From positions 28,276 to 92,275 of the forward strand of contig JACPWF010000025.1 in assembly GCA_016197155.1 (NCBI GenBank): a stretch of DNA of 64,000 nt, in the 5' to 3' direction. Under the pieces are notes generated by a model. It did no database searches, was not told the origin of the DNA, and saw nothing but the letters and a program-made list of their open reading frames with translations. This DNA is from Candidatus Omnitrophota bacterium (GTDB taxonomy: Bacteria > Omnitrophota > Gorgyraeia > 2-02-FULL-51-18). The position numbers and the translations under genes were made by a program. This document shows, piece by piece, positions 1 to 64,000 of the stretch (positions within the stretch are counted from its first letter, which is position 1; each line of letters begins with the position of its first letter).

Positions 1-678
1 TGCTTTGCGCGCCACAAAATAGATCCCCAAAGGTCCTGGGAACGGCTTGAGCCGCATCTTTTTCAGGGCGCCAGGCTGATAGGCATAAATCTTCCAAGGA
101 TCGGTGTCATGCCGCTCCGTGTACTGAAAAATGTATGAGGTCTCAATTTTGTAACCGTTGGCGGCATAGAATTCGTAAAAAAAAGTGGGTGAATACATGT
201 AAAAGCCATGGTCCACGTGGTTAGTGGAAGGCGCACCATGAATGACGCGCCCTCCGACTTTCAGCAGGCGATGGATGTTCCTCAACGCCGCGGCCTGGTC
301 AAACACGTGTTCCAGAGTCCCGCCGTCCAAGATCACGTCATAAAAGCCATAAAGCCCCTCGGGAACCGGCAGGTTGAGATCAAGCGTATGCGTGGATTGC
401 TCATAATCCGAAACATCCAAACTGTGCACCGTCTTAAAACCCAGCGCCGAAAAAAAAGTCTGGTCGTCCATGCATCCCCTCTCCGCCAGTTCCGGATGAT
501 GGGACTTATCGACAAAGGCGAGCCCGGCCAGTTTCACCCCATGCCAAGCGGCCCATCGGATCAATTCATCCATGTTGAAGTAAACCAGTTGTCTTCCCAG
601 CTCGAGAATGGAGCCGTTGAATGGACTCTTTTGGGCTTCCGATAAAAGCAGGCGGGCCATCCCCCGCGCGATACCCAT
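1..678 (-). CDS. SAM-dependent methyltransferase (class I fold), 3' part; gene continues past window start
   Basis: Minus-strand frame read by hand from ATG ~678: MGIARGMARLLLSEAQKSPFNGSILELG...LDLNLPVPEGLYGFYDVILDGGTLEHVFD...LLKVGGRVIHGAPS; motif-I-like ILELG and motif-II-like DVILDGG...LEHV. Not in ORF track because it runs off the window edge. The forward ORF 208-645 is its antisense. Confidence 0.5.
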   Translation of the reverse strand, partial: MGIARGMARLLLSEAQKSPFNGSILELGRQLVYFNMDELIRWAAWHGVKLAGLAFVDKSHHPELAERGCMDDQTFFSALGFKTVHSLDVSDYEQSTHTLDLNLPVPEGLYGFYDVILDGGTLEHVFDQAAALRNIHRLLKVGGRVIHGAPSTNHVDHGFYMYSPTFFYEFYAANGYKIETSYIFQYTERHDTDPWKIYAYQPGALKKMRLKPFPGPLGIYFVARKA

Positions 679-2562
679 TCAGGATATGATCGCCGGTGAA
701 GACTGCCGAACCTGGTCCGCATTGATCGCATCCTTTCGAAAATGGCCTTGTATCTTCCAATATTCGAAAAATGGGCCGCGACTATCCAAAAGTTCGTCGA
801 GGGTCCCTTGCTCCACCACTTGTCCGTTTTCAATCACAACGATCTTATCCGCGTCGGCAATAGTCGAAAGCCGGTGAGCAATTACAATCGCTGTTCGACC
901 TTTGATGCTTTCCGCGATCGCGCTTTGAACTCGTTTCTCCGTCTTTGCATCCATCGCGCTTGTAGCCTCGTCCAATATCAGGATATCCGCGCCCTTTAAG
1001 AGCGCCCGGGCAATCATGACCCGCTGTCTTTCACCACCCGACAGCAAAACCCCCCTGTCTCCCATGAGTGACTCTAGTCCCAACGGCAAGCGCTCAACCA
1101 CCTTCCCAAGCTCGGCCATCCTGATGACTCTTTGAATTTCGTCCTCTGAGATCCCTCTGTCCAGGCCATAACAAAGATTATTCCGAAGCGTGTCATTGAA
1201 AAACATCGGTTCTTGGGCCACAAAGGCGACACGGTCCATGAGAGAACGCCGGCTGAAATCCCGTACGTCTTTGCCGTCCAAAAAAATACTGCCGGGCGGG
1301 CATTCATAAAAACGCATGAGAAGATGAGCAACCGTCGTCTTCCCCGCTCCGGTCGATCCAACAATCGCTGTCGTCTGCCCCTTTTTCAAAGACAGGCTCA
1401 GGTTGCGCAATACGGGAACGTCCGGCAAATAGCCGAAGTTGAGATTCCTGATTTCGATGCTCTCACGCAGAGATTGAAAGGTTTTTGTGCCTTCTGAAAT
1501 GTAGTATTTTTTCTCTTCATTCATGATATAGCGAATATAAACTAGTGTGCCCTCCGCACGGGCCACGGAAATGTTAAATTGTGTGAGAGCCCCGAAAAGC
1601 GGGATGGTTCTCATCGCTACCAAAAAAAAGACAAGATGGGAGGAAACGTTTCGGTGCCCGGAATCCGAAGAAAACTGCATCATGAGAAACGCCACAAATC
1701 CAAGCAAGGCAATTCTGGACAACTCTTGAATGGGCGCAATCAGCAACTCCTTTTTCTTCGCTTCATGATCAAGAAGGATTTGTTTGTCGCTCAATTCCGT
1801 CAGACGGCTCACCTCATCTTTTTCACAAGCATAGGCTTTAACCAGTCCGATAGCTGAAACGACGTTAAACACTCGGAGAGAAAAATCAAGATACGATGTC
1901 TCCTGGGAAAGCGAAGACTCTTTGAGCTGCTGGATCAGCCGCCCAAAGAAAAAATGGTGCACGGGGAAAGTAATCACAAGAAAGAGCGTGAGTTTCCAGG
2001 AAATCCAACACATGAAAAAAAGATAGGCGGCCAGGAGCATCACCTGGCCGAGAAATCGCCGCAGGCTGCCCAGTTGGCCAGTGATGGTTTCGGATCCCCT
2101 GATCATCGTCTTGCTGATGTCACTCACGGCAATACCATCATAAAATTGTTTTCCAAAGGCCAGACACCTGCCAATGATGAGTTTCCGGACGTTGCGGTCC
2201 ACAATTTTGCTTTGTTGATCCATGTTGAGGCTCGAGAAATAAACTAGAAAATTTTTGACAACAAGCGAAATAACGATCGTGGACAAAAGCAGGACAAGAT
2301 AAGAGGCGGGGCTGGAAAATACGCTTGGGAAAAATTTCTGGACGTGTGAAATCAGCCCCAACTTGTCATGGACCGTCGTAAAATTCCCCTCGATAAGTCC
2401 GCGCAGGAATTTGATCAAAAGAGCCATTCCCAACAGATTAAATACGACCGAGAGCGCCGTGCAACCAATGGCTAGAAAGAAATGAATTGGGACTATGCCC
2501 ATGCGGCGGAAGAAATCAACTAGCTCCCGAATTTGAGTCAACGAATTGGATTTACCTTCCAT
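679..2562 (-). CDS. ABC transporter, fused permease/ATP-binding subunit (MsbA-like exporter)
   Basis: 627-aa ORF: N-terminal multi-TM region; Walker A GSTGAGKTT, signature LSGGERQR, Walker B ILILDEAT, H-loop IAHRLST. Confidence 0.85.
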   Translation of the reverse strand: MEGKSNSLTQIRELVDFFRRMGIVPIHFFLAIGCTALSVVFNLLGMALLIKFLRGLIEGNFTTVHDKLGLISHVQKFFPSVFSSPASYLVLLLSTIVISLVVKNFLVYFSSLNMDQQSKIVDRNVRKLIIGRCLAFGKQFYDGIAVSDISKTMIRGSETITGQLGSLRRFLGQVMLLAAYLFFMCWISWKLTLFLVITFPVHHFFFGRLIQQLKESSLSQETSYLDFSLRVFNVVSAIGLVKAYACEKDEVSRLTELSDKQILLDHEAKKKELLIAPIQELSRIALLGFVAFLMMQFSSDSGHRNVSSHLVFFLVAMRTIPLFGALTQFNISVARAEGTLVYIRYIMNEEKKYYISEGTKTFQSLRESIEIRNLNFGYLPDVPVLRNLSLSLKKGQTTAIVGSTGAGKTTVAHLLMRFYECPPGSIFLDGKDVRDFSRRSLMDRVAFVAQEPMFFNDTLRNNLCYGLDRGISEDEIQRVIRMAELGKVVERLPLGLESLMGDRGVLLSGGERQRVMIARALLKGADILILDEATSAMDAKTEKRVQSAIAESIKGRTAIVIAHRLSTIADADKIVVIENGQVVEQGTLDELLDSRGPFFEYWKIQGHFRKDAINADQVRQSSPAIIS

Positions 2563-3259
2563 TCTTTTTTACTCCCACGCCAACCGCCATTAAATAATGG
2601 GCCATCGGATAAAAACCGGTGTGCACAATTTCATCGTTCATCGAGAAAACGAACACATTGTGAAAACACCGTGTCAAAAGTTTTCTCAAACCCTCCGAAT
2701 TCTTCAGATTCACGTGCGCGATCCGACTGCGGGGGCTGGCATACTTGCGAGCTTCCTTGTTGGGAGTGCCCAGAATCAAAATTCCTTGAGGTGCGAGCGA
2801 TTTACAAATATTTCTCACAAAATGCCTTTCCAAAACCCTCGGAATATGCTCGATCACATCCAATGAATACGCCGCATCGAATTTTCGACCTGTCACCCGG
2901 TTTTTTGTAATATCAAGCACCGAAAAACGGCATTTTTTGATCCCCTCATGCCACAAACGATCCTGCGCATCGTGGATCACAAACGGCTCAAGATCTACAC
3001 CATGGACAAAACCAACTGTTTGGAGCATTACCGGGATGCCTATGGCATCGCCGCAGCCCACTTCCAGCACGCGCACGCAACCCGCGAGCATCTTGGCACA
3101 AAACTTGTATCGTGCCAGCAGAAACCCCAGATGCTTTGGATCGCTTCGCCAGATGTTACTGCTCCACGGCCCCAGGTGTGCGGCACCTCTTTGCCGATAG
3201 TCGTCAAGCTGACTATCCTGGGCCAGATGCTGTTTCTGTTTCGCGTCGATCCGGGTCAT
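2552..3259 (-). CDS. class I SAM-dependent methyltransferase
   Basis: Motif I VLEVGCGDAIG; ~235 aa. Start assigned to internal Met (MTRIDAK) giving an ATGA start/stop overlap with panB at 3256-3259. Confidence 0.7.
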   Translation of the reverse strand: MTRIDAKQKQHLAQDSQLDDYRQRGAAHLGPWSSNIWRSDPKHLGFLLARYKFCAKMLAGCVRVLEVGCGDAIGIPVMLQTVGFVHGVDLEPFVIHDAQDRLWHEGIKKCRFSVLDITKNRVTGRKFDAAYSLDVIEHIPRVLERHFVRNICKSLAPQGILILGTPNKEARKYASPRSRIAHVNLKNSEGLRKLLTRCFHNVFVFSMNDEIVHTGFYPMAHYLMAVGVGVKKNGR

Positions 3260-4146
3260 TTTGGAGATTCGACGACGTATTTCCACCGGGGATCCGCCAA
3301 CATTCTCTCGAGTTCTTCGTCTTTCAATTCATAAAAATGCTCGCTTGAGGGAAATTTTCCTGTACGCACTTCGGATGCGTACTGTCTCAGCGACTGCTCA
3401 ATCACCCTGCCCACCTCGCAATAGCGCTTGACAAATTTGGACTTGAATTCAAAAAACATGCCTATCAAATCATGCAGAATCACCAGCTGACCGTCCACCT
3501 GATCGCCGGCGCCGATGCCGTAAACCGGGATTTTTAAATTTTTGGCGACATAGCCGGCCGATTCCCGCGGCATCGCCTCGAGCAATAAAAGCCGGCAACC
3601 GGCCTCTTGCAGAGCGATCGCCTGCTCCAATATCCTGTCGGTTTCTTTCTTTGTCTTTCCCTGCACACGGTAGCCGCTTAGCATGGCCCGCGTTTGAGGT
3701 GTCAGACCCAGATGGCTCATCACGACAATGCCGGCGTCGGCAATCGCTTTGACCCGGTCCACCATGGCGCCTTCGACCTTCACCGCATCGCAGCCCCCTT
3801 CCTGCAAAAACCGGCCCGCATTGCGCACGGCAATTTCGTTGGAGACCTGGTAGGACATGAAAGGCATGTCCCCGATCTGCATGGCCTTTTTGTTGGCCCG
3901 CCAAACACCTCGGCAATGGCTGATCATGTCCTCCATCGTGACGGCAATGGTCGTCTTGTAGCCAAGTGTCGTCATCCCTAGCGAATCTCCCACCAGCACG
4001 ATATCCACTCCGGCGCGGTCGGCCAACAACGCCTCCGGATAAGTGTACGCGGTAACGGCCACCACTTTTTCTTTTTCTTCTTTTTTTCTCTCAAGCGTCA
4101 CCAGCGTTGTGCGCGGCCTGTCCATCGGACCGGAATTTTCTAGCAT
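3256..4146 (-). CDS. panB: 3-methyl-2-oxobutanoate hydroxymethyltransferase (ketopantoate hydroxymethyltransferase)
   Basis: Strong similarity to PanB along its length: VTAYTYPEALLADRAGVDIVLVGDSLGMT..., HLGLTPQ, IGAGDQVDGQLVILHD. Confidence 0.8.
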   Translation of the reverse strand: MLENSGPMDRPRTTLVTLERKKEEKEKVVAVTAYTYPEALLADRAGVDIVLVGDSLGMTTLGYKTTIAVTMEDMISHCRGVWRANKKAMQIGDMPFMSYQVSNEIAVRNAGRFLQEGGCDAVKVEGAMVDRVKAIADAGIVVMSHLGLTPQTRAMLSGYRVQGKTKKETDRILEQAIALQEAGCRLLLLEAMPRESAGYVAKNLKIPVYGIGAGDQVDGQLVILHDLIGMFFEFKSKFVKRYCEVGRVIEQSLRQYASEVRTGKFPSSEHFYELKDEELERMLADPRWKYVVESPK

Positions 4147-5954
4147 AGCGTTTTACTCCCTTTTAGTCTTTCTTTCTCCACTAATGTTGAGAACGCCTTT
4201 TCAATCTCCTTTAATTCCTCGGATCCGAGCTTGGGGTCCAAATCTTCGAGCGAGCCTCCAAATTTCAGCATCGGGACAATCCTTTGGTTTGGGAATATTT
4301 CCACGTTGCACAAGACGGGCCCCTGGCTTTGAAGGGCCTCACGGATCTGCCGACTCATTTTGGCGTGATCGCAGATATTCACGGTTTTCATGCCAAACGC
4401 CTGGCCGCTTTTCAAAAAATCGGGAAAGGCCAGACCGGTCGGTTCATCCACTCCTTCATACCGGGAATCCAGCCAGGTGTCCAGCGTCTGTTTTTGAATG
4501 CCGTGCCCATGGTTATTGAAAATGAAAACCGTGACAGGCAGGTGATGCCGGACCAGTGTCGCCAGTTCAGCCAGGCACATCATGATCCCGCCGTCACCGA
4601 TGATGCACAGGACGCGGCGATGACCCGCCGCCAGCGCCGCACCGATGCTCGCCGGCAGGGAATACCCCATCGGCGAATGGTTCCAGGCCGAAAAAAGACG
4701 CTGGCCGGGCTTGACGCGCCAGGCCTGCATCGTCCAGCTTAAATTTCCCCCGGCGTCGGTGATCACGATATCGTTTTCGCCGGATTGCTTCGAAAGCTCC
4801 TCCACAAACAGGTAGGCGTCCACACTGTCCGTTTTTTCAGACAGCCCGTCTGGTGCAATTGGAAACCGGCGCCGTAAGAGGCGGATAAAATCCAGCCAAT
4901 GATCGCGTTCCGAAGCCCGCACGGAAAAATCAACGGAAGAACAGTTTTGAAAAAATTCCCGGATACCGCTTTGAATCGGCAGATCCACCTTCACGCCGCA
5001 AGGGGCAAACTTTGCAAATTCTTCGGCGTCGATATCCACCACCGCCTTGCGTGCGTCCGGGGCGAAAAGCTCCTGCCTGCCGCCCGTGATCATTTGAGAG
5101 AGCCGGGTTCCCACCGCCAAAATCAGATCCGCCCTCTGGACCGTGAAGTTGCCCGCGCGCGGTCCGCACACGCCCAGCCCTCCCGCGCTGATCGGGTGGT
5201 CATACGGTATCAAATCGGCCCCACCCCATGTCAATAGGACCGGGATCCCTAATCGGTTGGCAAAATCAATCGCTTCTCTCTCAGCCTTTGCCAAACGGAT
5301 ACCCGCGCCATAAATGAGGACCGGACGCCGGCTTTGCTTCACCAAGGCGCATAATTTCTCCGGCCAATCGAATAACGGGGTTAGGCCCTGGGTCGAAGGC
5401 CCCGGCGCCTCAAACCGCTCCAATTTTTCAGGATCCACATCCACCCGCTGAACATCATCCGGAATGTCCAAAAGCACGGGGCCCGGACGGCCCGAACGCG
5501 CCAGCCAAAGCGCTTTTTCAAGCTCGTAGCGGATCAACGCCGGATCCTCAACCAAAACGGCATATTTGGTGACCGGTTTGAAAATGGAAACCACGTCCGT
5601 CTCCTGGAAACCTTTTTGCCTCAAACACCCGTTTTTCTTCAGACGGAAACGGGCCACCTGGCCGGTGAGAAAAAGTGAAGGGATAGAATCAAAATAAGCG
5701 CAACAGACGCCCGTGAGAAGGTTGGTGGCGCCCGGGCCGCTGGTCGTGATGGCCACGCCGAGGTTACCCGTGATTCGTGAATAGGCGTCCGCGGCCATCG
5801 CGGCGGCCTGTTCGTGTTGCGGACAAATGTACCGGAGGGAAGGGTGCCTGGCCACCGAATCCACCAAATGAATCGCGGCCCCGCCGGAAATCAAGAACAC
5901 GTGCCTGACTCCCTGACGCGCGATGAAATCGGCAACGTAGTCGGACAGTTTCAT
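4140..5954 (-). CDS. thiamine-diphosphate-dependent enzyme, acetolactate synthase large-subunit family (specific reaction unknown)
   Basis: ALS/IlvB-like N-terminal Pyr domain (GVRHVFLISGGAAIHLVD, TSGPGATNLLTG), SGRPGPVLLDIP, C-terminal TPP motif IIGDGG...N. Start placed at MKLSDYVADF (ATGA overlap with SDR stop at 5951-5954). Confidence 0.8.
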   Translation of the reverse strand: MKLSDYVADFIARQGVRHVFLISGGAAIHLVDSVARHPSLRYICPQHEQAAAMAADAYSRITGNLGVAITTSGPGATNLLTGVCCAYFDSIPSLFLTGQVARFRLKKNGCLRQKGFQETDVVSIFKPVTKYAVLVEDPALIRYELEKALWLARSGRPGPVLLDIPDDVQRVDVDPEKLERFEAPGPSTQGLTPLFDWPEKLCALVKQSRRPVLIYGAGIRLAKAEREAIDFANRLGIPVLLTWGGADLIPYDHPISAGGLGVCGPRAGNFTVQRADLILAVGTRLSQMITGGRQELFAPDARKAVVDIDAEEFAKFAPCGVKVDLPIQSGIREFFQNCSSVDFSVRASERDHWLDFIRLLRRRFPIAPDGLSEKTDSVDAYLFVEELSKQSGENDIVITDAGGNLSWTMQAWRVKPGQRLFSAWNHSPMGYSLPASIGAALAAGHRRVLCIIGDGGIMMCLAELATLVRHHLPVTVFIFNNHGHGIQKQTLDTWLDSRYEGVDEPTGLAFPDFLKSGQAFGMKTVNICDHAKMSRQIREALQSQGPVLCNVEIFPNQRIVPMLKFGGSLEDLDPKLGSEELKEIEKAFSTLVEKERLKGSKTLC

Positions 5955-6739
5955 CGCAATCCCGGCTCCACAAAAAAATGCCGGCTTTGGCCGCCATCGA
6001 CTGGAATAATAGCTCCTTGGCAAAATTCAGCCAAGTCCGAACATAGAAACACAACCATCGCCGCAACGTTTTCAGGCGTTCCAAAACGGCCAAGCGGGCA
6101 ACGTTCGGATAGATATTTTTTGACGTGCGCTGGACGTTCTCTAACTGCCTTGTCCCAATAACCCCCCTCGGTGAATACCGCCCCCGGCAAAACCGCGGAC
6201 ATCACGACTCCGTCCTTGGCCAGCACGCGCCCCATGCTACGCGAGTAAGCCGCCAACGCCGCCTTCGAAGTACAATAAGTCACGGGGCCGTTATTTTCCA
6301 TCGAAGAAGTTGAGCCAATATGAACGATACGACCCCATTTTTTCTTTTTCATTGCCGGAATAAAAATCTGATCCAGTTCAATTGCGATTTCCAGATTGCA
6401 ACGTAGCACCCTCCGCCAATCGCTCATCGAGCAAAAAGGATCGGTGATCTCGAGCGTCGATCCAAGATTATGCACCACCATATCCAAAGCCCCAAAATTT
6501 TTCTTAAGCCGGTGCGACAAAATGGCCGGCGCCTTGTCGGACATAAGATCCAGGGATTCACCGTAATGACCCTCTCCATACCGGCTCATTTCGTGGACTA
6601 GTGAGTGCACATCAGATTTTGTACGGGAAAATACGGAAACCTTAACCCCTTCCCTCGCCAAAGCGATCGCAATCCCGCGGCCGATCCCGCGGCCGGCGCC
6701 CGTCACAAGAGCAAGTTTTCCTTTAATTCCCAATTCCAT
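5951..6739 (-). CDS. short-chain dehydrogenase/reductase (SDR) family oxidoreductase
   Basis: N-terminal Rossmann motif LVTGAGRGIGRGIA; 262 aa; typical SDR length. Confidence 0.8.
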   Translation of the reverse strand: MELGIKGKLALVTGAGRGIGRGIAIALAREGVKVSVFSRTKSDVHSLVHEMSRYGEGHYGESLDLMSDKAPAILSHRLKKNFGALDMVVHNLGSTLEITDPFCSMSDWRRVLRCNLEIAIELDQIFIPAMKKKKWGRIVHIGSTSSMENNGPVTYCTSKAALAAYSRSMGRVLAKDGVVMSAVLPGAVFTEGGYWDKAVRERPAHVKKYLSERCPLGRFGTPENVAAMVVFLCSDLAEFCQGAIIPVDGGQSRHFFVEPGLR

Positions 6740-6756
6740 TATTCACCTTTGGACCA

Positions 6757-7731
6757 TCAGGCGTAAACATTTGATACATCCTGGTTTTCCCCGGCAAGCC
6801 ACTGATACTCTTGTTTCCAATGCAAATTCCACCTCGCGTCAGCCTGGCCGGGCGCGGCGGACCTGCTCAAGAAGTGCGCGGCGATATCCATGAGCCGGGG
6901 ATCTTTTTCCTGAGGAGAAAGTCCGCTGAAAACCCGGGAAGCTCCGAGTCTATCCCCCAACCAGGCCAGATTGATCCCATTGCACAAATTCAAAGACTTT
7001 TCGATCGCGTCAAAAAGCCGCTTGGCCGTCGGTGAGGCGTTTCGGACCTGAGACGCGGGGACAAAACGGAAATTAAAACTCAATCGCCTCCGCGACCGAG
7101 GTTTGGTCGCGCCATGAACCGTTTGAGGATCAAACACGAGCGCGTCGCCCTGTTTCAATGCGTACTGAACGATCTCGCTTTTTAGAAGCGGGTCGACTTC
7201 ATGTGCCTTACTTAGATATTCGTTTAGATTGTAGCGGTTTTTCTCCCCTTTCAAGGGAGCCGGGACAACATCCGAGACGTGCGTGGAGAAACCGCAGAGA
7301 CCGCCTGTTGACTCATTGATCTCTTCGAGCGGGACCCATATTGAAAACCCAAAAACACCATAGGCAGTGTCGTAGTGAGGTTCGGTGTATAGGAAAGCCT
7401 TCTCATGTTCTTTGGACAAGAAAACACCTGGCTGACAAAACCTCAGATAAAACAAAGGGCAAAGCATAAAATCCTCCCGGCTTCCATGGAAATCCCTCAG
7501 CTGAGGCGCCAAATAGTCCTTGATCCTCAGCAGGATCGCCGTTGACGCAAAACGAAACGTGACAATCCTCGAAACAACGGATTCTTTCTGGTGAATGCCG
7601 TTAAACTCCTCGCGTGTCCGGTTGCTGAAGTAATCCTTGTAAACGTCCTCCGAGGTCTTGTCCGCCGCATGGCGCAGCTCTTCCACAAAACTCTGCGGAA
7701 ACACACCTTTCAATAATCGCATTTGGCCCAT
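6757..7731 (-). CDS. PhyH-like Fe(II)/2-oxoglutarate-dependent dioxygenase (putative hydroxylase)
   Basis: HxD triad candidate (EPHYDTAYG), distal His (VHGATKP) and RRRLSFNFRF tail resemble the phytanoyl-CoA dioxygenase family. Start set at the internal ATG at 7731, which overlaps the upstream stop (TGATG). Confidence 0.5.
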   Translation of the reverse strand: MGQMRLLKGVFPQSFVEELRHAADKTSEDVYKDYFSNRTREEFNGIHQKESVVSRIVTFRFASTAILLRIKDYLAPQLRDFHGSREDFMLCPLFYLRFCQPGVFLSKEHEKAFLYTEPHYDTAYGVFGFSIWVPLEEINESTGGLCGFSTHVSDVVPAPLKGEKNRYNLNEYLSKAHEVDPLLKSEIVQYALKQGDALVFDPQTVHGATKPRSRRRLSFNFRFVPASQVRNASPTAKRLFDAIEKSLNLCNGINLAWLGDRLGASRVFSGLSPQEKDPRLMDIAAHFLSRSAAPGQADARWNLHWKQEYQWLAGENQDVSNVYA

Positions 7732-8969
7732 CACCACACCCCCGCGGGTAAAAAAACGGATTTGGGTCCGAGACCAAGCAGACGCCGCATGATAGGGCGA
7801 GCGCTGTCTAACGCCGTGATCAGGATATTGGCCGACCCCCATAAAATGCCCGGCCAGGGTTTGCGTATTTTCACCGCCAACGCCGGATAACACAAACCAT
7901 CCCGCCCGGGATCATCGTCCAGAATACATTCCAAAAAACCCAAGTCGCTCTTTAGATGATAGGCCAATGTCGGAACCATTTGTGCGCCCCCGTAGCCGTA
8001 CAGCGGCCCGCCCACATTTTGAACAAAATCCACGGTTTGCTCCATTCTTTGTTTGAACAAATCATGACGATGTCTGACCTGAGCGGCACTGGGAACCGGG
8101 GAGTTCGGCGGGAATACCCCTCCCGAACCGCTTTTTCCCTTCTCGAAAGCGATCAGCAAAGTGCCGTTCCAATATTGATGATTAAAAGTGTGGGCGACGT
8201 AACGCCCCCCTACGGCCTCAATCAAGCGGCAAAAGGATGCGACGCTGAAATATTGTAAATGCTGATGAAAGACCTGATCGAACCGCGAAGCGGCCAAAAG
8301 GGTCTCAAACGCCGGCACCTCGATCACAAAGAGCGCCCGGTCTGAGGCATATTTCACCCATGCCTCCAGAACCTTCCGCGGATCGGCCATGTGTTCAAAC
8401 GTGTGCGCGGAAATCACAAGATCCGGCCGATCACCCATTTCGTTCTTCAAATCCACCTCGTCGGCAAATTTCCCCAAGACGCGGATCTTCCCTTCTTTTA
8501 AAGGCCTGTCTTTCCAGATGGGATCGATACCGACCAGCCGCTTCGCTTTTGTTTGAATTTTTTTCAAAAGATACAAATCATTGCAGCCGATTTCGGCAAC
8601 CGTATGGAACGTTCTTCTTGCGAGAAATCCCTTTAGAAATGAATAAAAGAAATCGTTGCCCTGCCTGGCGATCGCGCTACGCGAGCTTCGATGGGAGTAC
8701 GTCTGGACATACAAATATTCGGGATCAATCACGTTTGAGAGTTGCGCATGCCCGCAATCTTCGCAGAGCGCTAGCATCTGGTCAAAAACCGGATAACATT
8801 CGGGACGGGGCCGGTCCACGTAAATGCCAGTCAGAGGGAATTGGGGAAGATCCAATACGGGTTCCAGATTCGCGCCGTGGCATACCGAACAACCGTTGTT
8901 ACGTAAAAACCGGATACGCGAAGCCGCTGGCGCCGTGCCTAAAGGGGGATCAGTTTGAACAGTTATCAT
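7731..8969 (-). CDS. C-methyltransferase of the TylCIII/EryBIII-like family (zinc-ribbon + SAM MTase + C-terminal C-MT domain)
   Basis: N-terminal CxxC...CxxC (CSVCHG...CEDCGHAQLSNVIDPEYLY), motif I VAEIGCNDLYLL, 412 aa, typical of NDP-hexose 3-C-methyltransferases. Confidence 0.6.
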   Translation of the reverse strand: MITVQTDPPLGTAPAASRIRFLRNNGCSVCHGANLEPVLDLPQFPLTGIYVDRPRPECYPVFDQMLALCEDCGHAQLSNVIDPEYLYVQTYSHRSSRSAIARQGNDFFYSFLKGFLARRTFHTVAEIGCNDLYLLKKIQTKAKRLVGIDPIWKDRPLKEGKIRVLGKFADEVDLKNEMGDRPDLVISAHTFEHMADPRKVLEAWVKYASDRALFVIEVPAFETLLAASRFDQVFHQHLQYFSVASFCRLIEAVGGRYVAHTFNHQYWNGTLLIAFEKGKSGSGGVFPPNSPVPSAAQVRHRHDLFKQRMEQTVDFVQNVGGPLYGYGGAQMVPTLAYHLKSDLGFLECILDDDPGRDGLCYPALAVKIRKPWPGILWGSANILITALDSARPIMRRLLGLGPKSVFLPAGVW

Positions 8970-9714
8970 AGATCGTTACCGAGGCCTTTTTTTGCAACAG
9001 ATGGTTGTATTCGGCCTGCCAGAGTTCGCCAAATTTCACATGCTTCCATTTATCAAACCACGGGCCGCCGCGCGTGAAATGAATGGCCTTGGGAATTTCG
9101 TCCGGAACGGCCCTGCTCCAACCCTCAAGCCAATTCCAAGTCTCCGGAAGCGCGCCGATCTCGGAATCTTTGAGCCATTGGAAACGGTGTAAAAAAGCGC
9201 CTGTTTCACGATTCACGGCCTCCGGGGTCAAAACACCGTTGGATGGGTAGGCACAATTCCAAAGCACGAGGCTGGACCAATTTTTCCGCGGATAAACCGT
9301 TTGAAGCGCGCCGTCCATTTTCGTCCGCTCCGGCGGACGATGGTCATGCTGGACACACATCACGGCGCACCGCGGATCGGCCATGGCGAAAAGCTCGGCG
9401 ACATCGGCCGTGAACAAAAAATCGCAGTCCACAAACAATGCCCAACCCCGGTAGTCGGCCAAAAAAGGCGTCAAAAAGCGGGTATACGTGAACTCCGTCG
9501 AGGCCAGAGGATCCTTGGACCGCGCGTATAGTCCCCCATGCCGAAGTTCTTCCTGTTTGAGAGGGGTGACATCAAGCGGCCGGCTCGAGTACCTGCGAAG
9601 AGACGCCAGACAAACGTCGTAGGCCACTTCCTCGCGGCTGTCCCAACCGATAAAAATTCTCAGTGCCTTCTTCATCAATCCGTCCATGATATAACAGGAT
9701 CGATAAACCTGCAA
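8950..9714 (-). CDS. GT-A fold glycosyltransferase, GT8-like
   Basis: Rossmann-like N-terminus (MKKALRIFIGWD), DxD candidate FVDCDFLF, C-terminal IHFTRGGPW resembling the GT8 HxxGxxKPW motif. True start may be the internal Met at ~9675. Confidence 0.5.
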   Translation of the reverse strand: MQVYRSCYIMDGLMKKALRIFIGWDSREEVAYDVCLASLRRYSSRPLDVTPLKQEELRHGGLYARSKDPLASTEFTYTRFLTPFLADYRGWALFVDCDFLFTADVAELFAMADPRCAVMCVQHDHRPPERTKMDGALQTVYPRKNWSSLVLWNCAYPSNGVLTPEAVNRETGAFLHRFQWLKDSEIGALPETWNWLEGWSRAVPDEIPKAIHFTRGGPWFDKWKHVKFGELWQAEYNHLLQKKASVTIYDNCSN

Positions 9715-10779
9715 TCAGCTTCTCAAAACCTTGAGTATCCTTTGCGCGGCGTCTCCCGAAATTACCGTTCGACTAACCATTTGTCTTGAATTTTCAAAAA
9801 GCGGCTGATTGTCAGGGGCCTTTTTAGCCAGATGAACGAAATGAAACCAATCCTCCGTCTCCCGGATCAAAAAAAGCGGCTCGTAGCGGGATGTGTCCAC
9901 GTCGCCGGCAACCACCGCCACCGGCACTCCGGCCCGGGCCGCGTCCAAAGCGACCGTTGAAGGAGTCGTGATGATCGCGTCCGACCCGCGAAGAAAAGCG
10001 GAAAGTCCGTAACGCCCCCAAACCGGCGCATGCGGATCGGCTAAAATCAGGTTCTTTAGACCGGAAAATACTTCACGGCCGTGCCGCGTAAACCACCTTT
10101 GGTCCGGATGAGGCCGCACAAAAAAGGTGGTGTCGGGAAGGCGCCTGGCGGTTTCTTTCAAATCCGCCATGAAACGCCTCCGGTACTCGTCGGAATAGCG
10201 ATGCCAATGCAAATTCTCAAAAACTGTGACGGTGAAAGGCCGCCCCTCGACTTTACCCAGGGGTATTTCGGAAAGCCTGAGTTCACGCGGATACCCCACC
10301 GGAATACATCTTCCCTTAACTTCGGACGGGATTTGGGGATCTAGGGAGGACAACTCCCCCCAAACAAAAATCTTTTGCGAAGCAAATCGCACCGTTCCCG
10401 GCGGATCTTTCTCATCAAAATAAGTCAGGCCGACCTGCTCAAAGCCATGCTGGACCGTGAAGGTTTTAATTCCAAGACGATTGGCCCGTCGCGTCAACGC
10501 GTAAGCCGCCGCGTGCGGCCGCAGACTGGATTCCGAAGCAGTAACCAGCGCGTCAAAGCCTCGCAGGCCCGGTCCTAGCCCCAAAATGATTTTCCATCTG
10601 GGAATCACCTGAAAACGAATGGGTAGGGACTGGAAATCGGAAGCTGTGGCGGCAAACCGGCGAAACAGCCTGTCCGTGAAATAGACGGACGCTTCAAACC
10701 CCCTGCCCACACCGCCTTTCACAATGGGCAACAAAAGTTCCGTGTCCTGCACATAATCCAGAAAAAAAAGAATCTTCAC
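9715..10779 (-). CDS. putative GT-B fold glycosyltransferase / capsule-type sugar transferase
   Basis: C-terminal TPSTVALDAARAGVPV resembles GT-B nucleotide-sugar binding helix. GTG start at 10779 forms a GTGA overlap with the upstream stop; the ORF-track N-terminal 57 aa overlap the upstream gene and are discounted. Confidence 0.4.
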   Translation of the reverse strand: MKILFFLDYVQDTELLLPIVKGGVGRGFEASVYFTDRLFRRFAATASDFQSLPIRFQVIPRWKIILGLGPGLRGFDALVTASESSLRPHAAAYALTRRANRLGIKTFTVQHGFEQVGLTYFDEKDPPGTVRFASQKIFVWGELSSLDPQIPSEVKGRCIPVGYPRELRLSEIPLGKVEGRPFTVTVFENLHWHRYSDEYRRRFMADLKETARRLPDTTFFVRPHPDQRWFTRHGREVFSGLKNLILADPHAPVWGRYGLSAFLRGSDAIITTPSTVALDAARAGVPVAVVAGDVDTSRYEPLFLIRETEDWFHFVHLAKKAPDNQPLFENSRQMVSRTVISGDAAQRILKVLRS

Positions 10780-12083
10780 GCGTCCCTCACGAACGGCGCG
10801 CGCGTCAAAAAAAAGTAGGTCAGGACGGGAAAACTCTGGATCATCAACCGGTCCAACGACACGGCGAGCTGAGTCGGCAAATTCAAAGCTGTCAGACAAT
10901 AGACACCCGCGTATCCGGCGTTCAGAAAAAAAACGGTCAGGGGTATCCAAATTTTATCTCTACCAAATATCTCCCGCCGGAAGAAAACCGCCAGCACACC
11001 GAAAACGGGCCAGGCATACGCCCAGGAATTTTCTTTGCGGATTTCCGCGGCAAAAAAGGAAAAAACCGTTCCCAGCCTTGACAAAATCTCTTCGGCCGTC
11101 AACCGACTGATCGCTTCCGGCCGCAGCATGTGATTCGGCGAAAACGTGCTCAGTTTAAAAAATACTGTGAACGCCAAAAATAAAAGTCCCCCCTTCGCCA
11201 TCGCGAAGAGAAACCGCCTCTCCGTAAACAGAGCCAGCGAGAGGCAAAAGGCCGCAAAAAACAAAAGCCCTTCGTTTTTCACAAAACCGGACATCCCTGC
11301 AAACGCGCCCGATACCATCGCCCAACGCGCGTCCTCGCCACAAAGTGCCATGTCCATCGAAACGATGGCAGCCGTAAAAAAATAGGCGACCGGAATATCC
11401 GCGTACTGCGACCCGCCCATTCCAATGAAATGCGGAATCGAAATGAGAAAGAGACCGGATACCCACGCCGAACGCCTTCCATAACGGGCGGCGGCCGCCA
11501 TTACCAAACCGACCAGGCACAAGGTCATCATGAAAGCCAACAGAAAAGCGGCCGCGGCCGTCTCCCGTCCCGCAAAAAGCCATGCCCAAACCAAGGCCAG
11601 CGGATAAAAGAGCGGATAGTCCGGATGAGAAAAACGTAAACCCGGCGCGAAGATCGCCCGCCAGTCCGCGGCATGATAAATGAAACGTGCCTTTATTTTC
11701 CAAATGGCCCAGACGTCGAGGCCCGTCCCGAACGGCGATTTCAGCATGACCGCGAGCAACAACAAAGCCGCCGCCGAAAGAATGGCGAAAAAAACCACGC
11801 CTTCTTTCATTGCCGCAGGTTCCCGTTTTGTATTGCGATATGCCCCCCACAGCATGACCAGCAAAAAAAGATGCGCGGCAATCGCGAGTTCTCTGGAAAT
11901 TCGGTGAAAGAAATACAGATCGAAATATAAAAGGAAGCTGGATATAAAAAGTCCCGCTCCCGGAGCGAGAAAAAGAAGGAGAGATCCCGGACAACGGGAA
12001 TTTTTCAGAAAAACCCGAAGGGCACAGAAACCGATCGCGCCTGAAACCAGATACGACATCATCGCTAAAAAACCGGCTGTCAT
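10776..12083 (-). CDS. polytopic inner-membrane protein, GT-C-like glycosyltransferase or O-antigen polymerase/ligase-like
   Basis: 435 aa, ~10-12 hydrophobic helices throughout, aromatic-rich loops. No soluble domain recognised. Confidence 0.4.
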   Translation of the reverse strand: MTAGFLAMMSYLVSGAIGFCALRVFLKNSRCPGSLLLFLAPGAGLFISSFLLYFDLYFFHRISRELAIAAHLFLLVMLWGAYRNTKREPAAMKEGVVFFAILSAAALLLLAVMLKSPFGTGLDVWAIWKIKARFIYHAADWRAIFAPGLRFSHPDYPLFYPLALVWAWLFAGRETAAAAFLLAFMMTLCLVGLVMAAAARYGRRSAWVSGLFLISIPHFIGMGGSQYADIPVAYFFTAAIVSMDMALCGEDARWAMVSGAFAGMSGFVKNEGLLFFAAFCLSLALFTERRFLFAMAKGGLLFLAFTVFFKLSTFSPNHMLRPEAISRLTAEEILSRLGTVFSFFAAEIRKENSWAYAWPVFGVLAVFFRREIFGRDKIWIPLTVFFLNAGYAGVYCLTALNLPTQLAVSLDRLMIQSFPVLTYFFLTRAPFVRDA

Positions 12084-12505
12084 GTGAAGCGCCTGTCTTT
12101 CCGTGCGATCGCCAAACCACCTGACTGAAAAAGGACCTCAAGGGAATTGTCCCTGCAATGGGACTCGAGTGATTCCGGCGTTTCGAAATCGAGAACGAAA
12201 TGATCGGCATGCGCGTTATTGTCTGAGATGAGGTGAGGAGCCATCGCGTATTGAAAGTCGTAATACCGCTCCGCCGCTTTCCCGGGAATCCCGGAGACGT
12301 AGGAAAAACGCGAAAAATCAAAGGGTGACGAAGAAACGAAGGAAAGAATTTTGTCTTTGAGAATCCGGTAACGCGAATCCACGGCCTCATGCCGCGAAAC
12401 CAGCGCCTGAACAGATCGGCAGGCAATCTTGATCTGCCTTATGAAACCAAAGGCTATCGACAAAATCAGGACAAAGCAGAGAAGGAATTTACGAAAACGA
12501 GGCAC
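12080..12505 (-). CDS. hypothetical membrane-anchored protein
   Basis: 141-aa ORF with N-terminal hydrophobic helix (FLLCFVLILSIAFGFI). Alternative (GTG) start; 4-nt overlap with downstream gene start. Confidence 0.4.
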   Translation of the reverse strand: MPRFRKFLLCFVLILSIAFGFIRQIKIACRSVQALVSRHEAVDSRYRILKDKILSFVSSSPFDFSRFSYVSGIPGKAAERYYDFQYAMAPHLISDNNAHADHFVLDFETPESLESHCRDNSLEVLFQSGGLAIARKDRRFT

Positions 12506-12515
12506 TTCGTTACCT

Positions 12516-12553
12516 AAAAAACAAAACCCGGTTCCCTTAGCGGGGAACCGGGT
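12516..12553 (-). terminator. rho-independent terminator downstream of the OM beta-barrel gene
   Basis: Perfect 11-bp stem cccggttcccc/ggggaaccggg with 4-5 nt loop. On the minus strand it is followed by a U-run (forward aaaaaacaaaa at 12516-12526). Confidence 0.45.
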
Positions 12554-12571
12554 CGGAGTTTGAGAATTTAA

Positions 12572-13462
12572 TTACCAGCGAATGCGCCCGTTCAGCGAGA
12601 CTGCCGTCTCCGCGATAAAGCGACCTTCAACATTCACGGCCAGACGATCACCAAAAGTGATGAGTTGAAGTCCTGTGGCCACCGCGACCGAATCTTGACC
12701 ATTCCGATGACCGGTCTGAACCGTTTCCCTCGGGTTGGTGGCATCTGCCGGCAATGAGCTGGTACCGGATATATTCAGGTCCAGATCATTGTATTGGACA
12801 CCCACGTAAGGAGTAATGCTAAACCCATTGATTCCGATAAAGCCGAGGGGATTGTCAATGCGTTGGGCGATTCCGATGCCCGTCTGCCATTCATTGATTT
12901 CCACTTCCAGATCCTCAATGACCGCATCCACCACCCCAATCGACGCGGTATCAACGGCCAAATGGGTCCATCGATAGCCACCGCTACCATAGATGTTCGC
13001 TTTTGGTAGGCCCGGAAAAATTCCAGAAAGCAGGTCCACCTCAATGAGATCGACTTTCCCGCCGACACCCACAGCAAACTGCGAATCAGTTTTAAGAACC
13101 ACTTTCGTAGTGGTGTTGTTGCTGATCGGCGTATTTCCAAGTTTCAAATTGGCTGTCCCAAGGAAGACATCGAGGTGAACCTTGTCGAGAGGGTCCCAGT
13201 AAACGTTGCCACCCCACCAGGTGGCCTCGCTCACGTCGGTGGCATCATCGAGGTTTCTGTCAATCACATAATCAGCTGACGTCCCAAACCCAACCGCCCA
13301 CGGACCCCACATGCCCATCCACGGCTGATCCTTGGAAGTGAGAAGCGGCGTCATCTGATAAGTGTTCAGGTCCGCATCGGACGGCATCGCGAAAGCGCGG
13401 TCGCCGGAAAATGAGACCACAGCCAAAAGGAACGCAACCACAACGAACGTTTTTATTTTCAT
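12572..13462 (-). CDS. outer-membrane beta-barrel protein (porin-like)
   Basis: Signal peptide MKIKTFVVVAFLLAVVSFSGDRAFA, alternating amphipathic strands, C-terminal ...NGRIRW (aromatic beta-signal). Confidence 0.6.
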   Translation of the reverse strand: MKIKTFVVVAFLLAVVSFSGDRAFAMPSDADLNTYQMTPLLTSKDQPWMGMWGPWAVGFGTSADYVIDRNLDDATDVSEATWWGGNVYWDPLDKVHLDVFLGTANLKLGNTPISNNTTTKVVLKTDSQFAVGVGGKVDLIEVDLLSGIFPGLPKANIYGSGGYRWTHLAVDTASIGVVDAVIEDLEVEINEWQTGIGIAQRIDNPLGFIGINGFSITPYVGVQYNDLDLNISGTSSLPADATNPRETVQTGHRNGQDSVAVATGLQLITFGDRLAVNVEGRFIAETAVSLNGRIRW

Positions 13463-13516
13463 CCAATCGTCTCCTTTAATAGTAAGAGTCCCACAAGCAT
13501 GAATCTTTAGTTATGG

Positions 13517-13545
13517 ATTATATAAAATAACTCATTTTTAATCAA
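13517..13545 (-). promoter_or_regulatory. sigma70-type promoter for the OM beta-barrel gene
   Basis: On the minus strand: TTGATT, 17-nt spacer, TATAAT. AAGGAG SD 6 nt before the ATG at 13462. AT-rich UP-like region upstream. Confidence 0.5.
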
Positions 13546-13554
13546 GATTAATTA

Positions 13555-14421
13555 TTAAAAAAAATTTTTAGCCGTTTCCACCAGTTCTTCGGCGGAAAAA
13601 ACGTTTTCGGAGTCCGCGGCGGCCGCGGCGGCGGTCAATTCCAACCGATAAAACTCCGCCACGTTGTCGTTGTAAAATTTGAGGTTGTCGCGGAAGCGCT
13701 TGGCGATGACTTCCAGATTTGCCCAGACGGCGTCGATCGCGCACACCGCGAACGCGTCGCCGCCGTAGCGGCAAAGAACGTCGGATCGCCGAAAGGAAGT
13801 CTTTAAAATCTCGGCGGCGCGGGTCAAGGCCCGGCTACCCTCCTTGTAACCGAGGCCTTCGTTCATTTTGTTGAGATTGGCGACCTGAAAATGAAAGAAG
13901 AGATGCCCCTTTTTCGTGCGCGGTAAAAGTTTGAGCTGCTGCTCGGCCACGATCGAGAACCCTCTGCGGTTGTACAGGCCCGTGAGATCGTCGAGCAAAA
14001 GATTTTCGCACAGTTCCCGGTGAGCCCTGTTTCTCGCCACGGCGCGGCGCACCAGGCGCGCGATCCGCCCGGCGTCGCGCTCGGATTTGAAGAGACCGTC
14101 GTCGGCGCCGAAGCGAACGGCCTTTTCAATGAGAGGTTCCTCGGTCTCGCCGGCGAGAACGAGGATGGGGATGCCGCGCGCGCGGGAACGAAGCGAAAAA
14201 AAGGCGTCCATCCCCTTGGCCTCGGGCAGAGCCAAATCCACAAGTACCGCGTCCGCGCCGCCGCGCTTCAAAAATTCGAGGCCGTCCTTCAGCGAGCCGG
14301 TGTGCTCGAGACGACAGTCAGGGGCGTGTTTTTTAAAAATATCGTTTAGGAAAAGCGGGTAGTCGGGATCGGCCGTGATGAGAAAAACGCGGACCGATGG
14401 GTTTTCGTGAGCGGCGGACAT
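13555..14421 (-). CDS. response regulator: receiver domain + degenerate GGDEF domain
   Basis: Receiver (VLVDLALPE phospho-Asp context, ...LFKS). GGDEF domain starts DLTGLYNRRGF, but the signature reads RYGGDAF and the upstream metal-binding DxD is absent. Confidence 0.75.
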   Translation of the reverse strand: MSAAHENPSVRVFLITADPDYPLFLNDIFKKHAPDCRLEHTGSLKDGLEFLKRGGADAVLVDLALPEAKGMDAFFSLRSRARGIPILVLAGETEEPLIEKAVRFGADDGLFKSERDAGRIARLVRRAVARNRAHRELCENLLLDDLTGLYNRRGFSIVAEQQLKLLPRTKKGHLFFHFQVANLNKMNEGLGYKEGSRALTRAAEILKTSFRRSDVLCRYGGDAFAVCAIDAVWANLEVIAKRFRDNLKFYNDNVAEFYRLELTAAAAAADSENVFSAEELVETAKNFF

Positions 14422-14473
14422 CTGGATTTAATCTAACGGGTCACGGCGATAAAATCAATATTAAAAACAAAAA

Positions 14474-14562
14474 CGGAGAGGTAGGGATTCGAACCCTAGG
14501 ACCCGTTTTACCAGGTCAGTCACTTAGCAGGCGACTGCAATCGGCCTCTCTGCCACCTCTCC
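14474..14562 (-). tRNA. tRNA-Ser (anticodon GCU)
   Basis: Reverse complement GGAGAGGUGGCAGAG...: 7-bp acceptor stem, anticodon loop CUGCUAA, long variable arm, T-arm UAGGGUUCGAAUCCCUA, 89 nt, no encoded CCA. Confidence 0.8.
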
Positions 14563-14696
14563 TAAAATTAAAACTATCCATCTTTACTCAGCCTCTCCCT
14601 GCCTGCCGGCAGGCAGGTGCCACCTCTCCTAAAATTAAAACTATCCATCTTTACTCAGCCTCTCCCTGCCTGCCGGCAGGCAGGTGCCACCTCTCC
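14563..14696. repeat. perfect tandem duplication of a 67-bp unit containing a 20-bp GC palindrome and a copy of the tRNA-Ser 5' end
   Basis: Unit taaaattaaaactatccatctttactcagcctctccctgcctgccggcaggcaggtgccacctctcc occurs twice back-to-back (14563-14629, 14630-14696). Each copy ends with tgccacctctcc, the complement of tRNA nt 1-12, followed by taaaatt. Confidence 0.9.
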
Positions 14697-14740
14697 TAAA
14701 ATTTTAAAAAATGTTTATAGATTTTAAATTTATCCGATCC

Positions 14741-14829
14741 TGGCGGAGAGGGTAGGATTCGAACCTACGGTCGCCAGTGGCGACAGCGGTTTTCAAGACC
14801 GCCGCATTAGACCACTCTGCCACCTCTCC
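14741..14829 (-). tRNA. tRNA-Ser (anticodon UGA), CCA encoded
   Basis: Reverse complement GGAGAGGUGGCAGAGUGGUCUAAUGCGGCGGUCUUGAAAACCGC...: anticodon loop CUUGAAA, long variable arm, T-arm UAGGUUCGAAUCCUA, terminal CCA present. Confidence 0.8.
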
Positions 14830-15059
14830 CTGATCCACTTCCGTCCTTGACCTGATTTTAAAAAGTTTTCTCTCTGTCTGGCACGGGTGTAATCAGACAA
14901 TTCTTCCTCATAGAACAAAACCCAGGGACGATAAGGCTTGGTGGATTTCACCTTGCCTGAGTTATGAGATTGAAGTCTGGTGAAAGACATTCCTTCTCGG
15001 CTTGAGCCAATATAGAAACCTTTTTTTGATTCACTGTAAAGGATATAAACACAAGACAC
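14793..15059 (-). CDS. GIY-YIG nuclease-family small protein (YhbQ/UPF0213-like)
   Basis: VYILYSESKKGFYIGSS...RLQSHNSGK...STKPYRPWVLFYEEE...RARQRENFLKSGQGRKWI matches the GIY-YIG / YhbQ pattern. The last ~13 codons overlap the 5' half of tRNA-Ser(UGA). Confidence 0.7.
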   Translation of the reverse strand: MSCVYILYSESKKGFYIGSSREGMSFTRLQSHNSGKVKSTKPYRPWVLFYEEELSDYTRARQRENFLKSGQGRKWIRERWQSGLMRRS

Positions 15060-15095
15060 TCTTATCCCTTTCCCTTAAAGCGGTTTTTCCGCCAA

Positions 15096-15195
15096 AGGCG
15101 CCCGCCTGCCGGTCGGGCAGGGACTCGCCTCCGGCGGGCAAGACCGCCGCATTAGACCACTCCCTGCCTGCCGGCAGGCAGGTGCCACCTCTCCT
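15096..15195. repeat. tRNA-fragment / GC-palindrome repeat block
   Basis: 15139-15162 copies nt 14793-14816 of tRNA-Ser(UGA) (caagaccgccgcattagaccactc). A third copy of cctgcctgccggcaggcagg lies at 15163-15182 and of tgccacctctcc at 15184-15195, overlapping the serS stop codon. A related palindrome cctgccggtcgggcagg lies at ~15104-15122. Confidence 0.7.
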
Positions 15196-16465
15196 ATTTC
15201 TTAATCACCGCCATTCCGCCCAGGTACGGCCGCAGGACTTCCGGCACGCGCACCGAGCCGTCGGCGTTTTGATTGTTTTCCAAAATCGCGATGACGACGC
15301 GCGGCAGAGCCAGTCCCGAGCCGTTCAGCGTGTGGACGAATTCCGATTTATTCGAATTTTTTCTTTTGAAGCGGATATTCGCGCGCCGCGCCTGAAACGC
15401 CTCAAAGTTGGAAACCGACGACACCTCGAGCCATCGCCCCAGGCCCGCGGCCCAGGCCTCGATGTCGTAGCACTTGGCCGCCGCGAAGCCCATGTCGCCG
15501 CTCGAAAGCTGGATCACGCGATAGGGAATTTCCAAAAGATCTAAAATTTTCTCCGCGTCTTTCAGAAGCGACTCGTGCGCCTTGTAGGAATCCTCCGGCT
15601 TCGTGAATTTGACGAGCTCCACTTTGTCAAACTGGTGCACGCGCACAAGGCCCTTGGTGTCTTTTCCGTAGGAACCCGCTTCGCGGCGGAAACACGGCGT
15701 GTAGGCCGTGTATTTCAAAGGCAGGTCCTCTTCTTTCAAAATCTCGTCGCGGTGAAGGTTCGTCACCGGCACCTCGGCCGTGGGGATGAGAAAAAGGTCG
15801 TCGTCCTTCAGGCGGTAGAGGTCTTCTTCGAATTTCGGAAGCTGTCCCGTGCCCGTCATGCTCGCGCGGTTCACGAGAGACGGCGGCCAGATTTCCGTGT
15901 AGCCGTGCGCGGCGTGCCGGTCGAGCATGAAATTGACCAGCGCGCGCAGAAGGCGCGACCCCGTCCCCCAAAAAAGCGGAAAAGCGCTTCCCGTAATCTT
16001 GGCCGCGCGCGCCATGTCGAGGATCCCGAGGGTCTGGCCGATTTCCGTGTGTTCCCGGGGTTTGAAACTGAATTTGGGAATGTCCCCGCGATGCGAAACT
16101 TCCGTGTTGGCACGGCTGTCGGCGCCGATCTTCACGGATTCGTGAGGCAGATTGGGGATGAGAAGGAGTTCTTCTCTAAATTTTATTTCAATCTCCTCCG
16201 CCTTCGCTTCGAGCGCGCCGATTTTTTGCGAGGCCTCTTTCATGGAGGCGATGAGGGCCTTGGGGTCTTTTTTTTCTTTTAGGACCCGCGAGATCTCGTC
16301 GTTTTTTCTGTTTTTTTGACCGCGGAGTCCGTCAAGCTCGGTTTGGACCGCACGGCGTTTGGCGTCGAGCGCCAGGAACGCGTCGAATGGAAATTTCGGA
16401 GCCCTGGTTTTCAGGAGCTCCTTCACTTTTTCCTGATTGTCACGAATAAACGATACATCCAGCAT
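15194..16465 (-). CDS. serS: seryl-tRNA synthetase
   Basis: Class II aaRS motifs and SerS N-terminal coiled coil. Start at [11 protein letters not shown]; the ORF-track upstream extension overlaps tRNA-Lys and is discounted. Confidence 0.9.
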
Positions 16466-16537
16466 GGGGAGATTATAGCGAATACGCCGATGGTGAGCAA
16501 GGCGGATGGCCAAAAGGCCATCCGCCGCGTCGAACCA

Positions 16538-16610
16538 TGAGGCGCCCGGGACTTGAACCCGGCACACCTTCCTTAAAAGGGAAGTGCTCTACCAGATGAG
16601 CTAGCGCCTC
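16538..16610 (-). tRNA. tRNA-Lys (anticodon UUU)
   Basis: Reverse complement GAGGCGCUAGCUCAUCUGGUAGAGCACUUCCCUUUUAAGGAAGGUGUGCCGGGUUCAAGUCCCGGGCGCCUCA; anticodon loop CUUUUAA; 73 nt. Confidence 0.8.
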
Positions 16611-16621
16611 GTGAACTTGTT

Positions 16622-17188
16622 TTAAACTTGGGTGAGATCTTTTTCTTTGGCGGCCTCGGCCTGATCGATCATTTGGATATAGCGATCGGTCAGCTTCTGA
16701 ATATCCGTCTGGCCCTTAAAACTTTCGTCTTCGGTGGCGGTCTTTTCCTTTTCGAGCTGTTTCGTCTTTTCATTGGCCTCGCGGCGGATCGAGCGGAGCG
16801 CCACGCGGCCCTCTTCGGCCAGTTTGTGGACGATCTTGACCAGATCCTCCCGGCGTTCGCGCGTGAGCGGCGGAATGACGAGCCTCACCATCTTGCCGTC
16901 AATCACCGGCGCGATGCCCAGGTCCGACTCGCCGATCGCCTTTTCGATCGCCTTCAAAACCGACGGGTCCCACGGGTGAAGGAGCAACATGCGCGGCTCA
17001 GGGACCGTGATATTGGCCACCTGCCGCAGGGGCGTCGGCGTGCCGTAATAGTCGACGCGGATATTTTCCACCATCCCGGCCGAGGCGCGGCCCGAGCGCA
17101 CCGCCGCGAAATGCTGGTAGACGATGTCCACGGACTTTTTCATTTTTTCTTCGGATTCGCGGATGAGGTTCTGCGCGCCGCCCGCCAT
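16622..17188 (-). CDS. frr: ribosome recycling factor
   Basis: Characteristic RRF sequence (VRSGRASAGMVENIRVDYYGTPTPL...); 188 aa. Confidence 0.9.
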   Translation of the reverse strand: MAGGAQNLIRESEEKMKKSVDIVYQHFAAVRSGRASAGMVENIRVDYYGTPTPLRQVANITVPEPRMLLLHPWDPSVLKAIEKAIGESDLGIAPVIDGKMVRLVIPPLTRERREDLVKIVHKLAEEGRVALRSIRREANEKTKQLEKEKTATEDESFKGQTDIQKLTDRYIQMIDQAEAAKEKDLTQV

Positions 17189-17189
17189 C

Positions 17190-17909
17190 TTAATTGGTCA
17201 CGATCGTGCCGATATTCTGGCCCGACACCACGCGCTCGATGTTGCCGTGTTTCAAAAGGTCAAACACGATGATCGGAAGGTTGTTGTCCATGCAGAGACT
17301 GATCGCGGTGGCGTCCATCACTTTCAATTTCTTTTTCAAAACGTCCATGTAGCGCAGGCGCGTGAAACGCTTGGCGTCCTTCACGGCCTTGGGATCCGCC
17401 GAATAGATCCCGTCGACCTTCGTCGCCTTTAGGATCACCTCGGCCCCGAGCTCGATCGCGCGCAAGGCCGCCGTCGTGTCGGTCGTGAAATAAGGATTCC
17501 CCGTGCCGCCGGCCAAAATCACGATGCGGCCTTTCTCCAAATGCCGGATCGCGCGGCGCCGGATGTAGGGCTCGGCCAGCGCCTCCATCGTGATCGCGGT
17601 GAGGACCCGCGTGAAAACCCCTTTTCGTTCGAGCGCGTCCTGGAGCGCCATGCCGTTGATGACCGTCGCCAGCATCCCCATGTAATCGGCCGTCGAACGG
17701 TCCATCCCGCGCGAGGCGGCCTCGAGGCCCCGGAAAATATTTCCCCCGCCGATCACCACGGCCAGCTCCACGCCGCGGTCTTTTATTTCCTTCAGCTGAA
17801 GGGCGATCGAATCCACCACGCGCGGGTCGATGCCGTAATTCTGCCGCCCCTGGAGCGCCTCGCCGCTCAGCTTTAAGAGCACCCGTTTGTACGCTTTTAT
17901 TTTTTTCAT
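17190..17909 (-). CDS. pyrH: UMP kinase
   Basis: [19 protein letters not shown]...[11 protein letters not shown]. Start at an internal Met with ATGA overlap with the tsf stop (17906-17909). Confidence 0.9.
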
Positions 17910-18742
17910 GCCGTCACCGTCTCCCCCACCTCGAAACGCACGAACTGTCTCACCTCCACGGCGCTCCCCCATTTTTTTCCGGCGCCGTCCAACAGCGCCT
18001 GAACGGATAGTTTATCATCTTTGATGAACGGTTGCTCCAAAAGACAGTTGGTCGCGTAAAATTTTTCGAGTTTGCCCTGCACGATCTTTTCGATGATATT
18101 TTCGGGCTTGCCCTTCACCTCTTCGCGGAAGATGGCCTTCTCGCGTTCCAAAACGCCGGGCGGGACTTCGCTTCTTTTAAGGCAAAGGGGATTGGCCGCG
18201 GCCACCTGCATCGCGATATTTTTTCCGAGCTCGTGAAACCCGGCTTCCCGTGCGGCCTGCGCCCCGGCCGAGGCGATCTCCACGACGACGCCCAATTTAT
18301 GATTGGAATGAATGTAGGTGAAAAGGGCCCCGCCCCGGGCCTGGATAATTTTCGCGCGGCGCACGACGATCTTTTCCCCGATCTTGCCGGAGAGCTCGGT
18401 CACGGCCTGGGTGATTTTGGGAGACTTGATGGCGGACTCGCCGTGCGCGAGCGTTTCGTTCGCGGCGAGTGTGGTGAGATTTCTGAATTCATCCGTGCGC
18501 GCGACAAAATCGGTTTCGGAGTTCACCTCGACGATCACGGCGCGGTTGCCTTCGACGCGCGACCACACGAGACCTTCTTTGGCCTGGCGGCCCGCGCGCT
18601 TGGCGGCCTGGGCCACTCCTTTTTTCCGCAGAAAATCGATCGCCTTTTCGAGGTCGTTCCCGGAAGACGCGAGCGCGGCCTTGCAATCCATGATCCCCGC
18701 GCCCGTCCTCTCACGCAGGTCCTTGATCAAATCAAATGACAT
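17906..18742 (-). CDS. tsf: elongation factor Ts
   Basis: [24 protein letters not shown]... UBA-like N-terminus and EF-Ts core. The R/S-rich 78-aa ORF-track extension is rejected. Confidence 0.85.
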
Positions 18743-18749
18743 CGGGCTT

Positions 18750-19466
18750 TTAGACCTCGACCGTTTCCTTGGCGGGGTGCTTGGCCTTCTCGAGTCCCTC
18801 GAGCAAACTCTCGGTAATAATGCCCGTGATGAGCTTGATCGAGCGGATCGCGTCGTCGTTTCCGGGGATCGGGTACTGGACGGTGTCCGGATCCGAATCC
18901 GTGTCCACCAGCGCCACGACGGGAATCCCGAGGCGGTTGGCCTCTTTGATCGCGATCTCTTCTTTTTTGGCGTCAATCACGAAAAGCGCGCCGGGCAGTT
19001 TTCCCATTTCCGTCACGCCGGCGAGATTCCTCTCGAGTTTTGAAACTTCTTTTTCGATCTCGGAAATTTCTTTTTTCGTCAAAACCTCAAAGGTGCCGTC
19101 CTCCCGCATCAAAAGCAGGCTCTTGTAGCGGCGCACGCTGTTGCGAATGGTCTGGTAATTGGTGAGCATCCCGCCGAGCCAGCGGTGATTCACGTGATAC
19201 ATTCCAGAGCGCTTGGCCTCGGCCTCGATGATGTCCTGCGCCTGGGGCTTGGTCCCGACGAACAGGATCGGCTGGCCCTGGGCCGCGGTGTCGCGGATGA
19301 ACGCGCAGGCGCGCGAGAGGCACTCGACCGTCTTTTCAAGGTCGATGACGTAGATGCCGTTTTTTTCTCCGAAAATGTACGGCTTCATTTTGGGATTCCA
19401 CTTCTTGGTCTGATGACCGAAGTGGACGCCCGCTTCGAGCAGATTCTGGATCAGTTCCTTAGACAA
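18750..19466 (-). CDS. rpsB: 30S ribosomal protein S2
   Basis: [27 protein letters not shown]...; 238 aa. Confidence 0.9.
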
Positions 19467-19634
19467 TTGGACACTCCTATCGGTTTTAAGAGAACGCCTA
19501 ACTTATTAAAAATGAATCCGTTAGGCACGGCGCTACCGTTACTCTCTCCCCCGTAGCTTTCCTGCGAAAGCAAGAAGCGGGGGTGGTTTCAGTTTAAGAG
19601 CCCTAAATTATACCAAAGATCGGGGCCCAGGCAA
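19467..19634 (-). promoter_or_regulatory. rpsB-tsf promoter and structured 5' leader
   Basis: On the minus strand: TTGCCT, 16-nt spacer, TATAAT (forward 19607-19634), followed by a ~140-nt leader with two strong hairpins (ccccgcuucuugcuuucgcaggaaagcuacggggg; gccuaacggauucauuuuuaauaaguuaggc) and an AGGAG SD. Confidence 0.3.
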
Positions 19635-19658
19635 GGGATTTCGGAGTGGAGTTTAATG

Positions 19659-20021
19659 TTAAGGCCGGTGTGAAAGCTTAAGCCGATCTGCCGCCAAAAT
19701 AAGGCTGTGATCGAGGGTCCATAATGAAGCTTCTGCAATCGCTGCCGAGGCCAACAAGTGGGCATCAATAAAACCGATCCCGAGATTATTGAGAGATTGA
19801 GCATCTATAAAATCAAGAATTTCTTCCTGAGTCACAAGGGGCGCGTGAGGAAGGGCCTTTAAAAGAGAGAGGATTTCTTTGCGATTTTTCAGGGATCCGC
19901 AGGCCAGCTCACCGATAACAAAATCGTGAGTGATCACCCGCCCCTCCGTCAAAAGCACGGACAATCGCCGATCCCCTTCCCTCAAATGGGCAACCCACAC
20001 GGACGTGTCAACCAGAACCAC
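19659..20021 (-). CDS. vapC: PIN-domain toxin, VapC family
   Basis: MVLVDTSVWVAHL... with the acidic residues of a PIN fold; 120 aa; 6 bp downstream of the vapB-like gene. Confidence 0.75.
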   Translation of the reverse strand: MVLVDTSVWVAHLREGDRRLSVLLTEGRVITHDFVIGELACGSLKNRKEILSLLKALPHAPLVTQEEILDFIDAQSLNNLGIGFIDAHLLASAAIAEASLWTLDHSLILAADRLKLSHRP

Positions 20022-20027
20022 TTTGGG

Positions 20028-20216
20028 CTAGTCTCTTCGACGGGGAATTCTGCGCAAAGATTTTTCCGTGCCCCCCAAGCGGGCCAGACGTTTTTCGCTT
20101 TCGAGAGTGATCAAGGCCTCGAGCCCCCGCCTCACCAAAGACGTCTTTTCCCGGATGCCGGTTAAGCGGGCGGCCTCATCCACAATGTGGTCATCGAGAT
20201 TGAGTGTTGTTCTCAT
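20028..20216 (-). CDS. vapB: VapB-family antitoxin (ribbon-helix-helix type)
   Basis: MRTTLNLDDHIVDEAARLTGIREKTSLVRRGLEALI; 62 aa; immediately upstream of vapC. Confidence 0.65.
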   Translation of the reverse strand: MRTTLNLDDHIVDEAARLTGIREKTSLVRRGLEALITLESEKRLARLGGTEKSLRRIPRRRD

Positions 20217-20252
20217 GCATCATAGTATGCATGTTTTATGCATCAAAGTCAA
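20217..20252 (-). promoter_or_regulatory. vapBC promoter with ATGCAT-gtttt-ATGCAT operator-like repeat
   Basis: On the minus strand: TTGACT, 17 nt, CATACT ~7 nt before the ATG (near-leaderless). Two palindromic ATGCAT hexamers 5 nt apart overlap the -10/start region. Confidence 0.4.
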
Positions 20253-20280
20253 GGGGTTATTTGAAATTTCGGCGGGATCA

Positions 20281-22098
20281 CTATTCCCTAAACTGCAGTT
20301 CGTACAGCCTCCGGTAGAGGCCGTTTTTGGCCAGAAGCTCCTCGTGACTGCCGGACTCGAGCACGCCCGCCTTATCGAGAACAAGAATCCGGCTGGCGTC
20401 CTTGACGGTCGAGAGCCGGTGCGCGATCACAAAAACCGTGCGGCCCTTCATGAGGTTGTGGATCGCCTCCTGAACCAAAAGCTCGCTCTCGGAGTCGAGC
20501 GCCGAGGTCGCCTCGTCCAAAATCAGAATCGGCGGATTTTTGAGGACGGCGCGCGCGATCGAGATCCGCTGGCGCTCGCCGCCCGACAGGCGAAAGCCGC
20601 GGTCGCCGACGACGGTTTGGTATTTGTGGGGAAGTTTCGAGATGAACGCGTGGGCGTTGGCGATCTCGGCGGCGCGCTCGACGTCTTTTTGCGGCGTGTG
20701 CGAGCGGCCGTAGGCGATATTCGCGGTGACGGTGTCATTGAATAAAACCGTTTCCTGCGTCACGACGCCGATCTGGTCGCGGAGCGACCGGAGGGTCACG
20801 TCCCGGACGTCCGTGCCGTCGATGCGGACCGCGCCCTTCCTCGGATCGTAAAAACGCGGGAGGAGATTCACGAGGCTCGTCTTCCCCACCCCGCTCGGCC
20901 CCACGATCGCGAGGATCTCGCCGGGGCGGACTTTGAAATCGATATTTTCCAAAATGAGTTTCTCGGTGTTATAGCCGAAGGAAATATTTTCAAAATGGAT
21001 TTCGTTCTTTAATGGCAAAAGGGCCTTCGCATTTTCTTTTTCCCGGATCTCATTCGGCATGTCGAGGATGTCAAAAATTCTTTCCGCCGCGGCCAGCGCG
21101 TGCTGGTTGATCCCGTGCACGCGCGAGAGGCGCTTGAAGGGCCTTAGCAGCGAAAAAAGCGCGACCAAAAATGCGATGAACGCCCCCGGCGACATCTGGC
21201 TTTCGATGACGGTCTTGCCGCCGATCCACAACACCACTCCCAAACAGACAAATCCGATGAACTCCGTGAGCGGGCTCACGAAAATCATCCGGCTGATCGA
21301 GAGCATCATCGTCCGGTAAAGCCCCTCGTTCTGCCGGCGGAAACGGTCGGTTTCGTATTTTTCCATTCCGAAACCCTGAACGATCCGGATGCCCGAGATG
21401 GATTCAAAGAGCGTCGAATTGATCTCGGCGACCTGCTCCTGGCTCGAGCGGCTGATTTTTTTGAGGAGCCTTCCCACGCGCAGGACGGGAAAAACGACTA
21501 ACGGCAATAAAATGAAGATCACGAACACGAGCGACCAGGGGATTCCAAAGATGAACTTGATCGACAAGAGCGCCACCAGATGCACCGCGATCTGAACGGG
21601 CTGAAACAAAAAATCGGTGAGGCCCTCGGAGATCGCGTCGCGGATGACGCCGGTGTCGTAGGTGATGCGTGACACGAGCGCCCCGGTCTGGGATTTTCCG
21701 AAAAAACTCAAGGGCAGTCCCACGATTTTTTCATAAAGCTCATTCCGCAGATCGCGGATCACGCGCTGGCTGGCGTCATTCATGAGGTACGACTGCCAGT
21801 ATTCGAAGAAGAGCCTGAAAAAGGCCAGGCCCACCGTCCACACGATCAGGATATTCAAAAGGTCCCAGCGCGACAGCGCGTTCACGCGGTAAACCAGGTC
21901 CACGAGGAACGCGGGCAGGCGGGTTTGATTGGGGATCGCGATCGGTTTGCCGGCCAGGATCGAATCTACGAACGGGATGATGAGCCCGATGATGGGCAGT
22001 CCCCCCAGAAGCGAATTCATCACCATCGCGCCAAAGGCCAGATACAGCCTCGCCGAATGGGGCTTCACAAAACTGATCATGCGTCTATAATGGCTCAC
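20281..22098 (-). CDS. ABC transporter permease/ATP-binding protein, MsbA-like (lipid A/lipid exporter family)
   Basis: 605 aa, six-TM N-terminal domain; Walker A GPSGVGKTS, LSGGERQR, ILILDEATSALD. Divergent from the Gfo/Idh/MocA oxidoreductase-lpxB gene pair. Confidence 0.85.
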   Translation of the reverse strand: MSHYRRMISFVKPHSARLYLAFGAMVMNSLLGGLPIIGLIIPFVDSILAGKPIAIPNQTRLPAFLVDLVYRVNALSRWDLLNILIVWTVGLAFFRLFFEYWQSYLMNDASQRVIRDLRNELYEKIVGLPLSFFGKSQTGALVSRITYDTGVIRDAISEGLTDFLFQPVQIAVHLVALLSIKFIFGIPWSLVFVIFILLPLVVFPVLRVGRLLKKISRSSQEQVAEINSTLFESISGIRIVQGFGMEKYETDRFRRQNEGLYRTMMLSISRMIFVSPLTEFIGFVCLGVVLWIGGKTVIESQMSPGAFIAFLVALFSLLRPFKRLSRVHGINQHALAAAERIFDILDMPNEIREKENAKALLPLKNEIHFENISFGYNTEKLILENIDFKVRPGEILAIVGPSGVGKTSLVNLLPRFYDPRKGAVRIDGTDVRDVTLRSLRDQIGVVTQETVLFNDTVTANIAYGRSHTPQKDVERAAEIANAHAFISKLPHKYQTVVGDRGFRLSGGERQRISIARAVLKNPPILILDEATSALDSESELLVQEAIHNLMKGRTVFVIAHRLSTVKDASRILVLDKAGVLESGSHEELLAKNGLYRRLYELQFRE

Positions 22099-22151
22099 AG
22101 TTTTCGCATCATAACATAGCCAACTCCCCTTGTCGATTCACCAGAAATCCC

Positions 22152-22264
22152 GGGGACTGTCCCTTTTTGCCCAAAAAGGGACAGTCCCCTCCTTTGTGAT
22201 GTCAGACAGCCCAACAAGCCTCCCCGGTCGCCGCGGCGACCACCCCTCCTTAAACAAGGAGGGG
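22152..22264. repeat. cluster of three perfect hairpins in a divergent intergenic region
   Basis: The hairpins are ggggactgtcccttttt-gccc-aaaaagggacagtcccc (17-bp stem, 22152-22189), ggtcgccgcggcgacc (22226-22241) and cccctcctt-aaaca-aggagggg (22243-22264). The arm motifs recur at 54837-54874. Confidence 0.6.
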
Positions 22265-22309
22265 AATGTTTCTTGTGGTGCCTGACACCATCGGTTAAAA
22301 TACTGCTCT

Positions 22310-23242
22310 ATGAATAGCCCCCTTAAAATTGCCGTAATTGGCGCGGGGAAATTGGGCGCGCGGCACGCCGAAGTCTATGCCAAACTGCCGGGTGTAACCC
22401 TCGTGGGCGTGTGCGACATCCTCGAATCACGCGCCAAAGAGGCGGCCCTCCATCACCGAACGCGGGCCTTCACGGACTACCGCGATCTCCTGGGGCAGGT
22501 GGACGCGGCCAGTATCGCCGTCCCCTCTCACAAACACTACGAGATCTCAAAGGAATTCCTCGAAAAAAACAGCCATCTCCTCATCGAGAAACCCATCACG
22601 ACGGACCTCGCGCACGCCGACGAACTGTTGATGCTCGCCCGCGAAAAAAATCTCACGATCCAGGTGGGCCACATCGAGCGGTACAACTCCGCGATCCGCA
22701 CGATCAAAAACATCATCAAGGTCCCCCGCTTCATCGAATGCCACCGCCTGGGTTCGTACGATCCGCGCGTGGCCGACGTGGGCGTCACGCTCGACCTCAT
22801 GATCCACGACATCGACATCGTCCTGGACCTCGTGCGTTCGCCGATCAAAAACGTGGACGCCGTGGGCGCTTTTATCCTGTCCAAGACCGAGGACATCGCC
22901 AACGCGCGCATCCGCTTCGCGAACAACTGCGTCGCGGATCTCACGGCCAGCCGCGTGACGCAGGACACGACGCGGAAAATCCGGATCTTTCAGGACGACG
23001 CTTACATTTCCCTCGACTACGTCACGCAGGAGGCGCTGATTTACAAAAAAGAAAACGGACGCATTGATTTTAAAAAAATTGACATTCAAAAATCGGATTC
23101 GCTGAAAGAGGAACTGGCGGATTTTATCGATTGCGTGCGCACCGGCAGACAGCCTTTGGTTTCCGGAGCGGAGGGGCGCGAGGCCCTGGCGCTGGCGCTC
23201 CAGATCTCAAAACAGATCCGCGAGCAATCTCATCCGGGCTAG
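22310..23242 (+). CDS. Gfo/Idh/MocA-family NAD(P)-dependent oxidoreductase (possible UDP-GlcNAc 3-dehydrogenase GnnA-like)
   Basis: Rossmann motif IAVIGAGKLGARHAEVYAKLPGVTLVGVCD and the EKP motif LLIEKPIT; 310 aa; stop 3 nt before the lpxB start. Confidence 0.75.
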   Translation: MNSPLKIAVIGAGKLGARHAEVYAKLPGVTLVGVCDILESRAKEAALHHRTRAFTDYRDLLGQVDAASIAVPSHKHYEISKEFLEKNSHLLIEKPITTDLAHADELLMLAREKNLTIQVGHIERYNSAIRTIKNIIKVPRFIECHRLGSYDPRVADVGVTLDLMIHDIDIVLDLVRSPIKNVDAVGAFILSKTEDIANARIRFANNCVADLTASRVTQDTTRKIRIFQDDAYISLDYVTQEALIYKKENGRIDFKKIDIQKSDSLKEELADFIDCVRTGRQPLVSGAEGREALALALQISKQIREQSHPG

Positions 23243-23245
23243 CCG

Positions 23246-24361
23246 ATGACGAAGAAAATATTCGTGATCGCGGGCGAGGCGTCGGGGGATCTGCACGGAG
23301 CCGCGCTCATCCGCGCGCTTCGCGAGGCCGGACGAGAGGGTGTTGAAATTTACGGCGTGGGGGGCGAGCGGATCCGCGAAACGGGGGCGCTCGAATTTTT
23401 TGACCTCGCCCGTTTTCACACGACAGGCTTTACCGAAGCGATCAAAAAACTGCCCCAGTACCGCCGGGCCGCGCGGGCCATTCTCTCCAACGTCGAAAAA
23501 GCCGAGCCCGACACGGTGGTCCTCATCGACAATCCCGGACTGAACCTGTATCTGGCCGAAAAAATCCACGCGCTCGGGATCCCCGTGGTTTACTACATCG
23601 CGCCCCAGGTCTGGGCCTGGGCACCCAAACGCGTTTTGAAAATAAAAAAATTTATCCGAAAAGTACTCGTGGTCTTTGAGTTTGAGAAAAAAATTTACGA
23701 GGAAAACGGCATCCCTGTCGCGTGGGTGGGACACCCGCTGAAAGACCGGATCGGCGCGCCCTCTCCCCCGCTCCCCCCGGGACTTCCGAAAGACGAGTGG
23801 CGCGTCTCGCTCCTGCCGGGATCGCGCGAGACAGAGGTCAAAACACTTCTGCCGATTCTCCTGGGCGCGGCCGAAATTCTCTCGGGAAAAAATCAGGCGC
23901 GGTTCTCGCTCATCCAGTCCCCCACTCTCCCGCGCGCGTTTTACGAGCCGTTCCTTTGGAAAAGCCGCTTGCGGATCGAGCTTGTGGAAAAAAACGCCTA
24001 CGACGCGATCGGCAAAAGCGATTTGGCTTTGGTGTGTTCGGGCACCGCCACGCTCGAGTGCGCGATCCTGGGGACGCCGATGATCATCACCAATAAGGGG
24101 AGCTTCCTCACGTATCTGGCGGCCAAATGCCTCATCCGCGTGCCGTGCCTTGGACTGCCGAATCTGATTTTGGGGGAGAAAAAAATTCCGGAGTTTCTGC
24201 AATACGACGCGACACCGGAGAAGATCGCCCGCGAGGCGGAGGAAATTTTAAGGAATGAGGAAAGGCGATCGGAAATGAAAAAGGCGCTTCAAAAAGTTTC
24301 CGAAAACTTGGGGGCCCCGGGCGCTTCCCGGCGCGCGGCGCTGGAAATTTTTAATTTATAA
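23246..24361 (+). CDS. lpxB: lipid-A-disaccharide synthase
   Basis: MTKKIFVIAGEASGDLHGAALIRAL... GT19 family pattern; 371 aa. Confidence 0.85.
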   Translation: MTKKIFVIAGEASGDLHGAALIRALREAGREGVEIYGVGGERIRETGALEFFDLARFHTTGFTEAIKKLPQYRRAARAILSNVEKAEPDTVVLIDNPGLNLYLAEKIHALGIPVVYYIAPQVWAWAPKRVLKIKKFIRKVLVVFEFEKKIYEENGIPVAWVGHPLKDRIGAPSPPLPPGLPKDEWRVSLLPGSRETEVKTLLPILLGAAEILSGKNQARFSLIQSPTLPRAFYEPFLWKSRLRIELVEKNAYDAIGKSDLALVCSGTATLECAILGTPMIITNKGSFLTYLAAKCLIRVPCLGLPNLILGEKKIPEFLQYDATPEKIAREAEEILRNEERRSEMKKALQKVSENLGAPGASRRAALEIFNL

Positions 24362-25696
24362 AACCGGCAAATATTTCTCGAGCTCGTAATTTGTGATCTC
24401 CGCGCAGGTCTTCGACCACTCGATCTTCTTATTTTCAATGAGCGAATGGAAGATGTGCTCGCCGAGCGCCTCTTTCAGGAACTTGCTCTCTTCGGCAATC
24501 GCGATCGCCTCGCCCAGGCTTTGAGGCAATAGCGCGATCCCGCGCTTTTTTCTTTCGGGGTCCGACATCTCATGCACGTTTTCCTCGACGGGATCCGCGA
24601 GGTCCCAACCGTGCCTGATGCCCTCGAGACCCGCCGCCAGCATCACGGAAAAAACCAGGTACGGATTGCACGCCGCGTCGGGCGAGCGCAGTTCCGCTCG
24701 GGTGCCGTTTTCGTTGCCGGGCCGGTAGGCCGGGACCCGCACGAGAGCCGAACGGTTCTTTTTCGCCCACAACACGTAAACCGGCGCCTCATAACCGGGA
24801 GTGAGACGTTTGTAGGAGTTCACCCATTGATTCGTGACGATGCAGATCTCGGGCGCGTATTTGAGGAGCCCCGCGATGTAGTGCTTGGCGAGTTTTGAAA
24901 GGTGGTTCTTGTCGTTTTTGTCAAAAAAGGCGTTTTTGTCTCCCTCAAATAAAGACTGGTGAACGTGCATGCCGCTGCCGTTTTCGTTTTTGAGGGGCTT
25001 GGGCATGAACGTCGCGTAAACGCCGTTCTTCATCGCGATCTCTTTCACGACCAGGCGATAGGTCATCGCGTTGTCGGCCATCGTGAGCGCGTCGGTGTAG
25101 CGCAGATCGATCTCGTGCTGGCTGGGAGCGACCTCATGGTGGCTCGACTCGACGCCGATGCCCATTTCTTCCAAAGTCAAAACCGTTTCGCGGCGCAGGT
25201 CACTGCCCGCGTCCAGGGACGTGAGGTCAAAATAACCGCCCTGGTCGAGGGGTTTGGTTCCTTGCGAATCCTGAAAATAAAAATACTCGATCTCCGGCCC
25301 CACGTAAAACGTGTAGCCCATCTCCGAGGCCTTTTTCACATGCCGCTTCAAACACTGGCGCGGATCGCCCACAAACGGCGCGCCGCTCACACTGCGGATG
25401 TCCGCGAACATGCGCGCGACGGCGTTTTCGCGCGGCCGCCACGGCAGGATCTGAAAAGTCTCCGGATCCGGAAACGCCCGCATGTCCGATTCGTCGCTCC
25501 GCGCGAAACCCTCGATGGAGGAACCGTCAAAACCCTTGCCCTCTTCCATCGCTTCTTTTAATTCATCGATCGTGATCGCGAAACTTTTTAAGAACCCCAG
25601 AATATCCGGAAACCACAGCCGGATAAACCGCACGTTGTTATCGGCGGCCTTTTTCAACACAAACTCTTTACTTTGTTTGTCGGGACTTTTCCGCAT
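24356..25696 (-). CDS. glnA: glutamine synthetase, type I
   Basis: GS beta-grasp and catalytic motifs (GPEIEYFYF, MHVHQSLF, NPYLVFSVMLAAGLEG); 446 aa. Confidence 0.9.
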   Translation of the reverse strand: MRKSPDKQSKEFVLKKAADNNVRFIRLWFPDILGFLKSFAITIDELKEAMEEGKGFDGSSIEGFARSDESDMRAFPDPETFQILPWRPRENAVARMFADIRSVSGAPFVGDPRQCLKRHVKKASEMGYTFYVGPEIEYFYFQDSQGTKPLDQGGYFDLTSLDAGSDLRRETVLTLEEMGIGVESSHHEVAPSQHEIDLRYTDALTMADNAMTYRLVVKEIAMKNGVYATFMPKPLKNENGSGMHVHQSLFEGDKNAFFDKNDKNHLSKLAKHYIAGLLKYAPEICIVTNQWVNSYKRLTPGYEAPVYVLWAKKNRSALVRVPAYRPGNENGTRAELRSPDAACNPYLVFSVMLAAGLEGIRHGWDLADPVEENVHEMSDPERKKRGIALLPQSLGEAIAIAEESKFLKEALGEHIFHSLIENKKIEWSKTCAEITNYELEKYLPVL

Positions 25697-25700
25697 TTTT

Positions 25701-26387
25701 TTAATCTTCCTCAGAGGTGAATTTGTAACCGATGTTCCTCACCGTTTCGATAAACGTGGAGGACTTGCCCTCGATCTTGGCCCGCAGGCGCCGGATGTGC
25801 ACGTCCACGGTGCGCGTCCCGCCGTAATATTCGTACCCCCACACTTTGTTCAGAAGCACCTCGCGCGTGAAAACCGTGCCGGGATGCCCGCATAAAAATT
25901 TGAGCAGTTCAAATTCGGTGAAGGTGAGATCGATCTTTTTATCCCCCACCCTCACCTCGTATTTGGCGATGTCGATGGTGATCCGGCCGCGCTGGATCAG
26001 ATTTTTCTGATCCACCTTGTGGATCCGCTTAAAGAGAAGCTGGACCCGCGCCAGCGCCTCGGCCAGGCGAAGCGGCCGGTACAGCACTTCCTGAATCCCC
26101 GACGGCAGATCGGCCGATTTCATCTCACTTTCGTCCATGAGGAGAATAATGGGCGTGTCCTCGATCTGCGGCTCTTTTTTCAGGCTGTAATAAAAATCCA
26201 TGCATTCGACATAACTGTTTTTGGGATTGAGGACGACCAGGTCCGGCTCCTTATCGGCCACAGTGTTCAGGGATAAGCCGTTCCGGGAAACGAGTTGCGC
26301 CGTGAAATGCGTCTCTTTTTTGAGCGCGTCCCTCAGCTCGAAGCCGTTTTTATTTTGATCCCCGATAATTAAAATACTGCCGACCAT
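25701..26387 (-). CDS. OmpR/PhoB-family DNA-binding response regulator with atypical receiver domain
   Basis: C-terminal winged helix (LTFTEFELLKFLCGHPGTVFTREVLLNKVWGYEYYGGTRTVDVHIRRLRAKI). In the receiver the phospho-acceptor Asp is Asn (DLVVLNPKN) and the conserved Lys is Arg (LYRP). Confidence 0.7.
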   Translation of the reverse strand: MVGSILIIGDQNKNGFELRDALKKETHFTAQLVSRNGLSLNTVADKEPDLVVLNPKNSYVECMDFYYSLKKEPQIEDTPIILLMDESEMKSADLPSGIQEVLYRPLRLAEALARVQLLFKRIHKVDQKNLIQRGRITIDIAKYEVRVGDKKIDLTFTEFELLKFLCGHPGTVFTREVLLNKVWGYEYYGGTRTVDVHIRRLRAKIEGKSSTFIETVRNIGYKFTSEED

Positions 26388-26388
26388 T

Positions 26389-27219
26389 TTATAACCCCAC
26401 GATTGTCATGTTTTCGCGATCGGCCTTTTCGATGAGTCTTTCCTTAAAAAGCATGATCGTCTTCCCGGCCTCGACGCCGAGCACCCGCGACGAGACGCCT
26501 TTGAGCGCGTCCAGCGTCGCCTCCCCGACACACGGCAGATCAAAGCGCAGGTCCTGATTGGGTTTTGAAACCTTCACGACGACGACCCCGCCCTGGCCCA
26601 GCTCGCCGCCGCGGCGGATGGTCTCATTGGTCCCTTCGAGCCCCTCGACGGCGAGCGCCACGCCGTGCTTGACCGCCACGGTTTGGCCGATGTCCATTTT
26701 GCCGATTCCCTTGGCCACTTTCCAGCCAAATCTCAAATCCCTCCACTCGCCCTCGGACGGTGCGCGGCGCGTCAAAACCCCCTTCGGGGCCAGCGTCTCC
26801 TTCAGAAAAAACCGCGAGTCCACCACCGACACGCCGCACTTGGCCTTCAAAAAAATCTGAAACGCCCTGAGCAAATGGTCGTCGCCCTTATTGGCCGCCC
26901 CGCCGATCAGGCCCCTGGCGGCCTCATCCATCCGCGTGCCGGGATTGTAAATTTCCTTTTTGGGGATGCCTCCCGCAAAGACGACCTCTCTCACCCGCGA
27001 AGCCTGAAGGAGCTCCACCAACCTCCCGAGCGATCCGAGCTCCACGTAATGGGCCTCGCGCACAAACCGGTCGAGACGCCTGTCCGTCAATCCTTCGACG
27101 CCAAAGGCGATCACGTCCCTTTTTAAGGAAAGGGCGGCCTGGGCGAATAAAAGGGGAAACTCACCCTGGCCCGCAATGAGCCCGATAACCTCCGAGGGAT
27201 TTGACCGGCGCCACCACAC
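26389..27219 (-). CDS. lpxI: UDP-2,3-diacylglucosamine diphosphatase LpxI (DUF1009 family)
   Basis: GVLTRRAPSEGEWRDLRFGWKVAKGIGKMDIGQTVAVKHGVALAVEGLEGTNETIRRGGELG...VVVKVSKPNQDLRFDLP closely matches Caulobacter LpxI. Located lpxA-adjacent as in alpha-proteobacteria. Confidence 0.8.
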   Translation of the reverse strand: MWWRRSNPSEVIGLIAGQGEFPLLFAQAALSLKRDVIAFGVEGLTDRRLDRFVREAHYVELGSLGRLVELLQASRVREVVFAGGIPKKEIYNPGTRMDEAARGLIGGAANKGDDHLLRAFQIFLKAKCGVSVVDSRFFLKETLAPKGVLTRRAPSEGEWRDLRFGWKVAKGIGKMDIGQTVAVKHGVALAVEGLEGTNETIRRGGELGQGGVVVVKVSKPNQDLRFDLPCVGEATLDALKGVSSRVLGVEAGKTIMLFKERLIEKADRENMTIVGL

Positions 27220-27222
27220 GCG

Positions 27223-28020
27223 TCACTCCTCCCCGGTCTCGACGGCGCCGGCGCGGCAGATGCCTCTCTTGGAATTTTCGATAAAAGAAAGAATGTGCCG
27301 GATATTTTCGTTGTCTTTAAACTCGGTTTGAACTTTTTTAACCGCCCTGGCAAGATTCGATTTCGAGGCAAACAGGGTTTTGAGCGCCTTTTTAATTTTA
27401 AAAATTTCCTCCGCCTTAAAACCGGCGCGTTTCAGGCCGATCGCGTTGACACCGTAGAAACTCGCCGGGTGGCCGTCACAAACCGAAAAGGGCGGGATGT
27501 CCATCACGGCCTTCGACAGGCCGCCGATCATCGCGAATTTTCCGATCCGGACGAACTGGTGAACGCCCACCAGGCCGCTGATCACCGCGTGGTCCTCCAC
27601 GGCCACGTGGCCGGCGAGCACCGTGTTGTTGGACATCGTGATCTCATTCCCCAAAACGCACTCGTGCGCCACGTGACAGCCGATCATGATAAAATTTTTG
27701 TTCCCGATCACCGTCGGCGCGTGCGGAGAATGGCCGCCGTTCACGGTGACATGCTCGCGGAAAATATTGTCGTCCCCGACGACCAGGACCGAACGCTCCT
27801 CTTTCATTTTTTTGTCCTGAGAGAGCGTCCCCAGGCACGCGCCGTGGCCAATCCGGCAGCGCGCGCCGATCCGCGTCGCGCCCTCGACCACGACGTGACC
27901 GCCGATCCGTGTCCCTTCGCCGATTTTCACCTCCGGGCCGATCACCGAATAAGGCCCGATCTCGACGCCGGGGGCGATTTCGGCCTTTTCCGATACGATC
28001 GCCGTCGGGTGAATGCTCAT
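27223..28020 (-). CDS. lpxA: acyl-ACP--UDP-N-acetylglucosamine O-acyltransferase
   Basis: Left-handed beta-helix hexapeptide repeats; MSIHPTAIVSEKAEIAPGVEIGPYSVIG. ATGA overlap with the lpxC/fabZ stop. Confidence 0.85.
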   Translation of the reverse strand: MSIHPTAIVSEKAEIAPGVEIGPYSVIGPEVKIGEGTRIGGHVVVEGATRIGARCRIGHGACLGTLSQDKKMKEERSVLVVGDDNIFREHVTVNGGHSPHAPTVIGNKNFIMIGCHVAHECVLGNEITMSNNTVLAGHVAVEDHAVISGLVGVHQFVRIGKFAMIGGLSKAVMDIPPFSVCDGHPASFYGVNAIGLKRAGFKAEEIFKIKKALKTLFASKSNLARAVKKVQTEFKDNENIRHILSFIENSKRGICRAGAVETGEE

Positions 28021-29309
28021 TCGCCGCCCATGCTGAACATGATTTCCGCGTCGCACACCTCTTCACCATTCACCTTGGCCACGCCTTTGATGAGGCCGAC
28101 GCGGGATTTCACTTTCAAAATCTCCACTTCCAGGCGAAGCGCGTCGCCGGGCCTCACCATCTTGCGGAAGCGGGCGCTGTTCACCGACACCAGATACGCC
28201 ATTTTTCCCCGGTTTTCCGGTTTGGAAAGAATGAGAACGCCGCCCGTTTGGGCCAGTGCTTCGATCATGAGCACCCCGGGCATGATGGGTTTCCCGGGAA
28301 AATGGCCTTTGAAATGGGGCTCGTCCGCGCGCACGTCTTTGACGCCCACGATGAAGTGGTCGTTCATCTCCAGGATCCGGTCCACCATCAGAAAAGGGTG
28401 CCGGTGCGGCAAAATTTTCATGATCGCTTCGGAATCCATCAACGCCGACTTCGGCCGGGAATGTGCCATCTGCAGTTCCTTTCTCTGTTTTTGGATCGCC
28501 TCAATCAGCGCCCGGTTCAGGGAATGGCCGCTTCGCAAACCCACCACGCGGCCCGCGACCGAAAACTCCAAAAGGTTCATGTCCCCCAAAATATCCAGCA
28601 CCTTGTGCCGCGCGCATTCGTCGGGAAAGCGAAGGGTATTTTGGACAACCCCCTTTTCGGAAATAACGAGCGTGTTCTCGTGCGTGGCGCCCAAACCAAA
28701 ACCCTGTTTTTGCAGGACGCGCGCCTCCTCGTCCGTGCAGAACGTGCGCGCCGGCGCGATCTGGGATTCAAACGTCTCGGGCGTCAGCGTGAAATCCACC
28801 TTCTGGTCCCGGAGAGAGGCCATGGGATAATCGAGCGTGTAGGCCACGCTGAATTCCCCGGCGGGATAGATCGCCAGGGCCTTGCCCGGTTCGTGACAAA
28901 AAATCGGCGATTGAATTTGAAAAGTCTCGCGCGTCTCGGCCTGCTCGACGATCCCCAGATTTTTTATCCATTTCACAAACGGCAGGGCGCTCCCGTCCAT
29001 GCCGGGAATCTCGGGCCCGTCCACCTCGATGCGCAGATTGGAAATTCCCAGACCAAAAAGCGCGGCCAGGAGATGCTCCACTGTTTTGATATTCAATTCT
29101 TCGGAGACAATGGAGGTACAGCGAAGGCTCTCTTCGGCCGGTGCGGCCGGTGCGCGGCCGTTCGTTTCGGAAGAACCGGGTACTTGAGAAAAACGGATCC
29201 CGTGTCCGGCGGGCGCGGGCCGAAGCGTCACCTTCACGCGCGCGCCGGTATGAAGACCGACGCCTTCGAGCGAGCCTTGGCGAATGATCGTTTTCTGCCG
29301 GCTAACCAT
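28017..29309 (-). CDS. lpxC/fabZ: bifunctional UDP-3-O-acyl-GlcNAc deacetylase / 3-hydroxyacyl-ACP dehydratase (LpxC-FabZ fusion)
   Basis: N-terminal LpxC (GVGLHTGARVKVTLRPA..., HKVLDILGD). C-terminal FabZ hot-dog (ILPHRHPFLMVDRILE..., GHFPGKPIMPGVLMIEALAQ); 430 aa. Confidence 0.85.
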   Translation of the reverse strand: MVSRQKTIIRQGSLEGVGLHTGARVKVTLRPAPAGHGIRFSQVPGSSETNGRAPAAPAEESLRCTSIVSEELNIKTVEHLLAALFGLGISNLRIEVDGPEIPGMDGSALPFVKWIKNLGIVEQAETRETFQIQSPIFCHEPGKALAIYPAGEFSVAYTLDYPMASLRDQKVDFTLTPETFESQIAPARTFCTDEEARVLQKQGFGLGATHENTLVISEKGVVQNTLRFPDECARHKVLDILGDMNLLEFSVAGRVVGLRSGHSLNRALIEAIQKQRKELQMAHSRPKSALMDSEAIMKILPHRHPFLMVDRILEMNDHFIVGVKDVRADEPHFKGHFPGKPIMPGVLMIEALAQTGGVLILSKPENRGKMAYLVSVNSARFRKMVRPGDALRLEVEILKVKSRVGLIKGVAKVNGEEVCDAEIMFSMGGE

Positions 29310-30375
29310 TTTCTTTTAATGGAACCGGCGATTTTTTCTTTAAATCCAAAATTTCCTTGAAGAGCTCGGGAAGCCGCGCGGTCGCCGCGAGAATTCTTTT
29401 TTGCTCGGATATCGGGCGCGCGGGTTCGCCGAGGAGCACGCTGTTGTCCGGAGCGGATTTGGTGACGCCGCTCCGCGCGCCCACGACCACCCGGTCGCCG
29501 AGCGTGATGTGCCCGACCAGCCCCGCCTGTCCGGCGATCACGACATTTTTCCCGAGTTGGGTCGAACCCGAGATCCCCGCCTGCGAGACGATGAGCGCAT
29601 TTTCCCCCACGACCACGTTGTGCGCGATCTGCACGAGATTGTCGATTTTTGAGCCTTTTTTGATCCAGGTTTTTTGGAAACGGCCGCGGTCCACGCACGT
29701 GTTGGCGCCGATCTCGACGTCATCTTCGATCACGACGGAACCGATCTGCGGGATCTTCACGTGCTCGTCCCCGACCGTCTCGTAGCCAAAACCGTCACTG
29801 CCGATCACGACCCCGCTGTGAAGGATCACGTTGTCGCCGATCAGGGTTTCCTCGCGGATGGACACCTGAGGATAGATGGTCGCGTTCCGGCCGATGCGGG
29901 TGTTGCGTCCGATATAAACCTGCGTGCCGATCGATCCCCCGTCGCCGATTTCAACCCCCTCTTCGATCACCGCGTGCGGGCCGACGGCGACGCCTTTTCC
30001 CAATTTTACGCCCTTTTCAATGACGGCCGTGCGGTGGACCCCCTTGGCCTTCGCCGATTTCCCCGAGGAGGCAAAAAAATCGACCACTTGGGTGAAAGCC
30101 CGTGAAGGGTTTTGCGTGCGGATAAGCGGTTTTTGTGAAGAGTGGATATCGCGGGAAGTAATGACCGCCGCGGCGCGGGTCTGGTCTAAAAATGGCAGGT
30201 ACTTCGAATTGGATAGAAACGTGACTTCGTTTTCTTGGGCTTCTTTTATTCCCGCGACACCGGTGACGACGAGCCCGGGATCGCCGATGAGCTCTCCCCC
30301 TACAAGTTTCGCGATGTCTTGTAGCTTTAGGCTTTTCCGGTCTCCCCTATTTTTTCTTTGCGGTGTAGGAGTCAT
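29302..30375 (-). CDS. lpxD: UDP-3-O-(3-hydroxyacyl)glucosamine N-acyltransferase
   Basis: N-terminal LpxD domain (LQDIAKLVGGELIGD) followed by long hexapeptide-repeat beta-helix. Start codon uncertain (ORF start overlaps skp by 29 nt). Confidence 0.85.
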   Translation of the reverse strand: MTPTPQRKNRGDRKSLKLQDIAKLVGGELIGDPGLVVTGVAGIKEAQENEVTFLSNSKYLPFLDQTRAAAVITSRDIHSSQKPLIRTQNPSRAFTQVVDFFASSGKSAKAKGVHRTAVIEKGVKLGKGVAVGPHAVIEEGVEIGDGGSIGTQVYIGRNTRIGRNATIYPQVSIREETLIGDNVILHSGVVIGSDGFGYETVGDEHVKIPQIGSVVIEDDVEIGANTCVDRGRFQKTWIKKGSKIDNLVQIAHNVVVGENALIVSQAGISGSTQLGKNVVIAGQAGLVGHITLGDRVVVGARSGVTKSAPDNSVLLGEPARPISEQKRILAATARLPELFKEILDLKKKSPVPLKENG

Positions 30376-30874
30376 TCAAAACCTTGATCACCTGCGGCGT
30401 CAGGTCGTTCCCTTCGCTCTTGTAAACCAGCACGCGGTCGTTGAAAATAAATGAATAACCCTGGGATTTGCCGAAGCCGTCTATCACGGTCTCGATCTCT
30501 TTCAAAATGTCCCGGACGATCCCGTCTCTCTCTTTCCGGAGCGCGTCGCGTGTGGCGCGGTCAAACTCCTGAAGTGATTTGATCCTCTCGTCGATGACCG
30601 CCTGTTTTTCGTCCTTGGCCTTCGCGGATAGAAGCTCGGCCTCGTCGCGCAGTTTTTTGATCTCGCTCACCATCTTGTCCCGATCGCCCTGCTTCGCCGT
30701 CCCTTTCGCTTCGAGTGACTTGTCGAAATCTTTCGTTTTCAGGTATTCGTCGAAAACCCTCGCCAGGTCCACGTAACCGATCTTGAGTTCCTGAGCGAAA
30801 GCGGACGGGACCTGCGACAGGCCCATCGCGGCGAAGACAAACACGGCCGAGGCGAATGACACGATCTTTTTCAT
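30347..30874 (-). CDS. skp: periplasmic chaperone Skp/OmpH
   Basis: Signal peptide, coiled-coil K/E-rich 175-aa protein in canonical position between bamA and lpxD. Confidence 0.75.
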   Translation of the reverse strand: MKKIVSFASAVFVFAAMGLSQVPSAFAQELKIGYVDLARVFDEYLKTKDFDKSLEAKGTAKQGDRDKMVSEIKKLRDEAELLSAKAKDEKQAVIDERIKSLQEFDRATRDALRKERDGIVRDILKEIETVIDGFGKSQGYSFIFNDRVLVYKSEGNDLTPQVIKVLNDSYTAKKK

Positions 30875-30890
30875 TTCTAATGCTCCTTTT

Positions 30891-33200
30891 TTAAAATCCC
30901 TGACTGATATTAAAATAAAATCTCAATTTTTTCTTGTCGTTCTCCACGTCATCGAGCGGGTAACCCGCGTCGAGCCGAACGGGGCCGATCGGAGTCTTGA
31001 TCAGCACCCCCATGCCGATCCCCGAGACCACGCCGCCCGATCCAAAATTCTGGACTTGATCAAACACGTTGCCCGTGTCAAAAAACACCGCGCCCTTGAT
31101 CAGATCCGGATAGATCGGAAAACTTTCTTCGACGTTGGCGATCCAGTATCCCTCGCCGCCGGTGGGCTCGAGATTCCCGGTGTCGCGCGGACCCACGCGG
31201 CGCTCGCGGTAGCCGCGGATCGTGTTGGCGCCGCCCGCGTAAAACCGCTCGTAGATCGGCACGCGCGGAGAGCCTGAAATTTCATCAACGATGCCCCCAC
31301 GGAGTTTGAGCTCCAGAACCATGTCCCAGAAATTTTCAAAGTACGTGCTGCCAATGCCGGAGAGACGGTAAAAATCCTTGTCACCGGCAAGCGGTCCCCC
31401 GGCCAATTCCGCCGTGCCGGAAAGGAGGTACCCGGTGGTTGGGTTGTACACATTGTCCCGCTGGTCGTGGCTGAGCGTCAGCGCGAGGCTGGACGTGGTG
31501 TTTTTTCCCTCTTCATCCTTCAGGGCCTGCGAGGCGCTGGTGGGGATGTCGGAAATTTTCACCTGCTCGAGCTTGTACACCGCCAGTCCCTTGTCATACT
31601 CGCTAAACTCTTTTCCCAGCCGGATATCACCGCCGGTTTTCTGCTGGTCAAAGAAATAACCCGCGGTCCCGGAACGGTTAAATTCCTTTCGGTAAAGGTC
31701 AAAGCCCAGAGAATAGGGGTGGCCAAACGCCCACGGCTCGGTGAAACTGAGCTCCGCGTTCTGCCGGACACTGCCGAGCTCAAACCGCAGGCCAAAATCC
31801 TGCCCCGCGCCGGTGAATGTCTTCCAATTCTGCCAGTCAAAGTTTTTCTGCCGGATCTGCGCGAATCCCACCACCGCGTCCACCGAGCTGTACCCGCCGC
31901 CGAAGCTGAACTCGCCGGTCTTGGCCTCTTTGACCGATACGAGGAGGTCACGCGCGTTCGGCAGGGGACCCGGTTCGGTGTCAAAACGCACGTCGTCAAA
32001 AAATCCCAGATTGTAAAGGCGTTCCTTGGAGCGCTTGAGCTTGGCGCCGCTGAAGGATTCGCCCGGATAGGCGCGTAGTTCGCGGCGGATCACGATGTCC
32101 TTGGTTTTGGTGTTGCCCTGGATCTTCACCTTTCCGACGTAGGTGAGCTCGTTCTCCACAATCGTGTAGGTCAGATCCACGCGGTCGGTGGTTTCGTTGT
32201 AGACGGATTCGGAACGGATCTGCGAGGACAGATACCCTTTCTCGAAATAAAGGTCCTGAATATTCCCCACGTCTATCCGGAGTCCCCGGCGGGAAAAGGG
32301 TTTTTGGCTGGTCATCTTGACGGCCTTTAAAATGTCCGCCGAAGAAAGGATGGCGTTTCCCTTTAATTCAATGCCGCCGACGATGTATTTTTTTCCTTCC
32401 TTCACGATGACTTTCAAAATAATGTCGCCGCTGCCTTTGACCGGTTCGGTCTCGGTGGTCACCTCCACGTCGCTGTAGCCGGCCTCGTCGTAAAGCGCTT
32501 TCACGCGCTCAACGTCCTCGAGGAGGTCATCTTCCTTTAAGTAACCGGAATGGAAAAACCCCCACCAGGAAAGCATCTTGGTTTTCATCACTTTCCGGAT
32601 CTGGCCCGAGTCGATCGCGTGATTGCCCTCGACGCGGATGTCGCGGATGCGGACATTGACTCCCTCGTCCACGAGTACCTTCAAAACCGCCTGGTTGGTG
32701 TCGGGATTCACCTCGAGCGCGCTGTCGACGCGCGCGCCCGAAAAACCCTTCTTTTCGTAAAGCGCCCGCACGGCCTCGAGGTCGTCGTGGACCCTTTTCT
32801 GGTCCACAAAATCGCCGATCACCGACTGCATTTCCTTTTTGATCTGCTCTTTGTTCAGCTTGTGATTGCCTTCGATGGCGATTTTGGAGAGAACGGGTTT
32901 TTCGACGACGAGGAAAACGACCTTCACCCCGCCCTCAAAATCCTCCTGCTCGATGCGCACGTCCGTGAAAAATCCCAGGCCATAAAGCCGCTTCAGATCT
33001 TCATTGAGCACGGTCGAAGACAGGGGCTGGCCGATCTGGGTTTTGACCTTCGCGAGAACCGTGAGCGAGGAGACGGTTTTATTGCCTCTCACGTCGACGG
33101 CCTTGACAACCTTGGCGGCGTCTTCGGCGCGGAGGAAGGACGGAAAAGAGAAATAAAAGCCCAAAAGAAGGACGGATAAAAAAAGAATTTTGCGGGTCAT
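30891..33200 (-). CDS. bamA: outer membrane protein assembly factor BamA
   Basis: 769 aa: signal peptide, repeated POTRA domains, C-terminal Omp85 barrel ending ...YFNISQGF. Confidence 0.85.
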   Translation of the reverse strand: MTRKILFLSVLLLGFYFSFPSFLRAEDAAKVVKAVDVRGNKTVSSLTVLAKVKTQIGQPLSSTVLNEDLKRLYGLGFFTDVRIEQEDFEGGVKVVFLVVEKPVLSKIAIEGNHKLNKEQIKKEMQSVIGDFVDQKRVHDDLEAVRALYEKKGFSGARVDSALEVNPDTNQAVLKVLVDEGVNVRIRDIRVEGNHAIDSGQIRKVMKTKMLSWWGFFHSGYLKEDDLLEDVERVKALYDEAGYSDVEVTTETEPVKGSGDIILKVIVKEGKKYIVGGIELKGNAILSSADILKAVKMTSQKPFSRRGLRIDVGNIQDLYFEKGYLSSQIRSESVYNETTDRVDLTYTIVENELTYVGKVKIQGNTKTKDIVIRRELRAYPGESFSGAKLKRSKERLYNLGFFDDVRFDTEPGPLPNARDLLVSVKEAKTGEFSFGGGYSSVDAVVGFAQIRQKNFDWQNWKTFTGAGQDFGLRFELGSVRQNAELSFTEPWAFGHPYSLGFDLYRKEFNRSGTAGYFFDQQKTGGDIRLGKEFSEYDKGLAVYKLEQVKISDIPTSASQALKDEEGKNTTSSLALTLSHDQRDNVYNPTTGYLLSGTAELAGGPLAGDKDFYRLSGIGSTYFENFWDMVLELKLRGGIVDEISGSPRVPIYERFYAGGANTIRGYRERRVGPRDTGNLEPTGGEGYWIANVEESFPIYPDLIKGAVFFDTGNVFDQVQNFGSGGVVSGIGMGVLIKTPIGPVRLDAGYPLDDVENDKKKLRFYFNISQGF

Positions 33201-33248
33201 GATGAAGGTTTACTTTAACACAGCCGGTTTAATTAATAAATTAAAATT

Positions 33249-34613
33249 CTACGCCATTTCCTCGCGGCGGACCAGTTCCATATTCTCAAAACGCGTGTAT
33301 TCGTGAATGAAGGTCAGTTTCAAATTCCCGACCGGGCCGTTTCGCTGTTTGGCGATCATGATGTCGGCCTTCCCGCGGTTTTCCTCGCTGGGGTTGTAAT
33401 ATTCCTCTCGCAAAAGCAAAACCACCACGTCCGCGTCCTGTTCAATCGCGCCCGATTCGCGAAGATCCGAAAGCTGGGGCCGGTGATCCACGCGCGACTC
33501 GACCGCGCGCGACAGCTGGCTCACCGCGATGACGGGAATGTTCAGCTCGCGCGCCAGTTCCTTAAGCGACCGGGAAATTTCGGAAATTTCCTGCTGGCGG
33601 CTTTCACTGCCGGCACTGCCCTGCATGAGCTGAAGATAATCCAGGATCAAAAGTTTGATGTCAAACTGGGATTTGAGGCGCCGCGCCTTGGCCTTGAGCT
33701 CGAGGACGCTGATGCCCGGCGTGTCGTCGATGTAGATCGGCGCCTCCGAAAGTTTGGCCGCGGCACTGGTCAGATTCGGCCAATCCGACTGCGCGAGAAA
33801 TCCGGTCCGGACTTTATGCGCGTTCACCCGCGCGCGCGAGCAAAGCATTCTTTGAATGAGCTGTTCTTTTGACATTTCGAGGCTGAAAATCGCCACGGGA
33901 ATTTTGAGCGTCACGCCGGCGTGTTCGGCCACACAGGTGACGAAGGCGCTCTTCCCCATCGACGGGCGAGCGGCCACGACGATGAGGTCCGAGGCCTGGA
34001 GGCCCGCGGTCTGCGTGTCAAATTCGTGAAAACCCGTCGCGATGCCGGTGATGTGTTCCTTGCGCTGGTAAAGCCGGTCGATCACCTCGATCTGGTTGCG
34101 CACGATGTCTTTCAGGGGAACGACGCCGCCCGTGAATTTTTGATTGGAGATGTCAAAGATGAGTTTTTCCGCGCGGTCCAAAAGCGTGTCCACGTCATGC
34201 GAGGCGTCGTAGCTGTCGGTCACGATCTGCGTGGCGTGGCTGATGAGGTGGCGCAGGATGTATTTTTCTTTGACGATCTTCGCGTAATGCGTGATGTTGG
34301 CGGCCGTGGGCACGACCGTGGTCAGGTACGCCAGATAATCCGCGCCGCCCACTTCCTCGAGGCCGCCTTCCTTTAGGAGGACGTCGGTGAGGGTCACCAG
34401 GTCCACGGCTTTATTTTCGTTGAAAAGATGGATGATGCCCTGAAAGATTTTTCGGTGGGCGTCTTTGTAAAACGACTCGGGGCTTAAAAGCTCGATGGCC
34501 TGCGGGACTGCGTCTTCCTCGATCAACACCGATCCGAGGACCGCGGTCTCGGCGTCGAGACTCTGCGGGGGAAGTTTTTCTTTCTGAAGAAACGCTTCGA
34601 GATTTCTCATCAC
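33249..34613 (-). CDS. dnaB: replicative DNA helicase
   Basis: DnaB N-terminal domain plus RecA-like core, Walker A GARPSMGKSAF, LILDYLQLM; 454 aa. Confidence 0.9.
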   Translation of the reverse strand: MMRNLEAFLQKEKLPPQSLDAETAVLGSVLIEEDAVPQAIELLSPESFYKDAHRKIFQGIIHLFNENKAVDLVTLTDVLLKEGGLEEVGGADYLAYLTTVVPTAANITHYAKIVKEKYILRHLISHATQIVTDSYDASHDVDTLLDRAEKLIFDISNQKFTGGVVPLKDIVRNQIEVIDRLYQRKEHITGIATGFHEFDTQTAGLQASDLIVVAARPSMGKSAFVTCVAEHAGVTLKIPVAIFSLEMSKEQLIQRMLCSRARVNAHKVRTGFLAQSDWPNLTSAAAKLSEAPIYIDDTPGISVLELKAKARRLKSQFDIKLLILDYLQLMQGSAGSESRQQEISEISRSLKELARELNIPVIAVSQLSRAVESRVDHRPQLSDLRESGAIEQDADVVVLLLREEYYNPSEENRGKADIMIAKQRNGPVGNLKLTFIHEYTRFENMELVRREEMA

Positions 34614-34614
34614 T

Positions 34615-35070
34615 CTAATTTTTTTTCTTCACCACTGACAATTTCAATACGGCGCTCACCTCGGGGTAGAGTTTCACCGATACAGTGTGCATCCCCAGTT
34701 TCCGGATCGGCTCTTCGAGCTGGATCGATTTCTTGTCTATTTTAATCCCTTGAGCGGCCAATTGTTGAGCGATTTCTTGGGTGGTCACCGCTCCGAAAAG
34801 TTTATCTCCCTCGCCGGCGAGCACCTCCACGCTGAGCGGATTTTTTTCCAGTTTCTCCGCGACGGCGCGGGCCTCGGCGATTTCCGCGGCCTCGCGTTTT
34901 TGGCGGCGGCTTTTTTCTTCGTTAAAACGTTTTAAATTGGAAGGGGTCGCCGGCACCGCTTTCCCGCGCGGCACGAGGTAATTCCGCGCGTGACCGTCGG
35001 CGACTTTGATCAACTCTCCGCGGCGGCCGAGTTTCGGATCGTCCTGAGTCAGAATAACCTCAATATCCAC
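34615..35070 (-). CDS. rplI: 50S ribosomal protein L9
   Basis: MDIEVILTQDDPKLGRRGELIKVADGHARNYLVPRGKA...; 151 aa. Confidence 0.9.
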   Translation of the reverse strand: MDIEVILTQDDPKLGRRGELIKVADGHARNYLVPRGKAVPATPSNLKRFNEEKSRRQKREAAEIAEARAVAEKLEKNPLSVEVLAGEGDKLFGAVTTQEIAQQLAAQGIKIDKKSIQLEEPIRKLGMHTVSVKLYPEVSAVLKLSVVKKKN

Positions 35071-35100
35071 TATCTACCATCCACGATCCACCATCCGTTC

Positions 35101-35364
35101 TTATTCCGCGACGTACGGCAAAAGGGCCAGGTGCCGCGCGCGCTTGATCTGGCGCGTCAGGTACCGCTGGGCCTTGGCGCCGGCGCCGGAGATGCGGCTG
35201 GGGATGATCTTCCCTCTTTCCGTGACGAAGTAGCGCAGGCGGCTGATGTCCTTGTAATCGATGGTGGCGATCTCTTCGGGTTTGAATTTGCAGACTTTTT
35301 TCTTGATGAATTTCTTTTTCTTCAGGTCGTCTTTCTTTTTTTTCATTCTCTTTTTTTCGAACAC
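35101..35364 (-). CDS. rpsR: 30S ribosomal protein S18 with lysine-rich N-terminal extension
   Basis: Core [50 protein letters not shown]. Preceded by [23 protein letters not shown]. Confidence 0.85.
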
Positions 35365-35398
35365 GGATCTCTCCTTGGATTAATCAATCATTAAAAAA

Positions 35399-35857
35399 TT
35401 AAAACGGCGCCTCTTCGGAGGATTTGGCTCCCGCTTCGGGGGCCTCTTCCAACTGGATCTCCGGCATTTCCTCGCGCGGGGCCTGCGCGGAGATGTCCGG
35501 CGCGTCCCCCCGGTCCTTGGTTTGGCCCGCGCCGCGCAAAAATTGCACGCTCTGCGCGATCACCTCGAGCGTGCTGCGCTTCTGGCCGTCGGGGCCGTCC
35601 CAACTGCGGCTCTGGAGGCGCCCCTCGACGAACGCGGGAGAGCCCTTTTTCATATATTCCCCGCAAGTTTCGGCCATGCGGCCCCACACCACGACGCGGA
35701 CAAAACTGACTTCCTCTTTTTTCTCGCCGGTCTGAAGTTTGTAAACGCGGTTCATTGCCAGCGTAAAACTCGCCACCGCCGAGCCGCTCGGGATGTACCG
35801 GAGCTCGGGGTCCCGCGTCAGGTTTCCGATGAGCAACACTTTATTGAGATTGGCCAT
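35399..35857 (-). CDS. ssb: single-stranded DNA-binding protein
   Basis: OB-fold MANLNKVLLIGNLTRDPELRYIPSGSAVASFTLA..., Gly/Pro-rich linker, acidic C-terminal tail ...EEAPF. Confidence 0.9.
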   Translation of the reverse strand: MANLNKVLLIGNLTRDPELRYIPSGSAVASFTLAMNRVYKLQTGEKKEEVSFVRVVVWGRMAETCGEYMKKGSPAFVEGRLQSRSWDGPDGQKRSTLEVIAQSVQFLRGAGQTKDRGDAPDISAQAPREEMPEIQLEEAPEAGAKSSEEAPF

Positions 35858-35872
35858 GTGAAGCGTCCTCCT

Positions 35873-36163
35873 TTAGAGCGCGTCCTTGTTCACCAAGAGA
35901 AAACGGAGCAGCCCGTCGTTCAGCCGCAGGGACTGCTCGAGTTTCTTGGTCTGATTGGAATCCATCTGAAAATTGAAAAGCACGTAGTGGCCTTCATGCT
36001 TTTTTTTGATCTTGTAGGCCAGCCGGCGCTTGCCCCATTCCTGCAGGCCGTCGACATGCCCGCCGTTTTTGGAAATGAGTTCCTGCACCTGCGCGACCAA
36101 CGATTTTGAGGCCTCGCCCGACAGATCGGGACTCAGGATGAAAACGCCTTCGTAATTTCTCAT
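35873..36163 (-). CDS. rpsF: 30S ribosomal protein S6
   Basis: MRNYEGVFILSPDLSGEASKSLVAQVQELI...; start at internal Met after the pth stop. Confidence 0.85.
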   Translation of the reverse strand: MRNYEGVFILSPDLSGEASKSLVAQVQELISKNGGHVDGLQEWGKRRLAYKIKKKHEGHYVLFNFQMDSNQTKKLEQSLRLNDGLLRFLLVNKDAL

Positions 36164-36177
36164 GAAAAGGACTCTCC

Positions 36178-36705
36178 TTATTCTTTTTCCTTCACCGATT
36201 GCAATTGACTCAAACGCTTCATCGCCGCGTCCCAACCGTCTTTCGCCCAGCTTTCGCAAACCGACGCGGCGTTTTTCACGATCCCCGGCAGTTCTTTTTT
36301 TTCGCCGGCGTCAAAACCTTCGAGCACGAAAGGGACGAGGTCCTTCGGCATGCGTTCATTTTTCACGCCGAGGCGCAGGCGCGCGAACGCCTCGGACCCG
36401 AGCGACTCGATCACCGACAAAAGCCCGTGATGCCCGCCCGCGCCCCCCGACGCGCGGAGCCGCATCTTTCCGAACGCGAGATTCACGTCGTCGCAGACCA
36501 CGAGAAGGTCTTTCAGGTCCGGCTTTTTCCGTTCGACGATCTCGCGGACCGCGCGGCCGGTGTCGTTGACAAAGGTGCCGGGCCTCACAAGCACCGTGTC
36601 TTTGGGCCCGAGTTTTTTCAGTTCATCGAGGACCCGGAAACCGATATTGTGACGCGTCTTCTCGTACTTTTTACCGGGATTGCCGATGCCAATGATAAAC
36701 TTCAA
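36178..36705 (-). CDS. pth: peptidyl-tRNA hydrolase
   Basis: (M)KFIIGIGNPGKKYEKTRHNIGFRVLDEL...; apparent TTG start codon. Confidence 0.9.
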   Translation of the reverse strand: MKFIIGIGNPGKKYEKTRHNIGFRVLDELKKLGPKDTVLVRPGTFVNDTGRAVREIVERKKPDLKDLLVVCDDVNLAFGKMRLRASGGAGGHHGLLSVIESLGSEAFARLRLGVKNERMPKDLVPFVLEGFDAGEKKELPGIVKNAASVCESWAKDGWDAAMKRLSQLQSVKEKE

Positions 36706-36727
36706 GAGAAAAAACCCACGAGAAAAC

Positions 36728-36850
36728 GGCTACCAGGATACCAGGAGACCGGGGCGCAGGACATCAGGAGACCAGATTATCAGGAATGTTTTGTCCCTGA
36801 TACCCTGATCATCTGATACCCTGCCTCCTGATAACCTGATCATCTGATTC
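36728..36850. repeat. dispersed intergenic hairpin repeat, copy 1 (ATCAGGA-array / CCTGATAACCTGAT element)
   Basis: The left arm carries 5-6 degenerate (A/C)YCAGGA(G/A) units, then a central T-run. The right arm carries complementary cctgataccctgatcatctgataccctgcctcctgataacctgat. It lies between rplY stop and pth start. Confidence 0.6.
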
Positions 36851-36856
36851 CCGCCC

Positions 36857-37549
36857 TTATGTTTGTTTCTTCTCCGCTTTGGGCTCTTCCTTTGGCTTCT
36901 CCGCGGCGGGAGCGCCCTCCTCTTCCTTCTTCTCGCGGATCACTTCGACTTCCGGCGTCTCGGCGGCGGCTTCCTCCGCTTTTTCTTCGATGTGGACCTG
37001 GACCTGGAACAAAAGCGCTTCGGGGTCGTTCAAAACTTTGAGCGTCTCCGGCAGGCGCAGGTCCTTCACGTGGATGGACTGATTGAGCTTGAGCCCGGAG
37101 ACGTCGACATCGATGTGTTTGGGGATGTCCGTCGGCAGGCACTGGATTTTAAGCTCGCGCAGGGGATGATCCAAAACGCCGCCTTCCTGTTTCACGCCGG
37201 CCGGCTCGCCCACCGCGCGGACCTCGACTTCGAGGGTGATCTTTTCCGTGAGCGAAATTTCGTTGAAATCGACGTGCAGGATCCCGCGCGTCACCGGATG
37301 ATGCTGGACTTCCTTGATGAGGACGGTGCGCGATTTCTTGGCGTTCTCAACGGATAAATGGATCAATAAATTTTCGGCGCCGGCGCCGCGGATGATTTTT
37401 GAAATTTCCCTTTCCGACAACGCCACCGAAACCGGCTCTTCGCCGCGGTGATACACCGTGCCCGGCACCGTGCCCTGCCCGCGGAGTTTTTTAACCGCCT
37501 GCTTGCCTTTGTCCTGTCTCACCGTCGCTTTTAATTTGATCTGTTCCAT
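36857..37549 (-). CDS. rplY: 50S ribosomal protein L25 / general stress protein Ctc
   Basis: MEQIKLKATVRQDKGKQAVKKLRGQGTVPGTVYHRGEEP...; acidic/lysine-rich C-terminal tail; 230 aa. Confidence 0.85.
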   Translation of the reverse strand: MEQIKLKATVRQDKGKQAVKKLRGQGTVPGTVYHRGEEPVSVALSEREISKIIRGAGAENLLIHLSVENAKKSRTVLIKEVQHHPVTRGILHVDFNEISLTEKITLEVEVRAVGEPAGVKQEGGVLDHPLRELKIQCLPTDIPKHIDVDVSGLKLNQSIHVKDLRLPETLKVLNDPEALLFQVQVHIEEKAEEAAAETPEVEVIREKKEEEGAPAAEKPKEEPKAEKKQT

Positions 37550-37568
37550 TTCTTTTCCTTTTTCTGTG

Positions 37569-38507
37569 TCAATTGAATAAACTGCTCACCGATTCTTCGT
37601 CGTGAATTCTCCGGATCGCCTCTCCCAGAAGCGGCGCCACGGACAACACTTTAAAAATGGGGTCTTTTTTATCCCCGAGCGGAATGCTGTCGGACACGAT
37701 GAATTCCTCGATCACCGATTTTTTAATCCGCTCGATTGCCGGGCCCGACAACACCGCGTGCGAAACCGCCGCGAAGATCCTGAGGGCGCCCGCTTTTTTG
37801 ATCGCCGCGGCCGCCTCGCAGATGGAGCTGGCGGTCGCCACGAGGTCGTCGATGATCACGATATTTTTCTTTTTCACGTCGCCCAAAATGTTCATCGCCT
37901 CGATGCTGCGGTCGTCGATGCGCCGTTTGTCGACGATCGCCAGATTCGCGTTCAGCCGTTTGGCGTACGCGCGCGCCATCTTGATCCCGCCCACGTCGGG
38001 CGAGGCGACGACGAGATTTTTTATTTTTTTCTTCTCAAAATAATCCATCACCGTGTTCACCGCGAACAGGTGATCCATCGGGATGTCGAAAAATCCCTGG
38101 ATTTGGCTGGCGTGCAGATCCATCGTGAGGATCCGGTCGGCGCCGGCCGTCGTCAAAAGGTTTGCGACAAGCTTCGCGGTGATCGGCACCCGCGGCTGGT
38201 CTTTGCGGTCCTGGCGCGCGTAGCCGAAATACGGGATCACCGCCGTGATGCGCCGCGCCGAGGCGCGCCTCATCGCGTCGATGAGGATGAGAAGCTCCAT
38301 CAGGTTGTTGTTCGTCGGCGGACAGGTGGGCTGGACGATGAACACGTCGCGGCCCCGCACGTCCTCGTTGATCTTGACGCGGATCTCGCCCTCGCTGAAC
38401 GTCGACACGAGCGCGTCGCCGAGCGGCGTTTTTAAAACCTTCGCGATCTTTTGGGCCAGTTCCGGATTCGCGTTTCCCGAAAATATTTTAAGTTCGCCGT
38501 TATGCAC
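37569..38507 (-). CDS. prs: ribose-phosphate pyrophosphokinase
   Basis: PRPP synthetase pattern (KIFSGNANPELAQKIAK..., DLHASQIQGFFDIPMDHL, PRPP-binding loop VDDLVATASS). Confidence 0.9.
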   Translation of the reverse strand: MHNGELKIFSGNANPELAQKIAKVLKTPLGDALVSTFSEGEIRVKINEDVRGRDVFIVQPTCPPTNNNLMELLILIDAMRRASARRITAVIPYFGYARQDRKDQPRVPITAKLVANLLTTAGADRILTMDLHASQIQGFFDIPMDHLFAVNTVMDYFEKKKIKNLVVASPDVGGIKMARAYAKRLNANLAIVDKRRIDDRSIEAMNILGDVKKKNIVIIDDLVATASSICEAAAAIKKAGALRIFAAVSHAVLSGPAIERIKKSVIEEFIVSDSIPLGDKKDPIFKVLSVAPLLGEAIRRIHDEESVSSLFN

Positions 38508-38523
38508 GCTTCTCTCCCAGCTT

Positions 38524-39828
38524 CTAGCTTCTAACTTTTAACTTTCTCGCCGGCACTCCCACAACCACCACACGGTCCGGCACGTTTTTTCCCTTCGTGA
38601 CCACCGCCCCCGCGCCGGTCTTGGCGGAGCGGCCCACCGTCACCGGCGCCACGAGCACCGTGCCGCTTCCGATTTCGGCGCCGTCCTTGATGACGGTTTT
38701 GTGTTTTTTCCGGCCGTCGTAATTGGCGGTGATCGTGCCCGCGCCGATATTGACCGACGAACCGATCGCGGCGTCGCCCACGTAGCTCAAATGTTTCACA
38801 AGCGTCTTTTTGCCGATCACCGAGCGCGTCACTTCCACGAAATTTCCGATCACGCTTCCGTCGCCGATCCGCGAGCCGCCGCGGACGCGCGCGAACGGGC
38901 CGATCACGCAGTTTTTGCCGATCACCGAACCTTCCTCGATCACCACGTGCGGTAAAACGACCGTGCCCGCGCCGATCACCACACCCTCGTCGATCCATGT
39001 GGTCTTTGGGTCGCGGATCCGCACCCCGTTTTCGATGTGTCTATTCAAAATTTTTTGTTCCATCATCGCCTCGATCCGGACCAGGTCGCTTGGCGTGTTC
39101 ACCCCGAGTGTTTCTTCCCGGTCGGAGGCGACCACCGCGCGCACCTTCCCGTTTTTAGCCAAAATTCCGACCGCGTCCGTCAAATAATATTCATGCTTCG
39201 CGGCATTGACCGAAACCTCGCCCAGCGCCCGGAAAAGCGGGGCGGCCTTAAACACATAACAGCCGACGTTGATCTCGCGGATCTTTTTTTCTTCGGCGGA
39301 GGCGTCGTTTTCTTCGATGATCTTTCGCACCGAGCCGTCCGCGGCCCTTTGAATCCGCCCATACCCCAAGGGATTTTCGCTCTCCACCGCCAAAAGCGTG
39401 CAATCCGTCCCGTGCCGGCCGTGATCCGCGACGAGCTCTCCCAGGGTCTTCGCGGTAACCAGAGGCGTGTCGCAGTACAAAACAAGCACCGAACCGTCAA
39501 ATCCGGAGAGCGCCGCGCGGGCCTGACTCACGGCATGCCCGCTGCCGAGCTGTTTTTTTTGATGGACAAGGGCCGTCGAGCCGTTCAAAAAATTCCTCAC
39601 TTCGCCGATCCGGTGGCCCGCGACCACCACGGTTTTTCGCGCGCCAAACGCGCGCGCGGCGTTCAAAAGAAATTCCACCATCGGCCGCCCGCAGATCGGT
39701 TCGAGCGCCTTGGGGCCGTCCGACTTGAGACGCGCGCCGCGCCCCGCGGCCAAAATGACCGCCGCCAGCGGTGAGCGCGGTCGAACCGCCAGCCTAGGCG
39801 ATCTTTTTCTCTTCAACTTTTTTTTCAA
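38524..39828 (-). CDS. glmU: bifunctional UDP-N-acetylglucosamine pyrophosphorylase / glucosamine-1-phosphate N-acetyltransferase
   Basis: [16 protein letters not shown] nucleotidyltransferase N-terminus and C-terminal hexapeptide-repeat acetyltransferase. Start may be a GTG near 39786 rather than the ATG overlapping clpX. Confidence 0.85.
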
Positions 39829-41041
39829 TGAACAAAGGCTTCTGCCGTCCGAGAACGACGGGGCCGTCGATCACGCATTCGGCGATCCCCTCCATCGACG
39901 GCAGGTCGTACATCACGTCGAGCATCAGCGTCTCCAGGATCGCGCGCAGGCCCCGCGCGCCCGTTTTCTTTTTCATCGCCTCGCGGACGATTTCCAAGAG
40001 CGCCTCGTCGGTGAAAGTGAGCCGCACGCCCTCCATTTCAAAAAATTTCTGAAATTGCCGGACGAGCGCGTTTTTTGGCTTCACCAAAATGTCCAGAAGG
40101 TCTTTTTCACCGAGCGGCCGGAGCGCGGCGATGACCGGAAACCGGCCGACGAATTCCGGGATCATTCCAAACTGCACGAGGTCCTCGGTCTGGACCAGAT
40201 CCGTGAGAAATCGGCCGGGTCCGACGGCCGGCGCGGGCCCGTGATGGGCCGAAAAACCGATACTGCGCTTGCCGAGCCTTTTTTCAATGATTTGATCGAG
40301 GTGACTGAAGGTCCCGCCGCAGATGAAGAGGATGTGGGTCGTGTCCACCTGGACGGTTTCGGTCTGGGGGTGTTTGCGTCCGCCCTGGGGCGGGACGCTG
40401 GCCTTGGTGCCTTCCAAAATTTTTAAAAGCGCCTGCTGGACGCCTTCGCCCGAGACGTCGCGCGTGATGGAGACATTGTCGGAAGTTTTGCCGATCTTGT
40501 CGATCTCATCAATGTAAACAATGCCGGCCTGCGCGCGCTCGACGCTGTGCTGGGCATCCTGGAGGAGTCGGACGATCACGTTCTCGACGTCCTCCCCGAC
40601 GTAACCGGCTTGGGTGAGCGTCGTCGCGTCGCAGATCGCGAACGGCACCTTTAAAATCCGCGCGAGTGTGCGCGCCAAAAGCGTTTTTCCGGAGCCCGTG
40701 GGGCCGATCAAAAGGACGTTTGATTTTTCAAGCTCCACGTCGCGCGCGTCGACGGGCGAAAACACACGCTTGTAGTGATTGTACACGCTCACCGAAAGCT
40801 GTTTTTTGGTCTGGTCCTGGCCGATGACGTATTCATCGAGAATTTTTTTGATTTCGGCGGGCTTGGGCAGGTTCACGACCGGCTCGGGGGCTTTTTTGGC
40901 GCCGTCTTTTTCGCGGGAGATCACCTGACCGCAAAATTTGACGCATTCCTCGCAGATAAAAACGTCCGGCCCCGAAAAAAGCTTCTCATCGCTTTTCACG
41001 AGCTTCTGGCAGAACGAACACTTTTGAATCGTCGGTTTCAT
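39794..41041 (-). CDS. clpX: ATP-dependent Clp protease ATP-binding subunit ClpX
   Basis: Zinc-finger CSFCQK...CEEC, Walker A GPTGSGKT, sensor and LGF-loop context; 415 aa. Confidence 0.9.
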
Positions 41042-41376
41042 TAGTTTTTATCTTTAATGACTAAAATCTGTTTTTTTAAAATGGGTAATTTATGCCTGAC
41101 AATGTCCCACACTACTTCCAAATCAATCCCGAAATATTCATGGGCCAAAATGTCTCTCAGACCGCCGATTTTTCTCCACTCCACCTCGGGATGTTTCTTC
41201 CGGGTCTGTTGGGGAATGTTTTTCGACGCTTCGCCCAAAATCTCGAGATTACGAACAACCCCGTCAATAACCAATTCGTCTCTTTTTAACTGCCGGAGGG
41301 TCTTGCCTCCAGTATATTTTTCAATCCGTTGGATGGCCTCCAGCATGTCATCCAAATATAAATCATGATCACGCAT
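41041..41376 (-). CDS. hepT: HepT-like (DUF86) RNase toxin of a HepT/MntA toxin-antitoxin pair
   Basis: Rx4HxY motif RDILAHEY; 111 aa; overlaps mntA-like gene by 8 nt. Confidence 0.7.
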
Positions 41377-41662
41377 ACTGAACTTCGGACAGCACCTGTT
41401 TTTTGATTTTCTGTTTCAGGGCCTCCTTGATGACCAGGTCGACTTTCCTGTGAAAAACCTTCTCCAAATAAAATTTAAGCCCGATATAGTTGTCAAACGT
41501 CTTTGTGCCTTTGTTGAATTCCACGATCACGTCAATATCGCTCCCGGGACGCTGATCCGAGTGAGAAAATGAACCAAAAATGCCCATTTTTTTGACGCCA
41601 AAAGCCCCGATTTCTTCAGAGCATTGTTTTATCGTTTTTAATATTTTATCTTTTGTAAGCAT
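41369..41662 (-). CDS. mntA: MntA-like minimal nucleotidyltransferase antitoxin
   Basis: GSX10DXD motif [18 protein letters not shown]; 97 aa. Confidence 0.7.
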
Positions 41663-41694
41663 TTTCGCTTGTTCCTTGTAAATGCAAAGAAGAA

Positions 41695-41765
41695 CTGCCC
41701 CGCTAGGATTCGAACCTAGACAATCGCCTCCAAAGGGCGGTGTGCTACCATTACACCACAGGGCA
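41695..41765 (-). tRNA. tRNA-Gln (anticodon UUG)
   Basis: Reverse complement UGCCCUGUGGUGUAAUGGUAGCACACCGCCCUUUGGAGGCGAUUGUCUAGGUUCGAAUCCUAGCGGGGCAG; U1-A72 acceptor start typical of tRNA-Gln; anticodon loop CUUUGGA. Confidence 0.7.
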
Positions 41766-41770
41766 ATGCG

Positions 41771-42625
41771 TCAGTAAGTTGATGTTACAAACACCTGCCA
41801 CCCTTTGCGTTTTCTAAAAAAACGAGAGGCTCGAAACGCGGCGGCCATGGAACCGAAAACTCCAAAAACCGAAGAACCACTGCCGGACATGAGGCTGGCC
41901 ATGGCGCCCTGGTTTTTCAAACTTTCCTTTATTTCAAAAATTGTCTTAACTCTTTTATTAAGAGAGAGTTCCAGACTATTGGCCAAGAGTTTGGAGAGCG
42001 TCCCCACATCACCCTTTTGAATAGAATGGAGGAGCATTTTAGCATCGGGTTTTTGGGGTGTCAAGTGCCGCGTCTTTAAGGCCCCGTATGCCGCTTTCGT
42101 GGAAATCCCGAATGGCGGTTTCACCAGACAATGCCAAATCCGCCGGCCATGCGCGGGGATGCGTTTTAAAATTTCCCCCCTCCCCCGGCCGAGCGCGAAG
42201 GAAGTCTCGAGCACAAAAAAAGGAACGTCACTGCCCAGCTCGAAAGCCAGTTCCCGAAGTTTCTTTTTTGAAAGATGAAGCCGCCAAAGACGGTTCAGGC
42301 CCAAAAGCACGGCCGCCGCGTCGCTCGAGCCGCCGCCAAGGCCCGCCGCGACGGGGATTTTTTTTTCAAGTTTAATGAAAACGCCTTTTCGGACGCCGGT
42401 GTGTGCGCGCAAAAGCGCGGCCGCGCGAAAGGCGAGATTTTCCGGGCCGCTTGGAATTTTGGGATCGGAGCATTCGAGTTTGATCCCGGATTTCCGCGGC
42501 GAAAGGGTGAGGGTGTCGCAAAGCGACACGCGTTCAAAGAGGGTTTCGATCTCGTGGGTGCCGTCCGGCCGCCGGCGTCTCACGTTTAAAAAGAGGTTGA
42601 TCTTTGCCGGGGCCCGGATTTTCAA
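41771..42625 (-). CDS. ispE: 4-diphosphocytidyl-2-C-methyl-D-erythritol kinase
   Basis: GHMP kinase motif PVAAGLGGGSSDAAAVL, N-terminal KINLFLNV; 284 aa. Confidence 0.85.
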   Translation of the reverse strand: MKIRAPAKINLFLNVRRRRPDGTHEIETLFERVSLCDTLTLSPRKSGIKLECSDPKIPSGPENLAFRAAALLRAHTGVRKGVFIKLEKKIPVAAGLGGGSSDAAAVLLGLNRLWRLHLSKKKLRELAFELGSDVPFFVLETSFALGRGRGEILKRIPAHGRRIWHCLVKPPFGISTKAAYGALKTRHLTPQKPDAKMLLHSIQKGDVGTLSKLLANSLELSLNKRVKTIFEIKESLKNQGAMASLMSGSGSSVFGVFGSMAAAFRASRFFRKRKGWQVFVTSTY

Positions 42626-43530
42626 TTCTTCTCGGCCGCGGCCTCGGTGGCGGACGGGGAGACGCCAAAAAGTTTAAAGGCGTCCCGGACCGACTGCGAT
42701 TCGGTGAGGTACCGGTCGAGAATTTCCTGATCGGTGATCCGCTTGGCCTGATAATTCAGAACCGTCTCTTTGTCCAGAGTGAGTTTTTGCCGGTTCAGGT
42801 AATCCTGGATTTCGATCGCGCCGTAGTCCGTAAACCCGTAATCCTTCAGAACGCCCGAGGCCGTGTGAAAAATGTCGAGCATGGTTTTGTGCGGATTCTC
42901 CTCCTGCAGGGACAGGGTCGAAAAACGGAACACGCGCTCTCCATGAGAGGCGTCGAACGATCCCTCGATCAATACAAACCGGCTGCTTGTCTCCTCGGCG
43001 TCCTCGCGGGATTCCCTGGCAAAACCCAGCCGCACGCGCTGGGCGATCTGTTCGGCCAAAAAATCTTCAAGCTTCACTTCCTTCAAAATAAAATTGCCGT
43101 TTCCGCGCCCGACCGGCCGGTACTTGCCCTGGCGGAACACGGTGCGGTTGATGGATTCCTCGATCCCGATCGCGTCGGCGTTCGCGCGTTTGGTGTCGTC
43201 GAGAGACCGGAGGATCACCAGTTCATTCAGATACTTTCGGTCGCGCACGATCACTTCGCAGAAATCGATCGCCAGGTCCGTCGAGAGCGCCACGCGCGTC
43301 ACCGCCTGCATCACCTGCCCCATTTTTTCGTGGACCGCGCGCGGAATCTGGCCCTTGGCGTCGAGGAGGTCGTTGATGGACAAAAGCGCCCCGACGGTTT
43401 TGCCCGCCACTCGCGCTTTGACGGCAAGATTATTTTCCTTTAGACAAATGTCCTGAATCGACTGGGGAACGGTGTTCGCGGGGTAGGTGTAATCCGGGCC
43501 GCAACCGGAGACAAAAAACGCGCCCGCGAG
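42622..43530 (-). CDS. hypothetical lipoprotein
   Basis: Lipobox LAGAFFVSGC near the N-terminus. Start codon uncertain (no in-frame ATG after the ftsH stop; probable TTG). ATGA overlap with ispE start. Confidence 0.4.
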   Translation of the reverse strand, partial: LAGAFFVSGCGPDYTYPANTVPQSIQDICLKENNLAVKARVAGKTVGALLSINDLLDAKGQIPRAVHEKMGQVMQAVTRVALSTDLAIDFCEVIVRDRKYLNELVILRSLDDTKRANADAIGIEESINRTVFRQGKYRPVGRGNGNFILKEVKLEDFLAEQIAQRVRLGFARESREDAEETSSRFVLIEGSFDASHGERVFRFSTLSLQEENPHKTMLDIFHTASGVLKDYGFTDYGAIEIQDYLNRQKLTLDKETVLNYQAKRITDQEILDRYLTESQSVRDAFKLFGVSPSATEAAAEKN

Positions 43531-43570
43531 AAATGACCGCAAAAGAAAAAGGCGCGTTTTTGAACAAAAA

Positions 43571-45217
43571 TTACTTATTGGGACCGCCCTTGGGAACGTA
43601 TTTCGACGCGACGCGGGGATTGGATTTCCCGTATTCCTTGAAGATCGCTTCGATCTCGTCATAATCCAGCTCTTTTTTCTCAATGAGTTCCTGCGCGAAC
43701 CGATCAAAGATCACGTGTTCTTTTTTGAGGAGATCCTCGACCTGCCTCATGCAGGACTGGATGATCTCGTGCGTCTCCGCGTTCAGTTTGTCCTTCACAC
43801 TGCCCGAGAGCTGATCGGCCGGAATGCTCGTGTAGTCTCCGAGCGACTCGGTCTTGCCCATGCCGAGGCTCCACACCATGTAATGCGCGAGTCTCATCGC
43901 GTGCTGGAAGTCGCTCGAGACACCGCTCGAGGTCACGCCGAATTTCACCTTTTCGGCCACGTAACCGGCGATGAGGACGCAGATCTGCGCGACAAACCAG
44001 TCGCGGTTGCGGAACATCTCGTCCTCTTTCGGCAGGGAATACGTCACCCCGCCCGCGGGACCCCGCGGGATGATCGACGCCTTGAAGACATCGTCGGTCG
44101 GATGCATGAGATAGGTCACGATCACGTGCCCCGTTTCGTGGTAGGCGGTGATCTGCATTTCTTTTTCGCTGACTTTGCGGTTTTTCTTTAACCCCAGATC
44201 GATGCGTTCCATCGCTTCGGAGAGATGCTGGGCCAAGACCTTGTCCTGCTTCGAGCGCGTGGCGATGAGGGCGGCTTCTTTGGTGATATTGGCGATGTCC
44301 GCGGGGCTTTTGCGGACGGCCTTTCGCGCGAAACGCGCGACATCGATCGATTCGTCAAATTTGATCTTGGATAAATAATAATGGAAAAGCGCCTCGCGCT
44401 CCTCGAGGTCCGGACGGTCCACGAAAATTTTACGGTCGAACCGGCCGGGACGCAGGAGCGCCTCGTCCAGCGTGTCCTCGGCGGCGTTCGTGGCGCCGAT
44501 CACGATCACGTTTTCGTCTTTTTCTTTCAGGCCGTCCATCTCGGCGAGCAATTGGTTCTGGGTGGAGTTGGTTTCTTCGGTCCCGCCGAACGCGGAAAAA
44601 ACGCGCTTGCGGCCGACCGCGTCGATTTCATCGAGGAACACGATGCACCCGCCCTCGGCATAGGCCAGGCGGCGCGCCTTTTGAAAAAGCTGTCTCACGC
44701 GCGAGGCGCCGACGCCGACAAACACCTCCACAAACTCCGAACCCGACATGGAAATGAAGGGGATCCCCGCCTCGGTCGCGACTGCCTTCGCCAGATACGT
44801 CTTCCCGCATCCGGGAGGGCCCATCATGAGCATCCCGCGGATGATGTTGCCGCCGATTTTTTTGATGCGCGCGCGGTCTTGAATGAGTTCGACGAGCTCC
44901 CGCGCCTCCATCTTCGCGGCCTCCATGCCGATGACGTCCTTCCAATGGATATTGACGCCCTCGCTTTTGACCTGCCTTTTCTTCAGTTTTTGAAGGCCGC
45001 CCTGAAGCACCCAGGCGTAGAGCACGACGAAAATGACGGCACTAATGGTCGCCTGGAGTCCCATCGTCGACAGCCAGGCCACCATGTACGAACGCTGGTA
45101 CGAATCAATGGAGCGCAGGGCCGCGACCGGGATCCAGAAAATGAAGACGACCCAGGCGACCACCACGATCTTGACCCAGTGATTCCACCAAAATAATTTT
45201 AACTTTCTCCAGAACAT
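43571..45217 (-). CDS. ftsH: FtsH-family ATP-dependent zinc metalloprotease (compact form)
   Basis: Two N-terminal TM helices with almost no periplasmic loop, AAA module (GPPGCGKT, DEIDAVG), zinc motif HETGHVIV; 548 aa. Confidence 0.85.
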   Translation of the reverse strand: MFWRKLKLFWWNHWVKIVVVAWVVFIFWIPVAALRSIDSYQRSYMVAWLSTMGLQATISAVIFVVLYAWVLQGGLQKLKKRQVKSEGVNIHWKDVIGMEAAKMEARELVELIQDRARIKKIGGNIIRGMLMMGPPGCGKTYLAKAVATEAGIPFISMSGSEFVEVFVGVGASRVRQLFQKARRLAYAEGGCIVFLDEIDAVGRKRVFSAFGGTEETNSTQNQLLAEMDGLKEKDENVIVIGATNAAEDTLDEALLRPGRFDRKIFVDRPDLEEREALFHYYLSKIKFDESIDVARFARKAVRKSPADIANITKEAALIATRSKQDKVLAQHLSEAMERIDLGLKKNRKVSEKEMQITAYHETGHVIVTYLMHPTDDVFKASIIPRGPAGGVTYSLPKEDEMFRNRDWFVAQICVLIAGYVAEKVKFGVTSSGVSSDFQHAMRLAHYMVWSLGMGKTESLGDYTSIPADQLSGSVKDKLNAETHEIIQSCMRQVEDLLKKEHVIFDRFAQELIEKKELDYDEIEAIFKEYGKSNPRVASKYVPKGGPNK

Positions 45218-45328
45218 TTTACCGCTCTCTTTTCTTATGCCTGTCGCGACGCCGTCTCTTTTTCCTTTTATGGACGGCCATCTTGTGGCGCTTTCGTTTT
45301 CGACCGCAAGGCATGCGTCAGTCTCCTC

Positions 45329-46213
45329 TTAGTAAATCACTTTATTGAGCGGATACTCAATGATCCCCTCGGCGCCCGCTTCCTTCAGCTTCGGAATGAG
45401 CTCGCGGACCACTTTTTCATCAATGATCGTGTCCACGTCAAACCACCCTTTTTGCGCCAAATTGGAAACAGTGGGATTTTTCATCGCCGGCAAAAGGGAA
45501 ACCACTTTTTTCAAATTTTCTTCGTTCACGTTCATCTTGAGGCCGACCTTGGCCTCCGCGTGAATGGCGCCCTCGAGCAGCATCGCGATGTGTTGCATCT
45601 TCTCTTTTTTCTTCGCGTCTGTCCATGCTTTTTTATTGGCGACGAACTGCGTGGTCGAGCGGCAGAGCGTCTCGACGATCCTTAAATTGTTCGCGCGGAG
45701 CGATGAACCGGTCTCCGTGAGCTCGACGATCGCGTCGACGAGGCCCGACCCGACCTTCACCTCGGTGGCCCCCCAGCTAAACTCGACGTCGGCCTCGACG
45801 CCGCGCTCCTTCAAATATTTCTCGGTGAAACCTTTGAGCTCCGTCGCGATCCGCTTGCCTTTCAGGTCCTTCACCGCCCGGATCGGCGAATCATTCGGCA
45901 CCGCCAGCACCCAGCGCACGGGATTGGTGCCGGTCTTCGCGTACACCAGTTCCTTCACGCGCACGACGTCGGAGCCGTTTTCCTGGATCCAGTCCTCGCC
46001 CGTGATCCCGCAGTCGAGCGCCCCGTCCTCGACGTAGCGCGACATCTCCTGCGCGCGGATGAGGACGCACTCGATCTGGTCGTCGTCGATATAAGGAAAG
46101 TACGAGCGGGAACCCACCGTGATGTTGAAACCCGCCTTCTTGAACATCTTAAAGGTGGATTCCTGCAAACTGCCTTTCGGCAGGCCTAATTTTAATTTTC
46201 CCGATTGAGCCAA
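45329..46213 (-). CDS. hisG: ATP phosphoribosyltransferase (long form)
   Basis: [23 protein letters not shown]... with C-terminal regulatory domain; 294 aa. Confidence 0.9.
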
Positions 46214-46330
46214 TGAATGAATCCCCTCATGAATTCCCTTAAAGAGCGAAAAATCCCGCCCTTTCTTCCTCTTTCAGGCGGGATTGGCAGAGTATAACAC
46301 AGCCAAAAGCGGGATGTCAATTTTACCCCG

Positions 46331-46359
46331 CTTGCATTTTCACCCTCCCTTCCTTATAA
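46331..46359 (+). promoter_or_regulatory. sigma70-type promoter for the ppiD/surA-like gene
   Basis: TTGCAT, 17-nt spacer, TATAAT ending ~10 nt before the ATG (short or no leader). Confidence 0.4.
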
Positions 46360-46369
46360 TGCCCTTCTT

Positions 46370-47803
46370 ATGCTCAAATTCCTCCGCGCCAAGAAGGTTC
46401 AACACCGGATCTACCTCATTCTCGCGGCGGTCATCATTCCCCCGTTTCTTTTCTGGGGGGTCACCGTGTCCCAAAAGGAAGGCAAAAACCCGTCGTCGCT
46501 GGGCCTCATCGACGGCCGTCCGGTTTCCGTTCAGGACTACCTCGGCAGTTACAAGGCCGTTCAGCGCCAGGCGACGTTCCTTTTCGGAGAGAGGCTCAAA
46601 TCCCTCCAAAACCGGATCAATTTCAAAGGCGAGGCCTGGGACCGGCTACTTTTGGTTCACGAGGCCAAAAAAGAAAACATCCGCGTCTCCGACGAGGAGG
46701 TGGTGGACTGGATCGGCCGCCAGCCGGTTTTTCTGAGCAAGGGCCGCTTCGACGACCGGTACTACCAACTGTACGTGGACCGCGCCCTGCGCATGAGCGC
46801 GCGTGATTTCGAGGAAGAGATCCGCCAGACGCTCCTCATTCAAAAACTCCAGGAAAAAGTGCGCTCCACGGCCACGCTGTCCGATGAGGAATTGAAGGAT
46901 CTCTACCGCCGCAAAAAGGGCGGGCTCGACCTCGTGTACGCGGTCCTCCCCTGGGAATCCGAAAAAGAAAATGTGAAAGCGGACGAGAAATCGCTCGAGG
47001 CCCGCTTCGCCGCGGCGCCGGACAAATGGAAAACTCCGGAGAAAGTGAAGATCCGCTACCTCTTTGTGCCCAAAGAAAACACCGGGGCCGCGGCGATCCG
47101 CGACGAGAAGCAGTTGGACCTCGACGCGCTTGCCAAAAAATACGGCCTTTCGGTAAAGGAGACCGCCGCCTTCTCCAAAAACGACGCCGTGCCGGACCTG
47201 GGCGGCTATGAGGAACTTTTGAGTTTAAGTTTTCTTCTCAAAACCGGCGAAGAATCCGGCTGGATGTCCGTGGACGAGGGGATGTTCAAATTGAAATCCG
47301 CCGGCCGCGAAAGCGCGCGCGATCTGACATTCGAAGAGGCCAAAGAAGACCTGCGCCGCGATTTCGTGAAAGAAAAAGCGACGGCGCTCGCCGTTAAAAA
47401 ATTGGACGAACTGGCCAGGCCCATGCCGGCCGGAGAAGACTTTGCCGCGTTCTTTAAAAATAAGGGGATCGAAACGAAAACGATCGGGCACTACACCTCC
47501 GCGGCGGACCTGGCGCCTCTCGGAAATCCCGAAAGGGCCGAAAAAAATATCTCGAGCTTAAAACAGGGCGAGCGAAGCGCGGCGTTCGCGGTGCCGCAGG
47601 GCGCGGCCGTCGTGAAAGTGGTGAAAGAATCCGCGTTTGACGCGAAAAAATTTGAGGAGGAAAGGGACTCCTTCCGGAAAGAGGCCTTGATTCAAAAAGG
47701 CCGCGAGGCGATGCAGGCCCTTTTGGAAAAACTGCGGAATGCCCTCAAACTCAACCTGGAAATGATGAAGGACCTTTTTCCCGCCGAAGACGCTAAGCCC
47801 TAA
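46370..47803 (+). CDS. periplasmic chaperone, PpiD/SurA N-domain family
   Basis: N-terminal TM anchor ([18 protein letters not shown]) followed by SurA-N-like chaperone region; 477 aa. No clear parvulin motif recognised. Confidence 0.55.
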
Positions 47804-48266
47804 ACGTCCTCTCCTTCTTTCCCAAAAGTTCCTTTAGTTCCTTCATGAACTGATTGATGTCCTTGAACTGCCGGTACACCGAGGCGAAGCGTACGTACGC
47901 GACCTGGTCGAGTTTGTGCAGGTGGTCCATCACCAGCTCCCCGACGACCTGGGCCTTCACTTCCTTGTCGAAACTTTTTTGAAGTTCCTTTTCCACCCGG
48001 TCGACGACGGCCTCCACTTTTTCCATCCCGACCGGGCGCTTTTCGCAGGCCTTTAAAATCCCCGAGATGATCTTGTTGCGGTCAAACGGCTCGCGACGGC
48101 CGTCTTTTTTCACGACCATGAGCGGGATCTCCTCGATGTACTCGTAGGTCGTGAAGCGCTTCTTGCATTTCAGGCATTCGCGGCGGCGGCGGACACTTTT
48201 GTCTTCGTTCGACGAGCGCGAATCGATGACCTTGTCTTCGGTGTGAGAGCAGAACGGGCATTTCAT
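47793..48266 (-). CDS. nrdR: transcriptional repressor NrdR
   Basis: [42 protein letters not shown] zinc ribbon + ATP-cone; 157 aa. Confidence 0.9.
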
Positions 48267-49528
48267 TTTTGGGCCTTTAAGTTTTTTAAAAGTTCGGGGT
48301 ATAAGGGAAACTGCTCCGCGAGCGCACGGACTTTTTCGCGCACGGCCTCGATCTTCGAGGGATTCGAAAGGTCCGATAAAACGGAATCAATGCATCCGGC
48401 GATTTCGCCCATTTCTTTTTCCTTCATGCCCCGTGTCGTGACCGCCGGGGTGCCCAGACGAACGCCGCCGGCCTTGAACGGGCTTTGCGTGTCAAACGGG
48501 ATCGCGTTTTTGTTCACCGTGATCGCCGCGTGATCGAGCGCTTCGGCGCAGTCCTTGCCGGTGAGGCCCTTTTCATTCACGTCGACGAGCATCAGATGAT
48601 TGTCCGTGCCGCCCGAGACGAGGCGAAAACCCTTTTGGATGAGCGCGGCGGCCAGGACCTGCGCGTTTTTCACGATTTGATTCTGATAAATTTTGAATCC
48701 GGGCTCGAGCGCCTCTTTTAGGGCCACGGCCTTCCCCGCGATCACGTGCATGAGCGGGCCGCCCTGGAGGCCGGGAAAAACTTCGGCGTCGATTTTTTTC
48801 GCGAAGTCTTTTTTGCAAAACACGAGTCCGCCGCGCGGGCCGCGGAGCGTTTTGTGCGTGGTTGTGGTGACAAATTCGGCGTGCGGCACGGGACTCGGAT
48901 GAAGCCCCGCGGCGACGAGACCCGCGATGTGCGCCATGTCGACGAAAAAAAACGCGCCCACCTTGTCGCAAATTTTCCGGAAGCGCGCGAAATCGATGAC
49001 GCGCGGATAGGCCGAGGCCCCCGCCAGGATCATCCGGGGCCGGTGCTCGAGCGCCAGCGACTCGATCTCGTCGTAATCGATGCGCTCGTCTTTTTTCGAG
49101 ACGCCGTACGGCACGATCTTGAAAAATTTGCCCGAAAAATTCATGGGGTGCCCGTGCGTCAGGTGCCCGCCGTGGGAGAGATTCATCGCCAGCACCGTGT
49201 CGCCGGGCGCGAGGGCCGAAAAATAAACGGCGGCGTTCGCCTGGGAACCCGAATGCGGCTGGACATTCACGTGCTCGGCGCCGAAAAGTTTTTTCGCTCT
49301 TTCGATCGCGAGGTCCTCCGCCACGTCCACGTTCTGACAGCCGCCGTACCAGCGCTTGGCGGGATAGCCCTCGGCGTATTTGTTGGTGAGCGACGAGCCC
49401 ACGGCTTCCATCACCGCGGGGCTTGTGAAATTTTCGCTCGCGATGAGCTCGATATTGTCGTTCTGGCGCTGGGTCTCTTTTAAAATCGCCCTAAAAATTT
49501 CCGGATCTTCTTTTGAAAGCGCGCTCAC
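48263..49528 (-). CDS. glyA: serine hydroxymethyltransferase
   Basis: SHMT pattern including PLP-Lys region [15 protein letters not shown]; 421 aa. Confidence 0.9.
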
Positions 49529-49995
49529 TTTTTCTTTTTTCCCTTTTTAAGGAGACCCACTTTTTTCTCGATTTGCGCGATCTGGCTCACGCGCCGTTTG
49601 TGCCGCCCGCCCTCAAACCGGGCCCCCAGCCAGCTTTTTAAGATGGTTTCGGGGTCGTCAAAAAGGTGCTCGGAGCCGAGGACCAGAATATTCGCGTCGT
49701 TGTGCTGGCGCGACAGGACTGCGACGTTCTTGTCAAAGCAGATCGCCGCGCGCACGCCGGGAAGTTTATTGGCCACCATCGCCATTCCGTTGCCGCTTTT
49801 GCAGATCAGGACCCCGAGGTCCGCTTTTTTTTCGGACACGGCCTTGGCCACCTTGTACGCGTACTTCGGGTAATCGCAGGGCTCGGGTCCGTTCGTCCCG
49901 TAGTCCGCCGTCTGATAGCCGGCCTGCGCCAGAAAATCCTTTATCTCGCTTTTTAAACGGAAACCGCCGTGATCCGCGCCGAGCGCTATTTTCAT
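49525..49995 (-). CDS. rpiB: ribose-5-phosphate isomerase B
   Basis: [15 protein letters not shown]...[14 protein letters not shown]; 156 aa. Confidence 0.85.
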
Positions 49996-50008
49996 TTCGT
50001 GGGCCCTT

Positions 50009-50452
50009 TCAAATTTTCTTCACCAGGTTCGTGACACAGTCCCGAATCGTCGCGAGCGTGTTTTTGTAAAAATAGTCGGACATCCGGATCGGGTCCGGAA
50101 TGCCCTCTTTGCCCTCCGAGGAAAACTCCGTCAGGAGAAAAACTTTTTTTTCGGAATCCGGCGCGATCCGCAAGATCCAGTCCTTGTGCATTTTTTCCAT
50201 CACGAGGATCCTGTCAGCGGCCTTGATCCTCTCGGGCGTGAGCCGCCGCGTGCGGTGACCGGAGACGTCGACCCCTTCCTCTTTCATCGCGCGCACAGTC
50301 TCGTCGGTCGGCGGAAATCCGTCCACCGCGGCCACGCCCGCCGATCCGACCGCGAACTCCCCCGCCCGGCCTCCGGCGATTTTTTTAAACAAACCCTCCG
50401 CCATGACCGAGCGGCAGCTGTTGCCGGTGCAGACAAAGAGAATGTTTTGCAT
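50009..50452 (-). CDS. low-molecular-weight protein tyrosine phosphatase / arsenate reductase-fold protein
   Basis: P-loop CTGNSCRS (CX5R) at the N-terminus; 147 aa. Confidence 0.75.
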   Translation of the reverse strand: MQNILFVCTGNSCRSVMAEGLFKKIAGGRAGEFAVGSAGVAAVDGFPPTDETVRAMKEEGVDVSGHRTRRLTPERIKAADRILVMEKMHKDWILRIAPDSEKKVFLLTEFSSEGKEGIPDPIRMSDYFYKNTLATIRDCVTNLVKKI

Positions 50453-50463
50453 AAAGAATCAAA

Positions 50464-50586
50464 AAGGCTATCAGGATATCAGGAGATCAGGAGGTAGAAC
50501 ATCGGGAGACCAGGAGATCAGGAGTTTTCCTGATAACCTGATAGTCTGGTGTCCTGCCCCCTGATGGCCTGATAGCCTGATAGCCG
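50464..50586. repeat. dispersed intergenic hairpin repeat, copy 2
   Basis: ctatcaggatatcaggagatcaggaggtagaacatcgggagaccaggagatcaggag-tttt-cctgataacctgatagtctggtgtcctgccccctgatggcctgatagcctgatagcc; between the LMW-PTP gene start and the purE stop. Confidence 0.6.
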
Positions 50587-50598
50587 CCTTAACAAGAT

Positions 50599-51084
50599 TC
50601 ACAAAACCACTCTCTTCTTCAATATTTTCTCTCGATTTTTTTCCCTATAATCTACCAGCGCCTTAGCAAGTTTGGTGTCTTGAAGAGCCAGCATGCGCGC
50701 TGCCAAAAAAGCGGCATTGCGAACCCCGCCGGATCCCACCGCAACGGTGGCCACTGGGGTGCCTGCGGGCATTTGCACCGTAGATAAAAGAGAATCCATT
50801 CCTTTAAAAGAAGGGCTTTCGATAGGAATTCCGATAACGGGCAGTTCTGTGTGCGCCGCCACAACACCGGCCAAATGCGCCGCGCCGCCCGCCGCGCAAA
50901 TAAAAACCCGTATCCCGTTTTTCTTCGCCGCTTCCACGTAGCTCACCGTCTCTTTGGGGGTGCGGTGAGCCGAAAGCACGCGAACCTCGTAGCCAAGACC
51001 CAATTCTCTCAAAACTTCTCCGCAAGGTTTAAGCTGTTCTGCGTCGGAGTCACTTCCCATCAAAATGGCAACTTGTGGCTTCAT
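50599..51084 (-). CDS. purE: 5-(carboxyamino)imidazole ribonucleotide mutase
   Basis: [10 protein letters not shown]...SAHRTP...AGGAAHL; 161 aa. Confidence 0.9.
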
Positions 51085-51097
51085 GATTTATCCTTTG

Positions 51098-52375
51098 TTA
51101 TTTCATCACCCTGACCGCTTTGTGTCCGATGTCTTTCCGGTAAACCATTTTATCAAAAAATATTTTATCCACCGCGGAATAAGTCTTGGACAGCGCCTCG
51201 AACATGCTGCGCGCGCAGGCGACGACGTTCAACACGCGCCCGCCAGCCGTCACGAGCCGGCCGCCTTCGATTTTTGTCCCCGCGTGAAAAATGTGGACGT
51301 CCGGATTTTCCTTCGCGGTGGAAATCCCCGCTATCTTTTTTCCCATTTCAACCGTCTCGGGATAGCCGTGCGAGGCGATGACCACGCACACGCAAGTTTC
51401 GTCCGCCCATTCCAGTTTGACGCGCGAAAGGTTCCCCTCCACCGTCGCCAGGATCACATCCAACAGATCGTTTTTCAGGCGCGGAAGAATGGCCTGCGCC
51501 TCGGGGTCGCCGAGACGGACGTTGAATTCAAGCACGCGAAATCCGTCGAGGGTCACCATGATACCGGCGTAGAGAAAACCTTTAAAGGGATGCCCTTCTT
51601 CCTTTAGTTGCCTGACAATCGGCATAAAAACTTTCTGAAGCAGTTCCTTTTCGAGCTCGTCGGTCACGACCGGCGCCGGCGAATAAGCGCCCATCCCGCC
51701 GGTGTTGGGCCCCGTGTCTCCCTCGTGAATGCGCTTGTGGTCCTGGCTCGACGCCAAAAGCCGCACCGCCTCGCCGTCGGTGACGGCGATCACCGAGGCC
51801 TCCTCGCCCTCGAGACATTCCTCGATCACGATTTTCTCGCCGGCCTTTCCGAAAACTTTTTTCACCATGTCGCGATGGATCGCCTCCATCGCCTTGGGTT
51901 TGGATTGGGCCACCGTGACGCCCTTGCCGCCGGCCAGGCCGTCGACCTTTACCACGATGGGCACGCCCTTTTTCGCGACGTAATCCATCGCCTTGTCCGC
52001 GGAATCAAATACCTCAAATTCGGCGGTCGGGATCGAGAGTTTTCGCATGATCTCTTTTGAAAAAACCTTGGATCCCTCGAGCTGGGCCGCGTATTTGGAG
52101 GGGCCGAAAATTTTAATTTTCTCTTTTTCAAAACGGTCGACGATGCCCTCGACAAGCGGCGCCTCGGGGCCGACCACGACGAGGTCAATCGCCTTTTTTT
52201 TGCAAAATTGAAGGAGCCGCTCCTGGTCTTTGGCGGCGATGTCCACACACTCGGCCACTTCGGCGATGCCTGCGTTTCCGGGGGCCGCGTAAAGTTTTGT
52301 CAATTTCGGCGAAAGCGAAAGCTTCCAGCACATCGCGTGTTCGCGGCCGCCGTTTCCAATTACCAATACTTTCAA
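51098..52375 (-). CDS. purD: phosphoribosylamine--glycine ligase
   Basis: [14 protein letters not shown]...ATP-grasp; 425 aa. Confidence 0.9.
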
Positions 52376-52400
52376 TTTAATTCTCCTGTGCTACCACGTA

Positions 52401-53402
52401 CTACTGAATAACCACTCCTTCTTCCTTAACTACTTCCCCGATCACCCACGCGCGCTCTTTGAATTTTCCCAAACGCGAAATGACTTTGAGCGCGCGCTCC
52501 TTCGGCGTCACGAGGGCCATGCCGATGCCCATGTTGAACGTGCGGTACATCTCGGTGAGCGACGCCCTCCCCGCCTCGCCGATCCACCGGAAAACCCGCG
52601 GCACCGGCCAACTGCCCGTGTGAATGCGGGCGCCACAGCCCTTGGGCAGGACGCGCGGGATGTTGTCAAAAAATCCGCCGCCGGTGATGTGCGCCATCGA
52701 AAAAACGGGTTCTTTTTGAATCAGGGAAAGGATGGGCTTCACGTAAATTTTTGTGGGTTTTAAAATTTCATCCGCGTGCGAACGGATGAATGCGCTTTTC
52801 AATACTTTTCTCACGAATGAAAAACCGTTCGAATGGATCCCGCTCGAAGCGATCCCGATGATCGCGTGCCCCGCGCGCGCGTTTTTCCCGTCAATGATTT
52901 TTTCCCGGTCCACCACGCCCACGCAAAATCCCGCCAGGTCAAAATCCCCCCTCGCGTAAAGCCCGGGCATCTCGGCCGTCTCGCCGCCGATCAAAGCGCA
53001 ACCGGCCTCCTTACAGCCCCTGGCCACGCCGCTCAGGATCGCGCGCATCATCCCGGGGCTCAGCTTTCCCACCGCGAAATAATCCAGAAAAAAAAGAGGC
53101 TCCGCGCCCAAAGTCAAAATGTCGTTCACGTTCATCGCCACGAGGTCCACGCCGAGCCCCTCGTAACGGCCGGTCTTTTTTCCCAAAACCAGTTTTGTCC
53201 CGACGCCGTCGGTGGAACTGACAAGGATGGGCTCTTTGTATTTTTTGTCCGGCAGGCGGCACAGCGCCCCGAAGCCGCCGATCCCGGCCAGGACCTCCGG
53301 GCGGGCCGTCGCGCGCGCGTAGGGCTTGATGGTCTCAATGAAAGCGTTGGCCCTATCAATATCGACGCCGGATTTTTTATAGGTGAAACTTTTTGTCCTC
53401 AC
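52401..53402 (-). CDS. purM: phosphoribosylformylglycinamidine cyclo-ligase (AIR synthetase)
   Basis: YKKSGVDIDRANAF..., GIGGFGAL..., DGVGTKL. Start assigned to GTG (VRTKSFTYKKSGVDI) abutting the purF stop. Confidence 0.85.
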   Translation of the reverse strand: MRTKSFTYKKSGVDIDRANAFIETIKPYARATARPEVLAGIGGFGALCRLPDKKYKEPILVSSTDGVGTKLVLGKKTGRYEGLGVDLVAMNVNDILTLGAEPLFFLDYFAVGKLSPGMMRAILSGVARGCKEAGCALIGGETAEMPGLYARGDFDLAGFCVGVVDREKIIDGKNARAGHAIIGIASSGIHSNGFSFVRKVLKSAFIRSHADEILKPTKIYVKPILSLIQKEPVFSMAHITGGGFFDNIPRVLPKGCGARIHTGSWPVPRVFRWIGEAGRASLTEMYRTFNMGIGMALVTPKERALKVISRLGKFKERAWVIGEVVKEEGVVIQ

Positions 53403-54832
53403 TGGCCTTTTTCCGTGTGAAACTTGTCGATGCCGTCGAAACGGACCGGATAATCCCCGCTCCAACAGGCCGTGCAGTAGCTTTCTTTCGGGTATTTCAC
53501 GCACGAGAGCATCCCCTCGAGCGAGAGGTAGCCCACCGAATCGCAGTCGAAATATTTCCGGATCTCGTCGGGCGAATACTTGTTCGCGATGAGCTCTTCC
53601 CGCGTCGGAAAATCAATGCCGTACGCGCAGGGGTACTTGTGCGGCGGACAGCTGATCCGGAGATGCACCTCTTTGGCGCCCGCCTGCCGCAGGCTCTTCA
53701 CGCGCACCTTGGAGGTCGTGCCGCGCACGATCGAATCGTCGACGATCACGACGCGCTTGCCGCTCAAGACCTCGCGGACAAAATTGAATTTGAGCCGCAC
53801 CTTAAAATCGCGCATGCCCTGGCTCGGCTGAATGAACGTCCGGCCGACGTAGTGATTGCGGATGATGCCGGCCTCGAGAGGGATCCCGGACTCCTGGGAA
53901 AATCCGAGCGCGGCCGAATTGCCCGAATCCGGCACGGGGATCACGATGTCCGCCTCGACCGGTTTTTCCTTGGCGAGCTGTCTGCCGAAACGTTCGCGCA
54001 CCAGGTGGACCGACTCCCCGAAAATTTTCGAATCGGGCCTCGCGAAATAAACATGCTCAAAGACGCAGTGCGCGTGGCGCGTGCCGGGATCGACGGGAAG
54101 TTTCTGCGACTTCACCCCTTTTTCGGAAATGAATAAAACCTCGCCCGGCTCGATCTCGCGGACGGCCTGGGCGTCCATGATGTCAAAGGCGCAGGTCTCC
54201 GACGAAACCACGTGCGCGTTTCCGATCTTCCCGAGCCACAAAGGCCGAAACCCCTGCGGGTCGCGCGCCGCGACGAGATACTGGTGCGTCAAAAACACGA
54301 GCGAATAGGCGCCCTTCACGCGCGCGAGCGCCTCGACCACGCCCTCTTCGACATTGCGGAGCGAGGGCTTGGCCATTAAATGGATAATGATTTCACTGTC
54401 CGTGGTGGTTTGAAAGATGGAGCCGTAGGCCTCCAGTTCCGAGCGCAGGATGTCGGCGTTGACGATATTTCCGTTGTGGCCGATCGCGATCTCGCCGCGC
54501 GAATAATCGACCAAAATCGGCTGGGCATTTTTCAAAAGGCTTGAGCCGGTCGTCGAATAACGCACGTGCCCGATCGCGCGATCGCCGGTAAGATTAGCCA
54601 GATCCGCGTCCTGAAAAATCTCCTGCACGTGGCCCATGCCTTTGTGGACGCGCATCTTTTTGCCGTCGGAGGTGACGATGCCGGCCGATTCCTCGCCGCG
54701 ATGCTGGAGCGCGTAAAGCCCGAGGTACGTCAGGTACGCCGATTCTTTATGGCCGTAGATCCCGAAAACGCCGCATTTATCCTTCAACTCATGAGGCATA
54801 AATTCCTTTTTGAATTCAACCTGCCTCCCCAT
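53399..54832 (-). CDS. purF: amidophosphoribosyltransferase
   Basis: Ntn CGVFGIYG after a short propeptide (MPHELKDK), PRTase motif; an upstream in-frame ATG at 54832 may or may not be used. Confidence 0.9.
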   Translation of the reverse strand: MGRQVEFKKEFMPHELKDKCGVFGIYGHKESAYLTYLGLYALQHRGEESAGIVTSDGKKMRVHKGMGHVQEIFQDADLANLTGDRAIGHVRYSTTGSSLLKNAQPILVDYSRGEIAIGHNGNIVNADILRSELEAYGSIFQTTTDSEIIIHLMAKPSLRNVEEGVVEALARVKGAYSLVFLTHQYLVAARDPQGFRPLWLGKIGNAHVVSSETCAFDIMDAQAVREIEPGEVLFISEKGVKSQKLPVDPGTRHAHCVFEHVYFARPDSKIFGESVHLVRERFGRQLAKEKPVEADIVIPVPDSGNSAALGFSQESGIPLEAGIIRNHYVGRTFIQPSQGMRDFKVRLKFNFVREVLSGKRVVIVDDSIVRGTTSKVRVKSLRQAGAKEVHLRISCPPHKYPCAYGIDFPTREELIANKYSPDEIRKYFDCDSVGYLSLEGMLSCVKYPKESYCTACWSGDYPVRFDGIDKFHTEKGQ

Positions 54833-54836
54833 TTTC

Positions 54837-54874
54837 CTCCCCTTACCAAGGGGAGGTGGTCGCCAAAGGCGACC
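54837..54874. repeat. two adjacent hairpins sharing arm motifs with the 22152-22264 element
   Basis: cctcccctt-acc-aaggggagg followed by ggtcgcc-aaag-gcgacc. On the minus-strand mRNA the first hairpin sequesters a GGGGAGG SD-like sequence just upstream of the purF region. Confidence 0.5.
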
Positions 54875-54881
54875 GGAGGGG

Positions 54882-55124
54882 TCAATTATTTTTTAATTTT
54901 TCAATCCAATGACTCACGTGCCTGGCCATCCCCTCGCGGCCGACGGGTTCCTTTAAAATGACGTCTAATTTTTTCTCCCACACGGACAATTCTTCCGCCA
55001 GATCCGGCACGGGCGCCAATTTCCGCGCCGCCTTCACCGCCGCTTCGATTTTCCCGCGCTCCGCCGAACCCCTGACCAGGTCCGCGATCGCCTCCAAAGC
55101 CCGAATGGTTTTTTCGTCAGCCAC
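54882..55124 (-). CDS. hypothetical small protein (80 aa) embedded in pur operon
   Basis: [60 protein letters not shown]...; helical, no recognised motif; 8-nt overlap with the purL start. Confidence 0.4.
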
Positions 55125-57396
55125 GCATCCTCCTTCCGATGGCGTTCCGCCAGGTGTGGGACAACACCCTGACCGGTATCGGGGTCAGACCCCTGTGGAT
55201 AACTTGGATTGCCAAATCCTCTCCCCCCGTCTTCCCGATCACTTCATACGGAGTGGCGGATGATTGTATCACCTCTTCGGCCTTTTTTAAATTTTTAGGG
55301 CTCACGGAGATCACGACGCGCGATTGGGATTCGCCGAATAAAAGGGCCTCGGTCGACACATCCGTAGGGGCGACGCGACGCCCGCCTGCCGGACGGGCAG
55401 GCGTCGCCCCTACATTAATGGCCGCCCCCATTTCGTAACCTTTGTTTGAAATACAGGATTCCGCCAGCGCCACGGCGAGCCCCCCCTCCGCGCAGTCGTG
55501 CGCGGAGGCCAATAAATTTTCTTTCGCCAGACGGATCATGAGATCATTCAGCGCCTTCGCCTCTTTCAAATCCAGCCGCGGGCAAACGCCCGCCTTCACT
55601 CCAAAAATCGTTTTTAAAAATTCCGAGCCGCCGAGTTCCTCGCGCGTTTGGCCCAGCAAAATCACGACGTCCCCTTCATTTTTGAAATGCGACGTCACGG
55701 GCTCGCGGCCCTCGATGAGCCCCACCATCCCGATTGTCGGCGTGGGATCGATCGCCCCTTTGGGATTTTGATTGTACAAAGAAACGTTTCCGCCCGAGAC
55801 GGGCGTCTCAAAGGCCAGGCAGGCGTCCCGAATCCCCTCGATGCATTTTTTCAGGGTCCAGAAAATCTCGGGATTCATCGGATTCCCGAAATTGAGGCAA
55901 TTGGTAATGGAGAGCGGCACAGCCCCCGCGCACGCGACGTTCCGCGCGGCCTCGGCCACCGCGATCTTGGCGCCTTCATAGGGATCCAGATAACAATACG
56001 TCGAGTTGCCGTCCGTCGAAATCGCAATCGACTTATTCGTGCCTTTGATGCGAATGACGGACGCGTCCGATCCGGGCAGGACCACGGTGTTCGTGCGCAC
56101 CATGTGATCGTACTGCCCGTAGACCCATTCTTTCGAGGCGATCGACGGCGCGTCCAACAGTTTCAACAACACCGCGTTCAAATCGCCGGCGCTCCCGAGA
56201 GATTTGGGATCAAAATTTCCCGCGCTTTTCAAATACGCGGGTTCTTTTTCCTCCCGAATGTAAACCGGCGCGTCGTCGGCGAGTTTTTTGGCGGGGATTT
56301 CGGAAACCGTGACCCCGTTTTCTTTCACGCGCATGAGGCCGTCATCCGTCACAAGGCCGATGGCTTCGGCGTGCAGGTCCCATTTCTCAAAAATCCGTTT
56401 TGCCTCGGCCTCGCGGCCTTTTTTCAAAATGACGAGCATCCGCTCCTGCGATTCGGAGAGCATGATTTCGTAGGGAACCATCCCCGTCTCGCGCTGGGGG
56501 ACCTTCGCGACGTCAATCTCGACCCCTGTATTTCCGCGCGAGGCGGTTTCACAGGTGGAACACGTGAGCCCCGCCGCCCCCATGTCCTGGATCCCGACCA
56601 CACAGCCGGATTTCAAAAGTTCCAAAACCGCTTCGAGCAAAAGTTTTTCAAGGAACGGGTCCCCCACCTGAACGGCGGGCCTGTCTTTTTCGGAGGCTTC
56701 GCTCAAATCTTTTGAGGCAAAGGCCGCGCCGCCCATCCCGTCGCGGCCGGTCGCCGCGCCCAGATAAAAAACGGGATTGCCCGTTCCCTCGGCCTTGGCC
56801 TTCACAATTTCTTCACGGCGCGCCAGTCCCAAAGCAAACGCGTTCACGAGAGGATTGCCCTCATAAGATTCATCAAAATAAATTTCGCCGCCGATCGTCG
56901 GCACGCCGATGCAATTTCCGTAGTGCGAGATGCCGGCCACGACCCCGGACAAAAGACGTTTCGTGTTTCCATTGTCATCCAATTTCCCGAACCTGAGCGA
57001 ATTCATCGACGCGATCGGCCGCGCGCCCATCGTGAAAATGTCTCGCAGGATCCCGCCGACGCCGGTGGCCGCGCCCTGAAAGGGCTCGATCGCCGAGGGG
57101 TGATTGTGGGACTCCATTTTAAAAACAACGACGAGCCCGTCGCCGATGTCGACGACCCCCGCGTTTTCCTCGCCGGCTTTCACGAGCATGCGCGGGCCGT
57201 CCTTCGGCAAAAGTTTCAAAACATTTTTGGAATTTTTGTAGGAGCAGTGCTCGCTCCACATGACGCTGAAAATTCCCAGCTCCGTGAGGTTCGGCTCGCG
57301 GCCGAGGATTTTTTTAATGGAGCCGTATTCGGCCGGCGTGATGCCGTGTTTTTGGATAATTTCCGGCGTTAATTTAATTTCTTCCGCTGTTTTCAT
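55117..57396 (-). CDS. purL: phosphoribosylformylglycinamidine synthase subunit PurL
   Basis: 759 aa, PurL (small-form FGAM synthase II) AIRS-like domains; [14 protein letters not shown]. Confidence 0.9.
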
Positions 57397-57422
57397 TTTT
57401 TCTTCTTTTCCCTAACTTCTAA

Positions 57423-58079
57423 CTACTGACTTACAATCGACTCAAATATTTTCCGCCCGTCGACGGAGCCCAATTCCCGCTCCGAAGCCCGCTCCGGATG
57501 CGGCATGAGCCCAAAGACGTTCCGCTTTTTATTGCAGATGCCCGCGATGTCTTCGACCGAACCGTTGGGATTGTCCGCGTAGCGCAAAAGGATCTGGTCG
57601 TTTTTTTTCAAATCCGCGAGCGCCTCGTCGTCGGCGAAATAATTTCCCTCCCCGTGCGCGACGGGCAGGCGGAGCCTCTGGCCTTTTTTGGTTTTCTTCG
57701 TGAATGCGGAATCGGCGCTTTCGACGCGGAGCTCGACAAACTTACAGACAAATTTTAAAGAGGCGTTTCGGAGCATGGCGCCCGGCAGAAGACCCGATTC
57801 GAGAAGGATCTGAAAACCGTTGCAGATGCCGATCACGAGCTTCCCGCGCTCGGCGTGTTTTTGCACGGCCTCCATCACCGGCGAGAAACGCGCGATGGCC
57901 CCGGTGCGCAGGTAATCGCCGTAGCTGAAACCGCCCGGAAGCACGACGCAGTCGTAGCGCGAGAGGTCGCGGTCCTTGTGCCAGACAAAATCCGCCTCCT
58001 GGCCCATCACGTTTTTTAAAACGTGACGGCAGTCCTCGTCACAATTCGAACCGGGGAAAACCACGACACCAAATTTCAC
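57423..58079 (-). CDS. purQ: phosphoribosylformylglycinamidine synthase glutaminase subunit PurQ
   Basis: (V)[15 protein letters not shown]..., [12 protein letters not shown] triad. GTG start assigned; the upstream in-frame ATG lies inside the repeat element. Confidence 0.85.
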
Positions 58080-58099
58080 AGAAAACCTCGTGTGAGAGC

Positions 58100-58195
58100 G
58101 GGTATCAGGATACCCGTTGATCAGGAAGCAGGACATCAGGAAACCAGGAAATCAGGATTTTTTTGACCTGATAACCTGATCCCCCGATACCCGCC
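58100..58195. repeat. dispersed intergenic hairpin repeat, copy 3
   Basis: gggtatcaggatacccg ttgatcaggaagcaggacatcaggaaaccaggaaatcaggat-ttttttg-acctgataacctgatcccccgatacccgcc; between the purS stop and purQ start. Confidence 0.6.
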
Positions 58196-58201
58196 TTCTC
58201 A

Positions 58202-58444
58202 CTAATTTTGTATTTCCCACCGATATTCCTCAATCACGGTATTCGCCAACAATTTTTCACACATCGCTTTGATATTTTTCTCAGTCCCCGCCCTGTCCGC
58301 GCCGTTCATTTCCAGTTCAATGTATTTGCCCATCCGCACGTCCCTGACGCCGCCAAAACCCATCGACGAGAGCGCCTGCCCCACGGCCTTGCCCTGCGGG
58401 TCGAGCACGGATTTTTTGAGCGTGACGTAAATTTTGGCTTTCAT
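58202..58444 (-). CDS. purS: phosphoribosylformylglycinamidine synthase subunit PurS
   Basis: MKAKIYVTLKKSVLDPQGKAVGQAL...; 80 aa. Confidence 0.85.
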   Translation of the reverse strand: MKAKIYVTLKKSVLDPQGKAVGQALSSMGFGGVRDVRMGKYIELEMNGADRAGTEKNIKAMCEKLLANTVIEEYRWEIQN

Positions 58445-59739
58445 TATTTCAGAACCCGCTTAAAAATCGTCCCCACGTGTTTCAGGTAATCGTCCAGTTT
58501 GAAAATCCCCTCAATCTCTTTCCGCGAAAGCCGCGAGGTCACGGCCGTCTCCCGCAAAAGAAGGTCCTTGAGAAGAAGCCGTTTGTCCCGCCACACCTTC
58601 ATCGCGTTTTTTTGGACAATTTTGTAGGCCGCTTCCCGCGAAAGTCCTTTGTCAATGAGCGCGAGTAAAACTCTCTGCGAAAAAATGAGCCCGCGCGTGC
58701 GCGCGATATTTTCCATCATGTTCTCGGGGTAAACGGCAAGTCCTTTCAGGATCGCGGTCATTTCCGACAACATGAAATCGGCGAGGGTGAATGAATCCGG
58801 CAAAATCACGCGCTCGACGGACGAATGCGTGATGTCCCGCTCATGCCAGAGCGCGATGTTTTCGAGCGCCGCGACGGCGTTTCCCCGGAGGACGCGCGCC
58901 AGGCCCGCGACGCGCTCGGCGTTCACGGGATTTCTTTTGTGGGGCATGGCGCTTGAGCCGGTCTGCCCCTCGGAAAAAGGTTCCTCGAGCTCGAGCGTCT
59001 CGGTTTTCTGGAGATGCCGGATCTCGGTGGCGAGTTTCTCGAGCGACCCGCCGAGGATCGCCAGCACCGCGACGACCTGCGCGTGGCGGTCGCGCTGGAG
59101 GATCTGCGTCGAAACGGGCGCCGCCTTGAGATTCAAAATCCGCATCGAGCGCCCTTCCACGCGCGGATCGATATTCGCGTAAGTGCCGACCGCGCCCGAC
59201 AGCTTCCCGACGGAAATCGCCTCCCGCGCGCGCTCGAGCCGCGCGAGATTCCGTTTAAATTCTTCGTAAAAAAGGAGAAATTTGAGGCCCAGCGTCGTGG
59301 GCTCCGCGTGCACGCCGTGCGTTCTACCCATCATCGGGGTGTTTTGGTGGCGAAGCGCCTGGGTTTTTAAAAGGGAAACCAGACCGGCCGTTTTGCCGCG
59401 CAAAAGGTCGATGGCCCGGCGGATCTGGAGGGAAAGGGCCGTGTCGAGGACGTCGCTTGAGGTGAGGCCTTTGTGAATGAAACGCGCCTCGGGCCCGACG
59501 GATTTTCCGACGCTCTTCAAAAACGCGGTGACGTCGTGTTTTGTAACCTTCTCAAATTGATTAACTTCGGATAATTTAAAACGGGCTTTCTTTTGGATCT
59601 TCCGGGCGGCGGCCTTCGGGATGAGGTGAAGCTCCGCCATCGCGAGGCAGGCGGCAATCTCCACATCGAGCATGGTTTGGAACCGGCTTTCCTCGGTCCA
59701 AATCTGTCCCATTTCGGGCAGGGTGTAGCGGCTAATCAA
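58444..59739 (-). CDS. purB: adenylosuccinate lyase
   Basis: MISRYTLPEMGQIW..., fumarate-lyase signature GSSAMPHKRNP; 431 aa. Confidence 0.9.
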   Translation of the reverse strand: MISRYTLPEMGQIWTEESRFQTMLDVEIAACLAMAELHLIPKAAARKIQKKARFKLSEVNQFEKVTKHDVTAFLKSVGKSVGPEARFIHKGLTSSDVLDTALSLQIRRAIDLLRGKTAGLVSLLKTQALRHQNTPMMGRTHGVHAEPTTLGLKFLLFYEEFKRNLARLERAREAISVGKLSGAVGTYANIDPRVEGRSMRILNLKAAPVSTQILQRDRHAQVVAVLAILGGSLEKLATEIRHLQKTETLELEEPFSEGQTGSSAMPHKRNPVNAERVAGLARVLRGNAVAALENIALWHERDITHSSVERVILPDSFTLADFMLSEMTAILKGLAVYPENMMENIARTRGLIFSQRVLLALIDKGLSREAAYKIVQKNAMKVWRDKRLLLKDLLLRETAVTSRLSRKEIEGIFKLDDYLKHVGTIFKRVLK

Positions 59740-59822
59740 CGGCGGCTCCCTTGAAAGGAAAGGATATTATAACAGAATAGATCTAGGGGCGCAATGGACC
59801 AGCGCCCACAAGGGGTGGGGTT

Positions 59823-60206
59823 TTAGGGTTTCCCTTTGATGGGAAAATACCGTACACCCGGCAGGTTTTTAAAATCTTCGTCGCTGGTCACCAACGTCGC
59901 GCCATATTCACAGGCGGTTGCATAAATAATGGAATCTGCCATGGCCAACCGGTGTTTTAAAGAAATATCAGCGGCCCTGTAAGCAATCGTATCGGTAAGA
60001 AGCGCCAATTGCGTTCTCTGAATCTCGCCGGTCGCCAGAAGAGCCATTTCCTCCCCCGCTTCTTTTTTTAATTTTTTATACACTTCGTAAAGAACGATGG
60101 TTGGGGTCAAAAGCTCATCCATTTTATGAAAATAACCGGCGTAGCTTTTGGCTAAATTTCCATTCAGAAAATATTCCAGCCATCCCGAAGAGTCAATCAT
60201 CATCAT
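59823..60206 (-). CDS. vapC: PIN-domain toxin, VapC family
   Basis: MMMIDSSGWLEYF... PIN fold with acidic residues; 127 aa; 4-nt overlap with the upstream antitoxin gene. Confidence 0.7.
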   Translation of the reverse strand: MMMIDSSGWLEYFLNGNLAKSYAGYFHKMDELLTPTIVLYEVYKKLKKEAGEEMALLATGEIQRTQLALLTDTIAYRAADISLKHRLAMADSIIYATACEYGATLVTSDEDFKNLPGVRYFPIKGKP

Positions 60207-60418
60207 AAAATTCTATCTTTCTTCTCGCGCAAATCATGCAAAGACATGGGTTTTTTTATAAACCCGCGCATTTCACTCATGGGTTTGACGGGAATAAGAC
60301 GCATGACGCCGTCTTTTACGATACACACCATTCTCTGACCTGCCTTGATATGAAGGTCTGTTCGAATGGCTTTAGGGATCACCACTTGATACTTGGTCGA
60401 AACCAATACCTCTGACAT
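60203..60418 (-). CDS. vapB: AbrB/SpoVT/MazE-fold antitoxin (VapB)
   Basis: VSTKYQVVIPKAIRTDLHIKAGQRMV swapped-hairpin AbrB-type domain; 71 aa. Confidence 0.65.
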   Translation of the reverse strand: MSEVLVSTKYQVVIPKAIRTDLHIKAGQRMVCIVKDGVMRLIPVKPMSEMRGFIKKPMSLHDLREKKDRIL

Positions 60419-60458
60419 GATCGCTCCTCCGTTTTACGTTTTACTCATCGATAGTGAA

Positions 60459-60488
60459 ATTGTACACCACATCACAAAAAGTGTCAAT
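60459..60488 (-). promoter_or_regulatory. sigma70 promoter of the second vapBC module, with GTAAAAC direct repeat
   Basis: On the minus strand: TTGACA, 17 nt, TACAAT, then GTAAAACGTAAAAC direct repeat and GGAGG SD 6-7 nt before the ATG. Confidence 0.55.
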
Positions 60489-60528
60489 ACGAAAGCGGGT
60501 GCGGGTAGGTTTGCTGATCCTTCGCCGG

Positions 60529-63500
60529 TTATGCCGCCTGGCGGACGGCCTGGCGGGAGGTTTGGGTGGTCTTGAGGCTGAGGCTAGTAAGCGGCATGGG
60601 CCTCATGATAAAGACGTAAACGGTCCCGCCGTCCGCCGTTGTCATGGGAAGAACGGAGACGTAATCTTTCAGCGAAGAAGGAATATTTTGAATGGAGGAA
60701 TCCTGTCTCATCCCCAAAATGGCGAGTAGCATCGCGGAGCTGTAGCTCTCTCCGGACTTGGCATCGGGGACGCGAATGTAGCGCACGCCGTCCTTGTAGC
60801 CCACGACCCCTTCGAAACGCTCGGGAAAACTGACGGCCAAATGCGCCACCGCGCGACTCAAAGATTTTTCCAAAATAGAGGTCAGGCCCTGGGAGCGAAT
60901 ATCGTTTTCATTGACCAAAACGGCGCTAAATTCGATACCGGGCGCCAGGATCCGAAGGCTGTCGATGGTTTGTTTGGCGGATGCGAGACTCGATTCGCTC
61001 GTCACATAAAATTTCACTTCCAATTGGCCCGACACGCCGGCGGTTTTGGCAAACTCATCGAGCGTTTGAACCGTCGCGGACAAATCGGGAGAGGCCAAAA
61101 GTCTTTCGTCGAACGCCATCACACCCGTCTGCCCTTCGATACTTCCTGCGAATTCTTTCAGGGACCGGATCACCTCATTCCGGAACCCGTTTCTGGCATT
61201 CAAAAGATGAATGGCTTCGAAATCAGCCTCTGAACGAGAAACAGCCGACGCTGATAATCGCGAAACACTTTCGCCGATCGGGAAACGGGCGATGGGTCTC
61301 ACGACCGCGGTAGCGGGATTAAATTGTCCGATCTGGACCTCGTCTGCGTGGGCGTCGGGAATGAAAGACAAGGCCGCCACTTTTGTCGCTAAAAGCAGTG
61401 GGATAATGACTCGACGTGCTCCACGGAAATTCGGCGCCAGACGAGCCGCAGTCTGGCGAAGCTCGTCCCGTTCCGAGGCCGTAAACGGTTCGCTGGAAAT
61501 GCCTAGCCTGTCATTCTGCGAAGCCGAGCCGTAAGGACTCGGCGAAGCAGAAAGCCGCGCACCTCTGGCGGAGTCGGTGAATTCCGGTGCCGCAAGAGAA
61601 GCTCTCAGCCGCGGGCCTTCTAGGCTCGCTTCGAGCGCCAGGCGAGCGCCGGCCGTGGTTTCATTTTTCCTTAGAAATTCCCGGGCTTCTCGGATAGCAT
61701 CAATATCGAAAGGCTCCCGGGTTAATGTATTGATAAAACCTTGGGCATGGTCATGCAAAGGTCTATTTGTTTCAACAGTGCTTCTCCCTAGCGTCAATGA
61801 ATCAATGTAGCTTCGTAGCCGCCTCAAAAGCCCGTCTTTTTCCTCAATGTCATTAGCCGCATCCAGCGTAAATTGAAATGATAAATCCCCGCCGACGTGA
61901 GGCTGGGACACCCGGATACCTTCGTTTCCAATCATTGTCTCCACTTGCGACAGCGGCAGAAAAACTGTCCGTTCGGGCTGACCTAAAGCGCTAAAACGAA
62001 CCGGCACTTTCAAAACGCCAGGGTTGGCCTCAACAAATTCGTCAAAGGCCTTGGAGACCTGCGCGGCATTCAAAAACCGGACTTCCGCGAGGCGCGCGAC
62101 CTGGTTGAGTGCGCCCACTTTCCTTTGAATAATGTCCGTGAGCCTTGCATCCTCTTCCGGAGTCCCGCCGACAACCACCCAATCCGGATAAACGGGCCGG
62201 TGAGGATCGATACCACGAGCCCCCTCAAAACCAGGCTGGCCATAAAGGGGGATTAAAAACGAGCGGGCGGCCATTTCAAAATCACGGGCGCCTTTGGCAT
62301 CAAGCGCCAAACGCAGATCGCTTCCATCCTGAACGGTGGGACGAAGCGCCTGATAAATCTCACTCGCATTTAGTCGGCTTGGATCACTTTCTGTAATCAT
62401 CAAAAAATGAAGCCCGCGTCCGCTTTGGCCGCGAGACAGAAGGACACCCGAGAGACCCGAACCTTTCTTTTCTACGACCACAGTCCGGACCTTCTCAATT
62501 TCCTCCGGTGAAATCCGCCCAGTTGCCGCCGCCGGCCCCGCCACCGAACTGTCGGCGCCTGCCTGACCGGCAGGCAGGGACAGGCGCGCCGCGCGGGGTG
62601 GATGAATGACAATGTTGACCGATGAAACTTCACATTTGGGATTATAATAAATCTCAAAGTCACTGCCAACGGGCGATAAACCAGCCAGTTTTTTAGACAA
62701 ATCCTGAATATCTTTAACATTGTCTCCCAGGATAAAAGTTTTTGTTGTCCTAACAATTTCAAGTTTGAACCATCTCAAACGAGCACGAGAATAAGTCACA
62801 TAAAAGGTTGTGAGCTTGTTCCTATTGATGTCTTCCAGATTAGTGATTGCTTGTTCCAGTTCTCCAATTTTCCAAAACTTGGGGCCATTTTCGGCAACCG
62901 CCAGCCGCGCGGCCTGATGATAGGCGGGTCGGAATTTATCGACAAAGCCTTTTGTGCCGACGATAACCGGTGTCTGCTGATGCATTTTTCGATACCGCAC
63001 ATCCAAAGTCTCTATCTCACCGGCTATCGAACTGCCACCAGCAGCCTCCAAGATAAATGCACCCGGAGCTTCCTCATAGGCAAAACGTATTCTCCCCGGC
63101 CTCTTGGGATCCGCTACATAAACGTAACCGCCATCTTTCATCCGCGGGTCTTTTCCCAATAAAACTCCCACCACATCCGCCCAGTAAGCGCCATTATAGG
63201 CATCAAAAGCTCCGCCCTCGTCCTGCATCTGTGTAATAACGGTATTAACACCCTCCGGCCGTATTTGAAGTCTTTTGCCGCCGGCGGCCATACGAATGTC
63301 CTCCCCCAAGCCCTTAATTTGGCGGATGATGCCTATTCGTCTGAAAGTTTTGGTATCCGGATTCATGCGGAAAACCATGACGCCGTCGGTTTTTTTGGAA
63401 GCGTAGAAAAGCAGGGTTTGAACGCCGTACAGGAAAATGAAAGAGGAATAGAGAGCATCTCTGCCTGTTCTTCCTTTCAAATCTCTCGCAAATATTTCAT

Positions 63501-64000
63501 CTTCCCCGGCGCTGATGACGCCGACCGGAGGTTCATGCGCAGCCCTTTCCGTGCGATGCACGGCGATGATCGTAGCCACATCTCCGTTGGGGAAATACCT
63601 TGATGACCCATCAAGGCTGTCTCCCATGACGCCAAACTTCGCCGAGCGGTTACCCGGCCACATCCCATTGGGCTCTTCCTCGCCGCCCCATCCGCTGATA
63701 ACCGCTTTCGGGACATCGTCGGAATGTACTTTTTGACCTTTTTTGGCAGCGCCGATAAGTTTTGCAGAAATGCCAGGATCTTGATAGGGGTTCAACAGTC
63801 GATCTCGAATCACTTGGTTCGTAAGATCGTCGGCGGGAAGCTGTTCATCTCCCGTTAAATTGGTCGTCCCCTGATGCTCCGCTGTGGTGCCGGACTGTTT
63901 TAAAATAGGTAGAATGTCTTCAAGGACTGTATTCGTTACATTAAGAACAATTCCTGAGGCCTCCGGATCTTCCCCTATTTCATCCAAAACCCTTCCAAGC
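60529..64000 (-). CDS. large multidomain protein: N-terminal class-I fructose-1,6-bisphosphatase domain fused to ~800 aa of unknown function; 5' end may lie beyond the window
   Basis: FBPase motifs GGEEEPNG, GDSLDGSSRYF, KDGGYVYVADPKRPGRIRFAYEEAPGAFILEAAGG in the first ~370 aa. Uninterrupted ORF of >1150 codons. The track start is a TTG, and the frame stays open to the window edge. Confidence 0.6.
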   Translation of the reverse strand, partial: LGRVLDEIGEDPEASGIVLNVTNTVLEDILPILKQSGTTAEHQGTTNLTGDEQLPADDLTNQVIRDRLLNPYQDPGISAKLIGAAKKGQKVHSDDVPKAVISGWGGEEEPNGMWPGNRSAKFGVMGDSLDGSSRYFPNGDVATIIAVHRTERAAHEPPVGVISAGEDEIFARDLKGRTGRDALYSSFIFLYGVQTLLFYASKKTDGVMVFRMNPDTKTFRRIGIIRQIKGLGEDIRMAAGGKRLQIRPEGVNTVITQMQDEGGAFDAYNGAYWADVVGVLLGKDPRMKDGGYVYVADPKRPGRIRFAYEEAPGAFILEAAGGSSIAGEIETLDVRYRKMHQQTPVIVGTKGFVDKFRPAYHQAARLAVAENGPKFWKIGELEQAITNLEDINRNKLTTFYVTYSRARLRWFKLEIVRTTKTFILGDNVKDIQDLSKKLAGLSPVGSDFEIYYNPKCEVSSVNIVIHPPRAARLSLPAGQAGADSSVAGPAAATGRISPEEIEKVRTVVVEKKGSGLSGVLLSRGQSGRGLHFLMITESDPSRLNASEIYQALRPTVQDGSDLRLALDAKGARDFEMAARSFLIPLYGQPGFEGARGIDPHRPVYPDWVVVGGTPEEDARLTDIIQRKVGALNQVARLAEVRFLNAAQVSKAFDEFVEANPGVLKVPVRFSALGQPERTVFLPLSQVETMIGNEGIRVSQPHVGGDLSFQFTLDAANDIEEKDGLLRRLRSYIDSLTLGRSTVETNRPLHDHAQGFINTLTREPFDIDAIREAREFLRKNETTAGARLALEASLEGPRLRASLAAPEFTDSARGARLSASPSPYGSASQNDRLGISSEPFTASERDELRQTAARLAPNFRGARRVIIPLLLATKVAALSFIPDAHADEVQIGQFNPATAVVRPIARFPIGESVSRLSASAVSRSEADFEAIHLLNARNGFRNEVIRSLKEFAGSIEGQTGVMAFDERLLASPDLSATVQTLDEFAKTAGVSGQLEVKFYVTSESSLASAKQTIDSLRILAPGIEFSAVLVNENDIRSQGLTSILEKSLSRAVAHLAVSFPERFEGVVGYKDGVRYIRVPDAKSGESYSSAMLLAILGMRQDSSIQNIPSSLKDYVSVLPMTTADGGTVYVFIMRPMPLTSLSLKTTQTSRQAVRQAA

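What the first reader, a model, noticed from the sequence alone, without database searches (positions are those of the whole stretch)
36728..36850. Novel dispersed hairpin repeat family built from ATCAGGA arrays (copy 1 of 3 in this window)
Seen: three intergenic loci (36728-36850, 50464-50586, 58100-58195) share one architecture. Four to seven degenerate (A/C)(U/C)CAGGA(G/A) units form the left arm, followed by a short T-run. The complementary right arm always contains CCTGATAACCTGAT.

All three sit between co-directional minus-strand genes inside operons (rplY|pth, PTP|purE, purS|purQ).

Read on the plus strand, the arrays of single-stranded-looking CAGGA/AGGAG motifs resemble the GGA repeats of CsrB/RsmZ-type CsrA-sequestering sRNAs. 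Read on the minus strand, they present multiple anti-Shine-Dalgarno CUCCU stretches within operon mRNAs. Either way this looks like a functional RNA/REP-like element family rather than chance.
Basis: partly seen in the sequence, partly recalled or inferred. Interest (0 to 1): 0.65.

Follow-up and report, generated by a model that had tools for sequence, protein, structure and literature searches.

The report
Octamer-built hairpin repeats between genes
Three ~110-135-base imperfect palindromes, each built from 8-base ATCAGG-containing modules, were inserted between genes of an Omnitrophota genome and belong to an undescribed REP-like repeat family found in several uncultured phyla; they show none of the defining features of a CsrA-sequestering RNA.

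Summary
Window 36723-36856, 50461-50590 and 58092-58202 hold three copies of one discrete element. Each has a left arm of 8-nt units (ATCAGGAN), a short loop, and a right arm of CCTGATAN units. Each arm has a variant unit in the middle (GGCAGG/CCTGCC).

All three copies fill intercistronic spacers (rplY|pth, purE|LMW-PTP, purS|purQ) that are only 0-44 nt long in the nearest syntenic relatives. They are therefore insertions.

Pattern scans and a profile built from the window copies found about 70 further elements of the same architecture. They occur in MAGs labelled Omnitrophota, Elusimicrobiota, Auribacterota and Planctomycetota, and in metagenome contigs. None were found in viral contigs, phages or plasmids.

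- They sit almost only between co-directional or convergent genes.
- They occur in both orientations relative to transcription.
- No transposase lies next to them.
- The hexamers are 87% identical within and between phyla, while the 2-nt spacers are near saturation (43%).
- Compensatory changes are almost absent, so the hexamer sequence itself appears constrained, not only its pairing.

Best reading: a new REP/REPIN/MITE-like palindromic repeat family with an unknown sequence-specific partner, co-transcribed as a long interrupted stem-loop. The CsrA-sponge and anti-Shine-Dalgarno readings are not supported. Function is untested.

The parts
36723..36856 (+). Copy 1 of the element ('+' is the strand on which each hexamer is followed by A). 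Left arm 36732-36785: ACCAGG, ACCAGG, ACCGGG, variant GCAGGAC, ATCAGG, ACCAGA, ATCAGGA. Loop 36786-36795. Right arm 36796-36848: CCTGAT, CCTGAT, TCTGAT, variant CCTGCCT, CCTGAT, CCTGAT, TCTGAT. Termini AAAACGGCT / TCCCGCCC.
   Evidence: Sequence; inverted repeats; folds; alignment A1; nhmmer E=2e-47.
50461..50590 (+). Copy 2, the best preserved (58-nt arms). Left arm 50470-50523, loop GTTTT 50524-50528, right arm 50529-50581. Termini AAAAAGGCT / AGCCGCCTT.
   Evidence: (RNA -76/-73.5 kcal/mol, z about -9.7).
58092..58202 (+). Copy 3. Left arm 58104-58157 (full length), loop 58158-58166, right arm 58167-58188 (only 3 units, about 3 units deleted). The outer stem GTGAGAGCGGGT / ACCCGCCTTCTCAC abuts the purS stop codon.
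36857..37549 (-). rplY (L25/TL5). Its stop codon TAA (36857-36859) directly abuts copy 1.
   Evidence: Pfam PF01386 + PF14693. 100% identical to a protein named '50S ribosomal protein L25 [Candidatus Omnitrophica bacterium]'.
36178..36705 (-). pth (peptidyl-tRNA hydrolase). TTG start lies about 18 nt downstream of the element's end on the mRNA.
   Evidence: Pfam PF01195. In relatives pth starts 0-7 nt after the rplY stop.
50599..51084 (-). purE, upstream (in mRNA sense) of copy 2.
   Evidence: Pfam PF00731.
50009..50452 (-). Low-molecular-weight phosphotyrosine phosphatase / ArsC-like gene, downstream of copy 2. ATG lies 8 nt beyond the element's end.
   Evidence: Pfam PF01451.
58202..58444 (-). 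purS, upstream of copy 3.
   Evidence: ORF. Syntenic genes called PF02700 PurS in L243/L244.
57423..58079 (-). purQ, downstream of copy 3. The likely true start is GTG at 58079 ([10 protein letters not shown]...). The longer ORF reaching 58136 would run into the element.
   Evidence: Pfam PF13507; ORF translation; alignment with the purQ starts of relatives.

Best explanation
The three loci are copies of a discrete, non-coding, imperfectly palindromic repeat of about 125-135 nt, a REP/REPIN/MITE-like element.

Shown:
- Each copy was inserted into a very short intercistronic spacer.
- The same element, with defined ends (AAAA(C/A)GGnT ... AnCC(G/T)TT) and a fixed plan (3 units, variant unit, 3 units, loop, mirror image), lies at unrelated intergenic sites in genomes labelled as several phyla.
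- Its distribution follows the rules known for REPs.

Inferred:
- New copies are made in trans by an unidentified machinery. That machinery recognises the repeated ATCAGG/CCTGAT module sequence-specifically, most likely on a folded single strand of DNA, as REP-associated and IS200/IS605-type enzymes do with their hairpins.
- Because the element sits inside operons, it is co-transcribed and folds in the mRNA into a stack of 6-bp helices separated by 2x2 mismatches.
- There it probably acts as a 3'-exonuclease barrier and/or a partial terminator that uncouples the two flanking cistrons. In the window, two of the three copies are followed by a U-run on the mRNA strand.
For: 1. Insertion.
- rplY|pth is 147 nt here but 0-7 nt in three syntenic relatives with 74-82% L25 identity.
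- purE|PTP is 146 nt here but overlapping, 9, 18, 42 nt or overlapping in five relatives.
- purS|purQ is 122 nt here but 42-44 nt in two relatives.
- No element is detectable in about 95 kb of relatives' DNA.

2. Discrete dispersed unit.
- The three window copies align end to end.
- Eighteen elements from many MAGs align in register.
- A profile of the window copies hits full-length elements at E=1e-18 to 1e-26 elsewhere.

3. REP-like distribution.
- Of elements with two flanking ORFs, 28 lie between co-directional genes, 8 between convergent genes and 1 between divergent genes. Gaps to the ORFs are mostly 0-30 nt.
- Examples: mreC|mreD, secY|adk, nuoD|nuoH.
- This matches the published rule for REPs (PMC3733652).

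4. Both orientations relative to transcription occur (16:10 by the heuristic, 16:12 after adding two window copies). This fits a DNA-level origin.

5. Hairpin potential is significant with both RNA and DNA parameters. Unit helices are 89-90% standard pairs.

6. Hexamers are 87.5% identical and spacers 43%. Almost no compensatory double changes occur. This argues for sequence-specific recognition of the module.

7. Further points.
- Tandem doublets of elements exist (L146, L155), as with REPIN/BIME clusters.
- A short-read assembly contig (L001) breaks inside copy 1, as expected of a multi-copy repeat.
- An A-rich 5' flank or T-rich 3' flank is common (15/21 and 12/21).
Against: - No transposase or RAYT was found next to any element or anywhere in about 1 Mb of element-bearing DNA. 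No split-arm 'autonomous' version was found. No target-site duplication could be recognised.
- The ends carry no GTAG/CGTC tag.
- Copies within one genome are hardly more alike than copies from different phyla (0.81 versus 0.78 overall; spacers 44% versus 39%). There is therefore no sign of a recent burst or a single master sequence as in active REPIN populations.
- Conserved hexamers beside saturated spacers look like purifying selection on every copy. A purely selfish, decaying element would not show this.
- Twelve to fourteen recognition modules are more than known hairpin-recognising transposases need.
- No transcript data exist. The simple terminator scan, run only on 36600-36950, did not flag copy 1 as a terminator, and termination inside rplY-pth or purS-purQ would be costly.
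- The mild excess of G.U-compatible mismatches on the T-rich strand is not significant (41 versus 25, p=0.064).
Confidence: 0.45

Rival explanations
1. Host regulatory platform. Each 8-nt module is a binding site for one subunit of a cooperative, multimeric nucleic-acid-binding protein. On double-stranded DNA this would resemble MetJ on tandem 8-bp metboxes or the omega repressor on 7-bp heptads (my own knowledge of those systems). On RNA it would resemble TRAP or Csp/S1-type binders that would melt one arm. The dispersed elements would then form a genome-wide network of intercistronic switches or roadblocks.
For: - Hexamers are conserved base by base (87.5%) while spacers are near random (43% versus 33% expected). 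The values are the same within a genome and between phyla.
- Almost no compensatory changes occur, although single-sided changes are common. Base identity matters, not just pairing.
- There are 12-14 modules at strict 8-nt phasing.
- A strand asymmetry is conserved across genomes: A follows the hexamer on both arms (77% and 73%), and one subfamily has an asymmetric mid-arm loop.
- Authors of the two closest precedents proposed unidentified global binding proteins (PMC2700814; PMC4679880).
Against: - No candidate protein exists, and no recurrent neighbouring gene was found.
- The elements are absent from close relatives that keep the same operons. The operons do not need them.
- Flanking genes have no common function.
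- Both orientations relative to transcription occur, which argues against a strand-specific RNA switch.
- The arms are not equivalent as double-stranded sites.
Confidence: 0.22
2. A purely cis-acting RNA structure: an intercistronic stabiliser, RNase III site or intrinsic terminator/attenuator. It is selected only for forming a long stem-loop in the operon mRNA, and its sequence similarity merely reflects common descent.
For: - The folds are very stable.
- The position is immediately after stop codons, between co-directional or convergent genes.
- U-runs follow the hairpin on the mRNA strand in copies 1 and 2. A/T-rich flanks are common elsewhere.
- REPs are known to act this way (PMC3733652).
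Against: - There is no covariation. The shuffle control equals the observed value, and only 2 unit-helix pairs show double changes.
- Wobble-compatible mismatches do not track the transcribed strand. In the subfamily where the A-strand is sense, the disruptive A.C type lies on the sense strand.
- Both orientations occur.
- A structural role alone would not keep the same hexamer across phyla while the spacers saturate.
Confidence: 0.15
3. First reader, option A. The plus strand is transcribed as a CsrB/RsmZ-like small RNA whose many CAGGA motifs sequester CsrA/RsmA.
For: - CAGGA(N) resembles the CsrB repeat CAGGA(U/C/A)G (my own knowledge).
- There are 6-7 GGA motifs per arm.
Against: - The GGA motifs are base-paired in the stem on either strand. 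Sponge RNAs present them in loops or single strands.
- No Rfam family, Csr/Rsm families included, reaches its gathering score on the elements, and a permissive scan of copy 1 lists none.
- No promoter-like site was found around copy 1.
- In the window, the CAGGA strand is antisense within essential operons.
- Orientation is not conserved.
- No csrA was found in the window or the loci.
- The copies are insertions absent from relatives.
Confidence: 0.03
4. First reader, option B. On the mRNA strand, the CUCCU stretches act as anti-Shine-Dalgarno sequences that regulate translation of neighbouring cistrons.
For: - CUCCUGAU units occur in the 3' arm of the mRNA-sense strand in the window.
- The downstream genes start 8-18 nt beyond the elements' ends.
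Against: - The CUCCU stretches are already paired with the 5' arm.
- The downstream pth and PTP genes have no SD to sequester.
- In about half of the elements elsewhere, the opposite strand is the mRNA.
Confidence: 0.03
5. Local slippage products or chance: generic 8-nt tandem repeats that arose independently at each site.
For: One-armed 8-nt arrays of ATCAGG, and of two shuffled control hexamers, are about equally common in viral contigs (36 versus 18 and 28 loci). Eight-nt tandem arrays as such are therefore ordinary.
Against: - None of the viral one-armed arrays has an inverted partner, while 46 of 120 metagenome hits are two-armed elements.
- The two-armed element has fixed length, ends, unit count and a mid-arm variant unit at unrelated loci and in different genomes.
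- The enrichment is far above shuffles.
Confidence: 0.02

Closest known systems
REP / REPIN elements (repetitive extragenic palindromes; REP doublets forming hairpins, mobilised by RAYT transposases)
   Same: - Non-coding, extragenic, dispersed.
- Two inverted halves form a roughly 100-nt hairpin in ssDNA or mRNA.
- Located between co-directional and convergent genes, just downstream of coding regions.
- Occasional tandem clusters.
- Present/absent between relatives (PMC3116915, PMC3733652).
   Different: - No GTAG or CGTC tag.
- Arms are built of 6-7 tandem 8-nt modules rather than one 20-40-nt palindrome each.
- No RAYT was found.
- Copies within a genome are as diverged as copies between phyla, unlike a REPIN quasispecies.
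- The same module is shared across phyla, whereas REP families are usually genus-specific.
Geobacter metallireducens 'class 3 predicted global-regulator binding sites' (Aklujkar et al. 2009, PMC2700814)
   Same: - Dispersed intergenic pairs of inverted arrays of about five short tandem units.
- The unit MTYCTGA (reverse complement TCAGRAK) shares the TCAGGA/TCCTGA core.
- One sits between proB and proA inside an operon.
- Absent from the sister species, and function unknown.
   Different: - The unit is 7 nt and contiguous (no mismatched 2-nt spacer), against 8 nt here.
- Only 8 pairs in one genome, and a different phylum.
- No profile-level similarity was tested.
- The authors suggested IHF/HU binding without evidence.
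TAACTGA heptamer direct repeats of Beggiatoaceae, Cyanobacteria and Bacteroidetes (MacGregor 2015, PMC4679880); cyanobacterial STRR heptamer repeats
   Same: - A short unit repeated in intergenic DNA with a patchy cross-phylum distribution that suggests horizontal spread 'but no mechanism is evident'.
- A sequence-specific binder is suspected.
- The right-arm unit here, read as TAACCTGA, differs from TAACTGA by one base.
   Different: - Those are direct arrays of 2-43 units with essentially no inverted partner (one indirect repeat in 170 sets).
- They are mostly oriented just upstream of start codons.
- Here the unit is a discrete two-armed palindrome of fixed length.
MITEs such as Neisseria Correia elements or enterobacterial ERIC (own knowledge)
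   Same: - Roughly 100-150-bp non-autonomous inverted-repeat elements inserted between genes.
- Co-transcribed, and form hairpins processed in mRNA.
   Different: - No target-site duplication and no parent IS were recognised.
- The whole element is palindromic and modular, rather than TIRs flanking a unique core.
CsrB/RsmZ-type CsrA-sequestering sRNAs
   Same: Many CAGGA-like motifs occur in about 120 nt.
   Different: - The motifs are paired, not exposed.
- The element is not an independent gene.
- Orientation is variable.
- No Rfam match was found.

Membership tests
REP / REPIN (RAYT-associated) | Extragenic position, mainly between co-directional and convergent genes, downstream of ORFs | tested here: met
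   28 co-directional, 8 convergent, 1 divergent. Gaps to ORFs are mostly 0-30 nt. Flanking genes were verified by Pfam.
REP / REPIN (RAYT-associated) | Two inverted halves that fold into a hairpin in ssDNA or RNA | tested here: met
   Folds with RNA and DNA parameters give z from -2.9 to -9.8. Unit helices are 89-90% paired in 18 elements.
REP / REPIN (RAYT-associated) | Unpaired GTAG (or CGTC) tag at one end of each REP | tested here: not met
   GTAG was found in 1 of 36 and CGTC in 0 of 36 element ends, against about 3.5 expected by chance.
REP / REPIN (RAYT-associated) | A cognate RAYT (Y1/HUH transposase) gene in the genome, typically flanked by the repeats | tested here: inconclusive
   tblastn with E. 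coli RayT against about 1 Mb (window plus 158 loci) gave nothing below E=0.68, and that best hit lies in a lysyl-tRNA synthetase gene. Whole genomes could not be searched.
REP / REPIN (RAYT-associated) | High copy number with a dominant master sequence (quasispecies) | tested here: not met
   Density is 3 per 64 kb here. Within-genome identity is 0.75-0.86, no higher than between genomes (0.78), and spacers are near saturation. Genome-wide copy number is not available.
MITE | Terminal inverted repeats, small size, no coding capacity | tested here: met
   The element is 110-135 nt. Its ends AAAACGG.../...CCGTT are inverted.
MITE | Presence/absence polymorphism at orthologous sites | tested here: met
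   All three sites are empty in syntenic relatives.
MITE | Target-site duplication and a related autonomous IS with the same ends | tested here: inconclusive
   No direct repeat flanking the copies was recognised. The relatives are too diverged to align filled and empty sites. No recurrent neighbouring gene and no split-arm candidate was found.
CsrB/RsmY/RsmZ-type CsrA sponge RNA | GGA motifs exposed in hairpin loops or single-stranded stretches | tested here: not met
   In the minimum-free-energy and centroid folds of both strands, the GGA/CAGG bases lie in the 6-bp helices. They are paired in 89-90% of cells across 18 elements.
CsrB/RsmY/RsmZ-type CsrA sponge RNA | Independent transcription unit (own promoter and terminator); match to known families | tested here: not met
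   No promoter-like site was found around copy 1, the only copy scanned. The elements lie inside operons on the antisense strand. The only Rfam matches at gathering score in the window are three tRNAs; below threshold, copy 1 gives only microRNA-precursor-like hits.
CsrB/RsmY/RsmZ-type CsrA sponge RNA | csrA/rsmA present in the genome | not testable with these tools
   There is no tblastn hit in the window or the loci, but only 64 kb of the genome is available.
Intrinsic (Rho-independent) terminator | Short G+C-rich stem immediately followed by a U-tract, at the end of a transcription unit | tested here: inconclusive
   On the mRNA strand, copies 1 and 2 end in GCCGUUUUCUC and AGCCUUUUUGAUUC; copy 3 has no U-run. 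The consensus scan, run only on 36600-36950, did not flag copy 1. The sites lie inside gene pairs that are adjacent or overlapping in relatives.
Geobacter class-3 paired heptamer arrays | Inverted pair of about 5 contiguous 7-nt units MTYCTGA | tested here: not met
   The unit here is 8 nt (a 6-nt core plus a 2-nt mismatched spacer), with 6-7 units per arm. The TCAGGA core is shared. This is a likeness of design, not shown homology.

The most novel reading that the evidence does not exclude
The ATCAGG modules are read one by one by a multimeric, sequence-specific nucleic-acid-binding protein. It could be MetJ/omega-like on duplex DNA, or TRAP/Csp-like on one arm of the RNA. The dispersed palindromes would then form a previously unknown genome-wide control layer of intercistronic expression, shared by horizontal transfer among Omnitrophota, Elusimicrobiota, Auribacterota and Planctomycetota. 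They would be related in design to the unexplained Geobacter paired arrays and TAACTGA repeats.
Probability: 0.15. Interest if true: 0.75.

Novelty: new variant of a known kind. Interest (0 to 1): 0.5.

Why it matters
Repeat families of the REP/MITE type are known almost only from cultured Proteobacteria, Firmicutes and Cyanobacteria. This family is found in several candidate and poorly studied phyla.

It has an unusual modular design: 8-nt units, with hexamers conserved base by base within and between phyla while the spacers have drifted to near randomness. That pattern implies an unidentified sequence-specific partner (a transposase or a regulator) that must itself be shared across these phyla.

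Finding the partner would explain this family. It might also explain the long-unexplained short-unit intergenic repeats of Geobacter, Beggiatoaceae and Cyanobacteria.

On the practical side, the element breaks short-read assemblies (L001). It also inflates intergenic spacers inside conserved operons such as rplY-pth, purS-purQ, secY-adk and mreC-mreD, and is likely to affect their expression.

Tried and rejected
- **Rfam.** At gathering thresholds on the whole window and at E<=10 on copy 1, only tRNAs and sub-threshold microRNA-precursor look-alikes appeared, i.e. a generic long hairpin.
- **Literature.** A full-text search for six 14-mers of the element found nothing.
- **Viral contigs, phages, plasmids.** No two-armed element was found. 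The single viral pattern hit is a short unrelated hairpin.
- **One-armed ATCAGGNN arrays.** These occur in metagenome contigs, often just after stop codons, and at first looked like single-stranded GGA arrays. Control scans with two shuffled hexamers gave similar counts (36 versus 18 and 28). I therefore treat them as ordinary 8-nt tandem repeats and not as part of the family.
- **Partner gene.** Three searches found nothing: RayT tblastn (the best hit is a LysRS gene), clustering of 310 neighbouring ORFs (only ABC ATPases recur), and arms split by 1-2 kb (spurious).
- **CsrA.** tblastn found none.
- **Covariation test of the hairpin.** It is uninformative because the hexamers hardly vary.
- **G.U versus A.C asymmetry, to name the functional strand.** 41 versus 25, not significant, and it does not follow the transcribed strand.
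- **Shine-Dalgarno usage.** Only about a third of crude gene calls in the window have an SD-like motif, so the lack of SD before pth and PTP is not remarkable.
- **Closest relative.** The purE|PTP junction of the closest relative (P0122, 83% PurE identity) has a 112-nt gap, but its DNA could not be fetched.
Full report
**1. What is in the sequence**

On the plus strand, each locus has:
- a run of 8-nt units whose first six bases are ATCAGG or a close variant (ACCAGG, ATCGGG);
- a short loop;
- a run of units whose first six bases are CCTGAT.

Enrichment tests:
- The 14-mer CCTGATAACCTGAT occurs exactly once per locus.
- With up to 2 mismatches there are 11 hits, all in the three loci, against 0.15 expected from shuffles.
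- ATCAGGA occurs 22 times against 5.9 expected.
- A motif-density scan and an nhmmer profile built from the three copies find these three loci and nothing else in the 64 kb.

The copies align in register over their whole length (A1). The master plan is:
- left arm: AAAACGGCT, then ATCAGGAT, ACCAGGAG, ATCAGGAG, the 7-nt variant unit GCAGGAC, ATCAGGAG, ACCAGGAG, ATCAGGA;
- loop;
- right arm: CCTGATAA, CCTGATCN, TCTGATAC, the variant unit CCTGCCT, CCTGATAA, CCTGATAG, CCTGAT, then AGCCGCCTT.

Copy 3 has lost about three right-arm units. Element limits are 36723-36856, 50461-50590 and 58092-58202.

Either strand folds into one long hairpin.
- As RNA: -48 to -76 kcal/mol, z from -3.9 to -9.8.
- As DNA: z from -2.9 to -7.8.

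The stem is a stack of 6-bp helices (AUCAGG/CCUGAU) separated by 2x2 mismatches, because the 2-nt spacers of the two arms are not complementary.

**2. Context**

Pfam confirms the flanking genes, all on the minus strand:
- L25/TL5 (36857-37549) | Pth (36178-36705)
- PurE (50599-51084) | low-molecular-weight phosphatase (50009-50452)
- PurS (58202-58444) | PurQ (true start about 58079)

The elements fill the spacers. The upstream stop codon lies 0-8 nt before the element, and the downstream start lies 8-18 nt beyond its end.

The L25 and PurE proteins are identical to proteins that NCBI names as from a 'Candidatus Omnitrophica bacterium' MAG, on a 116-kb contig.

**3. The copies are insertions**

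Syntenic contigs of the nearest available relatives were fetched.

| Junction | Window | Relatives |
|---|---|---|
| rplY\|pth | 147 nt | 7, 0 and 2 nt in relatives with 82%, 75% and 74% L25 identity (L034, L035, L036/L037) |
| purE\|phosphatase | 146 nt | overlapping, 42, 18, 9 nt and overlapping, in five relatives with 80-81% PurE identity |
| purS\|purQ | 122 nt | 42 and 44 nt of unrelated sequence (L243-L246 and one gene table) |

The profile finds no element anywhere in about 95 kb of these relatives.

The closest relative (83% PurE identity) has gaps of 112, 137 and 121 nt at purE|PTP|rpiB|next. These could be elements, but its DNA was not retrievable.

A short-read contig from another data set ends inside copy 1 (L001), as repeats often cause.

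**4. The family elsewhere**

Genome scan:
- A scan of 185,579 species genomes with ATCAGGA-N(3-12)-CCTGATAMCCTGAT gave 32 loci.
- About 21 of them are elements of the same architecture.
- They come from MAGs labelled Elusimicrobia UBA6262 (5 contigs), Omnitrophota, Auribacterota, Pirellulales, Planctomycetia, Sedimentisphaerales, a partial one in WOR-3, and several unclassified 'bacterium' MAGs. Taxonomy of the labels was checked.

Metagenome scan:
- The window profile recognises 51 two-armed elements in 46 of those loci, 28 of them near full length.

Alignment: eighteen elements from many sources align in register (A2). The plan '3 units + variant unit + 3 units' per arm holds throughout. The ends AAAA(C/A)GGnT ... 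AnCC(G/T)T are conserved.

Two subfamilies differ in the mid-arm unit:
- GGCAGG/CCTGCC in the window and its like;
- an asymmetric GGAAGTGGnT opposite AnTCTTCCnCC in the Elusimicrobia-type copies.

Nothing comparable exists in viral contigs, phage genomes or plasmids.

**5. A control that mattered**

Many metagenome hits were one-armed tandem arrays of ATCAGGNN.

The same three-unit pattern with two shuffled hexamers is about as frequent in viral contigs (36 loci against 18 and 28). None of these arrays has an inverted partner.

One-armed 8-nt arrays are therefore ordinary background. The specific object is the two-armed element of about 125 nt.

**6. Distribution rules**

Across all elements with two flanking ORFs, 28 lie between co-directional genes, 8 between convergent genes and 1 between divergent genes. 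Gaps to the ORFs are mostly 0-30 nt.

Verified examples:
- mreC|mreD and rodA|spoU
- secY|adk
- nuoD|nuoH
- ftsX|ABC ATPase
- def facing yceG

This is the published pattern for REPs (PMC3733652).

The element has a polarity. On one strand (the 'A-strand') the hexamers of both arms are followed by A (77% and 73%). That polarity is not tied to transcription: 16 sense against 10 antisense by the heuristic, or 12 antisense after adding two window copies it missed. All three window copies are antisense.

**7. What is conserved**

In A2 the unit helices form standard pairs in 89-90% of cells, and the spacer positions in only 19-42%. Column shuffles do as well as the real alignment, and only two unit-helix pairs show a change on both sides. 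There is thus no covariation support.

Pairwise identity:

| Comparison | Hexamer columns | Spacer columns |
|---|---|---|
| All pairs | 87.5% | 43% (33% expected from composition) |
| Within UBA6262 | 87% | 44% |
| Within the window | 89% | 45% |
| Window versus UBA6262 | 87% | 39% |

Whole-element identity is 0.81 within genomes and 0.78 between genomes. Only adjacent doublets reach 0.92-0.93.

Spacers have therefore drifted nearly to randomness even within one genome. Meanwhile the hexamers stay fixed and do not swap to other complementary pairs. I read this as constraint on base identity, i.e. sequence-specific recognition of the module. This is inference.

Mismatches that are G.U on the T-rich strand outnumber those that are G.U on the A-strand by 41 to 25. 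This is not significant (p=0.064), and it does not follow the transcribed strand.

**8. Partner searches**

- No RAYT: tblastn with E. coli RayT against about 1 Mb. The best hit, at E=0.68, lies in a LysRS gene.
- No gene family recurs next to elements except ABC ATPases.
- There are no split-arm candidates.
- There are no GTAG/CGTC tags.
- No CsrA was found.

**9. Interpretation**

Shown:
- It is a discrete, dispersed, insertion-derived, hairpin-forming repeat family with REP-like placement.
- It occurs in several phyla.

Inferred:
- It spreads through a trans-acting, sequence-specific machinery, most plausibly acting on a folded single strand, as in the REPIN/RAYT or IS200/IS605 systems.
- It forms a long interrupted stem-loop in operon mRNA, which may attenuate or stabilise transcripts. 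U-runs follow the hairpin in copies 1 and 2, and A/T-rich flanks are common elsewhere.

Three points weigh against a simple selfish-element picture:
- no transposase was found;
- there is no sign of a recent burst;
- every copy shows hexamer-only conservation.

These keep alive the rival that the modules are binding sites of a cooperative protein. The authors of the closest precedents guessed the same:
- Geobacter metallireducens paired arrays of the heptamer MTYCTGA (= TCAGRAK), one of them between proB and proA (PMC2700814);
- the cross-phylum TAACTGA heptamer repeats (PMC4679880).

**10. Verdict**

This is a real and apparently undescribed family. I class it as a new variant of the REP/REPIN/MITE kind. 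Its modular design and cross-phylum hexamer conservation point to an unknown partner. Its function is untested.

Noticed in passing
L246 690-840 (Omnitrophica MAG GCA_016206825.1, purD|purE spacer): A related genome lacks the ATCAGG element. It carries a different long palindrome of about 115 nt (AAATCCCCCCTGCCCCCTTT ... AAAGGGGGCAGGGGGGATTT) in another junction of the same pur cluster. Different Omnitrophota lineages seem to hold different hairpin repeat families at intercistronic sites.
   Followed up: no
L244 2998-3041 (purS|purQ spacer of a relative): The 'empty' site holds a small perfect palindrome, AAATCCGAAATTCGAATTTCGGATTT, unrelated to the element.
   Followed up: no
Contig of P0122 (ENA ERZ27296333, gene table only): The closest relative (PurE 83% identical) has gaps of 112, 137 and 121 nt at purE|PTP, PTP|rpiB and rpiB|next gene. 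These are the right size for three elements, one of them at the same junction as copy 2. Its DNA was not retrievable.
   Followed up: partly
L153 8736-8863 and L060 1932-2010: Two metagenome contigs from other organisms (proteins about 45-54% identical to the window's) also carry elements inside purine-biosynthesis clusters: next to purM, and two genes after purE. With prs-rplY|pth, purE| and purS|purQ in the window, this makes a possible but unproven association with purine/PRPP operons.
   Followed up: partly
L088 84-177, L141 3420-3497, L073 552-597, L047 393-462, L115 6989-7098: One-armed tandem arrays of 6-14 ATCAGGNN units lie mostly directly after a stop codon, with the CAGG strand in sense. 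Control hexamers form similar arrays at similar frequency in viral contigs, so these are probably generic 8-nt microsatellites.
   Followed up: yes
L078 1-1100: A satellite-like array of more than 1 kb of GGTATCAGG/GGGTATCAGG units (8-9 nt) lies on a 3.3-kb metagenome contig. Its origin is unknown and possibly eukaryotic.
   Followed up: no
L146 1161-1295 and 1297-1422; L155 828-941 and 1184-1297; L059 60-182 and 2266-2389: Elements occur as adjacent or nearby doublets that are 87-93% identical. These are the only pairs with clearly recent common ancestry, and they are reminiscent of REPIN/BIME clusters.
   Followed up: partly
L001 (Logan SRR12113391 contig, 1052 nt) = window 36813-37864: An independent short-read assembly of the same organism ends inside copy 1, consistent with a multi-copy repeat breaking assemblies.
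   Followed up: yes
window 36680-36722 and 50440-50469: After the elements, pth (TTG start) and the phosphatase gene (ATG) have U-rich leaders without a Shine-Dalgarno motif. In relatives these genes overlap or abut the upstream stop codon (translational coupling). How they are translated after the insertion is unclear. Only about a third of crude gene calls in the window show an SD-like motif.
   Followed up: partly
window 14744-14829, 16538-16610, 41695-41765 (all minus strand): Three tRNA genes are the only Rfam matches at gathering score in the window. About 80% of the crude ORF calls of 150 aa or more (36 of 45) lie on the minus strand.
   Followed up: no

What the first reader, a model, noticed from the sequence alone, without database searches (positions are those of the whole stretch)
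60529..64000. Giant FBPase fusion: class-I fructose-1,6-bisphosphatase domain followed by ~800 aa of unrecognised sequence in one open frame
Seen: the first ~370 residues carry the class-I FBPase catalytic motifs (GEEE, DSLDGSS, FAYEEAPGAFILEAAGG). The reading frame then stays open for another ~800 codons with no motif I can assign, including a low-complexity S/A/P/R linker and one hydrophobic stretch IIPLLLATKVAALSFI. The frame is also open upstream to the window edge, so the protein may be even longer.

Stand-alone FBPases are ~330 aa. A fusion this large is not a form I know of and could represent a regulatory or scaffolding module attached to gluconeogenic phosphatase activity. Alternatively the FBPase-like fold may have been recruited to a different phosphoester substrate.
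Basis: partly seen in the sequence, partly recalled or inferred. Interest (0 to 1): 0.6.

Follow-up and report, generated by a model that had tools for sequence, protein, structure and literature searches.

The report
FBPase-like domain inside Omnitrophota giant protein
The open frame is real, but it is only the last third of a 3,462-residue multi-enzyme-like protein of an uncultured Omnitrophota bacterium, a kind of giant protein already noted in preprints, in which an apparently active fructose-bisphosphatase-like domain is paired with a dead copy of itself and followed by a fast-evolving tail.

Summary
The ORF is the C-terminal third of a deposited 3,462-aa protein, MBI3252586.1 from Candidatus Omnitrophota. 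A second, independent assembly carries the same uninterrupted frame, so this is not a frameshift artefact.

The FBPase-like domain is the last unit of a conserved core of about 1,600 aa: two PGI-like domains, a degenerate FBPase-fold domain (d1), then the window's FBPase-fold domain (d2). The core recurs in Omnitrophota and Margulisiibacteriota proteins, and several of them end right after it.

All metal-binding and catalytic residues of d2 are invariant in the family. The 6-phosphate pocket is altered, and Arg243 survives only in the dead d1. This fits an intramolecular pseudo-dimer (AF2 pTM 0.84).

The tail of about 790 aa is lineage-specific. It has orphan modules, a linker, and a C-terminal module of about 300 aa shared with positional orthologues at the same locus (toxin-antitoxin pair, then pur operon).

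A repeated (A/G)ARLA motif brackets the core and the tail modules. The closest homologue has RSETR at the same junctions, so these may be processing sites. That is untested.

FBPase and PGI domains in Omnitrophota giant proteins were already reported, so this is a new member of a known kind.

The parts
60529..63999 (-). C-terminal 1,152-1,156 codons plus the stop codon (60529-60531) of a 3,462-aa ORF. It equals residues 2311-3462 of MBI3252586.1 (P0001). The gene start lies about 6.9 kb beyond the window end.
   Evidence: The independent Logan contig L002 carries the last 2,082 codons with no stop or frameshift, with 4 mismatches in 6,101 nt.
62914..63987 (-). FBPase-fold domain d2, the catalytically intact copy (ORF aa 1-358, P0001 2311-2668). 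GGEEE holds E97/E98, GDSLDGSS holds D118/L120/D121, and GRIRFAYEE holds R274/R276/E280.
   Evidence: Pfam, NCBIfam and PDB matches. Active-site table across 7 family members. AF2 model with Foldseek TM-score 0.75-0.85 normalised to FBPase chains.
62899..62913 (-). Junction motif AARLA (P0001 2669-2673), directly after the conserved core. Homologues P0002, P0004 and P0151 end near this point. P0003 has RSETR at the equivalent place.
62593..62898 (-). Small orphan module of about 100 aa between two junction motifs (ORF aa 364-465).
   Evidence: Bounded by motifs. No Pfam or PDB match. No homologue outside P0001 in 1.84 billion representatives (among the 150 listed).
62578..62592 (-). Junction motif AARLS (P0001 2776-2780).
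61651..62577 (-). Orphan region of about 310 aa (ORF aa 471-779). It contains a weaker VARLA at 62086-62100.
   Evidence: No family match. No similarity to the tails of P0003, P0005, P0024 or P0152. The coding frame is supported.
61435..61650 (-). Low-complexity S/A/P/R linker carrying three motif copies: GARLA (61636-61650), GARLS (61549-61563) and AARLA (61435-61449).
   Evidence: The orthologue P0152 has the same layout: two GARLA copies in a linker before the hydrophobic segment.
60532..61434 (-). Conserved C-terminal module (ORF aa 852-1152). It has a hydrophobic segment RVIIPLLLATKVAALSFIP (61351-61413) and then an alpha/beta domain with GQTGVMA, AP.I.F, GLT, Y(T/S)SAMLL and RPMPLT. The predicted Rossmann-like core is at about 60769-61131.

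Best explanation
The window holds the last third of a 3,462-aa multi-domain protein from an uncultured Candidatus Omnitrophota bacterium.

The FBPase-like domain (d2) is the final unit of a conserved core of about 1,600 aa: PGI-like, PGI-like, dead FBPase-fold domain d1, then live FBPase-fold domain d2. This much is shown.

I infer that d1 and d2 pack as a single-chain equivalent of the FBPase dimer. In that arrangement d2 would be a Mg2+-dependent sugar-phosphate phosphatase. The dead d1 would supply the Arg243-equivalent side chain that a neighbouring subunit provides in ordinary FBPases. The substrate is fructose-1,6-bisphosphate or a close relative, because the 6-phosphate pocket is remodelled.

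The ~790 residues after d2 are genuine coding sequence, but they are not an FBPase accessory. They form a lineage-specific, fast-evolving string of modules. This string ends in a ~300-aa C-terminal module of predicted Rossmann-like fold that is kept in the orthologous gene of related Omnitrophota.

Modules are separated by a short repeated protein-level motif, (A/G)AR(L/M)(A/S). I read this motif as a junction signal, most plausibly for endoproteolytic processing after Arg or for docking. This last step is inferred only.
For: Identity and length:
- P0001 is 100% identical over 1,152 aa.
- NCBI names it MBI3252586.1, Candidatus Omnitrophota, on a 116-kb contig.

Frame continuity:
- Logan contig L002 gives the same frame over 2,082 codons, with 4 SNPs.

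Conserved core:
- BLAST colinearity of P0001 1050-2675 with P0003 (42% over 1,638 aa), P0002 (40%), P0004 (35%), P0024 (25%) and P0151/P0007 (22%).
- Pfam and NCBIfam find PGI plus FBPase in all of them.
- d1 is FBPase/SBPase-fold: the family profile hits SBPase 4ir8 at E = 1.4e-7 over nearly the whole chain.

d2 looks active:
- D68, D74, E97, E98, D118, L120, D121, G122, S124, Y264, R276 and E280 are invariant in all 7 members despite 22-42% identity. S123 (Thr) and Y244 (Trp) differ only in the Margulisiibacteriota member P0151. K274 is always Arg.

Pseudo-dimer:
- R243 is lost in every d2 (A/G/T) and kept in every d1.
- d1 has lost D118, E97, K274 and R276.
- The AF2 model of d1+d2 has pLDDT 76 and pTM 0.84 for 706 residues, and it matches FBPase structures.

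The tail is real but not tied to the FBPase:
- Homologues end just after d2.
- The coding frame is best throughout.
- The last ~300 aa are conserved in P0005 and P0152, which sit at the same locus: toxin-antitoxin pair, then purB-purS-purQ-purL.

Junction motif:
- 6 copies in P0001 against 0.14 expected, 5 in P0005, 2 in P0152.
- ARL and ARLA are the most over-represented 3- and 4-mers of the protein.
- The copies use different codons, and no other ORF of the window has the motif.
- Two copies bracket the core exactly. P0003 carries a different repeated motif, RSETR, at the same two junctions, again with different codons.
Against: - No activity data exist. d2 scores far below every FBPase equivalog cut-off. 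N212, Y215 and N125 are changed, so the substrate is unknown.
- The pseudo-dimer geometry rests on pTM and residue complementarity only. I could not inspect coordinates or the PAE.
- The PGI-like domain of P0001 lacks the catalytic Glu (GVS instead of GVE). A coupled FBPase-to-PGI pathway is therefore unlikely in this particular protein.
- The motif was noticed post hoc. After Bonferroni correction, the 4-mer enrichment within P0001 alone is not significant.
- Core-only homologues have no such motif. No protease partner was identified.
- The C-terminal-module model is low-confidence and its fold hits are generic.
- Localisation is unclear. P0002, P0003, P0004 and P0024 have signal-peptide-like N-termini, whereas P0001 starts with a NUDIX domain.
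Confidence: 0.7

Rival explanations
1. Artefactual fusion. A sequencing or assembly error (frameshift, chimeric join) merged an ordinary FBPase gene with unrelated downstream or upstream sequence.
For: The source is a MAG. The ORF has atypical composition for its neighbourhood, with GC3 of about 0.5 against 0.73. The tail has no homologues.
Against: - An independent assembly of SRR12113391 gives the same frame over 2,082 codons.
- At least five other proteins, from contigs of different samples and assemblies, are colinear over the 1,600-aa core.
- The end of the tail is conserved in two syntenic orthologues.
- 790 open codons by chance has a probability near 1e-15.
- Frame 0 scores at least as well as both other frames in every 100-codon window, tying with frame 1 in only two windows around codons 450-550.
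Confidence: 0.02
2. It is the organism's housekeeping gluconeogenic FBPase, and the extra sequence is a regulatory or scaffolding appendage.
For: The catalytic residues are intact. The PGI-like domains in the same chain would catalyse the next gluconeogenic step. The gene sits in a housekeeping chromosomal context next to the pur operon.
Against: - It scores 71 bits against a 368-bit equivalog cut-off.
- The 6-phosphate pocket is changed.
- The PGI catalytic Glu is missing in P0001 and in most family members.
- Homologues carry signal-peptide-like N-termini.
- The tail is absent from the homologues.
- Whether the genome has a canonical fbp gene could not be checked, because only 64 kb are available.
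Confidence: 0.12
3. Pseudo-enzyme. Both FBPase-fold domains and the PGI-like domains are non-catalytic sugar-phosphate-binding or purely structural modules of a large surface or adhesion protein, as proposed for many Omnitrophota giant proteins.
For: d1 is clearly dead. The PGI catalytic Glu is not conserved. Sequence divergence is strong. The literature links these giant proteins to attachment and predation.
Against: The metal ligands and catalytic residues of d2 listed are essentially unchanged across seven members that share only 22-42% identity. This is hard to explain without selection for catalysis.
Confidence: 0.12
4. Bacterial polyprotein. The 3,462-aa chain is a precursor cut at the (A/G)AR|(L/M)(A/S) junctions into an N-terminal NUDIX module, the 1,600-aa core (equivalent to the stand-alone proteins P0002, P0004 and P0151), and several tail modules.
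For: - The motif is enriched and sits exactly at module borders.
- The orthologue P0003 has a different motif, RSETR, at the same junctions, like virus-specific polyprotein cleavage sites.
- Both motifs share an Arg preceded by a small or aliphatic residue.
- Cleavage of Omnitrophota giant proteins has been proposed, but no sites are known.
Against: No protease was identified. The only lead is sub-threshold Tiki/ChaN-clan hits in the N-terminus of P0003. The evidence comes from only three or four proteins. Three motif copies lie within 70 residues of a disordered linker, which suits a docking or repeat motif as well. There are no proteomic data.
Confidence: 0.2

Closest known systems
Class I fructose-1,6-bisphosphatase (E. 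coli Fbp, PDB 2gq1/2qvr; pig and human FBP1)
   Same: It has the same two-domain fold (Foldseek TM-score 0.75-0.85). It has the same metal-binding and catalytic residues: D68, D74, E97, E98, D118, L120, D121 and E280. Y244, Y264 and R276 are also kept.
   Different: - It is embedded at residues ~2311-2675 of a 3,462-aa chain.
- It scores far below the equivalog cut-offs.
- K274 is Arg, N212 is Gly, Y215 is Arg, N125 is Lys/Arg and R243 is lost.
- Its likely partner is a dead tandem copy rather than an identical subunit.
- AMP-site conservation is unclear.
Giant Omnitrophota proteins: 'Archaeovorins' (West-Roberts et al., bioRxiv 10.1101/2023.11.21.568195) and 'multi-enzyme metabolic clusters' (bioRxiv 10.64898/2026.06.07.730766)
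   Same: It comes from the same phylum. The domain repertoire matches what those papers report: glucose-phosphate isomerase, FBPase, NUDIX/IDI-like and sugar-metabolism enzymes tiled in one polypeptide. Much of the sequence is orphan, and the same question arises of whether the chain is cleaved.
   Different: - At 3,462 aa it is well below their thresholds of >=10,000 or >=30,000 aa.
- Pfam finds no HEAT, dockerin, C39 peptidase or SecA domains, and my hydropathy scan finds a single marginal hydrophobic segment and no strong membrane helix.
- A search of those two papers for cleavage and linker terms found no described cleavage sites or junction motifs; I also saw no mention there of the ~1,600-aa core or the dead/live FBPase pairing, but I did not search for those specifically.
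Tandem-duplicated enzymes with one degenerate half (mammalian hexokinase I, eukaryotic phosphofructokinase-1). This comparison is from general knowledge and was not tested here.
   Same: An oligomeric sugar-phosphate enzyme has been duplicated and fused into one chain. One copy keeps catalysis, and the other loses it but is retained.
   Different: The fold and the lineage differ. Here the dead copy seems to be retained partly because it supplies an active-site arginine in trans. This is an inference.
Viral polyproteins with repeated, virus-specific cleavage motifs at domain junctions. This is an analogy only.
   Same: A short motif is repeated at module borders, conserved at the protein level but not the codon level, and differs between orthologues: AARLA in one and RSETR in the other.
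   Different: This is a cellular gene. No protease has been identified and cleavage has not been demonstrated.

Membership tests
Class I FBPase (Pfam PF00316 + PF18913; NCBIfam PRK09293 equivalogs) | Both Pfam halves above the gathering score | tested here: inconclusive
   FBPase_C scores 55.6 bits against a cut-off of 27, so it passes. The FBPase N domain scores 28.9 bits against 34.8, so it falls below. Closer family members P0002-P0004 pass both.
Class I FBPase (Pfam PF00316 + PF18913; NCBIfam PRK09293 equivalogs) | Score above an NCBIfam equivalog cut-off, meaning the same function can be assumed | tested here: not met
   The best score is 71.5 bits against a cut-off of 368.
Class I FBPase (Pfam PF00316 + PF18913; NCBIfam PRK09293 equivalogs) | Metal-binding and catalytic residues E97, E98, D118, L120, D121 and E280, plus D68 and D74 | tested here: met
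   All are present in the window domain and invariant in 7 family members.
Class I FBPase (Pfam PF00316 + PF18913; NCBIfam PRK09293 equivalogs) | Fructose-6-phosphate pocket residues N212, Y215, Y244, Y264, K274, and R243 from the neighbouring subunit | tested here: not met
   Y244 and Y264 are kept. K274 is Arg, N212 is Gly, Y215 is Arg and R243 is Ala. R243 is retained only in the upstream dead domain d1.
Class I FBPase (Pfam PF00316 + PF18913; NCBIfam PRK09293 equivalogs) | FBPase three-dimensional fold | tested here: met
   The AF2 model has pLDDT 76. Foldseek against PDB FBPases gives E = 2e-17 and target-normalised TM-score 0.75-0.85.
Class I FBPase (Pfam PF00316 + PF18913; NCBIfam PRK09293 equivalogs) | Hydrolysis of fructose-1,6-bisphosphate to fructose-6-phosphate | not testable with these tools
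   This needs an enzyme assay.
Omnitrophota giant multi-enzyme proteins (Archaeovorin-type / multi-enzyme metabolic cluster) | Encoded by Omnitrophota | tested here: met
   The name given by the source is Candidatus Omnitrophota bacterium. The syntenic orthologues are also Omnitrophota.
Omnitrophota giant multi-enzyme proteins (Archaeovorin-type / multi-enzyme metabolic cluster) | Several different metabolic-enzyme Pfams tiled in one polypeptide, including sugar-phosphate enzymes | tested here: met
   NUDIX, PGI, FBPase and FBPase_C are found, plus a second PGI-like domain and a second FBPase-fold domain.
Omnitrophota giant multi-enzyme proteins (Archaeovorin-type / multi-enzyme metabolic cluster) | Length of at least 10,000 aa (2026 preprint) or at least 30,000 aa (2023 preprint) | tested here: not met
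   The protein is 3,462 aa.
Omnitrophota giant multi-enzyme proteins (Archaeovorin-type / multi-enzyme metabolic cluster) | Many transmembrane helices; HEAT, dockerin, C39 peptidase or SecA domains | tested here: not met
   There is one marginal hydrophobic segment only. Pfam finds none of these domains.
PGI-PGI-FBPase(dead)-FBPase(live) core family (defined here) | Colinear homology over about 1,600 aa, ending with the d2 domain | tested here: met
   P0001 1050-2675 matches P0003, P0002, P0004, P0024 and P0151 at 22-42% identity over 1,270-1,680 aligned positions.
Proteolytically processed polyprotein | Repeated short motif at module junctions | tested here: met
Proteolytically processed polyprotein | Cognate protease, and cleavage products observed | not testable with these tools
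   No protease domain was found in P0001. Proteomics are needed.

The most novel reading that the evidence does not exclude
The (A/G)AR(L/M)(A/S) motifs, and RSETR in the closest homologue, are lineage-specific endoprotease sites. On this reading, large Omnitrophota multi-enzyme proteins are bacterial polyproteins. They would be cut after Arg into defined modules, one of which is the 1,600-aa PGI/FBPase core that other bacteria encode as a stand-alone, signal-peptide-bearing protein. This would supply the cleavage points that the giant-protein literature says are missing. It would also point to exported sugar-phosphate phosphatases used on material from a host or prey.
Probability: 0.15. Interest if true: 0.75.

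Novelty: new member of a known kind. Interest (0 to 1): 0.45.

Why it matters
Omnitrophota are uncultured, ultra-small, probably host-dependent bacteria. Their very large proteins are poorly understood.

This 3.4-kaa example is small enough to express and study. It shows three things:
1. A conserved, portable PGI/FBPase core.
2. A clear case of a single-chain pseudo-dimer, in which a dead domain seems to be retained because it donates an active-site arginine.
3. Short junction motifs that differ between orthologues, which gives a concrete and testable candidate for how such proteins might be processed.

For genome annotation there are two lessons. The deposited name, 'NUDIX domain-containing protein', hides most of the architecture. 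An ORF that runs off a window should not be read as a complete protein.

Tried and rejected
- The search for homologous proteins with the whole ORF and with the C-terminal 293 aa returned nothing. True relatives exist, including the identical P0001, so this reflects the word index and not absence. The exhaustive HMMER search replaced it.
- Exact look-up of P0001 in the contig collection found nothing. I could therefore not read the 6.9 kb upstream of the window or the genes before the start. Looking up the neighbouring vapB gave only an 8.9-kb Logan contig.
- The genome-contig scan with the core alignment found only a 545-aa stand-alone PGI-like gene in a Gastranaerophilales MAG. The source genome is not among the species representatives.
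- The metagenome-contig scan with the C-terminal module returned only the contig already known for P0152.
- PADLOC and PHROGs gave no match, so a defence or phage reading is rejected.
- The weak TIGR01202 bchC hit (19 bits) was dismissed as noise.
- A profile of the C-terminal module against PDB and Pfam gave nothing significant.
- Sensitive comparison of the orphan tail with the tails and N-termini of relatives found only a negligible 6.5-bit match.
- The transmembrane reading of IIPLLLATKVAALSFI was downgraded.
- A DNA-level repeat origin for the motifs is rejected, because the codons differ between copies.
- The resemblance of the P0005 motif contexts to double-glycine (C39) leader sites was considered. 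It is not consistent across the P0001 copies, so it was dropped.
- A literature search for the motif strings and for PGI/FBPase fusions found nothing relevant.

Full report
**1. The observation**

The feature lies on the minus strand. The ORF listing gives a 1,152-aa ORF at 60529..63987. The frame stays open for the four remaining codons up to the window edge.

The FBPase assignment is real, but the domain is divergent:
- Pfam FBPase_C passes at 55.6 bits against a cut-off of 27.
- The Pfam FBPase N domain falls short at 28.9 bits against 34.8.
- The best NCBIfam class-1 FBPase equivalog scores 71.5 bits against a cut-off of 368.
- The best PDB match is E. coli FBPase 2gq1, E = 3e-12.

Nothing else in the 1,152 aa matches Pfam, NCBIfam, PADLOC, PHROGs or PDB sequences. 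The tail alone has no Pfam hit even at E <= 10.

**2. The ORF is only the end of a much larger protein**

An exhaustive HMMER search of 1.84 billion representatives found P0001. It is 3,462 aa and 100% identical to the window ORF over its residues 2311-3462.

P0001 is NCBI MBI3252586.1, named 'NUDIX domain-containing protein [Candidatus Omnitrophota bacterium]', from a 116-kb contig. The window therefore holds only the C-terminal third. The start codon lies about 6.9 kb beyond base 64000.

**3. It is not an assembly artefact**

An independent Logan assembly of run SRR12113391 (L002, 8.9 kb) carries the last 2,082 codons of the same frame, followed by vapB, vapC, purB and purS. It differs from the window at 4 of 6,101 bases. 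All four lie within 61147-61190; two are synonymous and two are not. There is no stop or frameshift.

Frame 0 scores at least as well as both other frames in every 100-codon window, tying with frame 1 in only two windows around codons 450-550. The gene's GC3 of about 0.5 is well below the 0.73 of its neighbours.

**4. Architecture of the whole protein**

Pfam finds NUDIX at 28-83, PGI at 1564-1742, and FBPase N and C domains at 2412-2665.

BLAST shows that P0001 1050-2675 is colinear with five other large proteins:
- P0003: 2,388 aa, Omnitrophota, 42% identity over 1,638 positions.
- P0002: 1,684 aa, 40%.
- P0004: 1,890 aa, 35%.
- P0024: 2,181 aa, 25%.
- P0151/P0007: 1,694 and 1,638 aa, Candidatus Margulisiibacteriota, 22%.

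NCBIfam shows two PGI-like regions in this core. A profile of P0001 ~1985-2310 and its counterparts hits sedoheptulose-bisphosphatase 4ir8 at E = 1.4e-7 over almost the whole chain, followed by many FBPases.

The core is therefore PGI-like, PGI-like, FBPase-fold d1, FBPase-fold d2. The window's domain is d2.

P0002, P0004 and P0151 terminate 10-60 residues after d2.

**5. Is d2 likely to work?**

I aligned d2 and d1 of seven family members with pig FBPase and seven ordinary FBPases. My remembered pig sequence reproduced the textbook numbering at every checked site.

d2 keeps D68, D74, E97, E98, D118, L120, D121, G122, S124, Y264, R276 and E280 in all seven members; S123 and Y244 are kept in six and are Thr and Trp in the Margulisiibacteriota member P0151. 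K274 is always Arg. N212 becomes Gly, Y215 becomes Arg (Pro in P0151), N125 becomes Lys/Arg (Thr in P0151), and R243 becomes Ala/Gly/Thr.

d1 has lost D118, E97, K274 and R276, but it keeps R243 in all seven. The HMMER alignment to SBPase places that same arginine on the RY(T/V)G motif.

In ordinary FBPases, R243 reaches into the active site of the neighbouring subunit (established knowledge). The complementary pattern, lost in the live domain and kept in the dead one, is what an intramolecular d1-d2 pseudo-dimer would predict.

An AlphaFold2 model of d1+d2 (706 aa, 7-sequence alignment) has mean pLDDT 76 and pTM 0.84. That pTM suggests a defined arrangement of the two domains. Foldseek matches it to FBPase structures with target-normalised TM-scores of 0.75-0.85. 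I could not inspect the coordinates, so the interface remains inferred.

The PGI-like domain contrasts with this. It keeps its catalytic Glu (GVE) only in P0003 and P0004, and P0001 has GVS. The phosphatase centre of d2 is the one catalytic site that the family conserves.

**6. The tail (ORF aa ~365-1152)**

Only the last ~300 aa have relatives. These are P0005 (1,209 aa) and P0152/P0014 (738 and 160 aa), all Omnitrophota, at 27-33% identity.

Both relatives are cut by contig ends, and both sit at the same locus as in the window:
- Window: large gene, vapBC, then purB-purS-purQ-purL-purF-purM-purD.
- P0152 contig: large gene, vapC, then purB-purS-purQ.
- P0005 contig: large gene, antitoxin/ParE pair, then purB-purS-purQ-purL-purF-purM-purD-purE.

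They are therefore positional orthologues whose upstream parts have diverged beyond recognition.

The module begins with a hydrophobic segment. That segment is marginal as a membrane helix, and its counterpart in P0005 is not hydrophobic.

ORF aa 364-779 are orphan sequence.

**7. A repeated junction motif**

[AGS]AR[LM][AST] occurs 6 times in P0001 against 0.14 expected, 5 times in P0005, and twice in P0152. It does not occur in the core-only homologues.

ARL and ARLA are the most over-represented 3- and 4-mers of P0001 in an unbiased scan. The 4-mer alone would not survive Bonferroni correction.

The copies use different codons. No other ORF of at least 150 aa in any frame of the 64-kb window contains the motif.

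Two copies, at P0001 1063 and 2669, sit exactly at the start and end of the conserved core. The others delimit the tail modules and cluster in the linker before the C-terminal module. P0152 has the same layout.

The closest homologue, P0003, has no ARLA. It has its own exact 5-mer, RSETR, three times at 531, 578 and 2165. Two of these align with the two core junctions where P0001 has AARLA, and again they use different codons.

Short, protein-level, lineage-specific motifs at homologous module borders are the pattern expected for processing sites that co-evolve with a protease, with Arg as the shared residue. A docking motif is an alternative. Neither is shown, and I found no protease. The only lead is a pair of sub-threshold Tiki/ChaN-clan hits in the N-terminus of P0003.

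**8. Comparison with what is known**

West-Roberts et al. [quoted passage not shown] They also report an IDI (NUDIX-fold) like structure. They note that cleavage is suspected but that the cleavage points are unknown.

A 2026 preprint (10.64898/2026.06.07.730766) defines a class of 'multi-enzyme metabolic cluster' giant proteins with sugar-metabolism and NUDIX content.

The present protein fits that kind in phylum and domain content. It differs in three ways:
- It is far shorter, at 3,462 aa.
- Pfam finds no HEAT, dockerin, C39 or SecA domains.
- My hydropathy scan finds only one marginal hydrophobic segment, so it lacks the many membrane helices reported for those proteins.

A search of both papers for cleavage and linker terms found no described cleavage sites or junction motifs. 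I saw no mention there of the 1,600-aa core or the dead/live FBPase pairing, but I did not search for those specifically.

P0002, P0003, P0004 and P0024 have signal-peptide-like N-termini. This echoes the extracellular prediction in the 2023 preprint. P0001 itself starts with the NUDIX domain.

**9. Verdict**

It is wrong about what the object is.

The object is a new, comparatively small member of the already described multi-enzyme-domain proteins of Omnitrophota. The pseudo-dimer logic and the junction motifs are the parts worth following up.

Noticed in passing
window 59823-60418 (-); L003 2517-2906; L004 3725-4254: A toxin-antitoxin pair always sits between the end of the large gene and purB, but its type differs. 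It is MazE/AbrB-type antitoxin plus PIN (VapBC) in the window. In the P0152 contig I identified only the PIN toxin gene. In the P0005 contig it is an unannotated 83-aa gene followed by a ParE toxin. The cassette appears to have been exchanged at a fixed position.
   Followed up: partly
window 60529-63999 compared with 43571-59739: The large ORF has GC3 of about 0.40-0.72 (mostly near 0.5), while nine neighbouring housekeeping genes average 0.73. Its codon-usage score is correspondingly low. This could reflect fast evolution, low expression or foreign origin.
   Followed up: no
window 61147-61190: All four differences between the window and the independent Logan contig fall within 45 bp. They are N3243T, N3247D and two synonymous changes, in the variable part of the C-terminal module. 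This is a local hotspot of strain variation.
   Followed up: no
window 60459-60487 (-): A near-consensus sigma-70-like promoter (TTGACA, 17-nt spacer, TACAAT; 11 of 12 matches) lies in the 110-bp gap between the stop of the large ORF and vapB. This suggests vapBC, and possibly the pur genes, are transcribed separately.
   Followed up: no
P0001 residues 1956-1963 (outside the window): The second PGI-like domain of P0001 reads GQPGVSAYK. Ser replaces the catalytic Glu of the PGI signature. Only P0003 and P0004 keep GVE. The PGI-like domains may be sugar-phosphate binders rather than isomerases in most members.
   Followed up: partly
P0003 residues ~70-490 (L005 ~5170-6430): The N-terminal region of P0003, and a similar one in P0012, has IQTAHG...EAQ and VVITGGFHAG motifs. 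It also has two sub-threshold hits to Tiki/ChaN-clan families (DUF5694 at E = 0.02, Cofac_haem_bdg at E = 0.025). This is a possible embedded Tiki/TraB-like hydrolase just upstream of the first RSETR motif.
   Followed up: partly
P0092 (1,233 aa) and P0077 (661 aa): Other FBPase fusions exist in the protein universe. P0092 combines a canonical FBPase, SH3 domains and a full ATP-dependent PEPCK. P0077 appears to hold two FBPase domains in tandem, because two separate parts of it match the window's FBPase domain. Neither is related to the tail seen here.
   Followed up: no
window 46370-47803 (+): A SurA-N/Rotamase_2 peptidyl-prolyl isomerase gene lies 13 kb from the large gene. The 2023 giant-gene preprint mentions a conserved Rotamase_2 isomerase in secretion loci that precede giant genes. 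No link was tested here.
   Followed up: no
L006 1-7159: In the Margulisiibacteriota contig, the core-only homologue P0151 lies 0.8 kb downstream of another ORF of more than 2,823 aa that has no Pfam hit. It also lies next to glycosyltransferases and a ROK kinase.
   Followed up: no
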